Part shown: positions 1-40,682 of the stretch, in pieces
Numbering within the stretch: position 1 is the stretch's first letter
How the letters are laid out: the number at the start of each line of letters is the position of its first letter
Source: an uncultured Rickettsiales bacterium
GTDB taxonomy: Bacteria; Pseudomonadota; Alphaproteobacteria; Rickettsiales; JABCZZ01
Direction of reading: 5' to 3'
Length of the DNA: 40,682 nt
NCBI GenBank assembly: GCA_964520155.1
Contig: CAZFOM010000002.1
Location: 1,703 to 42,384 of the forward strand
The notes under the pieces: generated by a model
The model's database searches: none
What the model saw: the letters and a program-made list of their open reading frames with translations, nothing else
Told to the model about the DNA's origin: nothing
Position numbers and translations under genes: made by a program

Positions 1-233
1 GTGTTGCGGCACGCTACAAACAATCGAATGTGTCCGTCATTCCTGTCGCACTGAATTCCGGATTATGCTGGAGCAAAAATGCGTTTGTGAAAACACCCGG
101 AGTTATTACGCTTGCGTTTCTTCCGGCCATTCCCGCCGGAATGGATCCCCGCGCGTTCATGCAGCGACTCGAAGACCAGATCGAAACCACCACTACGCGG
201 CTGGAACAATCCGCTGTAGAGGCGAGGAAATAA
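1..233 (+). CDS. plsC: 1-acyl-sn-glycerol-3-phosphate (lysophospholipid) acyltransferase family protein, C-terminal fragment; 5' end lies outside the window
   Basis: The frame is open from the window edge (VAARYKQSNVSVIPVALNSGLCW...). The VIPVALNSG..W....F.K.PG.I.L.FLP.IP pattern is typical of alphaproteobacterial PlsC-type acyltransferases. Confidence 0.6.
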   Translation, partial: VAARYKQSNVSVIPVALNSGLCWSKNAFVKTPGVITLAFLPAIPAGMDPRAFMQRLEDQIETTTTRLEQSAVEARK

Positions 234-876
234 TCCGCCCTTCCTTGAGCCGTATCACCGGATATTGAAACAGCGAGATGAGGTTCTCATCATGGGTGGC
301 AAATAAAATCGTTGTGCCGGTTTTATTGAGCGCTTCAAACAGATACATGAATTTGAGCGCCAGCCCCGCATCGAGGTTTCCGGTCGGCTCATCCGCAATC
401 AATAGATCCGGTTTGGTGATCACCGCGCGCGCAATCGCCACGCGTTGTTTCTGCCCGCCGGATAAGATCTCAGGGCGCGCTTTGTGATAGACACCAAGCC
501 CCACCCATGCGAGGAGCTCTTTCACTTTCTGCGCAATCTGCGCGGACGGCTCGCCGGCCACTTTGAGTGGCAGCCCGACATTTTCTTCCACCGTCAAATG
601 ATCGAGCAGACGGTAATCCTGAAATACGGTGCCGATGCGGCTGCGCAGTTTTGCCAGTTGCGTCCGCTCGAGCTGCGCCACATTGTGACCAAACATTGTC
701 ATCTTCCCGCGCGAGTGTTTGTGCGACAGTGCCAATAAACTGAGCAGCGACGATTTCCCCGCCCCGCTTTCACCGGACACGAAATGAAACGATCCAGGTT
801 CAAGCGTAAGCGAAATATCCTTAAGCACTTCCTGCCCGCTCAGATATCCCATCGAAATTTTTTCCAGCCGGATCAT
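193..876 (-). CDS. ftsE: cell division ATP-binding protein FtsE
   Basis: Walker A GESGAGKSS, signature LSGGQKQRV, Walker B LLIADEPTGNLD, ~227 aa. The start is taken at MIRLEKI (876) rather than the ORF-track start at 951. It is divergent from an MJ0042 zinc-ribbon gene, as in many alphaproteobacteria. Confidence 0.85.
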   Translation of the reverse strand: MIRLEKISMGYLSGQEVLKDISLTLEPGSFHFVSGESGAGKSSLLSLLALSHKHSRGKMTMFGHNVAQLERTQLAKLRSRIGTVFQDYRLLDHLTVEENVGLPLKVAGEPSAQIAQKVKELLAWVGLGVYHKARPEILSGGQKQRVAIARAVITKPDLLIADEPTGNLDAGLALKFMYLFEALNKTGTTILFATHDENLISLFQYPVIRLKEGRIISSPLQRIVPAA

Positions 877-978
877 GATTCGTCTAAGTGCCCGATTTTT
901 TGCTTTATTTTGCGTGTACGAATGTGTTACACAGACGAAGAATAAAGGCACGAAAAAACGCTGGGGGCAATCACTTTC

Positions 979-1713
979 ATGATACTCACATGCCCAAACT
1001 GCACGACACGCTATCTGGTCGCCGCGGAATCCATCGGTGCGGAAGGCAGGCAGGTGCGCTGCGCGAGTTGCTCCTACACCTGGTATCAGGATCCGCAGTA
1101 CCCTTCCGCGGAAACCGAGGCCGCTTCCCCTCCCGAGCCGGCATTTTCTTCCGATCCGGATCTGTCGAAATACGATATCCCGATTGAAAGCGGTGTATCC
1201 GCGTACAGCCAGTCGCTTGCCGCCTCGAATACAAAATCACCTGCGGAAAGCGCTCCCGCTCCGTACGGACTGAAGCTCGCTTTCTGGTTACTCCTCGTGC
1301 TGGCACTGCTTACGGCAGGCACCGTGTTTCACGGCTCGGTCATCAAATATCTTCCGTTGACCGAACCGATCTATGCCTTGTCGGGCATGTATTCGTCCAA
1401 AGGCGTGGCGCTCACCGACATTCGCGTAAAAAAGCTACAGGCAAAAGGCGCGCCGCGCTACACCATCACCTGCAAGATCATCAATCTGTCGGATACCGCG
1501 CGCCGCCTGCCCGCGCTCACCGTATCGCTCATTGATGCGAGCGGCAACGTAATCACGTCGCAGCGTCAGCGTATGTCGCGCGACACACCGCTCAAGCCGC
1601 AGGAATCCATCGCCTGTGATACGCTGCAGATTGAACTGGTTCACGCGTCAAAAAACACAAAACAGGTACGGCTGGATATCGGCAGCCCCTACGATGTGAT
1701 GCTCAGGGATTAG
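979..1713 (+). CDS. MJ0042-type zinc-ribbon domain protein with TM segment and DUF3426-like C-terminal domain
   Basis: N-terminus is MILTCPNCTTRYLV....G..VRCASCSYTW (CxxC...CxxC). A Pro/Ser-rich linker, one hydrophobic helix and a C-terminal beta-rich domain follow. Confidence 0.8.
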   Translation: MILTCPNCTTRYLVAAESIGAEGRQVRCASCSYTWYQDPQYPSAETEAASPPEPAFSSDPDLSKYDIPIESGVSAYSQSLAASNTKSPAESAPAPYGLKLAFWLLLVLALLTAGTVFHGSVIKYLPLTEPIYALSGMYSSKGVALTDIRVKKLQAKGAPRYTITCKIINLSDTARRLPALTVSLIDASGNVITSQRQRMSRDTPLKPQESIACDTLQIELVHASKNTKQVRLDIGSPYDVMLRD

Positions 1714-1720
1714 GATTGTC

Positions 1721-2254
1721 ATGGAATCAAGAAACGTGACCGTTCTGTATACCGCTGACGATATCCGTGAACGGGTGAAGGCTCTGGCTAAAGAAATCGC
1801 CGAACGTATGCCAAACAACCTGATGATTGTCTCGCTGCTGCGCGGCAGTTTCATGTTCACTTCCGATCTCGTGCGCGAGATGTATCATATCGGAATGCAC
1901 CCGCAGATTGATTTCATGACACTGTCAAGCTACGGCAAAGGAACGAAATCCGCGCCCAAGGTACAACTCAACCGTGACATTACCGAAGATGTCGCCGGTC
2001 GCCATGTGCTGATCGTGGATGATATTCTGGAATCCGGTAAAAGCATTGCCTTCGCCAAAAATCTCATCGTCGAACGCGGCGCGATGAGCATCAAAGTCTG
2101 CGTGCTACTCGAAAAACCGGGCAAACGCGAAATTCCCGTAGATGCGGATTTCCGCGGCTTCATGATCCCTGACAAATTCGTCGTCGGCTACGGTCTCGAC
2201 TACGCGAATTATTATCGTGAGCTGCCGTATGTCGGGTTTATTGACATTCACTAG
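1721..2254 (+). CDS. hpt: hypoxanthine phosphoribosyltransferase
   Basis: PRPP-binding motif VLIVDDILESGKS and C-terminal VVGYGLDYANYYRELPYVG, 177 aa. Confidence 0.9.
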   Translation: MESRNVTVLYTADDIRERVKALAKEIAERMPNNLMIVSLLRGSFMFTSDLVREMYHIGMHPQIDFMTLSSYGKGTKSAPKVQLNRDITEDVAGRHVLIVDDILESGKSIAFAKNLIVERGAMSIKVCVLLEKPGKREIPVDADFRGFMIPDKFVVGYGLDYANYYRELPYVGFIDIH

Positions 2255-2286
2255 GGTTGATGGTCAATAGTTGATGGTTGATAGGA
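2255..2286. repeat. heptanucleotide tandem repeat (TGGTTGA-type) filling the hpt/lysA convergent spacer
   Basis: gggttga tggtcaa tagttga tggttga tagg. The same family occurs at 6275-6306 and 9373-9411. Confidence 0.8.
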
Positions 2287-2287
2287 G

Positions 2288-3544
2288 TTACCAACTCGGC
2301 AACTGTTCCAATCCCATCTGCTCTTCATAGGTCGGGCGGCGGCGGACGATCGAGAATTTGGAGCCGTTCACCAGCACCTCAGGAACAAGCAATCGCGCAT
2401 TATACGTGCCGCTCATCACCGCGCCGTATGCTCCGGCTGAGCGAAACACCATCAGATCATCAGGTTTGGGAACTTTGAGCAAGCGCTGCTCGGCGAATAT
2501 ATCACCCGTTTCACAGACCGGCCCAACAATATCCATGAGTTCCGTGGGCGCATCCTCACGCACCATCACTGGCACAATCGCGTGATACGCATCATAAAGC
2601 GTCGGGCGGATGAGGTCATTCATCCCCGCATCCAGAATCAGAAACAGGCGGTTTGCACCTTTCTTCACATAAATCACTTTCGACACCAGAATGCCGGCAT
2701 TGCCAACAATCAAACGCCCTGGCTCAAAGATCAGTTGGCAATTCAATCCTTTGGTTTTCTCACGCACAATCTCCGCATAGGAGGAAGGAACCGGTGGCGG
2801 TTCGGCCTGACCGTAAGGAATCCCAAGCCCGCCGCCTAGATCGAGCGTACGGATGTTGTGCCCGTTCGCCCGCAGCGCGCGCACAAACTGCGCCAACCGC
2901 TCAAACGCCGCCGCAAAAGGTTGCAGGCTGGTAAGCTGCGAACCGATATGCACCGATACACCCTGCACATCAACACCTGACAAGGATTTCGCGATAGCAT
3001 AAAGCGGCAACGCCTGCTCCATCGGAATGCCGAATTTGCTTTCCTTCTGGCCGGTTGAAATTTTGCTGTGCGTGATCGGGTTGACATCGGGATTCACGCG
3101 GATCGCAATCGCTGCTTTTATCTTCTTTGACCGTGCCACCTGATCGAGCAGCATCAGTTCGGGTTCGGATTCCACATTGAACTGAAAAATGCCCTGATCC
3201 AGCCCATACGCCATTTCTTCCGCGGTTTTTGCCACACCTGAAAACACAATATCCTTGGGCGCAATACCTGCTTTCATCGCGATGCGGATTTCGCCCTGTG
3301 ACACGACATCCGCACCCGATCCAAGTTTGGCAAGCGTGTTGATCACCGCGATATTACTATTGGCTTTCACCGCGTAACAGATTTTAGCATTAAGCCCCGC
3401 AAAGGATTCGGCGAACACCTGATAATGCCGCGCCAGTGTTGCGGTGGAATAGCAGTAAAACGGCGTGCCTACCTCACGCGCCATTTCCGCGATGGAAACA
3501 TCTTCTGCAAACAGCTCATTTCCACGGTAAGCAAAGTGATCCAT
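2288..3544 (-). CDS. lysA: diaminopimelate decarboxylase
   Basis: 418 aa, PLP-lysine context YAVKANSN, GGGLGIPY, CETGD motif. Confidence 0.95.
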   Translation of the reverse strand: MDHFAYRGNELFAEDVSIAEMAREVGTPFYCYSTATLARHYQVFAESFAGLNAKICYAVKANSNIAVINTLAKLGSGADVVSQGEIRIAMKAGIAPKDIVFSGVAKTAEEMAYGLDQGIFQFNVESEPELMLLDQVARSKKIKAAIAIRVNPDVNPITHSKISTGQKESKFGIPMEQALPLYAIAKSLSGVDVQGVSVHIGSQLTSLQPFAAAFERLAQFVRALRANGHNIRTLDLGGGLGIPYGQAEPPPVPSSYAEIVREKTKGLNCQLIFEPGRLIVGNAGILVSKVIYVKKGANRLFLILDAGMNDLIRPTLYDAYHAIVPVMVREDAPTELMDIVGPVCETGDIFAEQRLLKVPKPDDLMVFRSAGAYGAVMSGTYNARLLVPEVLVNGSKFSIVRRRPTYEEQMGLEQLPSW

Positions 3545-3547
3545 TGC

Positions 3548-3691
3548 TTACACCGCCCCGCCCGTTTTAGGCACAACACGCTCCTGCTTTTTCGGATCCT
3601 CTTTGGGCAGTTTGAGATTCTTCTTCACACCGCAGGCCGAAAGCGAGAGCGCGAATGCAAGCGCAATGATGATGGAGATAAAGGGTTTCAT
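3548..3691 (-). CDS. small lipoprotein (47 aa), LptM/YifL-like (LPAM_2-type) candidate
   Basis: Absent from the ORF track (<60 aa). Hand translation gives [47 protein letters not shown]. It has an LSAC lipobox followed by G.K..L.LP. Its ATG overlaps the argH TGA (ATGA) and its stop lies 3 nt before the lysA ATG. Confidence 0.6.
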
Positions 3692-5130
3692 AGATACTTC
3701 TTTCTCGCAGCTTTGATCGCTTCACGCACGCGCTTGGGTGCAGTACCGCCAAACGATTCACGACTGCGCACCGATTGCTCGACACTCAACACATCATAAA
3801 TGCCTTGATGAATACGTTTATCCAATTTCTGCATGTCCTTTAGTGGCACGTCTTCCAACCCCACACGGCTTGCCGCTGCCAGCTTCACAATTTTTGCCGT
3901 GATGTGATGCGCTTCGCGAAACGGGATACGCAGTTCGCGCACCAGCCAGTCCGCGAGATCGGTTGCGGTGGAATACCCCGACGCAGCCTGATGCCGCAGT
4001 ATATCGGCATGTACGCCAAAATCACGTACCATGCCTTCCGTTACGCGTAGGCAGAGGGAAAGCTGGTCGAAGGAATCAAACACCGGCGGCTTATCTTCCT
4101 GCAGGTCCTTGTTGTAGGCTAAGGTCAGTCCCTTGAGAATTGTCAGTAGCGCAATCAGGTTACCGTTAATGCGTCCGGTTTTTGCACGCAGCAACTCCGC
4201 CGCATCGGGATTGCGTTTTTGCGGCATGATGGATGAACCGCTCGTAAACCGATCCGACAGATGGATGAACCGAAACTGCGCCGATGACCAGATCACGAAT
4301 TCTTCGGCAAGACGCGACAGATGCACCGCGCAGATCGAACAAGCCGCAAGAAACTCGAGTGCAAAATCTCGCGAGGCAACCGCGTCGAGCGAATTGCTCA
4401 TAGGCGCGGTAAACCCTAATGCTTTGGCGGTGGCATGACGATCGAGCGGGAAGGACGTACCCGCAAGCGCCGCTGCCCCGAGCGGAGATTCATTCAGTCG
4501 CGCGCGACAATCTTTTAACCGTCCGCGGTCGCGCCCCAGCATCTCCACATACGCCATCAGATGATGCCCAAACGTCACCGGTTGCGCCACCTGCAAATGC
4601 GTAAATCCGGGCATGATGATCTGCGCGTATTCCTCCGCACGGGCAAGCATGGCCGCCTGCACATTACGCAATTCCACATCGAGCACGTCAATCGCATCCC
4701 TCACCCAGAGGCGGAAATCGGTCGCCACTTGATCGTTGCGCGAACGCGCCGTGTGAAGTTTTCCCGCTGGCTCCCCAATCAGCTCCTTAAGCCGCACCTC
4801 GATATTCATGTGAATATCTTCAAGCTCCGCACGAAACGGGAATGTATCCGCCTCGATTTCGAGTTTGATCTGATCCAAGCCTTTCTGTATGGCCGCATTA
4901 TCTTTGGCAGAAATAATCCCCTGTTTCGCAAGCATTATGGCGTGCGCCTTTGAGCCAGCAATATCCTGCCGGTATAGCCGCCGATCCACATCAATGGATT
5001 GGTTGATCGCCGCCATCAGCGCATCCGGCCCTGAGTCAAACTGGCCACCCCAAAGTGGATTGGCCTTCGCTTTTGGAGCAGTTTTACTTGCTTTTTGACG
5101 ATCTTTCTTGTTTGTAGGGGGCGTGTTCAT
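3688..5130 (-). CDS. argH: argininosuccinate lyase
   Basis: 480 aa, LWGGQF N-terminal motif, fumarate-lyase signature [13 protein letters not shown] Lys-rich ~25-aa N-terminal extension precedes the conserved core. Confidence 0.95.
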
Positions 5131-5138
5131 GAGGGGCT

Positions 5139-5705
5139 ATGGTGTTGAAAAAATCTGTTGTAATCAAACTGGTTTTTGCGGTTTTGGCAACCGTTTTAGC
5201 AGTGACGTATATGACGCATCGCGCAACGGCCACCACTGCCACCGTCGAATCCGAAGCACCGGCGAAGGAAAAAGAAGAGTTTGAACAGCTCGAAATTACG
5301 TTTCTCGATGGAAACGGCAAACCGAAAAATCTCGATGTGTATCGCGGAAAACTGATCCTGCTGAACCTGTGGGCCACCTGGTGCGCGCCGTGCGTCAAAG
5401 AAATGCCAGCGCTTTCGGATCTGCAACGGGAATTCGGCAAGGACGGGCTGGTGGTCGTAACCTTATCGGCTGACGGCAATGTGGATCTCATCCGCGAGTT
5501 CTACAAAGCGCGCAACATCAATAATCTGCCGCTGTATCGTGATCAGCAGATGAAAACCTTTATTCAGCTTGAAGCTAAGGGACTGCCGGTGACCAGCCTG
5601 CTTGGGGTGGACGGCAACGAAATTGAGCGCTTTGAAGGGTATGTGGATTGGACTAAACCCGAAATCCGCAAGCTCATTACCGATAATCTTCCGAAAAAAG
5701 AATAG
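5139..5705 (+). CDS. tlpA: thiol:disulfide interchange protein, TlpA/redoxin family (membrane-anchored thioredoxin-like)
   Basis: N-terminal TM anchor and WATWCAPC active site. It is divergent from argH, as in many alphaproteobacteria. Confidence 0.8.
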   Translation: MVLKKSVVIKLVFAVLATVLAVTYMTHRATATTATVESEAPAKEKEEFEQLEITFLDGNGKPKNLDVYRGKLILLNLWATWCAPCVKEMPALSDLQREFGKDGLVVVTLSADGNVDLIREFYKARNINNLPLYRDQQMKTFIQLEAKGLPVTSLLGVDGNEIERFEGYVDWTKPEIRKLITDNLPKKE

Positions 5706-5718
5706 TCACTATCGTTAA

Positions 5719-6603
5719 TTACGACCACACAAACCGCTCGCACACATACTGCGCACAAACTTCACATTCGATCAGTATGGATTCGGTTTTTTGTAAGTAA
5801 GTTGGGTCATCGGGTGTTCCCACTTCGGCAGCAAGCACCCCGCCCGTCACCAGCATCGAATCTATATTCATGCGATTCGCTCCGGCAATATCCGTGCGTG
5901 GGCTATCACCGATCGCGAGTATCTTGCTTCGAGGAATTCCACGAAGCCGCCGCAAACATTCTTCATATACCAGCAGATGCGGTTTGCCATAATAGATCAC
6001 CTCGCCGCCACGACGCTCATACTCCGCCGCAATCACCCCCGCACAGGCTACTCGCTCACCCGATTGACGCACCACTTCCCTATCCGGATTGATGCAGTGC
6101 ATCGGTAACTTGTTTATTAAACACTCATTCAAAAATGGTTCGATCTCTCGCATCGGCTGGTGATCTACCGCAAAGTGTGACACCAGTGCAAAATGTGCTT
6201 TTGTTGCATCATCTGTCTCCACATAGCCGAGGTCTTTGATGATTTGACGATCTTTTTCAAGGCCGAGATAGAGATAGTTGATGGTTGATGGTTGATGGTT
6301 GATAGGAAGAGCTTGCCCATCCATTCTCTCTTTCAACACCTGATATGCCGCTTCGCCGGAAGTCAGGATCTGATCATACAGTTCGCGGGCAATGCCCATG
6401 GCGTGCATCGCCTCCACCACCACACTCACTCGGCGCGGGGCGTTGGATAGTAGGATGGTTTTCCTACCTGCTTCTTTCAATTTCGTGAGGCACTCCAACA
6501 CGCCCGCATAGGGCTTCTGCCCATCATGAATCACCCCCCATAGATCGAGAATGAAGGCGTCATAGTGTGGGACAAGTTCGGAAATGGAGTGGATGTACTG
6601 CAT
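5719..6603 (-). CDS. HAD-superfamily class IIA hydrolase (TIGR01459-like)
   Basis: YDAFILDLWGVIHDG (DxD-type nucleophile motif), LLSNAPR, GDSPRTDIAGA. The start is set at MQYIHSI (6603). The ORF-track extension to 6783 is a translation of a palindromic repeat element. Confidence 0.8.
   Translation of the reverse strand: MQYIHSISELVPHYDAFILDLWGVIHDGQKPYAGVLECLTKLKEAGRKTILLSNAPRRVSVVVEAMHAMGIARELYDQILTSGEAAYQVLKERMDGQALPINHQPSTINYLYLGLEKDRQIIKDLGYVETDDATKAHFALVSHFAVDHQPMREIEPFLNECLINKLPMHCINPDREVVRQSGERVACAGVIAAEYERRGGEVIYYGKPHLLVYEECLRRLRGIPRSKILAIGDSPRTDIAGANRMNIDSMLVTGGVLAAEVGTPDDPTYLQKTESILIECEVCAQYVCERFVWS
6275..6306. repeat. heptanucleotide tandem repeat tagttga(tggttga)3tagg inside the HAD hydrolase CDS
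   Basis: Read in frame on the minus strand it gives ...PINHQPSTINY.... Same family as 2255-2286 and 9373-9411. Confidence 0.8.
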
Positions 6604-6618
6604 GAAAGACCTTATCTC

Positions 6619-6750
6619 GTCATCGCGAGCAATAGCTAGATGGTTTAACCTGTCATGCCGCACTTGTTGCGGCATCCAGCCGGATCCCGCAATGAATGCG
6701 GGATGACATAGAAAACTGGATCGCCACACAACTGCGCCGCTCGCAATGAC
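6619..6750. repeat. composite nested palindromic repeat element ('GTCATCGCGAGC ... CGCTCGCAATGAC' outer arms with two inner hairpin modules)
   Basis: The outer arms at 6619-6630 and 6738-6750 are reverse complements. Inner hairpins are gtcatgccgcacttgttgcggcatcc (6652-6677) and ggatcccgcaatgaatgcgggatgac (6682-6707). Related copies lie at 11104-11208, 11803-11890 and 12209-12318. Confidence 0.8.
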
Positions 6751-6793
6751 GAAACTTAATATCAGCTTTCGCTGGTATGACAACTAGTAAGGC

Positions 6794-7684
6794 TTATCGC
6801 GCCTGACTGCTTGGTGTTTCTCCCCACCCTATTCTGGTGGTGTGTTTGGTTCTTTTGGGAACATTGACTGGATCAATGGAAGTGACTTCATCTGAAAAAT
6901 TGATGCGTACATTCCCACATCCAAACCGCCCATCGCTATTAGCGCGAGGTTCTGGATGACTCAACATAAGCTCCAGACTCCCTCGCCTCCATTGCCATTT
7001 CGTTTTTCCAAGCGTCACTCGTGACTTATGCTTGTCATCCGGCGCTAAATTTTCTACGCGATCATCATCCGAATGGCTGAGTGCAGATCCCGCCAACTCG
7101 TTAGGTAATTGCACCAGTTTCATACCACCCTGTTCTGCCCGTTTGCAGAGATTATCGTCATCCCCACCCCAGGCAGAATATGCTTCATCATATCCGGTCA
7201 GTGCTTCAAAGCATTCACGCATCATCGCGATTCTTCCAGTAACACTAGGAAGGGGTTTACGATTTAATGTAGTCAAATAGTGTATAGGATTTGTTCGCGA
7301 TCGGCCAATGATGCTATTCGGATTTTTGGTGAATACCTCGTTCAGGTATCTTGAAAAATTTGGAACCACCATATTATCCGCATCGAGATTGCAGAGTATA
7401 TCCCCCGTTGCCAGCCGGTGTGCCATGTTTTTGGCGTGTGCCATTTTGAAATGCTCACCGTCATCGTACCGTGCATAGCGGATACGGCCTGATGCGACTT
7501 CCTTGGAATAATTCTGTTTGATCCACTCTGCCAGACCATCTTCACTGGTGTAATCGAGCACCACAAACTCGACATCGGGATTATCTTTTTCTGCTTCCAA
7601 GTTGTGCGGAAGGGTTTGCTGCAGATGATGCAGACGGCCTTTGCAGGTGGTGCAGTAAGAAACCTTCACAGCATAACTCCCCAA
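6794..7684 (-). CDS. GT-A fold glycosyltransferase (family 2 / galactosyltransferase-C-like)
   Basis: VSYCTTCKGR..HL, VVLDY, DxD-like NLDADN, and a GYDE..SAWGGDDDNL motif like the WGGEDDD of beta-1,4-GalT-type enzymes. Confidence 0.55.
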   Translation of the reverse strand: MGSYAVKVSYCTTCKGRLHHLQQTLPHNLEAEKDNPDVEFVVLDYTSEDGLAEWIKQNYSKEVASGRIRYARYDDGEHFKMAHAKNMAHRLATGDILCNLDADNMVVPNFSRYLNEVFTKNPNSIIGRSRTNPIHYLTTLNRKPLPSVTGRIAMMRECFEALTGYDEAYSAWGGDDDNLCKRAEQGGMKLVQLPNELAGSALSHSDDDRVENLAPDDKHKSRVTLGKTKWQWRRGSLELMLSHPEPRANSDGRFGCGNVRINFSDEVTSIDPVNVPKRTKHTTRIGWGETPSSQAR

Positions 7685-7725
7685 TTGAGGGTGAGTTTAG
7701 CAGGCTAGGGTTAAAAAGCCCTTAA

Positions 7726-9372
7726 CTAAGCCGCTTTGGATAGCTCGCCACCCAGCGCTTTTGCAATTAAATCAATCGTTTCCTTCTTCCCATACAAGGC
7801 AATAAACGATCCCATGCGTGGGCCGGTGGGCTGGCCGAGCAGGATTTCATAAAGCGCTTTGAACCAGAGCTTGAGATCGGTAAATGCGTGGCGTTTACCG
7901 ATCTCATAGACTTCGGTTTGGAGTTCTTCTGCGGACGCGGTATCCGGTGCCGACGTGAGATAGGTAGAGAGATCTCTCAGCGCGCTACGCTCCTGCTCGG
8001 TCGGTGCGCGGTAGTTTTTCGCAGGCTTCACAAAGTCGTTGTAATAATTGACGGCGTACCCCGCGAGCTTATCAAGCATCGGACATGTGGCCGGATTCGC
8101 CTGAGGATTATAGCGCGAAATAAATCCCCACAACACCGATTTATCGGTTGGGTTACAGGCAGCGGCGATGTTGAGCAGCAGGCTAAACCGGATATTGGCT
8201 TCTGATGCCGGCGGCTGTCCGCGATGAATGTGGTAAGCAGGATTTTCAAGTAAGCTGCCAGCTGTCAGCTTTGAGCTGTCAGGTTTTTCATTTCCCGATC
8301 CTGGAAGCTGGAAGCTGGAAGCTGAAAGCTCATTATATTTCTCCAAATGCGCCTGATACTCATCCACCGCTTGCGGGATCACGTCGAAATAGAGGCGCTT
8401 CGCGGTGCGGGGTTTCTGGAACATGTAATAGGCAAGAGACTCGGTCGGGGCGTAGCGTAGCCATTCATCAATCGTGAGGCCGTTGCCTTTGGATTTGGAA
8501 ATTTTCTCGCCTTTCTCATCGAGAAATAACTCGAACATCATCTGCTGCGGCGGTTTGCCCCCAGCGATTTTGCAGATCGCATCATAGAGTTTGGCGGAGA
8601 CGAGATGATCCTTACCATACATCTCGTAATCCACGTCCAGCGCTGCCCAGCGCATCCCCATATCGGGCTTCCACTGGAGTTTGCAATGCCCGCCGGTCAC
8701 CGGCACCGTCTCGTGTGAACCGTCTTCTTCCTGATAGGTAATCGTGCCTTTTGCTGCATCATGAGAAATAACGGGCGCGAGCAGCACTTTGCCAGAACGC
8801 GGTGAGACTGGCAGGAACGGTGAATAAGTTGAGGCGCGTTCTTCCCCCAGCGTCGGCAACATCACCTGCATCACCTTGTCGTAGTTCTTGAGAATGGTGA
8901 GCAGTGCCTGATCAAATTCACCGGCTTTGTACGTCGCAGTCGAGCTTTTGAATTCATACTCGAAACCGAATTCATCGAGGAACGCGCGCAGCCGCGCATT
9001 CATGTGATGGCCGAAGCTCTCATGCGTGCCGAACGGATCGGGAATCGAGGTGAGCGGTTTGCCGATATTGGCAGCAATCATATCCGCATTCGGTAAATTC
9101 TCCGGCACCTTACGAAGCCCATCCATGTCATCGGAAAAGCAAATGAGCTTTGTTGGAAATCCTGTCATTGCCTCAAACGCGCGACGCACCATCGTCGTAC
9201 GCGCCACCTCACCAAACGTGCCGATATGCGGTAAGCCTGAGGGGCCGTAGCCGGTTTCAAACAGCACATAGCCCTTATCCGGCAACTTGCCGCCGATGCG
9301 GTCAAGTAATGCGACGGCTTCCACAAACGGCCAGGCTTTGGCGTTACGATATAGTTCGGGAGATAAAGTCAT
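7726..9372 (-). CDS. lysK: lysine--tRNA ligase, class I
   Basis: 548 aa, PSGLPHIGTFGEV (HIGH-like) and KISKSKGNG (KMSKS) motifs. Class I LysRS is typical of alphaproteobacteria. Confidence 0.95.
   Translation of the reverse strand: MTLSPELYRNAKAWPFVEAVALLDRIGGKLPDKGYVLFETGYGPSGLPHIGTFGEVARTTMVRRAFEAMTGFPTKLICFSDDMDGLRKVPENLPNADMIAANIGKPLTSIPDPFGTHESFGHHMNARLRAFLDEFGFEYEFKSSTATYKAGEFDQALLTILKNYDKVMQVMLPTLGEERASTYSPFLPVSPRSGKVLLAPVISHDAAKGTITYQEEDGSHETVPVTGGHCKLQWKPDMGMRWAALDVDYEMYGKDHLVSAKLYDAICKIAGGKPPQQMMFELFLDEKGEKISKSKGNGLTIDEWLRYAPTESLAYYMFQKPRTAKRLYFDVIPQAVDEYQAHLEKYNELSASSFQLPGSGNEKPDSSKLTAGSLLENPAYHIHRGQPPASEANIRFSLLLNIAAACNPTDKSVLWGFISRYNPQANPATCPMLDKLAGYAVNYYNDFVKPAKNYRAPTEQERSALRDLSTYLTSAPDTASAEELQTEVYEIGKRHAFTDLKLWFKALYEILLGQPTGPRMGSFIALYGKKETIDLIAKALGGELSKAA
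8253..8330. repeat. AGCT-heptad repeat element (two imperfectly complementary arms) inserted in frame in lysK
   Basis: agct[gcc]agct[gtc]agct[ttg]agct[gtc]ag, an 18-nt spacer, then ctgg a agct gga agct gga agct gaa agct. It is 78 nt = 26 codons and encodes ...LSASSFQLPGSGNEKPDSSKLTAGS.... Confidence 0.7.
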
Positions 9373-9411
9373 AGTTAGGTTGATGGTTAATGGTTGATGG
9401 TTGATGGTTTT
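9373..9411. repeat. heptanucleotide tandem repeat (TGGTTGA-type) abutting the lysK start codon
   Basis: agttag gttga tggttaa tggttga tggttga tggtttt, immediately upstream (minus-strand sense) of the lysK ATG at 9372. Confidence 0.8.
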
Positions 9412-9467
9412 TGTTCATACCAGTATTCGTCTGTCATGCTAGGATGAATCGAATGTCCCCTTAATCG

Positions 9468-9501
9468 AAGACGCGCGAATCTCTAAGACGCGCGAATCTC
9501 T
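9468..9501. repeat. perfect 17-bp tandem duplication (aagacgcgcgaatctct x2)
   Basis: 9468-9484 and 9485-9501 are identical. It lies in the AT-rich lysK / RTX-gene intergenic region. Confidence 0.9.
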
Positions 9502-9777
9502 TTTTTCATCGAACAAATGGGCTGATTGGTACCACTTTTATATTTTTAATCATTCTAAATAGTTTGGTTAACAGCCTGTATAAAAAAGCATAACATCATC
9601 ACATATATCAATTTTTCTCCTTACATTCATTTCTCAGCAGTCCATTGTTGACCCAATACTCTAACCAAATTACTCTGCGCCTCCTAATAAATTAAGTAAT
9701 TCTTAGAAAATGCGTTTCTGGAATTAACAAAAATTAAAAACACACCAACATAACACAACAACAGATGGAGAAGGACT

Positions 9778-11031
9778 ATGGCGAATATCATAGGTAGTTC
9801 AGGAAGTGATTTGCTGAACGGCACGATCAATAATGACACGATCATTGGCGGCTCCTGAGACGACTCGCTCTATGGCGGCGACGGCAACGACAGCATAAAC
9901 GGTGGTAGAGGCAGAGACCTCATCTACGCGGGATTCGGAAACGACATCATTGATGGTGGCAGCGAAGACGACGTAATTTTTGCGGAATCCGGCAATGACA
10001 CGATTGTTGGCGGCAGCGGCAATGATTTCATTTATGGAGACAGTGAAAACACGAAGCAGAATCTTGTTCTTAACGGTTCGTTTGAGATGCTGGGTTCTAG
10101 CGGCAGTGTAACGGGTTATGGTTATAGCACCCCTGTCCTTCCAGACTGGACACTCGACTCAGATCCCGCCTATGAAATGGTGAATGCCGGCTGGAATGGC
10201 ATCGCACCAAGTGATGGCACCTATTGGCTGGATATGGATGCTTCTCCGGGCAATATCAGAATATCACAGACCATCTTAGGCCCGGATGATGGCCTGTCCT
10301 ATCAACTGAGTTTTGAAGCGGCCGACTTAAATGCCGACGGCGTTTCGGCCAACAGCATTAGGGTCTACTGGGGTGGCGAATTGATAGGCTCTCTGGGTGG
10401 ATTGACCACTAACATGCTCACCTATTCGATTGAGCTAATTGGCGGCGCCGGCGATGGCTCCAACGTGCTATCGTTTGAGGCTACCGGAGATGCCGATGAT
10501 ATCGGCGCATCCCTCGACAATGTCCGCCTCTTTTCTAATGCCGATATTGATGGCAAGCATAATGATTCCATCGAAGGCGGCTCAGGCAAAGACCAAATTA
10601 CCGCTAGCGCTGGGAATGACACCGTCAATGGCGGATCCGACGACGACTTTATTAACGGCGGTACCGGCAATGATAGCCTCATGGGCGGTTCGTCCGGAGC
10701 GGATATCATCATAGGTGATTGGGGCGCTGACACGATGAACGGCGGCTCCGGAGCAGACACATTCGTCTATCGGTCGTATGAAGATTCTAACACACCAGCA
10801 CGCGACCTGATCATCGGATGGGATGCAAATGACATCTTTGATCTGGCGAACTACACTGCTTTCGACTTTGGCTTTAACAACATCGCGTTCGGCGCAGGAA
10901 GTGGAAGCACACTAGGCTACACGTATGTTTCCGGTAACACGATTATTAAAGCCGATCCATTCGTCGCGGATTTCACCATCGAACTCCAGGGCATCCACAA
11001 CCTTATCAATGCCGATTTCATCTACGTTTAA
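9778..11031 (+). pseudogene. RTX (hemolysin-type Ca2+-binding repeat) secreted protein gene interrupted by an in-frame TGA at 9856-9858; the intact downstream ORF is 10087-11031
   Basis: The ATG at 9778 is preceded by GGAGAAGG. The frame reads MANIIGSSGSDLLNGTINNDTIIGGS*DDSLYGGDGNDSINGGRGRDLIYAGFGNDIIDGG... and continues into the 10087 ORF. Central NGSFE... beta-jelly-roll-like domain. C-terminal GGxGxD repeats and a serralysin-type T1SS tail (DTFVY...D.I.G.D..D.FDL). Confidence 0.7.
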
Positions 11032-11064
11032 GACAGGCTGTATAAGTACGATTTAATGAATTAG

Positions 11065-11098
11065 GGGAGATTATCTTGATAGATAATCTCCCTTTTTT
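11065..11098 (+). terminator. rho-independent terminator of the RTX gene
   Basis: Perfect 12-bp stem gggagattatct / agataatctccc, 4-nt loop, then TTTTTT. Confidence 0.8.
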
Positions 11099-11103
11099 AT
11101 TTC

Positions 11104-11208
11104 CGTCATTGCGAGAAGCGTGAGCTCCGCGGCAATCCAAAACTTGTCTTGTCATGCCGCACTGGTTGCGGCATCCAGGGCAGACCCCGCAATAAATGCG
11201 GGGTGACA
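11104..11208. repeat. partial composite palindromic repeat element (same module order as 6619-6750, right outer arm missing)
   Basis: cgtcattgcgag..., then gtcatgccgcactggttgcggcatcc (11151-11176), then gaccccgcaataaatgcggggtgac (11184-11208). Confidence 0.75.
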
Positions 11209-11340
11209 ATTTACTTGAATACTGCGAAATAAAATGTACGATTTCAGGTAAGGTGATGTTTTTGTATCTTTAACCCGCTGACGCCATATTGCTGCGGGTA
11301 TTTTTTTGTCGTTTCATTGACAACACCCTATAATCCACTT

Positions 11341-11411
11341 AACGTGGCTTTCGAAGAGGGGCGAAGTGCGCCCAGCGAATAACAAACCTGCTGAGCGCGG
11401 GTTTTTGTTTT
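11341..11411 (+). ncRNA. candidate small RNA, unit 1 of a tandem pair
   Basis: 5' tggctttc, internal hairpin GGGCG-aagtg-CGCCC, and terminator AACCTGC-N5-GCGGGTT + U-run. A possible promoter is TTGTCG-N17-TATAAT (11306-11334). Confidence 0.25.
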
Positions 11412-11470
11412 GACTTGCTATAGAAAAAAATTAACATAGATTAACTTTGACGTCACAGCTGTATCTAAAA

Positions 11471-11545
11471 CTTGGCTTTCATTAATTGCCGTCACGAGAT
11501 TTGAGCGTTTGCTCAAATAGAACCTGCCTTTAGCGGGTTTTTTGT
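11471..11545 (+). ncRNA. candidate small RNA, unit 2 of a tandem pair
   Basis: 5' tggctttc, internal 8-bp hairpin atttgagc-gttt-gctcaaat, and the identical terminator stem AACCTGC-N5-GCGGGTT + U-run. Confidence 0.25.
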
Positions 11546-11592
11546 ACCTACTTTTTTGTAGGATTTTTTTTAACATTTAGTTCGGAGAACTG

Positions 11593-11700
11593 ATGAAGAA
11601 GCTGCTTAAGCGGCTTCGTAAAGCATTGCCTATGGTAATTGCTTTTACGAAGAACCCGCTTGTGCTGATGCTGATCAAAGAAATCTTTTTCGAAGATTAA
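11593..11700 (+). CDS. hypothetical 35-aa peptide (basic N-terminus, hydrophobic core)
   Basis: GGAGA lies 6 nt upstream of the ATG. Sequence is MKKLLKRLRKALPMVIAFTKNPLVLMLIKEIFFED, followed by a 10-bp AU-rich inverted repeat (11713-11747). There is no homology evidence. Confidence 0.2.
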   Translation: MKKLLKRLRKALPMVIAFTKNPLVLMLIKEIFFED

Positions 11701-11802
11701 TTAATCACGTCACATAAAAACCTTTTTTATTGAATATGGTTTTTATGAGGATTTGTTGCGTCTATACATTAGGATTTATCCAATAAAATAGCAACCCAAC
11801 AC

Positions 11803-11890
11803 CGTCATTGCGAGCGATAGCGAAGCAATCCAGTTCTTTCTTCATTGTTTGACTGGATTGCCGCGCTCACGTTGTTCGCTCGCAATGACG
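11803..11890. repeat. complete palindromic repeat element (cgtcattgcgagcg...aatccagt / actggatt...cgctcgcaatgacg)
   Basis: The arms are reverse complements around a T-rich loop. The element ends 2-3 nt from the GIY-YIG stop codon. Confidence 0.85.
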
Positions 11891-11892
11891 GA

Positions 11893-12183
11893 TTAGCCGG
11901 TGATTGAGTCATACAAATCCAGCCATTCCGGATTCATGGATTCAATCAACTCCAACTTCTTTTTGCGAGAACCGGCTTTAATCTGCTTTTCTCTTGTGAT
12001 GGCAGATTCCATGGTTTCGTGCATTTCGTAATATACCAATTTGTCGCAACCATATTTTTCCGTAAATCCTTTAACCAGCTTGTGTTTATGTTGGTAGACA
12101 CGGCCTACCAGATCGGAAGTGACACCCACATAGAGCGTACCGTTACGTCCACTGGCTAAAATATAAACTGCCGGATTTTTCAT
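11893..12183 (-). CDS. GIY-YIG nuclease family protein (UPF0213 / YhbQ-like, COG2827-type)
   Basis: 96 aa: VYILASGRNGTLYVGVTSDL..RV.QHK....GFT.KY....LVY.E......AI.REKQIK. Confidence 0.85.
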   Translation of the reverse strand: MKNPAVYILASGRNGTLYVGVTSDLVGRVYQHKHKLVKGFTEKYGCDKLVYYEMHETMESAITREKQIKAGSRKKKLELIESMNPEWLDLYDSITG

Positions 12184-12208
12184 ACTCTAAGTATATACAC
12201 ATTACCCT

Positions 12209-12318
12209 CCGTCATTGCGACCCCCGCGAAGGCGGGGGGAAGCAATCCAGTTCTTTCTTTTCTACAGAATTTGTTGCTTGACTGGATCGCCACGGCCTAT
12301 GGCCTCTTACCCCCGTGA
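12209..12318. repeat. palindromic repeat element, degenerate right arm, with an extra GC hairpin (ccccgcgaaggcgggg) inserted in the left arm
   Basis: ccgtcattgcga[ccccgcgaaggcgggggg]aagcaatccagttctttc...actggatcgcc.... The loop orientation matches that of 11803-11890. Confidence 0.7.
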
Positions 12319-12349
12319 CAGCCCACAACGCCTATGCTAGCTGTTTGAT

Positions 12350-13579
12350 ATGCTCAATCATCTCTGGCTCTCGTTTTTCCTGATCGCGTTTGTTTACGCC
12401 TGCGTGCAATGGCTGTTTGGCGGGAATATCGAGATTTTCTCGGTCATGGTGAAAGCCATTTTCGATTCGGCCAAACTCTCGCTCGAAATAGCCATGGGGC
12501 TGGTGGGCATTCTCTGTTTTTGGCTCGGCATGATGAAGATTGCCGAAAAAGCAGGCCTCGTGGATTCGCTCGCCCGCCTGCTCTCGCCGCTGCTGACCAG
12601 ACTCATGCCGGAAATCCCGCCGCATCATCCGGCGCTCGGTTCCATGACCATGAACATCGCCGCCAACGTGCTGGGGCTTGATAATGCGGCTACCCCGATG
12701 GGGCTCAAAGCCATGCAGCAGATGCAGGAGTTGAACCCGAGTGAGGATACTGCCAGCAACGCGCAGATCATGTTTCTGGTGATAAACGCCGCCTCCGTCA
12801 CGTTGCTTCCGGTGTCCGTATTCATGTACCGCGCGCAGATGGGTGCATCCGATCCAACGTCGGTGTTCATTCCCATTTTGATGGCGACCTGCGCATCCAC
12901 GCTAACTGGATTACTTGCGGTGGCATGGATACAAAAAATCAACCTGCTCGATAAAACGATACTCCTGTATCTCGGCAGTATCGTCGTTTTTCTCGTGGGA
13001 TTGATCGGTTTTTTTGTGACGCTGCCCAAAGAAATGCAATCCGGTTATTCATCGTTTCTTGGGAATTTCGCGCTGATCGCAATCGTGGTCTGGTTTCTGC
13101 TTACGGGGTTTATTCGCAAAGTTCCCGTGTATGAAGCCTTCATCGAAGGGGCAAAAGAAGGGTTCGAGATTGCGATCAGGATATTGCCCTATCTGGTGGC
13201 GATGCTGGTGGCGGTCGGGGTGCTACGAGCAAGCGGCGCGTTTGAACTGGTGCTGGACAGTGTTCGCTGGGTCGTGCTTGCGCTCGGCATGAATGCAGAC
13301 TTTGTGCCGGCGCTGCCCACCGCGCTGATGAAATCCTTTTCCGGTTCCAGCGCGCGCGCCATGATGATCGACACGATGCAAACGTATGGTGCGGATTCCT
13401 TCCCCGCAACCGTTGCCTCGATTATCCAAGGCTCGAGTGAAACGACCTTTTATGTGCTCACCGTCTATTTCGGCGCGGTGAATATCACAAAAGTGCGCCA
13501 TGCGATCGGATGCTCATTGCTTGCCGATCTTGCTGCCATCGTTGCCGCTATCTGGCTGGGATACTGGTTTTTTCGTTAG
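12350..13579 (+). CDS. nucleoside-recognition (Gate) domain membrane protein, SpmA/SpmB-like fusion
   Basis: 409 aa, polytopic. LGLDNAATPMGLKAMQ motif of SpmA-like proteins in the N-half and a SpmB-like C-half. Confidence 0.7.
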   Translation: MLNHLWLSFFLIAFVYACVQWLFGGNIEIFSVMVKAIFDSAKLSLEIAMGLVGILCFWLGMMKIAEKAGLVDSLARLLSPLLTRLMPEIPPHHPALGSMTMNIAANVLGLDNAATPMGLKAMQQMQELNPSEDTASNAQIMFLVINAASVTLLPVSVFMYRAQMGASDPTSVFIPILMATCASTLTGLLAVAWIQKINLLDKTILLYLGSIVVFLVGLIGFFVTLPKEMQSGYSSFLGNFALIAIVVWFLLTGFIRKVPVYEAFIEGAKEGFEIAIRILPYLVAMLVAVGVLRASGAFELVLDSVRWVVLALGMNADFVPALPTALMKSFSGSSARAMMIDTMQTYGADSFPATVASIIQGSSETTFYVLTVYFGAVNITKVRHAIGCSLLADLAAIVAAIWLGYWFFR

Positions 13580-14355
13580 TGCGTGACGGCCAGCACTTTT
13601 TCGCCTTTCAGCACTTCGGGCACCGGATCACAGTAGATATTATAGAGCATCACATTGCGCTCCACCGCTTTGTCAGTGATTTTCTCCACGCCGTGAAAAC
13701 TTTTCGGTGTCTTGAAAAACATCAGCATCGAATTGGGAATGAACGGCGCGGTGAATACGCGGTTAAATCCACCAAATCCATAGTGCGGCCCGCCATTGCA
13801 GGTGACGCTGGGATCTTTGGGGATATAAATGGACGTGCCGAGCTTCGCATATTCCCAGTCTTTCGGCATGTAAAACAAAAGTGATACCACTTTTCGGGCG
13901 CTGTCCGTATGCGGCCCGATCGAGTAATCCTCAAAATCGCGCACCAGCCGTAACTCATTCGACAATTTGAACTGGGTGTTGAACGGCGTGGAAAAGCGTT
14001 CTTTGTAGGCGGCTGAGAATTTGAACAGCACCGTACGCAGAAATCGTTCGGACATGATCCAGTTCGATAAATCGTTCCAGAACTGCACCTGACGTTCCGG
14101 CACCTCGCGCTTTGCCAAATCCGGAATATCCGTGATGTAGCGGCTTTCGTACAGAACTTCGCCTTTTTTGGTCATCACGCTACCGGTATCGGTAATCGGT
14201 TTATAGCCCGATGTGGGCGGCAGGTTCATCTGCAGATCCTGATAATAATCGTCGGGAAAAATGTTCTCCACATACACATGCGGAAACGGATACTCGCGCA
14301 GCGGTGTGTTGAGTATCTGATAAATGACGTGTTCTTCAGCGTATGAATATGACAT
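13576..14355 (-). CDS. 2OG-Fe(II) oxygenase-like (prolyl-hydroxylase/Tpa1-like) protein, function unknown
   Basis: N-terminal YPFPHVYVENIFP, a candidate HxD (GPHTD) and a distal His (SFHGVEKI). It overlaps the upstream FkbM gene by 20 nt. Confidence 0.4.
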   Translation of the reverse strand: MSYSYAEEHVIYQILNTPLREYPFPHVYVENIFPDDYYQDLQMNLPPTSGYKPITDTGSVMTKKGEVLYESRYITDIPDLAKREVPERQVQFWNDLSNWIMSERFLRTVLFKFSAAYKERFSTPFNTQFKLSNELRLVRDFEDYSIGPHTDSARKVVSLLFYMPKDWEYAKLGTSIYIPKDPSVTCNGGPHYGFGGFNRVFTAPFIPNSMLMFFKTPKSFHGVEKITDKAVERNVMLYNIYCDPVPEVLKGEKVLAVTH

Positions 14356-15127
14356 TGCCTACCCCTTTGCATGGCCCTTCCTTGCGCTGCGATTCCATCA
14401 TCTGCGCGTCGGAAAACCCAAATCCTTTTTCTTTCATCAGTTGCATGATCTCACGATGATTCGGTTCATTGGTATCCACCTCCACCAATACCGATTTCAC
14501 GTTCGGATTCGCAAGCGTTTGCACCATGCCGGAGAGTACTTTCAGCTCAATCCCATCGACATCAATTTTAATGTAGTCCGGCACCTGAACCACGCCATCC
14601 GCGATCATTTTATCCAGTGTGGTGCCGAAAGATCCCTGGCGAAAAGACTGTCGCAGCGGTCTACCAGACGCCGTCGTCGTATCCGCAAAAGAATTATATG
14701 ATCCACCGGTGATGAATTTCGATAACCACAGATTGTCCACCTTGGTCTGATCGGCAAGCGCGATGGGAAACGCCAGCACCTTGCTGTCCAACTGGTTGTA
14801 GTACAGATTGCGGTTGAGCACCGCGTAGTTTTGCGATTCCGGCTCAAACGCATACACCGTAAGGCCGCGCACCTTCGCCGCAAATACACTATATAGACCG
14901 ACATTCGCGCCGACATCCACCAGCACCTGACCAGGCTGAAACGAGGATAGCCATTCGATGGTGTCCGGCTCTTTCGTATAAAACGTATGCACTCGCCACT
15001 GGGTGCCCTGATTAGGCGTATAAAAAAACAGTGGCACCTCGCCATGCTTAAAAATGGTCAGAGGTTCCTGCGATTCGTATTTGCCGATGTCGATCGGCTG
15101 TTGGGTGTGTGCGGAAACAGTCAGCAT
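14336..15127 (-). CDS. FkbM-family SAM-dependent methyltransferase
   Basis: VLVDVGANVGLYSVFAA...AFEPESQNYAVLNRN, IDYIKIDVDGIE-type motif (PDYIKIDVDGIELKVL). Confidence 0.8.
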   Translation of the reverse strand: MLTVSAHTQQPIDIGKYESQEPLTIFKHGEVPLFFYTPNQGTQWRVHTFYTKEPDTIEWLSSFQPGQVLVDVGANVGLYSVFAAKVRGLTVYAFEPESQNYAVLNRNLYYNQLDSKVLAFPIALADQTKVDNLWLSKFITGGSYNSFADTTTASGRPLRQSFRQGSFGTTLDKMIADGVVQVPDYIKIDVDGIELKVLSGMVQTLANPNVKSVLVEVDTNEPNHREIMQLMKEKGFGFSDAQMMESQRKEGPCKGVGNVIFIR

Positions 15128-15198
15128 AATATCTCTTATGCCGTATTGTTACGACATGCGGATACAGATGCAAGCGCTATCCGCTAGGAAAAAACTGC

Positions 15199-16113
15199 CT
15201 AATTTAAGGGTTTTTCAAGTGGCAGTTTTGCCCAAAACGGAAGCGCCGCTTTGATCGGGATATTGCCGGCGCGTAGCCCTGTCTGCGAGCCATTGGCTTT
15301 TTCCACCTCATCCATACGCAGCATGGCAAGTCCGACATTTCCACTAGAAGAACGCATATCCCCCACTTCGCGGCCATCAAAGGTAATCACGGTGCCAAAA
15401 GGAGGCAGCGTGCCACCATCGGTGGTTACTCGATGCAGGAATTTATGTAACGTGCCGCGATGTTTTGAACGCGCCGTCACTTCCTGCCCCACATAACAAC
15501 CCTTTTCATAATCGACGCCGTTCAGCTCATCGTAGCCACACTCGAGCAGAATGGATTTTTCGGAGATCATATCTTTGCTGCTATCGGGAACACCCAGCGT
15601 CAGGCGATGGATGTCATAATGCCTCTGCTCCACTTCGCGGTCGTGTTTTGTAAGGATCGCAACCGGTGCATGTGTTTTGATGATTCCGCGCTGCCCCAAT
15701 TGCGGAAGGCGCGGATCGGGATAGAGCATCCCGTCCACCGCATATGCAACCCCTTGCGCAAGCATTGCCTCTGCGGCAAGCGACTCATGCGGCTCGCTCC
15801 ATGCCGCAAACACCCGATACGTCGCAGAGCGATCTTCAATCGTTACCGCCGAGCGGAGTTTATACTGATTGAGTTTCTTGATGAGATCGCCCAGCCGGCT
15901 TTTTTCAACATCGAGCCAGTAGGCGTCATTTCGCGCGACAATAAAAAAATCGAACAGGAATTTCCCCTGCGCCGACAGAAGCGCTGCAAAGATCGGTTTT
16001 TTATCCTCGGCTTTTCGTATGTCGTTACTGATCAATCCTTGCAGGAACGCCTGCCGATCGGTGCCGGATACCACCACCACTCCACGATCCGCTAATTCTG
16101 CAACGACAAACAC
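15199..16113 (-). CDS. ygfZ: folate-binding protein YgfZ (CAF17 family)
   Basis: 304 aa, GTDRQAFLQGLISND and the signature KGCYVGQEVTAR. Confidence 0.85.
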   Translation of the reverse strand: MFVVAELADRGVVVVSGTDRQAFLQGLISNDIRKAEDKKPIFAALLSAQGKFLFDFFIVARNDAYWLDVEKSRLGDLIKKLNQYKLRSAVTIEDRSATYRVFAAWSEPHESLAAEAMLAQGVAYAVDGMLYPDPRLPQLGQRGIIKTHAPVAILTKHDREVEQRHYDIHRLTLGVPDSSKDMISEKSILLECGYDELNGVDYEKGCYVGQEVTARSKHRGTLHKFLHRVTTDGGTLPPFGTVITFDGREVGDMRSSSGNVGLAMLRMDEVEKANGSQTGLRAGNIPIKAALPFWAKLPLEKPLN

Positions 16114-16212
16114 AGGCTTTCTCCAGTTAGGTGGGGACTTGTTTTAGAGGGAGAAGAAGCCCTGCGTCAAGCACTGGTCTTGACGGGAGTAAGAAACCGA
16201 CACCACCGGCGA

Positions 16213-16476
16213 TCAGTGAATACTTACTTCACTGTGGCCGTAGCGAAATTTTGCATCCGTGACAATGCCCACCGACATGATTCGTACCGAGTGCAATTTG
16301 CCTTCCAGCTCGCGCTTCCAGAAATCGAGGAATTTCGTCAGCACCGGAAACTTCGGCGCCATATCGTATTCCTGCCATACATAACTCTGGAGTAAACGGG
16401 GATGGTCTGGAAGGTGGTACAGAATCTCCGCTGTCGTCAGACGATAGTCCTTCAGCATGAGTTCCATTGTGCTCAT
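16213..16476 (-). CDS. usg: Usg family protein
   Basis: YRLTTAEILYHLPDHPRLLQSYVWQEYD.AP.FP.L..FLDFW...L.G.LHSV pattern. Confidence 0.8.
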   Translation of the reverse strand: MSTMELMLKDYRLTTAEILYHLPDHPRLLQSYVWQEYDMAPKFPVLTKFLDFWKRELEGKLHSVRIMSVGIVTDAKFRYGHSEVSIH

Positions 16477-16713
16477 AAGTCACCTTTCGTGTTCCTACCT
16501 GGACACTTAAAACCCTTCTAGTGAAGAGCCGAAGCATATAGCTACCCTTGCATTCTAGCATAAAAATCCTTTCCAAACTATTAACAAATGCGGAGGTTTT
16601 TGCGGTGCAGCATGGCATAAAGCTAGTGCTTGCGCTTTGCCTCCGATCTCGTTACAAGCAACGCCTTCACAAAAACAAAAACGTTACAATACAACTACCA
16701 GCAGGAACATAGG

Positions 16714-17760
16714 GTGCGGTATTTCGGGATCATCGTTGCATTGCTATTGGGTTTGGGACTAAGCGCCTGCGCCACCCCGCACGAACAACCGTACGCGAAA
16801 AACACCCTCTCCCCCCAACTCATTGGCACGGAAACCCTCAAAACCGGCGACAATACCAAGCTGCCGATCAAGGTGTGGATGCCAGAGAAAAAACCCACCG
16901 CGATCATCGTCGCGTTGCATGGGTTCAATGATTACAGCAATGCGTTTGCAATTCCGGCAAAACGTTTAAGCGAATCGGGTGTCGGGGTGTATGCGTTTGA
17001 CCAGCGCGGATTCGGTCGCAACCCGCAGGCGGGATTGTGGGCAGGCACGCCAAACTTGACCGCCGATCTTGCCGATATGGTGGAAGCCGTTAAAAGAGTA
17101 CACCCAAACACACCTCTGTATATTTTGGGCGAAAGCATGGGCGGGGCCGTTGCAATTTCCGCGCTGGCACAACCTGACTTCCCGAAGGTGAATGGACTGA
17201 TTCTGGTTGCTCCCGCTGTGTGGGGTGATGATACGATGAACAGTTTTTATCGTTTGTCACTGTGGGTGCTCGCGCACATGGTTCCGGATAACACTGCAAC
17301 CGGACGCGATCTCAGGATTCTCGCCTCGGACAATATCCCTATGCTGCGCGAAATGGGGAAGGATCCGTATGTTCTGAAATCCACACGTATCGACGCGGTT
17401 TACGGCATGGTGGGGCTGATGGATACGGCCTATACCCACGCCGAAAATCTCGATGTTCCTGTATTGCTCTTGTATGGTGCGAAAGATCAGGTGATCCCGC
17501 CGCTGCCGATCAAAGAGGTGTCGAAGAAGCTGCCGCAAACAGACAAAGTGGCGCTCTATCCGCTTGGGTATCACATGTTGCTGCGCGACTTAAACGGACA
17601 CCTGGTCACGAACGATATTCTTCACTGGATCCGCTCCAAACACACGCCCCTGCCTTCGGGATACGAAATGGATCCACAGCGCTTTGTTGCAAAAAAGGCA
17701 TTGCACGAGGAAGTCGTGAACTCTACGGTGAGTGAGACGGTTCGCCCTAACAAGCGATGA
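16714..17760 (+). CDS. alpha/beta hydrolase (lysophospholipase/monoglyceride-lipase-like) lipoprotein
   Basis: GESMGG nucleophile elbow and HGFNDYS. The lipobox GLSAC follows VRYFGIIVALLLGLG. The GTG at 16714 with an upstream AGGA is preferred over the ORF-track TTG at 16630. Confidence 0.75.
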   Translation: MRYFGIIVALLLGLGLSACATPHEQPYAKNTLSPQLIGTETLKTGDNTKLPIKVWMPEKKPTAIIVALHGFNDYSNAFAIPAKRLSESGVGVYAFDQRGFGRNPQAGLWAGTPNLTADLADMVEAVKRVHPNTPLYILGESMGGAVAISALAQPDFPKVNGLILVAPAVWGDDTMNSFYRLSLWVLAHMVPDNTATGRDLRILASDNIPMLREMGKDPYVLKSTRIDAVYGMVGLMDTAYTHAENLDVPVLLLYGAKDQVIPPLPIKEVSKKLPQTDKVALYPLGYHMLLRDLNGHLVTNDILHWIRSKHTPLPSGYEMDPQRFVAKKALHEEVVNSTVSETVRPNKR

Positions 17761-17960
17761 GGTGAGAGCAATCTCACCGTAAAGGGAATCAGGTGCGTGA
17801 ATATCCTTAAGATACTAACAAATCCTGAGCTGTGCCCGCAACTGTAATCAGCGAGTGTGTCTGCACTATGCCACTGGGACGCCGGATCCAACAATACGGA
17901 ACCGGAACACTGGGAAGGCCGCAGACAAGCGATGACCTGAGAGTCAGGAGACCTGCCGTC
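17761..17960 (+). promoter_or_regulatory. cobalamin (AdoCbl) riboswitch
   Basis: AAAGGGAATCAGGTGCG, GCTGTGCCCGCAACTGTAA, GCCACTGGGA, GGGAAGGC and the B12 box AGTCAGGAGACCTGCC. It lies directly upstream of a TonB-dependent receptor. Confidence 0.85.
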
Positions 17961-18060
17961 CATGTGTCACGCGAGCTGGTGTTGAACGGGGTCATTCAGT
18001 CAGTCACGGATTGTCCATACGCGGTGACATGAACACGAACACGACGTATGGAGTCTATTC

Positions 18061-19872
18061 ATGAAACTATCTTTATCCGCTGCATTGCTATGCAGCGCCC
18101 TGCCGCTTGCGGCGTCTGCTTCTCCCCTCTCGCTGGTGATCACCCCCACTCGAACCGAAACGCCGATCGCGCAGATCGGCAGCAGCGTGTCGGTGCTCAC
18201 TTCGGCTGATCTCGAGCGGCTGCAACTTCCAACCGTGCGCGACGCACTCGCGCATGTGCCAGGCGTGTCGCTTGCCAGTAACGGAGGCACCGGACAAACC
18301 ACTTCCGTGTTTATCCGCGGCGCCAAATCCGAACACACGTTGGTGCTGGTGGATGGCGTGCCGGTAAACGATCCGTCCTCTACTACCAATTCCTATGATT
18401 TTGGACGACTATCCACCAGTCACGTTGAGCGGATCGAGGTGTTGCGCGGAAGCCAGAGCGTGCTGTATGGGCCTGAAGCGATTGGCGGCGTGATCAATAT
18501 CATCACCAAACGCGGTACGGATAAACCGGCATTTAACTCGAGCGCCGAATATGGATCAGATAACAGCTATCAGCTTTCAACCGGCGCGCGCGGTGCAGTA
18601 GATCAGCTTCGCTACTCCGCCAATGTGACACATCGCCATACCGACGGCGTATCCGCGTTCAACTCACGGCGCGGTGGACTGGAAGAAGATGGCGATGAAA
18701 CCACGACTTACTCTGGCCGTCTGGATGCCGATATCTCCGACGCCCTGCGCGCCTATACGACCGGACGTTACACGCGCGGCTATACGGAGTTCGACGATTT
18801 CGGCACCGATGCCGATAACGATGCCAAGTCCAATGAGCTTAGTTGGCGCGGGGCGGGTGTGGCAACGCTTTTAGATGGAAAATGGTCGCAGGAACTCGGA
18901 CTTTCGTATCTCAACACCGGACGCTCCAGCACCTCGTCCTTTGGCACATTTCGCTATCAGGGAAAGCGCGTGGGTGCTGACTGGGTACACACGCTTACCC
19001 CCGTCCAGAATCATGTGATCACAGCAGGGCTTGAAACCGCGGAAGAAACGTTTTCTACCGATTTTGATACCAGCCGTTCAGTGCGCAATCATGCGATCTT
19101 TGTTCAGGATCAGTGGAACGTCGTGGATTTGCTCTATGTGACTACGGGTGCGCGACTGGACAAGCACGACGAATATGGCAGCGAATGGACATACCGCATC
19201 GCTCCCTCTTACCTGATTGAATCCACTGGTACGCGACTCAAGGCGAGCATTGCCAACGGTTTCAAAGCCCCTTCCCTGTTTCAACTATTCTCATTTTTTG
19301 GTAATGCTGCACTCAAGCCGGAAAACAGCGATAGTTTCGATGCAGGATTCGAGCAATCGCTGCTCAATGGATCGGTGCAATTCGGTGCTACCTATTTTCG
19401 TCTTACAGTGGATGATCTGATTGATTATGATTTTGCCGCTAACCGGTATATCAATACCGGAAAAACGCAATCCCAGGGGGTTGAGAGCTTCATCCGCTAT
19501 GCGCCTATGCCCTCGCTGACACTCGCACTCAACCATACCTACACGAAGGCGGAAGACCGCATCACGAAAGCGGATCTGCTACGCCGTCCGAAACATACAT
19601 TCTCTGGTGATGTAACCTGGCAACCGCGCGACGATATTCGGCTCGGCGTGAATGCCACCTATCAGGGAGTGCGCGAAGATATCAATCTGGCGTTCAACCG
19701 CACGCGCATGGGGGGATATCCCCTGCTCAATGTCACGGGCGACTGGAATCTTAATTCCCGTTTCACGCTGTATGGCCGTCTGGAAAATCTGCTCGATCGG
19801 GAATACGAAAATGTCTTCAGCTACGGCGCACGCGGACTTTCCGCCTTTGCCGGTATCCGCGCGGAGTATTAA
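18061..19872 (+). CDS. btuB: TonB-dependent outer-membrane receptor, vitamin B12 transporter BtuB-like
   Basis: Signal peptide, plug domain (ITPTRTETP.....SVSVLT..DLER), C-terminal aromatic residue (...GIRAEY). It follows a B12 riboswitch. Confidence 0.85.
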   Translation: MKLSLSAALLCSALPLAASASPLSLVITPTRTETPIAQIGSSVSVLTSADLERLQLPTVRDALAHVPGVSLASNGGTGQTTSVFIRGAKSEHTLVLVDGVPVNDPSSTTNSYDFGRLSTSHVERIEVLRGSQSVLYGPEAIGGVINIITKRGTDKPAFNSSAEYGSDNSYQLSTGARGAVDQLRYSANVTHRHTDGVSAFNSRRGGLEEDGDETTTYSGRLDADISDALRAYTTGRYTRGYTEFDDFGTDADNDAKSNELSWRGAGVATLLDGKWSQELGLSYLNTGRSSTSSFGTFRYQGKRVGADWVHTLTPVQNHVITAGLETAEETFSTDFDTSRSVRNHAIFVQDQWNVVDLLYVTTGARLDKHDEYGSEWTYRIAPSYLIESTGTRLKASIANGFKAPSLFQLFSFFGNAALKPENSDSFDAGFEQSLLNGSVQFGATYFRLTVDDLIDYDFAANRYINTGKTQSQGVESFIRYAPMPSLTLALNHTYTKAEDRITKADLLRRPKHTFSGDVTWQPRDDIRLGVNATYQGVREDINLAFNRTRMGGYPLLNVTGDWNLNSRFTLYGRLENLLDREYENVFSYGARGLSAFAGIRAEY

Positions 19873-20711
19873 TGATAAAGTACCTGCTTGCAGCCTGTGT
19901 AACCGGATTTGTTCTTACTTCACACGCACAGGCTGCAAGTGTACGGGTCGCATCGGCCAATCTCTGCGCGGATCAACTACTCATTGAAATGGCGCAGCCT
20001 GAACAGATTGCGGCGGTGAGTCATTTCGCTACGGATCCTCTGTTATCAGTCGAATACGAATCCGCGAAGTCTCTACCTTCCATTCGTGGCACGGTGGAGG
20101 AGATGGTTCGGCTCAAACCGGATGTCGCGCTCGTGGGTCGCACACAGATTCCAAAATCCATGCAGCCTGTGCTTGCGCCCACGCGCATCGTGGAAATTGG
20201 TATTCCCACGACGATTACTGAGGTGGAAAACCAGATCCGGCAGATGGGAGAGCTGCTAGACAGACCCGAAATTGCAAAACGCCTGATCGCGCGGATGCAG
20301 GCGCGTCTGATCCAAACCCGATTGCGCAGCCGCGCACTCACTTTTGTGCCGCGCGTGCTCGTCTATCATCATCACGGCTATACTGAATCTTCCGACTCGA
20401 TACTCGCCTCCCTCCTTCCTTATGTGGGTGCGCAACTGTACACGACCGATGCGCATGTGACACTGGAACAGCTCGTTGCGGATCCGCCGGATCTTATTAT
20501 CTATGCATACACGCGCGATGCTTCGCCTGCACTTGGCAACATTCCACTGTCGCATCCGGTTTTTCGGGAGTGGAAACCGACGGCGTTTATGGCTATTTCT
20601 CCGGCGCTGCTCATGTGCAATAACCATCACATCGCAGATATTGCGAGCCAGATCATGGATCATCTGGAAATGCTTGAGCCACCCACACCTAAATTCGCTA
20701 TGCTCCCATGA
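19872..20711 (+). CDS. btuF: periplasmic substrate-binding protein of a cobalamin/siderophore-type ABC importer (BtuF-like)
   Basis: Signal peptide ...SHAQA and a class III PBP-like sequence. The start overlaps the btuB stop (TAATG). The assignment is partly by operon context. Confidence 0.65.
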   Translation: MIKYLLAACVTGFVLTSHAQAASVRVASANLCADQLLIEMAQPEQIAAVSHFATDPLLSVEYESAKSLPSIRGTVEEMVRLKPDVALVGRTQIPKSMQPVLAPTRIVEIGIPTTITEVENQIRQMGELLDRPEIAKRLIARMQARLIQTRLRSRALTFVPRVLVYHHHGYTESSDSILASLLPYVGAQLYTTDAHVTLEQLVADPPDLIIYAYTRDASPALGNIPLSHPVFREWKPTAFMAISPALLMCNNHHIADIASQIMDHLEMLEPPTPKFAMLP

Positions 20712-21694
20712 TGTCGCTGCGCACCCCACTCATAGCACTCGTATGCATCACGATTCTCGTGAGCGCGCTGTCACTTCTGATTAGCGATACGCCGTCTCTT
20801 ACGCATTTCGGATTTGCAGGTCTGGACTACGCCATCGCATCCACTATCGTCATGGAACTGCGACTCCCGCGTCTGCTCGTGACACTCCTGACCGGCGCAA
20901 GCCTTGGCATGGCTGGTGCGGCATTACAGGGGTATCTGCGCAATCCGCTAGCCGAACCGAGCCTGCTTGGTATTTCCAACGGTGCGGCGCTGGGAGCGGT
21001 GCTCGTATTTTATTCCGGCCTTGCCGCAACCCATGCATTGCTGCTGCCTGCCTCGGGGATTGCCGGCGCCTGTGTGTGCGGCATCCTCGTCTATCTGCTA
21101 TCCGGCCGAAGCGGGCATTCGTTATCCACGATACTCGCCGGTATTGCCTTATCGAGCCTTTTGGGCGCGCTGATTGCCGTCCTGTTGAATCTTGTGCCCA
21201 ACCCCTACGCGGCGCTAGAAATCGTCCACTGGCTGATGGGATCGGCAAGCCAGACCAGCATGACACAAGTACTGCTTGTTGCGCCTTTTGTGCTGGTGGG
21301 TATGTGGGTGCTGCTCATGAGTGGGAAAGCCCTTGAAGCACTGAGCCTGGGCGAAACGGTTGCAGCCTCGCTCGGGGTGAGTCTAAGGCGAACACAATTT
21401 CTCATACTTACTGGCACTGCACTTACCGTTGGTGCATGTGTATCCATCACCGGTAGTATCGGGTTTGTGGGATTGATCGTGCCGCACCTGCTCAGGCGCT
21501 TCGTCCACCACTCGCCCTTTCATCTCTTATGGGCGTCGGCGCTGGGCGGCGCAATCCTGCTCACGCTATCAGACATACTCGTGCGACTCATCCCTACCAG
21601 CGGCACCGAACTGAAACTCGGTGTGGTCACCGCACTCATCGGGGTACCGTTTTTCTTTCATCTCATTCGATCTCGCGCGAAGGAACTCGTATGA
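20708..21694 (+). CDS. btuC: FecCD-family ABC permease (BtuC-like)
   Basis: 328 aa, polytopic, with LRLPRLL, GASLG.AGA.LQ and GFVGLIVPHL motifs. Confidence 0.85.
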   Translation: MMSLRTPLIALVCITILVSALSLLISDTPSLTHFGFAGLDYAIASTIVMELRLPRLLVTLLTGASLGMAGAALQGYLRNPLAEPSLLGISNGAALGAVLVFYSGLAATHALLLPASGIAGACVCGILVYLLSGRSGHSLSTILAGIALSSLLGALIAVLLNLVPNPYAALEIVHWLMGSASQTSMTQVLLVAPFVLVGMWVLLMSGKALEALSLGETVAASLGVSLRRTQFLILTGTALTVGACVSITGSIGFVGLIVPHLLRRFVHHSPFHLLWASALGGAILLTLSDILVRLIPTSGTELKLGVVTALIGVPFFFHLIRSRAKELV

Positions 21695-22437
21695 ACCTGC
21701 GCGCAGAATCCATCACCCTCACACGCCATCAACGGACGATTCTAAACCGTGTATCGCTCTCGGTGCGAGAAGGTGAACTGGTCGCAATGGTGGGGCCAAA
21801 TGGTGCGGGGAAATCCACCCTACTGCGGGTACTAAGTGGCATCAACGCGGCTGATCAGGGAAGCATGACACTCGATGGTTCGGCTCTCAACCCCAAGCAT
21901 ATTGCCTATGTCGGTGACACGCGACGGGTGGAATGGTCGCTTTCCGCGCGTCAGGTGGTGGAGCTTGGCAGGTTGCCCCATCAATCCCTGTTTCGACGCC
22001 CCAGCAAAGAGGATGAACAAGCCGTGGAGGAAGCACTTACCACTACCCATACCACCGCACTTGCGCATCGCGACTATCATGCGTTATCGCACGGAGAACA
22101 GGCGCGCGTAATGCTCGCACGCGCGCTGGCGACCCGTCCGCAATTTCTGTTGCTCGATGAGCCGCTCTCGGGTCTTGATCCCAAATATCAGATTGAGATG
22201 ATGCAACTGCTCCACGCTATGTCCCAAAACGGAACGGGTATTGTTATTGTATTACACGATATCAGTTTAGCGTTGCGATTTGCTTCCCGCATCGTCGCGG
22301 TAAAAGAGGGAAAGATTCTGGGCGATGATGTTCCGGCAAAACTCATCACCCGACAATTGCTGCGCGAACTGTTTGATCTCGATGCCGCAATCGGCCATGT
22401 GCATGGCGTGCCGTTTATTCTTCCCATTAGTACATAG
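21691..22437 (+). CDS. btuD: ABC transporter ATP-binding protein (BtuD/FecE-like)
   Basis: The start at MNLRAESI overlaps the btuC stop (ATGA). Walker A GPNGAGKST, signature LSHGEQARV, Walker B LLLDEP. Confidence 0.85.
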   Translation: MNLRAESITLTRHQRTILNRVSLSVREGELVAMVGPNGAGKSTLLRVLSGINAADQGSMTLDGSALNPKHIAYVGDTRRVEWSLSARQVVELGRLPHQSLFRRPSKEDEQAVEEALTTTHTTALAHRDYHALSHGEQARVMLARALATRPQFLLLDEPLSGLDPKYQIEMMQLLHAMSQNGTGIVIVLHDISLALRFASRIVAVKEGKILGDDVPAKLITRQLLRELFDLDAAIGHVHGVPFILPIST

Positions 22438-22634
22438 GCCATCGGTATATAGGTTTGTGGGAAAAATTCGTTTCAAATTGAATTTCCGACATTTTTTATT
22501 TATATCGTGCCTGTGCATAACCAATATGCTACAGTCCAAGTATAGTTAACATATTTCGCAGGTGTGCTCTGAAAGTTTCGATTCGTAATCTGGTTTCTGT
22601 AACCTCGCTTGCCGCTCTGATTGCAAGTGCACCG

Positions 22635-23702
22635 TTGCCGTTTGTTTCTTCTGCCCATGCAGGTCTGGAGAATGACGAATCGTTGCTTGCAGGGGCGAAG
22701 CTCTGCACGCGCTATCTGCCGCGACACGAGCGCGAATACGGTATTCCTGCGCATCTGCTAGCAGCCATCGCTTCCACCGAATCGGGGCGCTTTCACCGCG
22801 GGTTGGGACTCACCATCCCCTGGCCGTGGACGATCAATGCCGAAGGCAAAGGGTATTTCTTCAACACCAAAGACGAAGCGATTGCCTACACACAAAAATT
22901 ACTGGCCAGCGGAATGCGCAGTATTGATGTGGGGTGTATGCAGGTGAATCTGCGCCATCACCCTGAGGCCTTCTCCAACCTCGAACAGGCATTTGAACCG
23001 CGTTACAATGTGGCGTATGCCGCAAATTTCCTGCGCCGCAACTTCGATGATCTGGGTAGCTGGAAAGCGGCTGCCGCTGCCTATCATTCGCGCACACCGG
23101 AATTTGGCACGCGCTATGTCGGCAAAGTGTATGAGAGATGGAACCACATCCTTACCAAAATTGCGGAAGCACGAAGCGGACGCGGCGCCACATCGCTTGC
23201 GTCCACGCGCACAAACGCCGATTTTGAGTCGGCGCGATCCGCACCGATCACGCGCGAAGAACTCACGCGTACGCTCAAGGAAACCCGCACCCCGTTTGCA
23301 CCGTCTCGTCAAGTGGCCTCCGCAGCCGCGCCCACGACACGCGAACGTCGTCCCATCCGCATGAAAGTGATTGAGCTGGTGAAGAAGGAGTCGCGCTCGC
23401 GGGAAAATGGCGTCACCGTCATCCGTCCGGAGACCGAGGAGTTGCAAGTGGCTTCCGTTCAGGCGCCCGCCTTTATGGATAGCCCCATTGTCGCCACCCG
23501 ATCCGGCACACTGAAAGATATGCGACCGGCGGATCCGGCGCAATCGCAGGACACGCTGGATGCACTCGAACCCGCCGCTGGCGAGGGACAGTTTTCGCCA
23601 AAAGCGAATGCCAAGCTGATTCGGATTAATCGCAGCGGCAAAGCACGCGAAGAACAATCCTTCGCGCCGCGTAAATCACCGCAGTTTGTTTTTGACAATT
23701 AA
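22635..23702 (+). CDS. lytic transglycosylase (SLT domain) with long low-complexity C-terminal region
   Basis: GIPAHLLAAIASTESGRF (catalytic Glu context), GCMQVN, AAYHS. The first canonical start (TTG 22635) truncates an obvious signal peptide that is open upstream to 22569 (see findings). Confidence 0.8.
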   Translation: MPFVSSAHAGLENDESLLAGAKLCTRYLPRHEREYGIPAHLLAAIASTESGRFHRGLGLTIPWPWTINAEGKGYFFNTKDEAIAYTQKLLASGMRSIDVGCMQVNLRHHPEAFSNLEQAFEPRYNVAYAANFLRRNFDDLGSWKAAAAAYHSRTPEFGTRYVGKVYERWNHILTKIAEARSGRGATSLASTRTNADFESARSAPITREELTRTLKETRTPFAPSRQVASAAAPTTRERRPIRMKVIELVKKESRSRENGVTVIRPETEELQVASVQAPAFMDSPIVATRSGTLKDMRPADPAQSQDTLDALEPAAGEGQFSPKANAKLIRINRSGKAREEQSFAPRKSPQFVFDN

Positions 23703-23796
23703 CAGTCGTGGTCATAGGTTACGGCCTATAGTGCTTCCGGTGAATAAAACCCACTTCATGGGGATTATCATTGGAATAACTATATGATAGGCACTG

Positions 23797-24000
23797 ATGT
23801 ATATGTCCGCGACCTCCTCCTCACAACCCTTTGAAATAATTGCCACCCACTCGCTTGAAGTAATTTGCGACGGCGGGGACGGTGCGCTCGGTCATCCGCG
23901 TGTGTTCCTGCATATTGACCGCGAAACCAACGAGATCACCTGCCCGTATTGCAGCCGTCAGTATGTCTATCATGCCGATAGCCGCTCAACCGCTGCGTAG
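23797..24000 (+). CDS. zinc-finger (zf-CHCC, NDUFS6-like) domain protein
   Basis: ...VICDGGDGALGHPRVFLHIDRETNEITCPYCSRQYVY. Confidence 0.75.
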   Translation: MYMSATSSSQPFEIIATHSLEVICDGGDGALGHPRVFLHIDRETNEITCPYCSRQYVYHADSRSTAA

Positions 24001-24004
24001 GTAT

Positions 24005-24781
24005 ATGGCGCGCGAATTACCCGTATGGCTTCTCCTGATTGCGCTGGTGCTTAGCCCGATGCACACACAGGCAGCACCCGTTTCGACACCGTCATTTATG
24101 CTGCAGATCGATCCTCCTGAAACCGATGCCGATCAATTCGTCTATGAAACCGTGCGTGACACGCCAACGCTGTCCGATTTCATCACCGCGCTGAATGATG
24201 TGATTGCGCTGCCGCGCGCCGTCGAGATCCGCTTGATGAGTTGCGATCCAACCGGTACGGATATTTCCACGACCGTGCCTGTCACGATTTGCTATCGCAC
24301 CATTGAACATACGGCGCTGCTCGATAACGGGCTGGATGAAACCGCACGCCGCTCACAGATTGCACATGCCGCTTTATTCAGTGTGCTTGCCGATCTCGCG
24401 CCAGTGATGATGAGTCAACTCGATCTCGCTGAAAGCCTCGATTACAGCAAAGATTCTCCGCAACTCGCAGCAGCGCTCGCTCTGCTGGTGGGGGATGGGT
24501 TATCGAACGAATCCATCGAGGGAGTTGCGCGCGCCGGTCTGGACATCGCCGATGCAGAAGAAAATCAGGAACTGCCTGCGTACTGGATCCTGCGCGGCTT
24601 CAGCCGCAGCAATACCCACGACATGGCCTGTATGCTCTATGGCAGCGATCCCCGTGCATTTACCGATGCGTTTATCGAGATCACCAGCAACGAGCAGGTT
24701 TCGAGCAATCGCTGTTACGGGATGTTCAGCCAGCGCATCGAATACTGGTCGAGCGCACTCGAAAAATACCTTAAGCGTTGA
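24005..24781 (+). CDS. hypothetical secreted protein (possibly DUF4344-like, without an obvious HExxH)
   Basis: The start is set at MARELPVWLLLIALVLSPMHTQA (signal peptide). The ORF-track extension from 23882 overlaps the zf-CHCC gene. ALPRAVEIRLMSCD....TICYRTIEH is reminiscent of DUF4344 from memory only. Confidence 0.5.
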   Translation: MARELPVWLLLIALVLSPMHTQAAPVSTPSFMLQIDPPETDADQFVYETVRDTPTLSDFITALNDVIALPRAVEIRLMSCDPTGTDISTTVPVTICYRTIEHTALLDNGLDETARRSQIAHAALFSVLADLAPVMMSQLDLAESLDYSKDSPQLAAALALLVGDGLSNESIEGVARAGLDIADAEENQELPAYWILRGFSRSNTHDMACMLYGSDPRAFTDAFIEITSNEQVSSNRCYGMFSQRIEYWSSALEKYLKR

Positions 24782-24832
24782 TTTCCCGATCCTGCGCTGT
24801 TAGATACAGTCGCAGTATTGCAAGGAGCATGT

Positions 24833-25030
24833 ATGTCACTGGGCGGAATGGCGATTGCACTGTTTCTGGGCGCAACCCTGCTGGTGCTGTTGATGGGTGT
24901 GGGACTGATGATGCGCGGCGGAGAGATGAATAAGAAATACGGTAATAAACTCATGATCGCGCGCGTCGGATTTCAGTTTATGGTGCTGGTGATGCTGGTG
25001 CTCATGTTTGTGATCGGGACGAAGTCGTAA
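24833..25030 (+). CDS. twin transmembrane helix small protein (HIG1 domain)
   Basis: AAGGAG lies 5 nt upstream of the ATG at 24833. There are two hydrophobic helices flanking RGGEMNKKYGNKLM.ARV. Confidence 0.75.
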   Translation: MSLGGMAIALFLGATLLVLLMGVGLMMRGGEMNKKYGNKLMIARVGFQFMVLVMLVLMFVIGTKS

Positions 25031-25032
25031 CC

Positions 25033-25593
25033 GTGGTTGTTTTGAGTAAAATATATACCCGCGGCGGGGATAAAGGGAAAACGTCCCTGGTGGATGGTGC
25101 CCGCGTGTCCAAGCATCATGTGCGTGTGGAAGCCTACGGTGCCATCGATGAAACCAACGCCGCCATCGGTGTGGTTCGGCTCTACACCAAGGGCAAGAAT
25201 GATGCGATGCTTGCGCGCCTCCAGAATGATCTTTTCGATCTCGGTGCCGATCTCGCCACGCCCCATTCTGCTAAAATGAAAACCGCACTACGCATCGTCG
25301 AGTCGCAGGTAAAGCGGCTGGAAACCGAAATCGACGCCATGAACGCCACCCTGAAACCGCTCAATTCGTTCGTGCTGCCTGGCGGTTCAACCGTAGCCGC
25401 ATATCTGCATGTGGCGCGCACCATCTGCCGGCGCAGTGAACGCGCCATCACTGCGCTCATGGAAGTCGAATCCATCAATCCATTGGCGCTGCAATACACC
25501 AACCGTCTTTCGGATCACCTCTTTGTCATGTCGCGTTATGTGAACGACAAGGGCAAGAAAGACGTGTTGTGGGTTCCAGGACTCAACCGGTAG
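25033..25593 (+). CDS. ATP:cob(I)alamin adenosyltransferase, PduO/MMAB type
   Basis: [15 protein letters not shown]-terminus, 186 aa. Confidence 0.9.
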
Positions 25594-25600
25594 TGAGCAT

Positions 25601-26350
25601 ATGAAGATACTCGTCCCCGTCAAACGCGTCGTGGATTACAATGTGAAGATCCGCGTCAAGAGCGATCAGTCCGGCGTGGAACTCGCCAATGTGAAAATGT
25701 CCATGAATCCGTTTGACGAAATTGCCGTCGAGGAGGCCGTCCGGCTGAAAGAAAAAAACATCGCTAAGGATATAGTGGTTGTGGCCATAGGATCGGAGGC
25801 ATCGCAGGAAACATTGCGCACAGGGCTAGCACTCGGTGCCGATCGTGCTATTCACATCGTCACCGAAGGGGTGAGTGATTCGCTTGCCGCAGCAAAACTA
25901 CTCGCAACTGTGGTAAAGTCGGAAAATCCGGATCTTGTGATTCTGGGTAAACAAGCCATTGATGATGATTGCAACCAGACCGGCCAGATGCTCGCAGGCC
26001 TTCTCGGCTGGCCACAGGCAACCTTTGCCTCCAAACTGGAAGTGGCCGATGGAAAGGCCACCGTCACGCGCGAGGTGGATGGAGGGCTTTCAACCGTTGA
26101 ATTGACCCTTCCAGCTATTGTGACTACCGACCTGCGCTTAAACGAGCCACGCTACGCCTCGCTTCCCAACATCATGAAAGCACGGAGCAAGCCGCTGGAG
26201 AAGAAAACCCCAGAAGAGCTGGGTGTGTCGCTTGCAACGCGGCATAGTATACTGAAGGTCGAAGAACCGAAAAAACGGCAAGGCGGAAAGAAAGTAAAAG
26301 ATGTTCCCGAGCTTGTGGATAAATTGAGGAACGAAGCGAAAGTCATTTAA
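25601..26350 (+). CDS. etfB: electron transfer flavoprotein subunit beta
   Basis: [19 protein letters not shown]..., 249 aa, full length. Confidence 0.95.
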
Positions 26351-26395
26351 CGCTCATATTGTACACTTATTGATTTATCACATACACATCAATGT

Positions 26396-26426
26396 GTTAA
26401 TTCCACAAACCTGCTCTGGAATTAAC
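26396..26426. promoter_or_regulatory. perfect 10-bp inverted repeat GTTAATTCCA-N11-TGGAATTAAC (candidate operator) upstream of the curlin gene
   Basis: 26396-26405 is the exact reverse complement of 26417-26426. The right half plus 2 nt (tctggaattaac) recurs at 9717-9728 upstream of the RTX gene. Confidence 0.35.
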
Positions 26427-26474
26427 CATATGTTACGATTGTGTTAAAGTTGTTAACAATAGTTACCTTTTATG

Positions 26475-26503
26475 TTGCTCCGTATTTTACAGCGTGCTAT
26501 AAG
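26475..26503 (+). promoter_or_regulatory. candidate sigma70-type promoter for the curli operon
   Basis: TTGCTC-N17-TATAAG, about 70 nt upstream of the ATG. Sequence match only. Confidence 0.25.
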
Positions 26504-26573
26504 ACGCAGCCTTATCGTATATTAACTATTTATTAACTTTTTACTTACTCTTTTTTAACTTTACGAGGTTCAC

Positions 26574-28139
26574 ATGAAAACGTTTTCACTTCTTTCGACG
26601 GTGAGCGCTGTCGCGATACTGATCGCAGCCAATGCTCATGCACTCGATAACTTTGTCAATATCGACCAAGTTACGCAAAATAACGCTGCCAGCGCGGTAC
26701 AGAGCGGTTCGGAGAACCAATCCCGTATCTATCAAAAAGGCGATGTATTCAACAAGTCCTTCAGCACCCAGATCGGCGAACAGAACCAGTATCTCTCCTC
26801 GCAGAACGGCTTCAACAATGAAGCAACGGGCTATGCTGCTGGTGTCGCAAACGAAGCTATCATTGATCAGACCGGTGCAAACCATAAGTCGATCAACTCC
26901 GTTCAGGGCGATAATAACGACATCGTAAGCGTGCAGACCGGCGGTGATCATTATTCCCAGATCACGCAGAACGCCAATTCCGCTATCGCCAACGTTCGTC
27001 AGGAAGGCGCAAACCAGCAGACATTCCTGTTTCAGGGCGGTATAGAAAACCGTGCATTCCTCTCGCAGGAAAATGCTGCTAACTTCATCAATGGTTATCA
27101 AGATGGTATCCGCAACCGTGTTACCGCCGCTCAGACCGGCAACTTACAGAAGCTGAGCTTCGATCAGCGCGGTGTCGAATCCAACATCAACGTCACCCAG
27201 TCCGGATCGGATCACAGCGCGTTCGTTGGCCAGAATGGCAGCAACGGCACGGTCAATCTCGGTCAGGCAGGCCTGCAACATAATGCATATGTGACGCAGG
27301 GCGGCTCTGAGAACGTGGCAAACCTGAACCAGCAGAATCAGGGTAATGGCCTTGTTGGCAATCAGGGTGGTTTCAAAAACACCGCAAACGTGAACCAGAT
27401 TGATCAGTTCCAGTATATTACCTTCTCGCAAACGGGTAATAAGGAGATCTTGAACTCCAACCAGTCCGGTATCTCGAATAAAGCACACGTCAATCAGGTT
27501 GGTAACAACGGTGTGTTCAACCTTGAGCAAGTCGGCAACAACAACAAAACGGTTGCCGACCTGCAGGCCGGCCACACTACGTTCGCTCCGACCGTGGACT
27601 ATCCATTCGGCGTGAAATCCACCAACGTGAAACAGGTGGGTGGCTCGAACTACGCGCAGGTGACTCAGCGTGGCGGCGATCCGCTCGCAGACATCACCCA
27701 GACCGGTGTCAACCATGCGGCGTTCCTCTATCAGGAAGGAAACACCAACACCTATCTGCTCAAGCAGAACGGAGATGGTAACTTTGCCAATGGTTATCAG
27801 TCGTTCCAGAACAACCTCGCCAACGTGACGCAGGACGGGTTCTGGCACAAATCCACCATCGAGCAGACCGGCCGTGAAGGCACCGCGCTCGTGCTTCAGA
27901 CCGGTGGCAATCAGGAAGCCTATATCTACCAGAAAGGAAAGCTGCAGGTCGCAGAATCCAATCAGGAAGGCTATGGCAACAAGCTGATCGTCGCGCAGGA
28001 TGGATTGAACAACTACACCAAATCCTTCCAGCGTGCAGAAGGCAACTTCGCCAACGTAAGTCAGACCGGTACGACCGATGTGACTTTCATCAATCAGCTC
28101 GACTCGTTCAATACGATCAACGTGTCACAAGCTGACTAA
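26574..28139 (+). CDS. csgA: curlin-repeat protein, major subunit candidate (CsgA-like, ~22 repeats)
   Basis: Signal peptide ...ANAHA, then consecutive ~22-aa units with Q-x-G-x-x-N-x-A-x-x-x-Q periodicity. The composition is rich in Gln, Asn and Gly. It is followed by csgF and csgG homologues. Confidence 0.8.
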   Translation: MKTFSLLSTVSAVAILIAANAHALDNFVNIDQVTQNNAASAVQSGSENQSRIYQKGDVFNKSFSTQIGEQNQYLSSQNGFNNEATGYAAGVANEAIIDQTGANHKSINSVQGDNNDIVSVQTGGDHYSQITQNANSAIANVRQEGANQQTFLFQGGIENRAFLSQENAANFINGYQDGIRNRVTAAQTGNLQKLSFDQRGVESNINVTQSGSDHSAFVGQNGSNGTVNLGQAGLQHNAYVTQGGSENVANLNQQNQGNGLVGNQGGFKNTANVNQIDQFQYITFSQTGNKEILNSNQSGISNKAHVNQVGNNGVFNLEQVGNNNKTVADLQAGHTTFAPTVDYPFGVKSTNVKQVGGSNYAQVTQRGGDPLADITQTGVNHAAFLYQEGNTNTYLLKQNGDGNFANGYQSFQNNLANVTQDGFWHKSTIEQTGREGTALVLQTGGNQEAYIYQKGKLQVAESNQEGYGNKLIVAQDGLNNYTKSFQRAEGNFANVSQTGTTDVTFINQLDSFNTINVSQAD

Positions 28140-28163
28140 ATCGAAGACGTGAACCTCTTTGGT

Positions 28164-28191
28164 CGGGGGATGTGCAATGGCGCATCCCCCG
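28164..28191 (+). other. GC-rich intercistronic hairpin between the two curlin genes
   Basis: cgggggatg - 10-nt loop - catcccccg (9-bp perfect stem), with no U-run. Confidence 0.4.
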
Positions 28192-28227
28192 ATAAAGAAG
28201 ACAAACACTAGCGCATCATCACAGATC

Positions 28228-28830
28228 ATGAATAAACTGCTTATCCTCCCACTCGCATTCCTGGTTTCCAGCCCTGCTCTTGCACTGAATAATGCCGTGC
28301 AGATTGATCAGGTGGTGGGTAACGGAAATGTTGTGCAGGCCGCGCAGGCGGGTGAGCAAAACACGCTCATCGTGCAGCAGGGCGGTGTGGACGGATTTAT
28401 TGATGCAAGCCAGTCAGGCACCGGAAATAATCTTGCCCTGAATCAATTTGGAACCGACAACGAAATGTATGCCTACCAGCGCGGTGAGCGCAATGTGGGA
28501 AGGCAAACGCAGAACGGCGAAGCAAATATCTCCATCCTCTATCAGCGCGGCGAGGACAATTACTCGCTTCAGAATCAGGATGGTTTCAATAACTATGCAT
28601 TCACTTATCAGAAGGGTGATCGTAACGTTTCCGAGACGATCCAGATCGGAAACGATAACATCGCCACCAAAGTACAGATCGGCGATGATCTGGAGCATAA
28701 AGTAACACAAGAAGGAAACGGAATGTCTGTGAGAATTTTGCAACAGACCGTCAATCTCGATAAGGATTACGAGCACTTGAAGATGCTCGAACAAGAGCTG
28801 GGCGGAATCACGATTTCCGTCAACCAATAG
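28228..28830 (+). CDS. curlin-repeat protein, second subunit (CsgB-like nucleator candidate)
   Basis: The start is set at MNKLLILPLAFLVSSPALA (signal peptide). About 7 curlin-type units follow (e.g. NNLALNQFGTDNEMYAYQRGER) and then a non-repeat C-terminal tail. Confidence 0.75.
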   Translation: MNKLLILPLAFLVSSPALALNNAVQIDQVVGNGNVVQAAQAGEQNTLIVQQGGVDGFIDASQSGTGNNLALNQFGTDNEMYAYQRGERNVGRQTQNGEANISILYQRGEDNYSLQNQDGFNNYAFTYQKGDRNVSETIQIGNDNIATKVQIGDDLEHKVTQEGNGMSVRILQQTVNLDKDYEHLKMLEQELGGITISVNQ

Positions 28831-28882
28831 CAGTCGGGCGGGCTTAATCCTTCTTTAACGCATCGTATGTAAGGTTAAGTCT

Positions 28883-29290
28883 ATGAAAACGCTTTCCATC
28901 ATTACCGTATCTTTGATACTCGGCACAGCTTCCTTGGCGAACGCGAGCGAGCTGCGCCACCAATTCACCAATCCGGCATTTGGCGGGTTTCCGGCAAATG
29001 GCGCCTATTTCCTGCAAAACGCACAGGCGCAGAACCAGCATAAGGAAGATACTGGCCGCAATACACCATCGCAGAACTTTGCGCAGACGATTACCAGCAG
29101 CCTGCTCAACCGCATTGCGTTCAATATCGCGGATCAGATCTACGGAGAGAACGCAAAAGACTCCGGCCGTTTCGTGATTGATGATACCCTGCTGGAGTTT
29201 AATCGCGTCAATAATCAGGTGATTGTGAACATCACCAACTCCACTACCGGCGAAAAAACCACCATCGAATTACCGGTAACCGAATTTTAA
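28883..29290 (+). CDS. csgF: curli assembly/transport component CsgF
   Basis: The mature N-terminus SELRHQFTNPAFGGFPANGAYFLQNAQAQN closely parallels E. coli CsgF ([27 protein letters not shown]). Confidence 0.85.
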   Translation: MKTLSIITVSLILGTASLANASELRHQFTNPAFGGFPANGAYFLQNAQAQNQHKEDTGRNTPSQNFAQTITSSLLNRIAFNIADQIYGENAKDSGRFVIDDTLLEFNRVNNQVIVNITNSTTGEKTTIELPVTEF

Positions 29291-29326
29291 CGCATCGGCG
29301 TTATACCAAACAGGTAGGGAGTGCAT

Positions 29327-30478
29327 ATGCGTTATATACTGATGATTTCTGCAGCATTGTTTCTTGCAAGCTGTACCAGCGGCGGCATGTCGGGCAGTGC
29401 GTTCACATCTGAAGCCAAGGTCGCGGATAAAACCAAAACCTTTGAAATGCTCAAAACCATGCCGGTGGCAGCACAGAAAGTGGTGGTGTCTGTCTATAAT
29501 TTTGAAGACCAGACCGGTCAGCATAAACCCGATGATAATTCCCCGCAGTATTCCCGCGCCGTCACGCAAGGCGGTCTGGCCATACTGAATAAAGCGCTGC
29601 TGGATGCCGGCAATCATGGATGGTTTACGGTGATCGAGCGCGGCGGGCTGCAAAATCTCCTTCAGGAACGCCAGATCATTCGCTCCACCCGCGATCAGTA
29701 TCGCCTGCCGGACGGACGCAAACTCCCTGATCTTGGGCCTCTGCTTTATGCCGGCCTGTTGCTTGAAGGCGGTATTGTCTCCTATGAATCGAATATCATG
29801 ACGGGCGGTATTGGCGCACGTTACTTGGGTATCGGCGGTAGTACTGAATACCGTCAGGATATTGTAACGGTCTATCTGCGCGCTATCAGTGTGCAGACCG
29901 GCGAAGTGCTGGTATCCGTCAACACGGCCAAAACGATTTTCTCCTCCGGTGTCTCTGGCGGTGCCTATAAATATGTCGCCGTGGACAAGCTGCTCGAAAT
30001 CGAATCGGGATTCACTGTGAACGAACCCCCGCAGTTTGCCGTGCGTCAGGCCATCGAAATGGCCGTGTATTCACTGATCATGGAAGGTGCAGAACGCAAT
30101 CTCTGGGGCTTTGCCGACGCTGCCACAGGGCAAATGCGTTTACTGGATTATATCGAAAAACGCGATGGCAGCAGACCCGTTAGCTCTACCGCGGTGGTGG
30201 AACCCACCTCCGTAAGGCCTGCAACGCCTGCTCAGGAAAACCCTCCCGCACGCGCGCCGGATCTTGCACCACAACAGCCCAATGCCAATCCGACGCTGAA
30301 TGTGCCCACGGGAAATCTGGAGCGCCAGAGCAGTAACGGGACGGTTGTCGATCCAAAAGTCGAAGAAAAAACACCCGCCACCACGACACCGGAAGTGGAA
30401 TATATGAACAACCCGAAGCGCGATAAGCTCTATTGCACTAGCGGCGGCTGTTATCCGTTTCCGCCTCCCACCCGATAA
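29327..30478 (+). CDS. csgG: curli secretion channel lipoprotein CsgG with ~110-aa Pro/Thr-rich C-terminal extension
   Basis: Lipobox LASC, VSVYNFEDQTGQ, YSRAVTQGG..IL..AL..G.FTVIERGGLQNLLQERQI. AGGGAG lies upstream of the ATG at 29327. Confidence 0.85.
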   Translation: MRYILMISAALFLASCTSGGMSGSAFTSEAKVADKTKTFEMLKTMPVAAQKVVVSVYNFEDQTGQHKPDDNSPQYSRAVTQGGLAILNKALLDAGNHGWFTVIERGGLQNLLQERQIIRSTRDQYRLPDGRKLPDLGPLLYAGLLLEGGIVSYESNIMTGGIGARYLGIGGSTEYRQDIVTVYLRAISVQTGEVLVSVNTAKTIFSSGVSGGAYKYVAVDKLLEIESGFTVNEPPQFAVRQAIEMAVYSLIMEGAERNLWGFADAATGQMRLLDYIEKRDGSRPVSSTAVVEPTSVRPATPAQENPPARAPDLAPQQPNANPTLNVPTGNLERQSSNGTVVDPKVEEKTPATTTPEVEYMNNPKRDKLYCTSGGCYPFPPPTR

Positions 30479-31855
30479 TCACTTCGCTTCTGCCAGCGGC
30501 AATTCGATAAGCACTTTAAGTCCCGGGTGGTTATCTGAGAAACTGAGTTCTCCCTGATGTAGTTTGATTGCCGCGTGCACGAGGCTCAAACCAAGGCCAT
30601 TTCCAGGCGTGCTGCGACTGGTTTCCAAGCGAAAGAATTTCTCGGTCACTTTATCATAGAACTCCGGCGGGATGCCTTTGCCCTGATCCGCAATCATGAC
30701 CTGTGCTTTCCCATTCTCCATCTGAAGCGAAATGCGTAACTGGCTCTCCGCAGGAGAATACTTGATCGCATTATCGAGCAGGTTGGCAAAGGCCTGAGAC
30801 AACAGGTGACGATCTCCCATAACCCATACCCCCGCTTGAATATCGGATTGCTCGGACATGGATTTTTCTTCGGCCACCGGCCGATATAGCTCGAGCACGT
30901 TATCGAGAATAGCAGACAGATCGCACGGCACAAAATGTTCGATCCCTGCCCCTACCTCGGCCTGCGAGATGTGCAGGATAGCGTTGAACGTGCCCACCAG
31001 ATCATCAATTTCCTGTAAACAGTGACGCAACTGCTCTGCATGTTCTTCATACGACATATCCTGTTGCAGCAGGAACTCGACGCGGTTGCGCAGTCGATTG
31101 AGTGGCGTGCGCAAATCATGCGCCACGTTGTAGGAAATATCGCGTACCCCGCCGATCAGTTCTTCGATACGGGTGAGCATCCGGTTGATGTTTTCGGCCA
31201 GATGGTCGAATTCATCGGCACTTCCAGACACCGCGACCCGTGTCTGTAATTTGCCCTGCATCACGGTTTCACATACCTGATTGACGCGCTCTAAGCGACG
31301 GTTGATCGTGTAGGAAATTAAAAAGCCGCCCAGAGAGGCAAGCAGCGCCGTGATACCAAAACAGATGAACAGTACATTGGATATTAACTCACGAATTTTT
31401 TCCTGTGCCGCGAGTTTGCGCCCCACCAGCAGAATATAACCGCGCGGCAGCGACGAATTGATCCCGATGGCTTTGTGCGCGCCGGAGCCGGTTTTCTTCT
31501 CCACCGTAAAGGTGATCCAGTCTGCCGGCTTGATCGACCCGCCTGGCCATTTCTCCAGATTTCCTGCGATGATATTCCAGTCGGAATCCATCAATAAAAA
31601 CACCTGATTGCCTTCGCGATCCTTCTCGATCAGGTGATTGATGCTCGCCGCCGTATCGCGCAGGCCTTCCCGTATGAAAGTGCGCCCGAGATCGGCAAGC
31701 TGGATGTTAATGTCGTATTTCAGCTGGCGATCCAGTTCCGCAGTAATGACCGAATAAATGATGACCAGCAGCACCGCTACCGATGCGCCAAACAACAGGA
31801 TATACAGCATCGTCAGGCGAAATGCCGCCGAATTATAGAGTTTCCCCGATTTCAT
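30479..31855 (-). CDS. sensor histidine kinase (two TM segments, periplasmic domain, HAMP, HisKA, HATPase_c)
   Basis: H-box SYNVAHDLRTPL, N-box LLDNAIKY, G-box DQGKGIP...GNGLGLS. The stop codon abuts the csgG stop codon. Confidence 0.85.
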   Translation of the reverse strand: MKSGKLYNSAAFRLTMLYILLFGASVAVLLVIIYSVITAELDRQLKYDINIQLADLGRTFIREGLRDTAASINHLIEKDREGNQVFLLMDSDWNIIAGNLEKWPGGSIKPADWITFTVEKKTGSGAHKAIGINSSLPRGYILLVGRKLAAQEKIRELISNVLFICFGITALLASLGGFLISYTINRRLERVNQVCETVMQGKLQTRVAVSGSADEFDHLAENINRMLTRIEELIGGVRDISYNVAHDLRTPLNRLRNRVEFLLQQDMSYEEHAEQLRHCLQEIDDLVGTFNAILHISQAEVGAGIEHFVPCDLSAILDNVLELYRPVAEEKSMSEQSDIQAGVWVMGDRHLLSQAFANLLDNAIKYSPAESQLRISLQMENGKAQVMIADQGKGIPPEFYDKVTEKFFRLETSRSTPGNGLGLSLVHAAIKLHQGELSFSDNHPGLKVLIELPLAEAK

Positions 31856-32532
31856 TCGCCGCCCGAAACCAGTTGATACCCCGCGCCGCGAATCGTCTTG
31901 ATCAAGGATTTCTGAAAGCCCTTATCCACTTTATTGCGCAAGCGGCTGATCTGCACATCAATCACGTTGGTTTGGGGGTCAAAATGAAAATCCCAGACAT
32001 TTTCAAGCAACATCGTGCGGGTCACAACCTGCCCTGCATTACGCATCAGGTATTCGAGCAACGCAAATTCACGGTTTTGAAGCGAAATTTCTTTCCCTTG
32101 CCGCATAACCTTGCGCGTGAGGAGATTCATGCTGAGTTCACCGACGGTGAGCACACTCTGCTCGGTGGCAGGCCCCACCCTGCGCGAGAGCACCTCGATA
32201 CGCGCCATCAGTTCACTGAACGCAAAGGGCTTTACCAGATAATCGTCCCCGCCGGCCTTAAGTCCTTTCACGCGCTCATCCACCTGGTGCAGGGCACTCA
32301 GTATTAAAATCGGATAGGTTTTTTTGGCATTGCGTATGGTTTGAATGATGGTGAGCCCATCTACTTTGGGCAGCATACGATCCACAATCAATACATCGTA
32401 TTCATTATCGAGCGCGAGATACAGCCCTGTGTTGCCATCCTCCGCGATTTCGCACTGATGCCCTGCCTCCGACAATCCGTTACGGATAAACTGCGCCGTC
32501 TCCTTGTCGTCCTCAATGATCAGCAACCGCAT
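31852..32532 (-). CDS. OmpR-family response regulator
   Basis: The start is at MRLLIIEDD, preceded by GGGGAGAG. Receiver Asp in VLIVDRMLP. Winged-helix C-terminus (LTRKV...LEYLMRNAGQVVTR...IRGAGY). ATGA overlap with the kinase gene. Confidence 0.9.
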   Translation of the reverse strand: MRLLIIEDDKETAQFIRNGLSEAGHQCEIAEDGNTGLYLALDNEYDVLIVDRMLPKVDGLTIIQTIRNAKKTYPILILSALHQVDERVKGLKAGGDDYLVKPFAFSELMARIEVLSRRVGPATEQSVLTVGELSMNLLTRKVMRQGKEISLQNREFALLEYLMRNAGQVVTRTMLLENVWDFHFDPQTNVIDVQISRLRNKVDKGFQKSLIKTIRGAGYQLVSGGE

Positions 32533-32566
32533 GTCACTCTCCCCCTGTATAGGCACTGTAAGTCAT

Positions 32567-32603
32567 AAAAAAGGGCAGCTCAAGCAGAGCCGCCCTCTTT
32601 TTT
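32567..32603 (-). terminator. bidirectional rho-independent terminator
   Basis: AAAAAA-gggcagctc-aagca-gagccgccc-TCTTTTTT. It lies downstream of the small secreted-protein gene. Confidence 0.7.
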
Positions 32604-32619
32604 CCGTGATGGATGCGAA

Positions 32620-32901
32620 TTACTTCGCGATTTTGCCATCTTTGGTGGTGACGGTGGTGCCGTCTTTCAGCTCGTGGGTGCCATCTGGAGCTGGGGTTTT
32701 GGTGCCGTCAGCGTTCACGACGGAAACTGCATCACCAGCAACTTCCACTTTGGTGCCGTCTTTCAGCTCGAGGGTGGTCACAGCAGGAGCAGCAGCTTCA
32801 GCAGCGGCAGGAGCAGCAGCTTCGGTTTTTGCTTCTTCAGCAACAACAGCGGTGGAAAGTGCAAGGCCGGCAACAGCGGCAAGTGCGAACAGTTTGTTCA
32901 T
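32620..32901 (-). CDS. small secreted protein with Ala/Glu-rich linker and duplicated LKDGT(K/T)V motif
   Basis: The start is at MNKLFALAAVAGLALSTAVVA (signal peptide), preceded by GGAGAC. An internal 20-nt exact DNA duplication (tggtgccgtctttcagctcg) occurs at about 32655 and about 32752. Confidence 0.65.
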   Translation of the reverse strand: MNKLFALAAVAGLALSTAVVAEEAKTEAAAPAAAEAAAPAVTTLELKDGTKVEVAGDAVSVVNADGTKTPAPDGTHELKDGTTVTTKDGKIAK

Positions 32902-33020
32902 GTTGGTCTCCAAAAAAATGAGATGTTTAGGTTAAAAATGCAACCGAGTGGTTACATAGGTTCAATATAGTGCAAGAACGTAACCTGTAAATGTCATCAA
33001 CATTACAAATGTGTAATGTT

Positions 33021-33055
33021 CGTTAGTCGTTAGTCGTGGGTCGTTAGTCCTGAGT
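33021..33055. repeat. heptanucleotide tandem repeat (CGTTAGT-type)
   Basis: cgttagt cgttagt cgtgggt cgttagt cctgagt. It is intergenic. Confidence 0.8.
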
Positions 33056-33084
33056 TGTTGTACAGCGATATTCATGACCAACGA

Positions 33085-33432
33085 CTACTTTTTCACCCAC
33101 TGCCCCTGCGGATTCATGAATAGGGTTCCCGCATCCGCATTCTCAAAAATTTTGGTTGCGGCGAGTTTTTCCACCACATCCACGGATTGCCCGTTATTGG
33201 CGGCAATACGTTTATACTCGGCTTTGCGCTGACCGTTGATATTCACGACAAATGCGGTGACTTCCGGCGAATTGGAAATGGCCGAGAGATACCCATCCGA
33301 ACGCTCGCCGACCAATCCTTTGGCGCGAGCTTCGTCGAGATCGAGCGCAAAGGCAGCGGATGCAGATACCATGAGTGCAGCAGCGCTATAAAGCACACCA
33401 CGACGTACCGACTGATAAAATGATGTAGCCAT
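33085..33432 (-). CDS. ydbL: YdbL family protein (DUF1318)
   Basis: LDEARAKGLVGERSDGYL...IN..R...Y..IA..NG.S...V.KLAA.K......G......G.WVKK parallels E. coli YdbL. Confidence 0.85.
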   Translation of the reverse strand: MATSFYQSVRRGVLYSAAALMVSASAAFALDLDEARAKGLVGERSDGYLSAISNSPEVTAFVVNINGQRKAEYKRIAANNGQSVDVVEKLAATKIFENADAGTLFMNPQGQWVKK

Positions 33433-33441
33433 GATTTCCTC

Positions 33442-33633
33442 CTAGAAAATGCTGCTTTTCTTTTTCATCGCGTGATCGAGATCTTTGTCAATTTTGACGC
33501 GAATTTCATGCGAGATATTGATATTCATATTGATGACAATTGGCTTATCCGGTGCTTCCACCTTGACGGTTGGGGTGCAGGCGGATGTGACGAGCACTGC
33601 CGCCATTACCACACTAAGAACAAAAATTTTCAC
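33442..33633 (-). CDS. ynbE: YnbE family lipoprotein
   Basis: GTG start at 33633 gives VKIFVLSVVMAAVLVTSAC (lipobox). CTPTVKVEAPDKPIVINMNINISHEIRVKIDKD matches the YnbE pattern. Confidence 0.8.
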   Translation of the reverse strand: MKIFVLSVVMAAVLVTSACTPTVKVEAPDKPIVINMNINISHEIRVKIDKDLDHAMKKKSSIF

Positions 33634-33637
33634 AAGG

Positions 33638-35239
33638 CTACTCCGTAAGCTGTTTTTCGAGTTGGGACGGCAACGCATAGACATCCATACTATGCTTTAT
33701 AATTTCTTCGAGGTTCCCGCGCAAGTTTACATTCAGTTCAATCGGCTTACCGTCGTACAAGGCTGGATTTGCTCCTTTAATCTGAAGCGCGATGAGCGAT
33801 TTCCCATCCGGTTCGCTGTTGACGCGCATGGAAAGCACCTTGAAATGAAAATCCTCTAGAGCTTTTGCGAGCAATTCGGTGGATGCACCGCCGGATGCCA
33901 CAAGCGAAGGATCCGCCGTTGTGTAGCGCAGTTTCCCTTCGTTGATGGCTGCAAGTGTTGCGTTTTCTAGCAACACACGCCCATCGGCAAATCGCACCGG
34001 AATAGTGCCATCGAGCACACCTTCGGCAGCAAAATCCTGCTTGAGCATCAAACTCATGAGCGATTGCAAATCAATCTGGCGCACATGCAGTTTAATCTCT
34101 TTTAGCGCTGGTTTTTTCCAGTTAGTCTGCATCTGGTCGGTAACGAGCGATCCACCCGCCCAGTTCCATTTCATCGGATACAGTATCACCTGATCGTTCG
34201 GGCGCAGTGTAAATTGAATCTGCCCTTTCTCAAGCGGCACACCGGCGATCAACCGGTTTACCATGATGGTTTGTTTGCCTTTGGTCAGTAGCGGCATGAG
34301 CGAGGAAAATGTGAGCTCGGTATCGGCTTCTTCAACTCGCACGCCCGCAACCGTTGCCGAGAATGCATTGATGGATAGTTCGAGTGGGCTCGAAAACACG
34401 CCGTCTTTATATGCAATATCCAATTTTCCTGAAACCGCTCCTTCTACCTGCTGTAGTTTATTGCCTATAATCGGAACAATCTGATCAGGCTGAATGGATC
34501 CGGTACTGAACACAAACGGTTCGAGAGATAGGTTCCCCTGCAACGAGTTCGATTGAGTATGATAGGAAAATTCGTAGGGCAGATGCAGGCTTACACTTTC
34601 ATTCGCAAGACTGCCCCATGCTTTTATAAGATCGAGCGATTGAGACATATAGAGTTGTACATCAAGCGGAACCATAAAGGCAGGGTCGTGCAGATAATTC
34701 ACCGCCTTTGCCATAATTGTGTAGCTCGGCACTTCCGGAGTACTATGATCTTGCAATGTCACCTGCCCCACCTCAACCGTATGCGTGGTATCATCTTTGC
34801 TATATTGCAGGCGGAGTGAACCAATAAGCAGAGCTTTGACCGGCATTTGCAGTTTCGGCTGCGTGGGTTGTGGGTTGGGCGCGGCATCGTTTAGTAGTTT
34901 TTCCAAGCCACCCAGTGCGATGCCTTCGTTGGTTTCGCGCACATGTAACGAAATGGAATCCACATTCAAAAATGTAATCTTCTGATTCACGATGCTTTGT
35001 GGATCATATTGTGCCCAGAGATTTTTAATCTCGATGTCCGTTCCGATCTTGAGTTCGGGAATGCGACAGACATACAACCCGCACTCGGCAATCGAGATTG
35101 TCACATCGGTGATGCCCTTGCTGGCAAGATAGCTACGGATGGCTTTTTCCGCCTGCACCTCTTTCTGCGTATAGAACCACGCACCTGTCACAAGGATCGT
35201 GAGGAAAGAAATCAACAGCAGTGTTTTAATTTTTGACAT
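33638..35239 (-). CDS. ydbH: YdbH-like AsmA-family intermembrane lipid-transport protein (short form, 533 aa)
   Basis: N-terminal TM anchor and a beta-rich sequence. The ydbH-ynbE-ydbL gene order is conserved. Confidence 0.7.
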   Translation of the reverse strand: MSKIKTLLLISFLTILVTGAWFYTQKEVQAEKAIRSYLASKGITDVTISIAECGLYVCRIPELKIGTDIEIKNLWAQYDPQSIVNQKITFLNVDSISLHVRETNEGIALGGLEKLLNDAAPNPQPTQPKLQMPVKALLIGSLRLQYSKDDTTHTVEVGQVTLQDHSTPEVPSYTIMAKAVNYLHDPAFMVPLDVQLYMSQSLDLIKAWGSLANESVSLHLPYEFSYHTQSNSLQGNLSLEPFVFSTGSIQPDQIVPIIGNKLQQVEGAVSGKLDIAYKDGVFSSPLELSINAFSATVAGVRVEEADTELTFSSLMPLLTKGKQTIMVNRLIAGVPLEKGQIQFTLRPNDQVILYPMKWNWAGGSLVTDQMQTNWKKPALKEIKLHVRQIDLQSLMSLMLKQDFAAEGVLDGTIPVRFADGRVLLENATLAAINEGKLRYTTADPSLVASGGASTELLAKALEDFHFKVLSMRVNSEPDGKSLIALQIKGANPALYDGKPIELNVNLRGNLEEIIKHSMDVYALPSQLEKQLTE

Positions 35240-35271
35240 ATCGGGAGGAGAGTTTAGGGTAAATCCATCCT

Positions 35272-35739
35272 ATGTACAAAATTCTTTTCGTCTGCACCGG
35301 AAATATCTGCCGTTCGCCTACTGCCGAAGGCGTTATGCAACATCTGCTGAGTCAGCAGGATATTCAGGGTGTGTCCCTCGATTCCGCCGGTACGCATTCT
35401 TATCATGTGGGTGAGCCACCCGACCCGCGCAGTATTGCTGCAGCGCAAAAACGTGGCATTGAATTAGCCCATCTGCGCGCCCGCAAAGTCACCGCTGCCG
35501 ATTTCGATCAGTTTAATCTGATCCTTGCGTGTGATCAGGGACATTATCAGAATTTGCAGGTTTTACAGCCCAGCAACAGCCGCGCACAGCTTGAACTTTA
35601 CTTACCGTATGTTGGTATCGCTCAACCCAAAGATATTCCTGATCCCTATTACGGCTCGCATCGTGATTTTGAATACGTGCTCGATCTATTGCAGCAGGCG
35701 TCTGAGAAGTTGATGAGGAAAGTTGTGCAGGCAACCTAA
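35272..35739 (+). CDS. low-molecular-weight protein-tyrosine phosphatase
   Basis: ILFVCTGNICRSPTAEG (CX5R(S/T) P-loop) and a DPYY motif. Confidence 0.9.
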   Translation: MYKILFVCTGNICRSPTAEGVMQHLLSQQDIQGVSLDSAGTHSYHVGEPPDPRSIAAAQKRGIELAHLRARKVTAADFDQFNLILACDQGHYQNLQVLQPSNSRAQLELYLPYVGIAQPKDIPDPYYGSHRDFEYVLDLLQQASEKLMRKVVQAT

Positions 35740-35740
35740 T

Positions 35741-35822
35741 TGTCATCCTGAACTTGTTTCAGGATCCATCTAGCAACACTGCTTGATGTCATTATGGATG
35801 CTGAAACAAGTTCAGCATGACA
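35741..35822. repeat. double-hairpin palindromic element (tgtcatcctgaacttgtttcaggatcc ... ggatgctgaaacaagttcagcatgaca)
   Basis: Each ~26-nt arm is itself an 8-bp hairpin. The two arms are inverted copies of each other with 2 mismatches. The element starts 2 nt after the phosphatase stop codon. Confidence 0.8.
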
Positions 35823-35823
35823 C

Positions 35824-35859
35824 AGCTTTCTGAAACCTGAAAGCTGACACCTGACAGCT
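35824..35859. repeat. AGCT-heptad repeat, same family as the lysK insertion
   Basis: agctttc tgaaacc tgaaagc tgacacc tgacagc t. It shares cctgacagct and aaagctgaca words with 8253-8330 (opposite strand) and abuts the ABC-F stop codon. Confidence 0.7.
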
Positions 35860-35860
35860 A

Positions 35861-37717
35861 CTATTCCCCAACCTTCATCTGCATTTCCTCAAGCTCCAGC
35901 CAGCGGTGCTCGGAAGTTTCCAGTTCATGCTGTGCAAGGGCGTAGCGCCGTGAGAGTTTATCAAATCGCTCAGGCTCACGCGTATAGAGTGTGGTGTCGG
36001 ATAGCACCTCTTTCATCTCCGACAGTTCTTTTTCAAGCGCCGCGATTTTGATCGGTAATTGTTCCAACTCATACTTGTATTTATAGGACAACTTGGTGCT
36101 GGATTTTCTCGCAATCTCCGGCGGGGCTTCTACAACTACCGGCGTGGATGCCGCTTTCTTCTTGGCAATCTTTCCTTCACGAATCTGCTTGGCTTCGAGG
36201 TAATCGCTGTAACCACCGATATACCCGTCCACGATGGTGTCACCTTCAAACGCCAGCACTTTGGTGACGGTGCGATCGAGAAAATCGCGGTCGTGACTGA
36301 CCAGAATCAGCGTGCCTTGATAGTCGGATAAAATCTCCTGCAGCATATCGAGCGTGTCCATATCGAGATCGTTGGTCGGCTCGTCGAGGATCAATACATT
36401 GCCCGGATGTGCGAGCACTCGTGCCAGCATCAGGCGGTTCTGCTGCCCACCTGACAAGGTGCCCACCAGATCGCGGGCAATGCGCGGATCGAACAGAAAA
36501 TTTTTGAGATACCCGCACACATGCACCGGTTTGCGATCTTCATCGTTGCCCAGAAAGACATAATCCCCACCGTCGGGACAGAGCGTATCCCACACCGATT
36601 TTTTCGGATTCAGCAGCGAACGATTCTGATCGAAATAGGAAAACTCGATGGTTTTACCGCGCGCGATCCGCCCCTCATCGGGCTCAATCTCGCCCACCAG
36701 CAATTTGAGGAACGTGGATTTCCCTGACCCGTTCTTGCCAAGAATTCCAATCCGATCCCCACGCAGAATACGCACGTTGAAATCCTTGAGAATCGGCACG
36801 GGCTTTCCCGCGTAGGTGTAGCTTTTGGTGATGTGTTTGAATTCTGCCACGAGCTTGGAAGCCTTCGTAGGCGCAAGCGGATCAAGGTCTATGGTGCGGA
36901 TGGTCTGATTGTAAGACGCTTTGTCATTTTTGAGTTTTTCGCGCAGCCGGTGCAGCTCTCTCAGGCGCCGCACATTGCGCTTGCGCCGCGCACTCACCCC
37001 GCCCTGCGTCCAATCCACCTCGGCTTCCATCTTGCGTTCCATATTATGGATCGAACGCGCCTCGAGTTCTAAAATCTGATCCGCCCAATCGCTATAGGCA
37101 TCGTACCCGCCGGTGAATGTCCGCACCGAGCCACGGTCAATCCACAGCACCTTGCGCCCAACCGCACGAAGAAACGCACGGTCGTGGCTGACCACCACGA
37201 GCGCGCCACGATACGATGCAAGATAGTTTTCCAGCCACTCGATGGTGCCTAAATCGAGATGGTTGGTCGGCTCATCAAGCAGCAACACATCCGGCTCCAC
37301 CAGCAATGCACGCGCCAATGCTGCACGGCGCAACTGCCCGCCGGATAAAGCGTGCATCGGTTTATCAGGATCGAGTCCGAGTGGCGCGATAATCATATCC
37401 GCAAGATAATGCTTATGCTCCGCCTCTTCCTTACCAAAACCGGTGAGCACAAACTGTTTCACCGTGTCATCGGGCTGGTGATCCACTTTCTGCGCGAGGT
37501 ACCCAATCGTAAGCCCAGGAATCGCAAAGCGCTTACCGGCATCGAGTTCCAGCTCGCCCATGATGAGGCGCATGAGCGTGGTTTTCCCTGCGCCGTTACG
37601 CCCCACCAGACAGATTTTCTCCCCCTCGCAGACGTGAAACCGTATGCCCTGAAACAACGGTTTACCGCCGAATGTCAGGGTGACATCTTCCAGACTTACC
37701 AATACCCGATCCGCCAT
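35861..37717 (-). CDS. uup: ABC-F family ATPase (Uup-like), two ABC domains plus C-terminal coiled coil
   Basis: Two Walker A motifs (GRNGAGKTT, GKNGSGKST) and two LSGGQ signatures. The start is uncertain (37717 MADRVLV... or 37738). Confidence 0.85.
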   Translation of the reverse strand: MADRVLVSLEDVTLTFGGKPLFQGIRFHVCEGEKICLVGRNGAGKTTLMRLIMGELELDAGKRFAIPGLTIGYLAQKVDHQPDDTVKQFVLTGFGKEEAEHKHYLADMIIAPLGLDPDKPMHALSGGQLRRAALARALLVEPDVLLLDEPTNHLDLGTIEWLENYLASYRGALVVVSHDRAFLRAVGRKVLWIDRGSVRTFTGGYDAYSDWADQILELEARSIHNMERKMEAEVDWTQGGVSARRKRNVRRLRELHRLREKLKNDKASYNQTIRTIDLDPLAPTKASKLVAEFKHITKSYTYAGKPVPILKDFNVRILRGDRIGILGKNGSGKSTFLKLLVGEIEPDEGRIARGKTIEFSYFDQNRSLLNPKKSVWDTLCPDGGDYVFLGNDEDRKPVHVCGYLKNFLFDPRIARDLVGTLSGGQQNRLMLARVLAHPGNVLILDEPTNDLDMDTLDMLQEILSDYQGTLILVSHDRDFLDRTVTKVLAFEGDTIVDGYIGGYSDYLEAKQIREGKIAKKKAASTPVVVEAPPEIARKSSTKLSYKYKYELEQLPIKIAALEKELSEMKEVLSDTTLYTREPERFDKLSRRYALAQHELETSEHRWLELEEMQMKVGE

Positions 37718-37771
37718 CGGTGGCTGTCTAGCACACATGTTTTGATATTGCAGCGCAAAAACGCTTGCGCC

Positions 37772-37799
37772 TTGAATGGTCAGTGCATTTTGGTATAGT
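37772..37799 (+). promoter_or_regulatory. candidate sigma70-type promoter for hppD operon
   Basis: TTGAAT-N16-TATAGT, about 120 nt upstream of the hppD ATG. An 8-bp hairpin (cgatgcac...gtgcatcg) lies in the putative leader. Confidence 0.3.
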
Positions 37800-37915
37800 C
37801 ATAAAAAAACACCGATGCACCGTGTGATGAGAGTGCATCGAATAGCCGTACGGTCGTTCGTGCGCGCGTTAGTTTGGTGTGATCCATCACGATTCTTGTA
37901 TCACCGGAGCCACGC

Positions 37916-39013
37916 ATGGCACGCAATGCCTATTTCAGCGAACATAATCCCATGGGTACGGACGGGTTCGAGTTTGTCGAATTCGCTGCCCCTGACACCG
38001 AACCCCTCACCGGCCTTTTTTTGAAACTGGGATTTACCAAAATCGCCAAACACCGCAGTAAAAACGTCACGCTGTTTCGGCAGAATGATGTGAATTTTGT
38101 TTTGAATAACGAACCGCAATCCCATGCCCAGAGCTTCTGGCAGCTACACGGTCTATCGGCTAACGCGATGGCGTTTCGCGTGAAAAATGTCGCCGCCGCA
38201 CTCGAACATGCGAAGAAATCCGGTGCCCGTATTCATGAAAGCGGCAAAGTCGGCCCGATGGAGCTTAACATTCCGGCGATCGAAGGCATCGGCGGCAGTT
38301 TGCTCTATCTCGTGGATCGTTACGGCAGCAAGGGTTCGATCTACGATGTGGATTTTGAATATCTGCCTGGCGTGGATAAACACCCCAAAGGCTGCGGGCT
38401 TACCTATATTGATCACCTTACGCACAATGTATATCGCGGGCATATGGATCAATGGGCGCATTTTTATGAGAGCATCTTCAACTTCAAGGAAATCCGCTAT
38501 TTCGATATTGAAGGCAAGCTCACCGGCCTCAAAAGCCGCGCCATGACCAGCCCGTGCGGAAAAATCCGTATTCCCATCAATGAATCCTCCGACGATAAGT
38601 CGCAGATTCATGAATATCTCGAGCAGTATAACGGCGAAGGCATCCAGCATATCGCGCTGGCAACCGACCATATTTATGGCTCGGTGGAAGCGCTCAGGCG
38701 CAATGATGTGTCGTTCATGGATGTCCCTGATACCTATTACGACGCAGTGGATACCAGGCTTCCAGGGCACGGCGAGGATCTGGAGCGTATGAAAAACAAC
38801 CGTATCCTGATAGACGGCGCGCCGGATTCTGCGCCAGGCAAAAAAGACGGTGGCCTATTGCTTCAGATTTTCACCAACACCGTGATCGGCCCGATCTTCT
38901 TTGAGGTCATCCAGCGCAAAGGCGATGAGGGCTTTGGTGAAGGCAACTTCAAAGCCCTGTTTGAATCGATCGAGCGCGATCAGATCAAGCGCGGTGTGCT
39001 GAAAGGAGCCTGA
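37916..39013 (+). CDS. hppD: 4-hydroxyphenylpyruvate dioxygenase
   Basis: NPMGTDGFEFVEFA N-terminus, GIQHIAL, FFEVIQRKG....FGEGNFKALFESIE C-terminus. Confidence 0.95.
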   Translation: MARNAYFSEHNPMGTDGFEFVEFAAPDTEPLTGLFLKLGFTKIAKHRSKNVTLFRQNDVNFVLNNEPQSHAQSFWQLHGLSANAMAFRVKNVAAALEHAKKSGARIHESGKVGPMELNIPAIEGIGGSLLYLVDRYGSKGSIYDVDFEYLPGVDKHPKGCGLTYIDHLTHNVYRGHMDQWAHFYESIFNFKEIRYFDIEGKLTGLKSRAMTSPCGKIRIPINESSDDKSQIHEYLEQYNGEGIQHIALATDHIYGSVEALRRNDVSFMDVPDTYYDAVDTRLPGHGEDLERMKNNRILIDGAPDSAPGKKDGGLLLQIFTNTVIGPIFFEVIQRKGDEGFGEGNFKALFESIERDQIKRGVLKGA

Positions 39014-39014
39014 C

Positions 39015-40142
39015 ATGAAAGAATGGATCCGCTTTTCCAAAATCGAGGGTAACACGTCGCGTCAGGCGCATTGCGATCTGCCCGAAGGTACCTTTGAGCG
39101 CGAGTTCGGGCGCGAAGGATTCTTTGGCCCTTGTAGCCACCTCTATCATCCGCACAAGCCGACGGCGTGGCTGAAGTTTGAAGGCCCGCTCAAACCGCGC
39201 GCCTTTGATTACACCAAACACACCGCCATCAGCAATAGCCCGTGGCAGGCGGTGCCGGTGTTTCATAATGCACAGATGCAGTTTCGTATCTGGCGCGCGT
39301 CCGGTGCGATGGATCATCTGGTGGCCAATGGCGACGGCGATGAACTGCTCTTCATCCATAGCGGCAGCGGGCACCTCTTCTGTGATTTCGGGCATCTTCC
39401 GTTTAGCGAGGGCGACTACATTATGCTCCCGCGCGGCAGCATGTGGCGCATCACATGCGATACCGATGCCGTGATTTTGCTGATGGAAGCCACCAACGAC
39501 GCCTACCGCCTTCCCATTAAAGGCGTGGTGGGGCCACATGCGATTTTCGATCCGGCGATGTTTGACACCCCCGCACTCGATGCGGCATTCGACGCGCAGC
39601 GTAGCGAAAAAGAAACTTCGCTGGTGGTAAAAAAACGTGGGCAGCTTTCCACCATCACCTTCGCCCATAACCCGCTCGATGCGGTAGGCTGGAAAGGCGA
39701 TAACCTGCCGGTGAAGATCAACTGGCGCAGCATCCGCGCACTCATGAGCCACCGCTACCATGTGCCGCCTTCGGCGCATACGACATTTCTGGCCAACCGC
39801 TTTGTCGTCTGCACCTTCACACCACGCCCCATTGAAACCGATCCGGGGGCGCTCAAGGTGCCGTTCTTCCATTCCAATAACGATTACGATGAGATTATTT
39901 TCTACCATCAGGGTAATTTCTTCAGCCGCGACAATATCCATCCGGGGATGATTACCCTGCATCCGTGCGGCTTTCCGCATGGCCCGCATCCGGGCGCGTT
40001 TCAGATCGGGGCGAAATCGGAACGTAAGGAAACCGACGAAGTCGCGGTGATGATTGACACACGCGACGCGGTGGATATTGCACCGGAAGCCACACAAGTC
40101 GAATGGGCAAGCTACGCCGATTCGTGGAAGGAAAAAGCATGA
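39015..40142 (+). CDS. hmgA: homogentisate 1,2-dioxygenase, short (~375 aa) form
   Basis: Cupin-type sequence located between hppD and an FAH-family gene. It is about the length of the short HmgA family seen in some bacteria. The assignment is partly by context. Confidence 0.65.
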   Translation: MKEWIRFSKIEGNTSRQAHCDLPEGTFEREFGREGFFGPCSHLYHPHKPTAWLKFEGPLKPRAFDYTKHTAISNSPWQAVPVFHNAQMQFRIWRASGAMDHLVANGDGDELLFIHSGSGHLFCDFGHLPFSEGDYIMLPRGSMWRITCDTDAVILLMEATNDAYRLPIKGVVGPHAIFDPAMFDTPALDAAFDAQRSEKETSLVVKKRGQLSTITFAHNPLDAVGWKGDNLPVKINWRSIRALMSHRYHVPPSAHTTFLANRFVVCTFTPRPIETDPGALKVPFFHSNNDYDEIIFYHQGNFFSRDNIHPGMITLHPCGFPHGPHPGAFQIGAKSERKETDEVAVMIDTRDAVDIAPEATQVEWASYADSWKEKA

Positions 40143-40682
40143 AACTCGCCAGCCTCAAATACGGACGCGACGGTAAACTGATCGTCGTCAATCGCGCGCT
40201 CACGCATGCCGTGGATGCAACCTCGATTGCGCCCACGCTGCAAGCCGCGCTCGATGACTGGAAACACGCTGCGCCTAAGCTGCGCGCATTGAGCACACAG
40301 CTCGATGCCGGATCAGTGAAAAATGCATTCGCATTTGATCAAACGAAAGTCCATTCGCCCCTACCCCGCGCCTATCAATGGGCGGATGGTTCAGCGTATG
40401 TCACGCATGTCGAGCTGGTTCGCAAAGCACGCGGCGCCGAGATGCCGCCGAGTTTCTGGACGGATCCGCTGATCTATCAGGGCTGTTCGGATACGTTTCT
40501 CGCACCGACCGATCCAATTGCAATGGCGGATGTGAGTTGGGGGATTGATTTTGAATCCGAAGTCGCCGTCATCACCGATGATGTGCCGATGGGTGTAACT
40601 CCTGCCGATGCCGCGCGGCATATTCAACTCGTTTTACTCGTAAACGACGTGTCGCTCAGAAATCTCATTCCGAATGAACTTG
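40139..40682 (+). CDS. fumarylacetoacetate hydrolase (FAH) family protein, N-terminal part; 3' end lies outside the window
   Basis: Absent from the ORF track because no stop codon falls in the window. The ATG at 40139 overlaps the hmgA TGA (ATGA). Hand translation gives MKLASLKYGRDGKLIVVNRALTHAVD...PLPRAYQWADGSAYVTHVELVRKARGAEMP.... Confidence 0.75.
   Translation, partial: MKLASLKYGRDGKLIVVNRALTHAVDATSIAPTLQAALDDWKHAAPKLRALSTQLDAGSVKNAFAFDQTKVHSPLPRAYQWADGSAYVTHVELVRKARGAEMPPSFWTDPLIYQGCSDTFLAPTDPIAMADVSWGIDFESEVAVITDDVPMGVTPADAARHIQLVLLVNDVSLRNLIPNEL

What the first reader, a model, noticed from the sequence alone, without database searches (positions are those of the whole stretch)
11803..12318. 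GIY-YIG nuclease gene bracketed by two same-orientation copies of the dispersed palindromic element: a possible RAYT-like repeat/nuclease partnership
The 96-aa GIY-YIG (YhbQ/UPF0213-type) gene is flanked by two copies of the same palindromic element. One (11803-11890) lies 2-3 nt from its stop codon. The other (12209-12318) lies ~25 nt upstream of its start. The loops show the two copies are in the same orientation (both ...aatccagttctttct...). The same element family is scattered through the window (6619-6750, 11104-11208). REP sequences are known to be mobilised by a single-copy, REP-flanked tyrosine transposase (RAYT). A small structure-specific GIY-YIG nuclease flanked by the hairpins it might recognise is an analogous arrangement that I have not seen formally described. 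I also recall, unverified, that many database GIY-YIG proteins of this size end in peptides such as ...LAMT/...RNDG. Those are translations of ...ctcgcaatgac..., which would suggest the association is widespread.
Basis: partly seen in the sequence, partly recalled or inferred. Interest (0 to 1): 0.65.

Follow-up and report, generated by a model that had tools for sequence, protein, structure and literature searches.

The report
Ssn hairpin-cutting nuclease with its repeats
The small GIY-YIG gene and the palindromic repeats around it are a real pair, but an already published one: an Ssn single-stranded-DNA nuclease with its cognate hairpin repeats (Chenal et al., Nat Commun 2025), so this is a further example, not a new kind of system.

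Summary
A 96-aa GIY-YIG gene (11893-12183, minus strand) lies between two same-orientation copies of a composite palindromic element (11803-11892 and 12209-12320). Related elements sit at 6618-6751, 11104-11208 and 35741-35822. Each element is built from oriented units of the form YGTC, palindrome, CCAG.

This is the architecture of the Neisseria NTS and the wider 'Ssn-related motifs' (SRM). Chenal et al. 2025 (PMC11893778) showed that these hairpins are bound by SsnA, a 94-aa GIY-YIG nuclease, which cuts single-stranded DNA just 5' of the hairpin.

- The window protein is 63% identical to the Neisseria gonorrhoeae SsnA orthologue (E=2e-43) and keeps the three residues that paper mutated.
- In 80 genomes with homologues, unit density is 9.7/kb within 100 nt of the gene against 0.11-0.17/kb at 2-10 kb.
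- 71 of 80 loci have a unit within 500 nt, and 50 of 80 have one on both sides.

The paper already draws the RAYT/REP analogy, so the idea is supported but not new. Small additions:

- The flanking units are a 'TTGCGAG' subtype that the published SRM search string does not match.
- Close homologues sit in different genomic contexts.
- A syntenic relative lacks the whole segment.

Mobilisation by the nuclease remains unproven.

The parts
11893..12183 (-). ssn gene: a 96-aa single-domain GIY-YIG nuclease of the Ssn family, with Y7, Y18 and E65 matching SsnA Y6, Y17 and E64
   Evidence: Pfam E=5e-16. 63% identity to N. gonorrhoeae SsnA (E=2e-43). AF2 pLDDT 95.5.
11803..11892 (.). Composite palindromic element E1, made of two inverted SRM-like units around a 19-nt spacer, immediately 3' of ssn
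   Evidence: Hairpin of -33.8 kcal/mol, z=-10.3.
11803..11833 (+). Unit U1: CGTC-ATTGC-(13 nt)-GCAAT-CCAG, TTGCGAG subtype
11853..11890 (-). Unit U2: CGTC-ATTGC-(20 nt)-GCAAT-CCAG on the ssn coding strand. Its 5' C lies 2 nt after the stop codon, so the predicted cut (about 3 nt 5' of the unit) falls at the stop codon. This is an inference.
   Evidence: Cut position inferred from the oligo lengths given in PMC11893778.
12209..12320 (.). Composite element E2, in the same orientation as E1, 26 nt 5' of the ssn start. The right arm has decayed.
12210..12250 (+). Unit U3: CGTC-ATTGC-(23-nt loop holding an extra GC hairpin)-GCAAT-CCAG
12282..12320 (-). Unit U4, degenerate: TGTCAC...GGCGATCCAG
   Evidence: Not found by the strict scan.
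11104..11208 (.). SRM cluster of three units: 11104-11140 (+, TTGCGAG type), 11150-11178 (+, GCCGCA type) and 11180-11208 (-, CCCGCA type, which matches the published SRM string)
6618..6751 (.). Nested SRM composite. Outer TTGCGAG-type arms at 6618-6650 (+, truncated) and 6716-6751 (-). Inner units at 6651-6679 (+) and 6680-6708 (-, which matches the published SRM string).
35741..35822 (.). Inverted pair of SRM-like units between convergent genes: TGTCATCCTGAACTTGTTTCAGGATCCAT (+) and TGTCATGCTGAACTTGTTTCAGCATCCAT (-)
   Evidence: The same subtype lies next to ssn homologues in L017 and L056.

Best explanation
**What it is.** The gene encodes an Ssn-family enzyme: a single-domain GIY-YIG, site-specific single-stranded-DNA endonuclease. 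The flanking palindromes are arrays of its cognate Ssn-related motifs (SRM).

**Anatomy of a unit.** Each unit is oriented: Y-GTC, then a palindrome that starts with AT and ends with AT, then C-CAG. Two inverted units make up the roughly 90-110-nt 'palindromic element'.

**How it works (by homology with the characterised SsnA proteins).**
- When DNA is single-stranded (incoming transforming DNA, replication or repair intermediates), a unit folds into a hairpin.
- The protein binds the stem together with the C just 3' of it.
- It reads the GTC just 5' of the stem.
- It hydrolyses the strand about 3 nt further 5'.
- It does not act on duplex DNA, RNA or the complementary strand.

**Likely consequence (inferred).** Single-stranded DNA is cut at SRM sites. 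This would modulate recombination and horizontal-transfer events that cross SRM-marked intergenic regions.

**Shown here:** family membership, motif architecture, and the statistical gene-repeat linkage.

**Inferred:** the activity and cut sites of this particular protein, and its cellular role in this unidentified organism.
For: **Homology and fold**
- 63% identity over 91 of 96 residues to the 94-aa N. gonorrhoeae SsnA orthologue, E=2e-43.
- Y7, Y18 and E65 align with the Y6, Y17 and E64 that PMC11893778 showed to be needed for cleavage.
- Pfam GIY-YIG, and a confident AF2 GIY-YIG fold.

**Motif**
- The units share the NTS architecture CGTCAT...ATCCAG.
- I collected 339 TTGCGAG-type palindromes from homologue loci with no constraint on the flanks. 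The three bases 5' are GTC in 96-97%, and the base 3' is C in 98%.
- Those are the positions the paper found critical for cleavage and for binding.

**Linkage**
- Across 80 loci from diverse phyla, unit density is 9.7/kb within 100 nt of the gene against 0.11-0.17/kb at 2-10 kb.
- 71 of 80 loci have at least one unit within 500 nt, and 50 of 80 have one on both sides.
- The same scan recovers 16 canonical NTS copies around gonococcal ssnA, which serves as a positive control.
- The 89%-identical homologue is likewise bracketed by two direct copies of a roughly 100-nt composite element.

**Published support:** biochemistry and genetics in PMC11893778.
Against: - No activity data exist for this protein or for any Ssn paired with the TTGCGAG subtype.
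- The published degenerate SRM string, as printed, does not match the units that flank this gene.
- E2 is half decayed.
- The window holds at least four unit subtypes but only one ssn gene, so some units may belong to other paralogues or be orphans.
- The transformation-restriction role was shown only in N. meningitidis. It is unknown whether this organism is naturally competent.
- CDD cd10448 assignment could not be run.
Confidence: 0.85

Rival explanations
1. SRM-ssn-SRM is an autonomous selfish element, RAYT/IS-like or homing-like. Ssn cleavage at the flanking hairpins would mobilise the cassette and seed MITE-like SRM copies around the genome. It does not exclude the best explanation, because it concerns origin and spread rather than biochemistry.
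For: - The gene is bracketed by same-orientation composite elements here and in L081.
- The closest homologues (89% and 75% identity) sit in unrelated gene neighbourhoods.
- The syntenic relative L088 (74-83% nucleotide identity) has lysS about 105 nt from the Gate-domain gene. It lacks the whole 9410-12349 segment and has no ssn or SRM on its fetched 9.2 kb.
- Proteins stay 60-76% identical across Alpha-, Beta- and Gammaproteobacteria, Rickettsiales, Planctomycetota, Nitrospinota and a Dehalococcoidia MAG, which suggests horizontal spread.
- The paper raises the same hypothesis.
Against: - GIY-YIG nucleases hydrolyse DNA and form no covalent intermediate, so they cannot carry out strand transfer as HUH-Y1 RAYTs do (established enzymology).
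- The nearest unit shows no orientation bias on either side of the gene: 36 plus and 29 minus downstream, 29 plus and 30 minus upstream. Defined IS ends would show one.
- No target-site duplication was seen.
- The L088 difference is a roughly 2.9-kb multi-gene segment, not a clean cassette-sized empty site.
- Homologues are found almost entirely on chromosomes or large replicons: 33 of 34 PLSDB hits are non-mobilisable, and there are no close phage hits.
Confidence: 0.3
2. The palindromes are generic REP-like terminators or mRNA stabilisers, and their position next to the GIY-YIG gene is coincidental.
For: - All copies are intergenic, mostly at gene 3' ends or between convergent genes.
- E1 sits directly after the ssn stop codon and would form a strong RNA hairpin.
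Against: - Units are enriched 60-90-fold next to ssn homologues in 80 independent genomes.
- The GTC and C flanks are conserved and oriented, which a simple terminator does not need.
- No U-tract follows the elements.
- Direct binding and cleavage were shown for homologous pairs.
Confidence: 0.03
3. The gene is a housekeeping YhbQ/UPF0213-type nuclease or a free-standing group I intron-type homing endonuclease, unrelated to the repeats.
For: - Weak hits to BH0048 (UPF0213; E=1e-3; Foldseek top hit).
- A weak hit to TIGR01453, group I intron endonuclease (E=1.3e-3, 18.8 bits against a cutoff of 56).
Against: - The protein is far closer to SsnA: 63% identity, E=2e-43.
- It has no DNA-binding domain beyond the 96-aa catalytic core.
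- No intron, tRNA or Rfam group I match lies nearby.
Confidence: 0.02

Closest known systems
SsnA / NTS and the Ssn-SRM family (GIY-YIG cd10448; Chenal et al., Nat Commun 2025, PMC11893778)
   Same: - A single-domain GIY-YIG protein of about 95 aa, 63% identical to the gonococcal SsnA orthologue, with the same catalytic residues.
- Oriented hairpin units of the form YGTC, palindrome, CCAG.
- A unit starts 2 nt after the stop codon in the window, in L081 and in N. gonorrhoeae.
- Repeats lie on both sides of the gene, are intergenic, and are dispersed elsewhere in the genome.
   Different: - The palindrome core is ATTGC(GAGCG...)GCAAT with a 12-23-nt loop. In Neisseria it is ATTCCCGC(N4)GCGGGAAT.
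- The printed SRM search string does not match this core.
- The stretch after the catalytic Glu reads AGSRKK here (the [AGS]G[ST]R motif occurs in 111 of 120 clade members). In the NTS-type clade it reads KW.R.W (116 of 120).
- Units are mostly arranged as inverted pairs that form composite palindromes of about 100 nt.
- The host is an unidentified environmental bacterium, and no functional data exist for it.
RAYT / REP-BIME (IS200/IS605-like HUH Y1 transposases; Nunvar 2010, Ton-Hoang 2012, as cited in PMC11893778)
   Same: - A single small nuclease gene is flanked by the dispersed hairpin repeats it recognises as single-stranded DNA.
- The repeats cluster into larger mosaic structures.
   Different: - The catalytic fold and chemistry are unrelated: a hydrolytic GIY-YIG nuclease against an HUH tyrosine enzyme that forms a covalent intermediate.
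- There is no evidence here of cleavage-and-joining, and no fixed end orientation.
Neisseria dRS3 / NIME mosaic elements
   Same: - Short inverted repeats bracket variable spacers in intergenic regions.
- They lie at the borders of strain-variable segments. In the window, segments 6608-7725 and 9410-12349 are absent from relative L088 and each has an SRM composite at one edge.
   Different: - The repeat sequence and the host differ.
- Whether the window's elements serve as phage or IS integration sites, as dRS3 does, was not examined.
UPF0213 / YhbQ-like GIY-YIG proteins (BH0048, PDB 1zg2)
   Same: A stand-alone GIY-YIG domain of about 95-105 aa with the same fold (Foldseek top hit).
   Different: - Sequence identity is only about 29% (E=1e-3).
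- To my knowledge no repeat partnership is known for that family.

Membership tests
Ssn nuclease family (cd10448; PMC11893778) | Single-domain GIY-YIG protein under 150 aa (SsnA is 94 aa) | tested here: met
   96 aa. Pfam PF01541 covers residues 5-76. The AF2 model is one compact domain with pLDDT 95.5.
Ssn nuclease family (cd10448; PMC11893778) | BLASTP hit to Neisseria SsnA with E<1e-10 and at least 75% coverage | tested here: met
   63% identity over 91 aa, E=2e-43 pairwise. tblastn gives E=1e-29 against 7.3 Gb. The comparator is the 94-aa N. gonorrhoeae orthologue (L168 2495-2779, NTS-flanked, with Y6, Y17 and E64). The N. meningitidis CAX49033.1 sequence itself was not available.
Ssn nuclease family (cd10448; PMC11893778) | Catalytic residues corresponding to SsnA Y6, Y17 and E64 | tested here: met
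   Y7, Y18 and E65 are invariant in alignments A1 and A4.
Ssn nuclease family (cd10448; PMC11893778) | Top CDD assignment is cd10448 (GIY-YIG_unchar_3) | not testable with these tools
   No CDD/rpsblast is available. NCBIfam has no specific model; the only hit is a sub-threshold TIGR01453.
Ssn nuclease family (cd10448; PMC11893778) | At least one SRM within 500 bp on both sides, using the published string HGTCWYN(0-2)YYVSBRHN(0-5)WNVSBRGN(0-2)RNCYNB | tested here: not met
   The string, as printed in the Methods, matches only 6680-6708 and 11180-11208 in the window. Neither lies within 500 nt of the gene. It cannot match the TTGCGAG core.
Ssn nuclease family (cd10448; PMC11893778) | Flanked on both sides by oriented hairpin units with the NTS architecture (GTC, palindrome, C) | tested here: met
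   U1 and U2 lie 3' of the gene and U3 (plus the degenerate U4) lies 5'. The same holds for 50 of 80 homologue loci. GTC and C are conserved at 96-98% without being imposed.
Ssn nuclease family (cd10448; PMC11893778) | Site-specific cleavage of ssDNA only, just 5' of the motif | not testable with these tools
   This needs purified protein and labelled oligonucleotides.
SRM / NTS repeats | Over-represented, intergenic and dispersed | tested here: met
   11 units against 2.2 +/- 1.5 in shuffles. All 10 convincing units are intergenic. Only a 40-kb window could be tested, not the genome.
RAYT / REP system | The protein is an HUH-Y1 (IS200/IS605 TnpA-like) transposase | tested here: not met
   The only Pfam family is GIY-YIG, and the fold matches GIY-YIG nucleases.
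UPF0213 / YhbQ family | Closer to UPF0213 members than to other GIY-YIG subfamilies | tested here: not met
   BH0048 scores E=1e-3 at about 29% identity. SsnA scores E=2e-43 at 63% identity. E. coli YhbQ itself was not compared.

The most novel reading that the evidence does not exclude
The TTGCGAG-type units and the 'AGSRKK' Ssn clade may form a distinct, very widespread specificity class that the published SRM search string misses. The SRM-ssn-SRM cassette may also be, or recently have been, a mobile unit. Its spread would rely on ssDNA nicking followed by host repair or recombination, in a homing-like rather than transposase-like way. That would leave composite SRM palindromes at the borders of strain-variable gene islands, such as window segments 6608-7725 and 9410-12349.
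Probability: 0.3. Interest if true: 0.6.

Novelty: new member of a known kind. Interest (0 to 1): 0.3.

Why it matters
That is a good sanity check on the scan, but it is not a discovery.

The locus adds a little to what is known:
- It shows that the most common partner of this Ssn clade, across many phyla, is a TTGCGAG-type hairpin that the published search pattern does not capture. Censuses made with that pattern probably undercount SRMs.
- It points to a short protein stretch (residues 70-75) that differs between clades with different hairpin types. This is a concrete target for specificity-swap experiments, which matter for the proposed use of Ssn enzymes as programmable ssDNA cutters.
- It gives context evidence that bears on the open question of whether these cassettes move. 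Close homologues sit in different neighbourhoods, a syntenic relative lacks the segment, and the flanking units show no fixed orientation.

Tried and rejected
1. **Published SRM string on the window and on 80 loci.** It found only 2 window units and hits in 4 of 80 loci. I checked by hand that it cannot match the TTGCGAG core, and replaced it with a structural scan. That scan was validated on gonococcal NTS and by an unconstrained flank test.
2. **Finding Neisseria SsnA by a second protein search, seeded with an NTS-type homologue (L057).** No named Neisseria protein appeared in the top 120. The search did expose the C-terminal element-derived tails. The sequence was finally obtained from gonococcal chromosomes that PLSDB lists as plasmids.
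3. **Looking for a fixed orientation of the nearest units, as expected for IS ends.** None was found. The orientation of the elements relative to the gene in L081 versus the window was ambiguous and is not used.
4. **Empty-site search with the neighbouring Gate-domain gene in metagenomes.** Only one close relative (L088) turned up. The difference is a 2.9-kb multi-gene segment, and the HAD-lysS spacer of L088 may hold a decayed unit, so there is no clean empty site.
5. **Co-clustering of protein clades with unit subtypes among the 83 loci.** ATTGC and ATCGC stems co-occur as the two arms of one element, and too few NTS-type loci were present for a test.
6. **Rfam, tRNA and promoter/terminator scans around the locus.** Nothing relevant to the finding.
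7. **Literature search for the repeat sequence itself.** It returned only unrelated primers.
8. **Rough taxonomic placement of the window through PLSDB.** Uninformative, with at most 45% identity.

Full report
**1. What is in the sequence**

The ORF at 11893-12183 on the minus strand encodes a 96-aa protein. Its only Pfam match is the GIY-YIG catalytic domain (PF01541, E=5e-16, residues 5-76). No second copy is present in the window.

Two nucleotides after the stop codon (11893-11895) lies an element of about 90 nt, E1 (11803-11892). As single-stranded DNA it folds into a nearly perfect long hairpin of -33.8 kcal/mol (z=-10.3 against shuffles).

Twenty-six nucleotides upstream of the ATG (12181-12183) lies a second element, E2 (12209-12320). 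It shares with E1 the asymmetric string AAGCAATCCAGTTCTTTCTT and aligns with it in the same orientation. Its right arm has decayed, so the fold of the whole element is unremarkable (z=-1.8).

The 12-mer CGTCATTGCGAG, allowing one mismatch, occurs six times against 0.47 expected. A further one lies at 35741-35822.

**2. Anatomy of the repeats**

Each 'palindromic element' is a composite of shorter oriented units of one design: Y-GTC, then a palindrome beginning with AT and ending with AT, then C-CAG.

Examples:
- CGTC-ATTGC-GAGCGATAGCGAA-GCAAT-CCAG (U1, 11803-11833, plus strand)
- TGTC-ATGCCGCA-CTTGT-TGCGGCAT-CCAG (6651-6679)
- TGTC-ATCCTGAA-CTTGT-TTCAGGAT-CCAT (35741-35769)

E1 is U1 plus an inverted U2 (11853-11890, minus strand). 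E2 is U3 (12210-12250, plus strand) plus a degenerate inverted U4.

A scan for 'GTCA, perfect stem of at least 5 bp, loop of 3-24 nt, then C' finds 11 units in the window. Dinucleotide shuffles give 2.2 +/- 1.5, with a maximum of 6 in 200. The ten convincing units are all intergenic.

**3. This is a published system**

A literature search returned Chenal et al., Nat Commun 2025 (PMC11893778). The paper reports the following.
- It defines the Neisseria NTS as CGTCATTCCCGCGMAVGCGGGAATCYRG, and generalises it to 'Ssn-related motifs' (SRM).
- 71% of loci encoding homologues of the 94-aa GIY-YIG protein SsnA carry an SRM, and 42% carry one on both sides.
- 81% of genomes with more than 200 SRMs encode an Ssn.
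- SsnA from four species binds the hairpin only as single-stranded DNA and cuts a few nucleotides 5' of it.
- Cleavage depends on the three bases 5' of the palindrome. Binding depends on the C just 3' of it.
- In N. meningitidis this activity restricts the integration of NTS-bearing transforming DNA.
- The Discussion notes that the NTS-ssnA-NTS architecture looks like an insertion sequence, and draws the IS200/IS605-RAYT-REP/BIME parallel.

**4. Is the window locus a member?**

PLSDB contains whole N. gonorrhoeae chromosomes labelled as plasmids. tblastn of the window protein hits one at 62.6% identity, E=1e-29.

The ORF there (L168 2495-2779) has these properties:
- It is 94 aa and has Y6, Y17 and E64, the residues mutated in the paper.
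- It is embedded in 16 canonical NTS copies.
- One of those copies starts 2 nt after its stop codon.

Pairwise BLASTP gives 63% identity over 91 residues, E=2e-43. That is well inside the paper's criterion of E<1e-10 with at least 75% coverage. Window residues Y7, Y18 and E65 align with the three catalytic residues.

An AF2 model is confident (pLDDT 95.5) and has a GIY-YIG fold. The nearest solved structures are BH0048 (UPF0213), EF2693, Slx1 and the UvrC N-terminal domain. No Ssn structure is in the PDB copy.

CDD assignment to cd10448 could not be run.

**5. Independent test of the gene-repeat linkage**

I fetched 80 loci from 80 species-representative genomes. They encode proteins 60-76% identical to the window protein and come from Alpha-, Beta- and Gammaproteobacteria, Rickettsia, Legionellales, Ca. 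Kuenenia, Nitrospina, a Dehalococcoidia MAG and others.

| Distance from the gene | Unit density |
|---|---|
| first 100 nt | 9.7/kb |
| 100-250 nt | 2.9/kb |
| 2-10 kb | 0.11-0.17/kb |

- 71 of 80 loci have a unit within 500 nt, and 50 of 80 have one on both sides.
- The median distance is 17 nt from the stop codon and 63 nt from the start.

The dominant unit is GTCATTGCGAGCGnAGCGAAGCAATC, the same subtype that flanks the window gene.

To avoid circularity I also collected 339 A(T/C)(T/C)GCGAG...GC(A/G)(A/G)T palindromes with no constraint on their flanks. The three 5' bases are GTC in 96-97%, and the 3' base is C in 98%. These are the positions the paper found functionally critical.

**6. 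What differs from the published description**

- *The search string misses this subtype.* The printed degenerate SRM string does not match the TTGCGAG subtype. It hits two other units in the window and only 4 of the 80 loci. The paper's main text contains no TTGCGAG-type sequence. I could not see its supplementary tables, so I cannot say that the authors never met this subtype.
- *A clade-specific protein stretch.* The stretch after the catalytic Glu differs by clade. [AGS]G[ST]R occurs in 111 of 120 close homologues of the window protein. KW.R.W occurs in 116 of 120 members of the NTS-type clade, and also in Neisseria, L057 and L073, whose flanks carry NTS-type units. This is a candidate specificity determinant. 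It rests on two clades only, so it is confounded by phylogeny.
- *Element-derived tails.* In the NTS-type clade, 114 of 120 database proteins have C-terminal extensions, and 104 of those contain translated repeat (...VVPAQAGTQ...LDSRIRGNDE). In the window's clade such extensions are rare and mostly N-terminal mis-starts.

**7. Mobility**

Evidence for:
- The 89%-identical homologue (L081/L082) lies between a methyltransferase gene and hemB. It is bracketed by two roughly 100-nt composite elements in direct orientation.
- The 75%-identical homologue (L084) lies between thiC and a carbonic anhydrase gene, with an element on one side only.
- The window gene lies between an RTX-repeat gene and a Gate-domain gene.
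- The syntenic relative L088 (74-83% nucleotide identity) has lysS about 105 nt from the Gate-domain gene, so window 9410-12349 is absent. It also lacks 6608-7725. Each window-specific segment has an SRM composite at one edge.
- L088 has no ssn and no convincing unit in its fetched 9.2 kb.

Evidence against a RAYT/IS-like mechanism:
- GIY-YIG enzymes are hydrolytic and cannot rejoin DNA.
- The nearest units show no orientation bias on either side of the gene.
- I saw no target duplications.
- The L088 difference is not cassette-sized.
- Homologues are essentially chromosomal.

Mobility of the cassette is plausible (about 0.3) but unproven. If it is real, it more likely works through nick-stimulated recombination than through transposase chemistry.

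**8. Mechanism proposed for this locus**

When DNA containing U1-U4, or the other units, becomes single-stranded, each unit folds. Ssn binds the stem together with the 3' C, reads the 5' GTC, and hydrolyses the strand about 3 nt upstream. That offset comes from the 37-nt and 28-nt substrates described in the paper.

For U2, which lies on the coding strand, the predicted cut falls at the ssn stop codon. For U1 and U3 it falls at the outer-left edges of E1 and E2 on the plus strand. These positions are inferences.

The cellular effect is probably fragmentation of ssDNA intermediates at SRM-marked intergenic sites, which would modulate recombination or horizontal transfer. This role was shown only in N. 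meningitidis.

**9. Verdict**

The locus is a new member of a known kind, with a repeat subtype that the published search pattern misses.

- Interest: 0.3.
- Confidence that this is an Ssn/SRM pair: 0.85.

Noticed in passing
P0121-P0240 (homologues of the L057 protein); L057 241-765: In the NTS-type Ssn clade, 114 of 120 database proteins are 105-168 aa long because the ORF reads on into the downstream repeat. 104 of them have tails such as VVPAQAGTQ...LDSRIRGNDE, always in the same frame. It is unclear whether these tails are real or stop-codon/annotation artefacts.
   Followed up: partly
window 6608-7725 and 9410-12349, compared with L088 2233-2320 and 3907-4000: Two window segments are absent from a syntenic relative (74-83% nucleotide identity). 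One holds a GT2 glycosyltransferase gene. The other holds an RTX-repeat gene, small ORFs and ssn. Each has an SRM composite at one edge, reminiscent of dRS3-bordered variable regions in Neisseria.
   Followed up: partly
window 9779-11031: An RTX calcium-binding-repeat gene appears to be interrupted by an in-frame stop near 9856 (ggctccTGAgac). The long ORF restarts at 10087. It may be a pseudogene or a sequencing error.
   Followed up: no
window 11306-11404, 11410-11545 and 11594-11701: The gene-poor spacer next to ssn holds two sigma-70-like promoter plus intrinsic-terminator mini-units, which could be small RNAs. It also holds a 35-aa basic/hydrophobic ORF (MKKLLKRLRKALPMVIAFTKNPLVLMLIKEIFFED) preceded by GGAG. 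There is no Rfam match.
   Followed up: no
window 2256-2286, 6277-6307 and 9379-9409: A dispersed GTTGATG-heptamer repeat family (GTTGATGGTTGATGGTTGATGG...). One copy lies directly upstream of the class I lysyl-tRNA synthetase start codon, and one lies inside the HAD-hydrolase ORF.
   Followed up: no
window 17721-17974 (+): A cobalamin riboswitch (RF00174, 95.5 bits) upstream of the 603-aa ORF at 18061-19872.
   Followed up: no
L168 = NZ_CP119140.1 1879781-1885053 (PLSDB): PLSDB lists 2.17-Mb N. gonorrhoeae chromosomes as 'plasmids' with almost no annotation. This was useful here as a source of the SsnA orthologue and of 16 NTS copies within 1.6 kb around it.
   Followed up: yes
window 35823-35859 and 8253-8310: Next to the SRM pair at 35741-35822 there is an extra hairpin and an AGCTGTCAG-rich stretch. 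That stretch is inverted-repeat related (70-83%) to a sequence inside the lysS coding region. The significance is unknown.
   Followed up: no

Follow-up and report, generated by a model that had tools for sequence, protein, structure and literature searches.

The window analysed here, a stretch of 40,682 nucleotides, carries a compact operon of four genes on the forward strand in the order long curlin, short curlin, csgF and csgG, with gaps of 91, 52 and 30 nt. The long curlin gene (26574..28139, 521 aa) shows matches to the Pfam family Curlin_rpt (E=1.9e-30) and to the solved curlin structure 8c50_A (2e-19), and is followed by the short curlin gene (28231..28830, 199 aa starting from MNKLL, Pfam Curlin_rpt 3e-6). 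These two ORFs are the only curlin ORFs in the window. csgF (28883..29290, 135 aa, Pfam PF10614 E=5.7e-32) and csgG (29321..30478, 385 aa) follow on this strand, no more than 1.2 kb after the long curlin gene. The latter encodes the outer-membrane lipoprotein channel, with PF03783 covering residues 47-262 (E=3.2e-57), a lipobox LASC and a C-terminal extension of ~110 aa. Among the main ORFs of the window we found no Pfam match for CsgE, CsgC, CsgH or CsgD. The gaps between the operon genes are too small for another gene and no ORF of the operon is left unassigned; a csgH candidate is therefore absent from it.

Upstream of the operon lies an AT-rich intergenic region of 223 bp (26351..26573, forward strand), which on inspection of the sequence would be the presumed promoter or regulatory region. 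It contains an 11-nt tandem repeat, TATTAACTATT, present in 3.7 copies at 26520-26560. A consensus sigma-70 scan of 26351..26573 returned no site, and a consensus promoter and terminator scan across the operon remained at background level.

The long curlin gene starts with ATG, comprises 521 codons plus a stop codon and is preceded by a ribosome-binding site (GAGG) located 5 nt before the start. These coordinates are exactly those given in the earlier note, and all four peptides quoted there were located in the translation. The first 23 residues (26574..26642, forward strand), MKTFSLLSTVSAVAILIAANAHA followed by LD, form a putative Sec-type signal peptide. By inspection it has an n/h/c layout consisting of MK, a hydrophobic core of 17 residues and A-H-A at positions -3 to -1 before the L, so that an A-x-A motif precedes the proposed cleavage site, in agreement with the Sec signal proposed previously. 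The Kyte-Doolittle mean is 2.06 at residues 3-19 versus -0.69 in the mature part. The mature protein has a calculated length of 498 aa and a mass of 53.4 kDa, a pI of 5.0 and no Cys. The exact sequence was absent from the queried public collections, and a look-up of the neighbouring ETF-beta by its exact sequence likewise gave no match. In a representative library of 1.84 billion proteins the closest relatives had at most ~37% identity, and a word-indexed homolog search returned 7 proteins only, all of them distant. An ortholog came separately from a metagenome scan (locus L014, see below).

The Pfam model PF07012 (34 positions, curated cutoff 20.7 bits) matched the long curlin with 104.9 bits; 6 stretches had E<=0.01 and 13 had E<=10. 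The scan thus gives significant support to the reading of the protein as an array of curlin repeats, which had first been made by eye. Residue identity of the protein with itself was 0.218 at lag 11 and 0.242 at lag 22, compared to 0.081 +/- 0.012 in 2000 shuffles (z = 11 and 13, respectively), and ~0.06 at off-register lags. Units were counted in a Gln-anchored register table, which replaced a 5-repeat seed HMM that was over-fitted and under-counting. Anchoring on Gln resulted in 45 strand units of 11 aa, equal to 22.5 curlin repeats; consecutive units are exactly 11 residues apart, with the exception of three that are 12 apart. The Gln is conserved in 42 of the 45 units, a Gly at +2 in 35 and an Asn at -6 in 23, and both core positions of the half units are filled by Ala, Val, Ile or Leu. 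For both half motifs the half-unit consensus is x-N-x-A-N-V-x-Q-x-G-x. The defining elements of a curlin repeat, i.e. two N-x-psi-x-psi-x-Q motifs and X-G-X-X arcs in tandem units of ~22-23 aa, are all found in the long curlin. The pattern QX10Q occurs 37 times (7.0 +/- 2.3 in shuffles) and the pattern Q.G..N.A...Q 6 times (0.00 in shuffles).

The array consists of 28 strands, one degenerate unit and 16 strands. The previous count of ~22 units in two blocks of about 14 and 8 therefore stands, as 14 repeats, a degenerate half-repeat and 8 repeats. In the register table the N-terminal block (R1-R14) spans residues 24-331 (26643..27566, forward strand), with AlphaFold2 strands from E27 to E331. 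It shows a faint super-period of 88 aa, or 4 repeats, with an identity of 0.32 at lag 88 versus 0.19-0.27 at other in-register lags. The C-terminal block spans residues 348-521 (27615..28136, forward strand), again according to both the register table and AlphaFold2. Repeats run from about residue 25 to the last residue and no capping elements were seen; once the degenerate unit is counted, the protein terminates on a half repeat. The Pfam scan found no non-curlin domain in the long curlin. A segmental duplication between the two blocks was considered and rejected: the best cross-block diagonal, at lag 233, has 33% identity over 166 aa, and other in-register lags reach 30-33%.

The two blocks are separated by residues 332-347 (AGHTTFAPTVDYPFG; 27567..27614, forward strand), which had been described as a non-repeat linker. 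It is, however, not a spacer of free length. The distance from Q331 over Y343 to Q354 is 12 + 11 = 23 residues versus the canonical 22, and the linker is therefore one degenerate half-repeat in which the Gln is absent and the 11-residue register is kept with one additional residue. The degenerate unit proper is TFAPTVDYPFG (residues 337-347), and its prolines 339 and 344 represent two of the three prolines of the long curlin. In the L014 ortholog the unit has the same length and 76% identity, versus 93% in the flanks. In the AlphaFold2 model residues 335-343 have a pLDDT <50 and no strand is predicted for residues 332-348. Most simply, this proline-bearing half-repeat would be a rung that loops or bulges out of a solenoid continuous on either side of it.

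The AlphaFold2 model of the full-length protein is all-beta with 44 strands at 11-residue spacing (pLDDT 73.3, pTM 0.63; pLDDT <50 at residues 1-23), a beta-rich repeat fold as had been anticipated from the sequence. We modelled the C-terminal block of 8 repeats separately as a compact, high-confidence query for Foldseek; residues 348-521 alone are again predicted as all-beta (pLDDT 92.2, pTM 0.86). The "self-paralog" rows used with AlphaFold2 were non-overlapping segments of the N-terminal block aligned to the C-terminal block with MAFFT. From these models the protein would form a two-sheet beta-solenoid of stacked rungs with a length of ~10-11 nm (22.5 x 0.48 nm). At the sequence level the solved structures matched by phmmer were the cryo-EM curlin 8c50_A (2e-19) and 8enq_A, the CsgA of E. 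coli (2e-4). Foldseek searches of the PDB gave nothing significant for either model (best E 0.25-0.33); the curli structures 8C50 and 8ENQ were not among the hits. Weak neighbours of the full-length model were beta-helix lyases, Ag43 and pertactin (best E 0.33), and FapC (PDB 9U4U) was among the weak, non-significant neighbours of the C-terminal block. We treat this outcome as uninformative for a flat repetitive fold and not as evidence against a solenoid.

The arrangement of curlin, csgF and csgG is also present in four related loci (L001, L002, L003 and L014). L001 contains a curlin of 470 aa and one of 249 aa followed by csgF and csgG, and L002 and L003 are without a long curlin. The L014 ortholog of the long curlin is 91.5% identical across the last 259 residues without gaps, and comparison of these 259 codons gave a dN/dS of 0.05 at a dS of 0.94 with no indels. 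In the same locus csgF is 87%, csgG 80% and the short curlin 63% identical; the C-terminal 28 aa of CsgG are identical. The long curlin is conserved better than any other protein encoded in the operon and is under strong purifying selection. Within its gene, Tandem Repeats Finder detected no array, and the only matches in a DNA self-comparison were short, 60-80% identical and offset by multiples of 33 nt. Because the repeats lack tandem similarity at the DNA level the array appears to be old, as had been suggested previously.

Multi-repeat curlins were called essentially uncharacterised in the earlier note. This is outdated: CsgA homologs with up to 22 repeats were reported in 2012 (Dueholm et al., PMC3521004), and a later study (PMC10192328) found that curlins contain 4-62 repeats, the distribution having secondary maxima near 15 and near 22, provided AlphaFold2 models for 2686 homologs as well as the cryo-EM structure of a 15.5-repeat curlin, and described half-repeat termination, degenerate-class insertions and the rarity of N22. 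The solved curlin, R15.5 of Pontibacter korlensis (UniProt A0A0E3UX01, PDB 8C50), is the best match among solved structures (E=2e-19), with ~30% identity in aligned stretches. Both proteins have near-centrosymmetric N-x-psi-x-psi-x-Q half motifs, no N22-like leader and a half-repeat end. The long curlin differs from it by its 22.5 repeats, a lower regularity (Gln 42/45, Asn 23/45) and the proline-bearing degenerate half repeat in the middle of the array; moreover, Pontibacter belongs to the Bacteroidota, whereas the host of the long curlin is probably an alphaproteobacterium. Degenerate-class curlins (Sediminicola sp. A0A0S1S4K2, Roseovarius indicus A0A0T5PAS6; PMC10192328) likewise have a regular solenoid that is locally broken by motif loss or insertion, and AlphaFold2 models these interruptions as decorations of the solenoid. 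By analogy, the local decoration by the degenerate unit appears to be of this known type, but in the long curlin only one of 45 units is interrupted and it has the canonical length plus one residue, whereas the insertions in the degenerate class are recurrent.

With regard to the operon, alphaproteobacterial loci lack csgC, csgD and csgE, as is also the case here; many of them have csgH beside csgA and csgB, and about half are without csgF (PMC3521004), whereas the operon described here has csgF and no csgH candidate. FapC of Pseudomonas (PDB 9U4U) is, as is proposed for the long curlin, a secreted repeat-based functional amyloid with a dedicated outer-membrane channel, but neither its repeat family nor its secretion operon (fapA-F) is related, and the sequences show no similarity.

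CsgA of E. coli has 151 aa and 5 repeats (PDB 8ENQ/8ENR). The long curlin and the E. coli csgBAC-csgDEFG system share PF07012, a Sec signal and the association with csgF, csgG and another curlin gene, and nucleation-dependent extracellular polymerisation is presumed to be common to both. In comparison to E. coli CsgA the number of repeats in the long curlin is 4.5 times higher, and an N22 targeting segment is absent. The genes form a single operon in which csgE, csgC and csgD were not found, CsgG carries its ~110-aa extension, and the cutoffs of the NCBIfam models for CsgA and CsgB are not reached. The score was 101.6 bits for the CsgA equivalog NF007470 (cutoff 160) and 141.1 bits for the CsgB model NF007506 (cutoff 165). 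Judged by its sequence, the long curlin is best described as a member of the family that does not reach ortholog-level equivalence with E. coli CsgA.

The matches to Pfam, 8C50 and 8ENQ, the second curlin, csgF and csgG downstream and the purifying selection agree with the previous view of a CsgA-like secreted curlin. The long curlin is a genuine, functional-looking and unusually long subunit of curli, the amyloid of bacterial biofilms, and with high probability it serves as the major subunit of the fibre in a functional-amyloid system of the curli type (type VIII secretion) in a probably alphaproteobacterial organism. The protein would be exported by Sec and residues 1-23 cut off by signal peptidase, as suggested by its N-terminus. 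Following the E. coli paradigm, the unfolded 53-kDa chain would then pass the outer membrane via CsgG with CsgF. As csgE was not found in the operon or the window, delivery of the substrate to CsgG would have to differ from E. coli. Outside the cell the chain may fold into the two-sheet solenoid of ~22.5 strand-arc-strand rungs, with Asn, small or aliphatic residues and Gln pointing inward, and the subunits may join end to end into fibres. The adjoining 199-aa curlin, which consists of a signal peptide, ~6-7 repeats, a non-repeat insertion and a last strand, and which matches the csgF-adjacent curlin of L002 over its full length with 35% identity, is proposed to be the CsgB-like, probably cell-anchored nucleator.

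The roles of the two curlins could also be reversed, with the long curlin as nucleator, anchor or specialised minor subunit and the 199-aa curlin as the polymerising major subunit. For the long curlin the sequence does not decide between the CsgA and the CsgB role, since both NCBIfam cutoffs are missed with CsgB scoring higher. In addition to these scores, the long gene comes first in the operon, as does the nucleator gene among the curlin genes of E. coli csgBAC, and the related loci L002 and L003 function without a long curlin. Scores below the cutoff that are summed over many repeats are, however, not discriminating. The short curlin is the one kept beside csgF in all four related loci and has a lineage-specific non-repeat C-terminal element as expected for an anchor, and the strongest constraint in the operon acts on the long curlin (91.5% versus 63% for the short one), which together make reversed roles quite unlikely. 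Still further from the data is a monomeric, non-polymerising solenoid at the surface or secreted as an adhesin or matrix-binding protein, in which the proline unit parts two functional domains. With 22.5 rungs even a monomer would be a long solenoid sufficient in itself, the proteins weakly matched by Foldseek are monomeric adhesins and enzymes with a beta-helix, and the array is split 14 + 8 by one conserved interruption. But the array is uncapped from about residue 25 to its open half repeat at the end, the protein has no non-curlin domain, the gene shares its operon with csgF, csgG and another curlin gene, and the solved 15.5-repeat homolog forms fibres (PMC10192328); we regard a monomer as very unlikely.

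That the ORF is a repeat gene in decay or without function, or has arisen by chance in low-complexity DNA, can practically be dismissed. The reverse strand of the gene also carries long ORFs (26586-27101 and 27144-27848), indicating that the composition favours open frames, and the exact protein is missing from the queried collections. Yet the signal peptide and RBS are intact, the 11-residue register is held across 45 units, a Pfam E-value of 1.9e-30 speaks against chance, and the dN/dS of 0.05 against the L014 ortholog, over codons free of indels, effectively refutes this reading.

The degenerate half-repeat may be more than a decoration. As a programmed discontinuity it could, together with an export in which a 53-kDa substrate passes without CsgE through a CsgG with a conserved C-terminal extension, define a mechanistically distinct variant of curli assembly, which we consider unlikely. 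If the unit is looped out, the array of 45 strands becomes one of 44 stacked strands and the sheet bearing the terminal overhang changes; head-to-tail docking of the subunits would therefore be altered. Alternatively the unit could, once in every ~10 nm of fibre, serve as a hinge or expose a loop for binding or cleavage.

Among the functional amyloids of bacteria, curli are the best studied, and the length of the curlin subunit determines the size of the fibre building block. Curlins of ~22 repeats are already catalogued and the long curlin is a divergent addition to a known family. Long curlins, half-repeat ends, degenerate rungs and CsgE-less operons have all been described before, and the current understanding is unchanged. 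The locus contributes one well-behaved case of 22.5 repeats, set in a compact CsgE-less operon, from a lineage that has been poorly sampled. It offers a reasonable test case for the recruitment of long substrates to CsgG when CsgE and an N22 leader are both missing, and for the effect of a single degenerate rung on fibre mechanics and subunit docking.

An alphaproteobacterial origin of the DNA is suggested since the nearest CsgG loci are labelled as Rickettsiales MAGs, a class I LysRS is encoded in the window and the operon lacks csgC, csgD and csgE. A horizontal-transfer island was rejected: the GC content of the operon (0.47-0.54) is similar to that of the window (~0.52). An ETF-beta gene neighbours the curlin locus.

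The long curlin is encoded by an ATG-initiated ORF of 521 residues (26574-28139, + strand) with a GAGG motif 5 nt before the start codon. The ORF and all peptides cited in an earlier note, which had been written from the sequence alone, were recovered in the translation. The mature protein consists of 14% Asn, 11.5% Gln and 10.9% Gly, is devoid of Cys and contains three Pro residues. When the protein was compared with itself at increasing lags, identity rose to sharp peaks (0.20–0.24) at each multiple of 11 residues over a background of about 0.06. Identities at lag 11 and lag 22 exceeded the mean of 2000 composition-preserving shuffles by 11 and 13 standard deviations. Anchored on the conserved Gln, the sequence resolves into 45 successive units of 11 residues: 42 of them have the Gln, 35 a Gly at position +2 and 23 an Asn at position -6, and the two inward positions are occupied by Ala and Val/Ile/Leu. 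The spacing between units is 11 residues throughout with the exception of three spacings of 12. Since two such units form one classical curlin repeat, the protein comprises 22.5 repeats, arranged as 14 repeats (N block, residues 24–331), one unit without the motif and 8 repeats (C block, residues 348–521). The count of about 14 + 8 made by eye in the earlier note was therefore correct. A Pfam Curlin_rpt scan, as also suggested there, was significant (104.9 bits, E = 1.9e-30), but returned no more than 6 stretches with confidence and 13 with a permissive limit, because the model spans 34 positions and therefore understates the number of units.

On the DNA level Tandem Repeats Finder detected no array inside the gene, and a repeat search yielded only short matches, 60–80% identical and offset from each other by multiples of 33 nt. 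The array is thus old and diverged, bearing out what had been proposed from reading the sequence. The consensus motifs of odd and even half repeats are nearly identical and lag-22 identity is only slightly higher than lag-11 identity, which places the repeats, with some degeneracy, close to the “centrosymmetric” class (PMC10192328). Within the N block (26748-27563, residues 59–330) identity at lag 88 reaches 0.32, compared to 0.19–0.27 at other in-register lags. This faint super-period of 88 residues, or four repeats, suggests a trace of ancient growth by four-repeat duplications. A search for a duplication between the N and C blocks revealed none that was convincing. Two reverse-strand ORFs of 171 and 234 aa (26586-27101 and 27144-27848) inside the gene are probably a by-product of the codon composition of the repeats.

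AlphaFold2 predicted the full-length protein, from an alignment of 8 sequences, to be all beta, with a strand every 11 residues and 44 strands in total (mean pLDDT 73.3, pTM 0.63), low confidence being confined to the signal peptide and residues 113–115 and 335–343. The C block modeled alone, in an alignment with segments of the N block, the short curlin and five homologs, was likewise all beta (pLDDT 92.2, pTM 0.86). Among solved curlins, sequence matches were obtained to the 15.5-repeat protein of Pontibacter korlensis (8c50_A, E = 2e-19) and to E. coli CsgA (8enq_A, E = 2e-4). Foldseek searches of both models against the PDB gave no significant match and did not retrieve 8c50_A or 8enq_A; the weak neighbors were other beta-helix proteins and FapC. 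Homology strongly favors stacking of the long curlin as a beta-solenoid, the length of which we infer to be about 10.8 nm (22.5 x 0.48 nm).

A true ortholog operon was found in a metagenome scan on a contig of 4.3 kb (L014), which encodes the C-terminal 259 residues of the long curlin together with the short curlin, CsgF, CsgG and a convergent kinase. Over these 259 residues the long curlins align without gaps at 91.5% identity, with a dN/dS of 0.05 at a dS of 0.94. As the corresponding identities are 87% for CsgF, 80% for CsgG and 63% for the short curlin, conservation within the operon is highest for the long curlin. This comparison is strong evidence for a functional long curlin and for maintenance of its repeat number and register, in the C-terminal half at least.

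The unit between the two blocks had been described in the earlier note as a non-repeat linker. Loss of the motif holds for one half repeat only, TFAPTVDYPFG (residues 337–347), which has neither the Gln nor the Asn; a free-standing linker is not supported, as the interruption is narrower and in register, with 23 residues from Q331 to Q354 compared to 22 in a canonical repeat. The unit contains P339 and P344, with only one further proline in the entire protein, and AlphaFold2 placed no strand here (pLDDT <50). In L014, the sole ortholog found, the unit is equal in length and both prolines are kept. Its identity between the two sequences is 76% as opposed to 93% in the flanks, and dN is 0.14 as opposed to 0.04, with only 21 codons compared. 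Most simply, the unit would be a degenerate rung bulging or looping out of a solenoid that is otherwise continuous, a decoration of the “degenerate class” known from other curlins (PMC10192328). It may instead serve as a hinge or a processing site, for which our tests gave no specific support. We regard it as improbable that this conserved rung with its prolines represents a programmed discontinuity which acts on docking or flexibility as part of a CsgE-less pathway of distinct mechanism. Counting the degenerate unit, the array terminates in a half repeat, as in the Pontibacter R15.5 protein. Should the unit loop out, an even number of strands would be stacked and the C-terminal overhang would lie on the other sheet, a switch that bears on subunit docking.

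CsgA homologs with up to 22 repeats were reported in 2012, together with alphaproteobacterial curli operons devoid of csgC, csgD and csgE (Dueholm et al., PMC3521004). In a catalogue of 8079 unique curlins, Sleutel et al. (PMC10192328) found 4–62 repeats with secondary maxima near 15 and 22. They obtained beta-solenoid models for 2686 of these curlins, determined the cryo-EM structure of a 15.5-repeat fibre and described half-repeat termination as well as degenerate or inserted rungs; a 2026 paper mined 33,564 CsgA-like homologs. The long curlin falls squarely inside this known diversity and its architecture is not new. As a sequence it represents a new, rather isolated lineage. An exact-sequence look-up returned no record. 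A HMMER pass over 1.84 billion representative proteins gave 558 relatives at E≤1e-3, of which 23 reached E≤1e-10 and none E≤1e-30; identities did not exceed about 37% and lengths ranged from 100 to 1632 aa. A word-indexed search gave seven relatives of 367–786 aa, all of them Curlin_rpt proteins. Long curlins are therefore common; this one has no close relative in the 1.84-billion library. We used the more conserved CsgG as a probe for related loci. The nearest genomes (59–63% CsgG identity) are MAGs labelled Rickettsiales and Dadabacteria. In the related loci csgF and csgG are accompanied by a 470-aa degenerate and a 249-aa curlin (L001), three short curlins (L002) or one short curlin (L003). 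The csgF-adjacent curlin of L002 aligns end to end with the short curlin of the window at 35% identity, whereas the long curlins of a related locus and the window share only 23%.

The long curlin is the first gene of a compact same-strand operon, followed by the 199-aa short curlin (28231-28830, +; Curlin_rpt 3e-6), csgF (28883-29290, +; PF10614, 5.7e-32) and csgG (29321-30478, +; PF03783, 3.2e-57; lipobox LASC). The intergenic gaps of 91, 52 and 30 nt leave no space for csgE, csgC or csgH, and neither these genes nor csgD were detected when the main ORFs in the 40-kb window were scanned with Pfam. No ORF of the window other than the long and the short curlin contains curlin repeats. Ahead of its last strand the short curlin carries a charged non-repeat insertion (residues ~174–190, LDKDYEHLKMLEQELG), shared with L014 (FDKDSSDLKMLQKELG) and absent from the equivalent curlins of L001, L002 and L003. 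CsgG extends ~110 aa beyond its Pfam domain in a Pro/Thr-rich stretch (residues ~275–385) ending in EVEYMNNPKRDKLYCTSGGCYPFPPPTR; this terminus is identical in the CsgG of L014 (gene at 1954-3132), the rest of the extension having diverged, and the CsgG proteins of L001 and L003 (gene at 7842-9293 in L003) carry different long C-terminal extensions. Such an extension may constitute a periplasmic module in CsgE-less systems.

Following the E. coli paradigm and the cited literature, the long curlin would be exported by Sec with signal cleavage after AHA, cross the outer membrane unfolded via the CsgG channel with CsgF, and fold outside the cell into a beta-solenoid of about 22.5 rungs. The short, CsgF-proximal curlin would act as template and long curlins would stack end to end into fibres. 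In contrast to E. coli, the long curlin has no N22-like leader, because the repeats begin at about precursor residue 25; curlins of this kind are the rule rather than the exception (PMC10192328). Also different from E. coli, no csgE was found for the operon, which matches Alphaproteobacteria (PMC3521004). Nothing in the window explains by what means an amyloidogenic chain of 53 kDa stays soluble and reaches CsgG in the absence of CsgE, CsgC and CsgH; the conserved CsgG extension is a speculative candidate for this role.

The GC content of the operon is similar to that of the remainder of the window, the other genes of which are chromosomal housekeeping genes including class I lysyl-tRNA synthetase, an enzyme that among bacteria is typical of Alphaproteobacteria. 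Directly 5’ of the long curlin lies an AT-rich region of 223 bp, and just upstream of the ribosome-binding site it contains an 11-nt tandem repeat TATTAACTATT (26520-26560; 3.7 copies, 76% matches), which could represent curved DNA or phased binding sites for a regulator. Downstream of csgG and convergent with it lie genes for a HAMP/HisKA histidine kinase and an OmpR-type response regulator (30479-32556, -). The kinase occupies the same position in L014, so this neighborhood is conserved. A regulatory link to curli is possible. Upstream of the operon, a full-length ETF beta-subunit gene (25601-26350; PF01012) is not accompanied by an ETF alpha gene at any position of the window; the curli operon starts at the usual place of etfA. 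A cobalamin riboswitch (17721-17974, +; RF00174, 95.5 bits) precedes genes for a TonB-dependent receptor and a BtuF/C/D-like ABC transporter (18061-22437, +) and, farther 3’, a PduO-type cobalamin adenosyltransferase (25033-25593). An RTX calcium-binding repeat protein (10087-11031, +; PF00353) is flanked by regions free of ORFs ≥110 aa (9373-10086 and 11032-12349), and one of these regions has the lowest GC content of the window (0.41 at 11001-12000). Finally, a small secreted protein of 97 aa (32620-32913, -) with an Ala/Pro-rich linker, DGTK/DGTT repeats and a sub-threshold DUF6799 match adjoins DUF1318 and YdbH-like genes.

Follow-up and report, generated by a model that had tools for sequence, protein, structure and literature searches.

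A probable reduced curli operon, csgA-csgB-csgF-csgG, of a type ordinary for Alphaproteobacteria

Between positions 26574 and 30478 of the window, i.e., the whole 40.7-kb stretch of DNA that was analysed, Pfam profiles identified four co-directional and intact genes, encoding two curlins, CsgF and a CsgG lipoprotein. Judged from its sequence, this csgA-csgB-csgF-csgG locus probably functions as a curli (type VIII secretion) operon of the reduced kind seen in Alphaproteobacteria. The helper genes csgE, csgC, csgH and csgD are truly absent from the window, but this absence is expected rather than new, and the operon is an ordinary one for Alphaproteobacteria, of a type catalogued since 2012. The operon comprises the following features.

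26351 to 26573, + strand: AT-rich regulatory region and 5' UTR ahead of csgA, in which TTAAC elements recur; aligned with relatives
26522 to 26537, + strand: CtrA-type box TTAACTATTTATTAAC (TTAA-N7-TTAAC); ends 37 nt upstream of the csgA ATG
26574 to 28139, + strand: csgA-like major curlin, 521 aa (Pfam Curlin_rpt, E=1.9e-30)
28156 to 28198, + strand: GC-rich stem-loop in the csgA-csgB spacer (-33.8 kcal/mol, z=-4.9; no U-tract)
28159 or 28228 to 28830, + strand: second curlin (Pfam Curlin_rpt, E=1.4e-5)
28844 to 28859, + strand: second box of the CtrA type, TTAATCCTTCTTTAAC; ends 23 nt upstream of the csgF ATG
28883 to 29290, + strand: csgF, 135 aa (Pfam CsgF, E=5.7e-32)
29321 or 29327 to 30478, + strand: csgG, whole (Pfam CsgG, E=3.2e-57)
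29327 to 30178, + strand: csgG core, with lipobox LASC; alternative GTG start at 29321
30179 to 30478, + strand: CsgG C-terminal extension of ~99 aa, with a Pro-rich linker and the conserved terminal motif LYCTSGGCYPFPPP

Spacers of 88 nt between csgA and csgB (28140-28227), 52 nt between csgB and csgF (28831-28882) and 30-36 nt between csgF and csgG were re-measured at the values that the first-pass annotation had given for a single co-directional operon. Its claim that the four genes account for every ORF of at least 60 aa in 26351-30478 holds for non-overlapping ORFs, but ten further ORFs of this size lie in other frames or on the opposite strand; all of them overlap the four genes and none has a family match. 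No Rfam family matched the region 26351-26573. Purifying selection and synteny were evident against the orthologues of a related locus, L090, with 70% identity for CsgG and 69% for CsgF, likewise 69% for the housekeeping EtfB, while curlin identity was lower (CsgB 47%, CsgA 33%) and repeat number was variable.

The csgA-like curlin has a Sec signal cleaved between AHA and LDN, leaving a mature form of 498 aa and 53.4 kDa which lacks both Cys and a Gly-rich N22 segment. Its 20 strict Q-x-G-x2-N/H motifs are spaced 11, 22 or 33 residues apart, equivalent to ~21-22 units of 22 aa; the earlier description had been of a 50-kDa, 22-repeat protein. The second curlin likely starts at the ATG at 28228, giving a 200-aa product that has a signal peptide and half-repeats of 11 residues, and whose C-terminal ~45 aa are without repeats; it is presumed to be a CsgB-like nucleator, judged only by size and position. 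An N-x-V-F-I-[D/E]-Q-V strand, common to the curlins of the window, L090, L091, L001 and L004, lies right at the mature N-terminus and holds a hydrophobic-x-Q-hydrophobic motif resembling V3-P4-Q5-Y6 of E. coli CsgA.

The N-terminal CsgG-binding segment of CsgF is conserved (residue roles in E. coli from PMC6957492), with Q6, F7, N9, P10, F12, G13, G14, P16, N18, G19 and A20 identical to E. coli, and F5 and N17 substituted by H and A. Relative to E. coli, the CsgG constriction keeps its aromatic residue (F56 to Y) and has N55 replaced by Q and Y51 by D, and the pocket that receives the curlin N-terminus is preserved (I121/L172/L236/W237 as L/L/L/W). The E. coli crevice residues T31 and G32 are not conserved in the window CsgG, therefore direct N-terminal recognition is only plausible.

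The retained pocket is one of three new leads from this locus, the others being the CtrA-type boxes and a conserved csgA-csgB hairpin. Four TTAA-N7-TTAAC boxes were observed in the window vs 0.26 expected. A box takes the same place before csgA in L090 (at 6635) and L091 (at 6161), and the same place before csgF in L090 (8543), L001 (7545), L029, L034 and L038, both window positions being occupied in L090. The second box may mark an internal promoter. Such boxes lie upstream of 16/79 curli operons vs 16/433 control regions (Fisher p=2e-6, for loci that are phylogenetically non-independent); none was found in the nine comparison loci without an alphaproteobacterial label, and most Rhodospirillales-type F-G-first loci have no box upstream of the first gene. 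The CtrA boxes are short. L090 and L091 each carry an equivalent hairpin, unrelated in sequence, at the position that it has in the window. The window hairpin may act as a partial attenuator or stabilise the mRNA at its 3' end, and in either role would set the ratio of CsgA to CsgB/F/G; alternatively, it may be a REP-like element or a processing element.

The first-pass annotation had recognised no CsgE, CsgC, CsgH or CsgD in the operon or its flanks, and this was upheld by profile searches that were negative across the 40.7-kb window, covering the operon, ~26 kb upstream and 10 kb downstream. Searching its six-frame translation by phmmer with E. coli CsgE, CsgC and CsgD and Rhizobium CsgH gave a best E of 0.25, and an iterated CsgH profile had no match in the window vs 16 CsgH proteins recovered in control loci. 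When all 147 unassigned window ORFs of at least 60 aa were scanned against Pfam and NCBIfam, the match lists were short and complete and contained no Csg family, and the larger genes were all assigned to other, unrelated families.

Gene content was compared across related CsgG loci, of which 86 were fetched and 83 were non-redundant once duplicate contigs were removed. CsgE was found in 0/83 and CsgH in 13/83, all 13 being Hyphomicrobiales; the curlin(s)-F-G layout accounted for 38 loci and F-G-curlins for 21. Neither CsgE nor CsgC was detected by Pfam among 150 unassigned co-directional ORFs flanking the comparison clusters, or, on the contigs for which precomputed Pfam matches were listed, among the called genes. 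This agrees with Dueholm et al. 2012 (PMC3521004; see also PMC3806328), according to whom csgC, csgD and csgE are missing from all Alphaproteobacteria, and with Pseudovibrio and Methylobacterium 4-46 having curlins, CsgF and CsgG only (PMC3521004; PMC3806328). The architecture is thus not the special case that had been implied, being the published alphaproteobacterial norm (PMC3521004, PMC3806328, PMC4838910) since 2012 and the dominant type among the 83 loci, and how secretion proceeds without CsgE, CsgC and CsgD, put forward as an open question, is a question that dates back to 2012.

A working scheme for the operon can be proposed, in which the first two steps are read from sequence and we infer the later ones. 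All four products would be exported by Sec and CsgG lipidated; CsgG would then form the outer-membrane channel, presumably a nonamer as in E. coli, into which the conserved CsgF N-terminus would insert as a second constriction and surface adaptor. The mature curlin N-terminus may be recognised directly by the hydrophobic pocket of CsgG, which in E. coli binds the CsgA N-terminus directly (PMC6957492). Unfolded subunits would diffuse in and be pulled outward, with no CsgE cap, by folding and polymerisation on surface CsgB/CsgF. Such a cap-less route is known to operate in E. coli, where each channel is then less efficient: there, CsgE boosts secretion efficiency but is not strictly required, and csgE deletion is rescued by CsgG overexpression (PMC6957492). 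Fast export, general chaperones or proteases, and slow self-nucleation may maintain periplasmic solubility with no dedicated CsgC/CsgH. Within the one operon, the hairpin that follows csgA, perhaps together with an internal start ahead of csgF, would set subunit ratios, and transcription would be controlled not by CsgD but, as the best candidate, by CtrA via the boxes before csgA and csgF.

It is unlikely that the system is not minimal and that chaperone and cap roles are filled by dedicated, unrecognised CsgH/CsgC/CsgE-like folds elsewhere in the genome. The window covers 40.7 kb of a contig whose length is at least 51 kb, and CsgC/CsgH identity is under 20%, so very divergent members may evade sequence profiles (PMC4838910); however, CsgH, where present, is always beside curlin genes (PMC3521004; comparison loci here), no relative of the window has CsgH, CsgC or CsgE within about 10 kb, and whole-genome HMM surveys found no CsgC/CsgE in any alphaproteobacterium and no CsgH in Pseudovibrio/Methylobacterium 4-46 (PMC3521004). 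We consider it quite unlikely that the ~100-aa CsgG tail, with its Pro-rich linker and Cys-loop motif YCTSGGCYPFPPP, is a tethered CsgE replacement or a peptidoglycan anchor, nine tails per channel retaining or capping the substrate or else fixing the channel to peptidoglycan. The tail leaves the core beside the W260 crevice, its end motif, unlike the linker, is conserved among CsgG orthologues that are only 49-56% identical, tails of >60 aa are all in loci without CsgH, and in other orthologues this position is occupied by a SPOR, TonB_C or BON domain. Nevertheless, SPOR and TonB_C domains suggest cell-wall anchoring rather than substrate capping, and phylogeny confounds the tail-CsgH correlation, all CsgH loci being Hyphomicrobiales. 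Tails range from 3 to 232 aa across loci all lacking CsgE and are <=20 aa in 22/86 fetched loci, 12/22 of them also without CsgH, so the tail, named earlier as a candidate substitute, does not replace CsgE in general; it may have a role specific to the window's lineage.

The second substitute suggested earlier, a two-component system convergent with the operon, is described by the following features.

30479 to 31855, - strand: histidine kinase of the CusS/CopS subfamily, convergent, its stop codon abutting the csgG stop
31852 to 32532, - strand: OmpR-family response regulator, CusR/CopR/HprR subfamily, ATG start at 32532
32620 to 32901, - strand: gene for a 93-aa secreted CopK-like protein, with orthologues in relatives
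33001 to 33018, no strand assigned: palindrome CATTACAAATGTGTAATG, a CusR/HprR-type box, perfect match to CATTACA-N4-TGTAATG

The pair resembles metal or oxidant sensors of the CusRS/CopRS/HprRS type, and the kinase is a neighbour that probably does not belong to the curli machinery. That the pair supplies the missing functions was not borne out, given that the palindrome lies just upstream of the sigma-70-like promoter of the 93-aa gene, a likely direct target, and no such box occurs near csgA even at 3 mismatches. Direct control of the curli operon by kinase and regulator as a CsgD substitute is very unlikely. Orthologous pairs (regulator 75-80%, kinase 49-61% identity) do adjoin csg genes in the P0004 contig, L090 and L001, and in L091 after rearrangement; an unrelated pair converges on the curlin-csgH-curlin cluster of Rhizobium tumorigenes, and A. 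tumefaciens FeuPQ affects curlin and csgH expression (bioRxiv 10.64898/2026.01.20.700542). However, the families that match best are CusR, HprR and the CopS/CopR subfamily for heavy metals, the only matching box in the window fronts a gene that travels with the pair, an adjacent pair is missing from most csgFG loci, and L001 and L090 also share etfB at left, so linkage there may be plain synteny. Finally, it is highly improbable that the products anchor another surface structure, like HfaA/HfaB of the Caulobacter holdfast, rather than forming free curli: CtrA-type boxes accompany the operon in this alphaproteobacterial host and CsgG weakly matches the HfaB model (E=7.9e-7), but CsgG scores 202.6 bits on the CsgG model vs 28.5 bits on HfaB (cut-off 300), a true CsgF and a curlin with about 22 canonical repeats are present, and no HfaD-like gene is nearby.

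Among known systems, E. coli CusRS/HprRS and Cupriavidus CopRS-CopK share with the neighbouring pair its subfamily, the box type and a small periplasmic CopK-like target, although the window pair scores just under the NCBIfam subfamily cut-offs and its 93-aa protein is only weakly similar to CopK (E about 0.003-0.1). Caulobacter HfaA/HfaB/HfaD is also an alphaproteobacterial CsgA-like and CsgG-like pair serving a surface structure, but has no CsgF, a short curlin-like protein and HfaD, and the window CsgG fails its HfaB model. With E. coli/Salmonella (csgBAC and csgDEFG) the locus shares the CsgG lipoprotein channel, the N-terminal plug segment of CsgF, two Q-x-G-x2-N curlins and the hydrophobic pocket; it differs in forming a single co-directional operon without the CsgE cap, CsgC chaperone and CsgD regulator, in a curlin with no Gly-rich N22 and four times the repeats, and in the replacement of CsgG Y51 and N55 and CsgF N17. 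The Hyphomicrobiales csgA-csgH-csgB-csgF-csgG clusters (Methylobacterium, Microvirga, Alsobacter, Bosea, Rhodopseudomonas) have the same CsgF/CsgG core without CsgE/CsgD and, in several loci, CtrA-type boxes upstream of the first curlin, but between their curlin genes lies CsgH, a CsgC-like chaperone, and the CsgG tail is short (9-47 aa). The window CsgG is itself distant, with a best identity of 49-63% to any species-representative genome. Pseudovibrio sp. FO-BEG1/JE062 and Methylobacterium sp. 4-46 (Dueholm et al. 2012; Bondarev et al. 2013) have the same cluster of curlins, csgF and csgG, like the window without csgC, csgD, csgE and csgH; while Pseudovibrio has three curlins to the window's two, and the ~100-aa tail with its Cys motif sets the window CsgG apart from the catalogued reduced clusters, long multi-repeat curlins are reported in these too, with up to 22 repeats and 529 aa.

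The curli (type VIII secretion) operon of the window is the gene set already published for Alphaproteobacteria, now present in an uncultured lineage. Four co-directional genes at 26574-30478 encode two curlins, CsgF and CsgG; Pfam matches bear out the first-pass annotation in these assignments, and its gaps of 88, 52 and 30-36 nt between the genes are likewise correct. Its statement that these genes account for every ORF of at least 60 aa in the interval holds for non-overlapping ORFs, but ten further ORFs of that size exist. They all run across the four genes, in another frame or in the reverse direction, and no family matches any of them. The genes and their neighbours are as follows.

25601-26350, etfB
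26574-28139 (+), csgA-like large curlin
28159 (TTG, where the ORF opens) or, the likely start, 28228 (ATG) to 28830 (+), second curlin
28883-29290 (+), csgF
29327-30478 (+), csgG
30479-31855 (-), histidine kinase (HK), convergent with csgG
31852-32532 (-), response regulator (RR)
32620-32901 (-), gene for a 93-aa secreted protein

Curlins were recognised as secreted subunits with tandem X6-Q-X-G-X2-N-X10 repeats. The large curlin (521 aa; Pfam Curlin_rpt E=1.9e-30) has a mature form of 498 aa and 53.4 kDa, in which 20 strict Q-x-G-x2-N/H motifs spaced by 11, 22 or 33 residues mark out approximately 21-22 units of 22 residues. The second curlin (Curlin_rpt E=1.4e-5), a candidate surface nucleator of the CsgB kind, is 200 aa with a signal peptide when read from the likely ATG. 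For both curlins the CsgB model gives a higher score than the CsgA model does, and the two types are separable within Gammaproteobacteria only (PMC3521004). CsgF matches its Pfam family at E=5.7e-32, with 130 of the 132 positions of the profile covered, and its N-terminal segment is identical to that of E. coli at F7, N9, P10, F12, G13, G14, P16, N18, G19 and A20, residues whose roles in binding inside CsgG have been described (PMC6957492). Sec signals are present on both curlins and CsgF, and CsgG carries a lipobox (LASC). CsgG (Pfam E=3.2e-57) shares 38 invariant columns with E. coli CsgG and is present in the protein collection as a 383-aa form starting at ATG 29327; it matches the NCBIfam CsgG model at E=8.1e-60 and 202.6 bits, short of the enterobacterial equivalog cut-off of 505, and on the equivalog for HfaB, of the holdfast anchor HfaA/HfaB/HfaD, it reaches 28.5 bits where 300 are required. 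At its constriction an aromatic residue is retained (F56 to Y), with N55 replaced by Q and Y51 by D. The stop codons of csgG and the convergent HK gene lie 0 nt apart (30476-30481), and the two genes overlap by 4-8 nt in three relatives (the P0004 contig, L090 and L001); since there is no space for terminators, transcriptional collision or antisense read-through between them is possible.

The lack of CsgE, CsgC, CsgH and CsgD was confirmed for the whole 40.7-kb window by several scans, together with the assignment of each of its larger genes to a family unrelated to these four. E. coli K-12 Csg proteins (from comparison locus L006) and three Rhizobium CsgH proteins were used as phmmer queries against the six-frame translation of the window, and the best match to CsgE, CsgC, CsgH or CsgD had E=0.25, with no CsgD-like (LuxR/FixJ-type) ORF in the window. 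A self-built CsgH profile, run to convergence on the whole set of fetched loci, recovered 16 CsgH proteins, all from Hyphomicrobiales, which served as a positive control, and none in the window; neither CsgC nor CsgH adjoins its curlin genes. The 147 unassigned window ORFs of at least 60 aa matched 10 families in Pfam and 11 in NCBIfam, none of them a Csg family. For CsgE no match was found in the window or in 86 related CsgG loci (0 of 83 once duplicate contigs were removed), the test in the related loci consisting of the Pfam CsgE model and single-sequence phmmer, with no CsgE-bearing locus as positive control.

The system at this locus is truly reduced, as the first-pass annotation had claimed, but it is not unusual: 38 of the 83 relatives are alike, and such sets have been in print since 2012. 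The 83 non-redundant loci were sorted by arrangement using self-built profiles.

Arrangement of curli genes in 83 non-redundant CsgG loci
Curlin(s)-F-G, as in the window: 38
F-G-curlins (Azospirillum, Roseomonas, Skermanella and others): 21
With CsgH (Methylobacterium/Methylorubrum, Microvirga, Alsobacter, Bosea): 13
F-G alone: 6
Other arrangement: 5

Pfam was run on 150 unassigned co-directional ORFs lying up to 1.5 kb from those clusters and detected neither CsgE nor CsgC; the called genes of contigs having precomputed Pfam matches include neither. Among 185,579 species-representative genomes the best CsgG matches reached 49-63% identity, and the MAGs with the nearest CsgG relatives bear the label Alphaproteobacteria or Rickettsiales. 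Look-ups by identical sequence placed neither CsgF nor CsgG of the window on a public contig. Two close relatives, the P0004 contig (CsgG 72% identical) and locus L090 (70%), are fully syntenic with the window and share the order etfB, a 420-524-aa curlin, a curlin of about 175 aa, csgF, csgG, convergent HK and RR, a gene of about 93 aa, and ydbL/ynbE/ydbH. Compared with L090, CsgG (70%) and CsgF (69%) are as conserved as the housekeeping protein EtfB (69%), while CsgB (47%) and CsgA (33%) diverge and repeat number varies, as one would expect if the system functions and its fibre subunit evolves fast. In locus L001 etfB and the curlin genes (4973-7541) are fragmented in the assembly (contig suffix np1212), and since the fragments are probably frameshift errors its count of small curlins is unreliable.

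Around the operon, etfB lies directly before the curli genes with no adjoining etfA, as it does in the P0004 contig, L090 and L001, and no EtfA domain was found anywhere in the window. Bearing on whether the host is alphaproteobacterial, the window also encodes class I LysRS, HIG1 and zf-CHCC proteins; no rRNA or tRNA was found in it. Genes for a TonB-dependent receptor and for BtuF/C/D-like ABC proteins (18061-22437) follow a cobalamin riboswitch (RF00174, 17721-17974, 95.5 bits), and 25033-25593 encodes a cob(I)alamin adenosyltransferase. A gene for an RTX-type HemolysinCabind protein is found at 10087-11031; in L091, another comparison locus, a HemolysinCabind gene (5179-5970) stands immediately upstream of csgA.

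Two substitutes for the missing factors had been proposed, the extended CsgG tail and the adjacent two-component system, and both are poorly supported. CsgG tails range from 3 to 232 aa across the 86 loci, all of which lack CsgE, and in 22 of them the tail is 20 aa or shorter, so a tail is not a general answer to missing CsgE; in the CsgH-bearing loci all tails are short (9-47 aa). Among orthologues sharing 49-56% identity, the tail end is a conserved Cys-loop with the motif (L/V)YC(T/G)xGGC(Y/F)P(F)PPP, and the Pro-rich linker ahead of it is not conserved. This Cys-loop end occurs in the window (as YCTSGGCYP, in the extension at 30179-30478), in L001, L010 and L014, and in the CsgG-related proteins P0009, P0012, P0015, P0021, P0054, P0067, P0080 and P0108. 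Other CsgG orthologues carry SPOR, TonB_C or BON domains in the tail position, which points more towards a role in envelope anchoring than in capping of the substrate.

The HK and RR belong closest to the heavy-metal CopS/CopR subfamily, CusR and HprR; their best families, TIGR01386 (194.6 bits, cut-off 292.55) and TIGR01387 (258.2 bits, cut-off 279.2), were both matched below cut-off. A perfect palindrome, CATTACAAATGTGTAATG, at 33001-33018 lies directly upstream of a sigma-70-like promoter for the 93-aa secreted protein and is kept in L090 and L091; its type, CATTACA-N4-TGTAATG, we take to be that of HprR/CusR. No further CATTACAAATGTGTAATG-type box with up to three mismatches occurs elsewhere in the window, and none near csgA. 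The module does stand near csg genes in L001 and, rearranged, in L091, but etfB on the other side is also common to L001 and L090, so that synteny by itself accounts for much of the linkage, and most csgFG loci have no adjacent HK/RR module. Direct control of curli by this neighbouring two-component system is unlikely. On the minus strand, 32620-33018 holds the palindrome, the promoter and the CopK-like 93-aa gene; a terminator-like hairpin comes next, and after it the CusR/HprR-type RR and CusS-type HK. The 93-aa gene with RR and HK looks like a self-contained metal/oxidant-sensing module, kept in L090 and L091. The 93-aa protein was also considered as a CsgC-, CsgH- or CsgE-like factor and ruled out, its matches being weak and to CopK only. 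A similar layout occurs in L008, a Rhizobium tumorigenes plasmid, where curlin, csgH and curlin genes without csgF or csgG (2953-6378) are followed by convergent HK/RR genes; its HK, however, is only 31% identical to that of the window, and the regulators are unrelated.

A possible regulatory connection of another kind is offered by CtrA-type boxes. The sequence TTAA-N7-TTAAC, which we take to be the CtrA consensus of the Caulobacter literature, has four matches at three sites in the window where 0.26 would be expected.

CtrA-type boxes in the window
26522-26537, ends 37 nt ahead of the csgA ATG
28844-28859, ends 23 nt ahead of the csgF ATG
7710-7726, palindromic, matching on both strands, flanked by the genes for a glycosyltransferase (6794-7684, -) and for class I lysyl-tRNA synthetase (7726-9372, -)

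Boxes are found at both curli positions in L090 (6635 and 8543), before csgA in L091 (6161) and before csgF in L001 (7545). More widely, TTAA-N7-TTAA occurs within 250 nt upstream of 16 of 79 curli operons, where composition-matched shuffles predict about 2 sites; control operon-first genes of the same loci carry it in 16 of 433 cases (3.7%; Fisher p=2e-6), a comparison made with a short motif over loci that are phylogenetically non-independent. The box is absent from all nine loci in bins not labelled alphaproteobacterial, and most F-G-first Rhodospirillales loci have none upstream of their first gene; a literature search for CtrA and curli found no paper linking them. That CtrA, the master regulator of the cell cycle, governs the CsgD-less curli operons of Alphaproteobacteria, here through the boxes before csgA and csgF, is a tentative proposal that we consider possible but rather doubtful. 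If true, amyloid fibre production would be cell-cycle-timed or cell-type-specific, as is holdfast anchoring in Caulobacter, and not driven in stationary phase by c-di-GMP and CsgD as in enterobacterial curli.

The 88 nt separating csgA from csgB fold into a GC-rich hairpin of 14 bp (-33.8 kcal/mol, z=-4.9) with no U-tract. Hairpins of equal strength but unrelated sequence lie at the same position in L090 and L091, which suggests that an attenuator or 3' stabiliser favouring the major subunit is conserved here. Rfam returned no riboswitch or sRNA at E<=1 in the 223-nt csg leader or the spacers.

How an amyloidogenic protein of ~50 kDa and ~22 repeats is exported without CsgE, CsgC and CsgH was raised in the first-pass annotation as an open mechanistic question; it is a real one, but more than a decade old. 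Periplasmic aggregation would, by default assumption, be averted by fast export together with general chaperones and proteases. Dueholm et al. held that the roles of the missing factors must be filled by other proteins (PMC3521004). In E. coli, overexpression of CsgG rescues the loss of CsgE, so a CsgE-free system is mechanistically feasible and not paradoxical; the authors concluded that, when E. coli has no CsgE, diffusion brings the repeats into the chamber, but inefficiently (PMC6957492). An external crevice of E. coli CsgG binds V3, Q5 and Y6 of mature CsgA, and its hydrophobic pocket is formed by I121, L172, L236 and W237 (PMC6957492). Window CsgG has L, L, L and W at these positions, the W being invariant in 25 relatives. 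Curlins of this clade lack a Gly-rich N22 segment and share, directly after the signal peptide, an N-x-V-F-I-[D/E]-Q-V strand (LDNFVNIDQV and LNNAVQIDQV in the window), whose hydrophobic-x-Q-hydrophobic motif resembles V-P-Q-Y of E. coli CsgA. Given the retained pocket and this motif, it is plausible that CsgG directly recognises curlin N-termini. The CsgF N-terminus, nearly identical to the CsgG-plugging segment of E. coli, would sit in CsgG.

By itself the window locus matters little, since it re-finds a published gene set. It does yield concrete and cheap hypotheses, in the CtrA-type boxes, the hairpin downstream of csgA, the curlin strand with the CsgG pocket, and the variation of the CsgG tail. 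The mechanistic gap is better tackled in cultured bacteria of the same architecture, such as Pseudovibrio, Methylobacterium sp. 4-46, Azospirillum, Roseomonas and Skermanella.

Set against the seven-gene enterobacterial csg system, the window genes are co-directional and not split into divergent csgBAC and csgDEFG. Sleutel et al. (2023) counted 43,279 genomes with CsgA, of which 41,090 had CsgE, 37,945 CsgC and 1,839 CsgH (PMC10192328); a few thousand CsgA genomes therefore lack these factors. Taylor et al. (2016) wrote of a "single, minimal operon" outside Gammaproteobacteria (PMC4838910), and Bondarev et al. (2013) described a Pseudovibrio cluster of three curlin genes beside csgF and csgG (PMC3806328). 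Dueholm et al. reported csgC, csgD and csgE to be missing from all Alphaproteobacteria. In their Table S1, curlins, CsgF and CsgG are the only components given for Pseudovibrio FO-BEG1 and JE062 and for Methylobacterium sp. 4-46, a set also found in the firmicute Halanaerobium, and the CsgA homologues of that survey reach 529 residues and 22 repeats (PMC3521004). The same authors defined the reduced alphaproteobacterial operon as curlins clustered with csgF and csgG, without csgC, csgD and csgE and with csgH optional (PMC3521004), and the window operon fits this 2012 definition.
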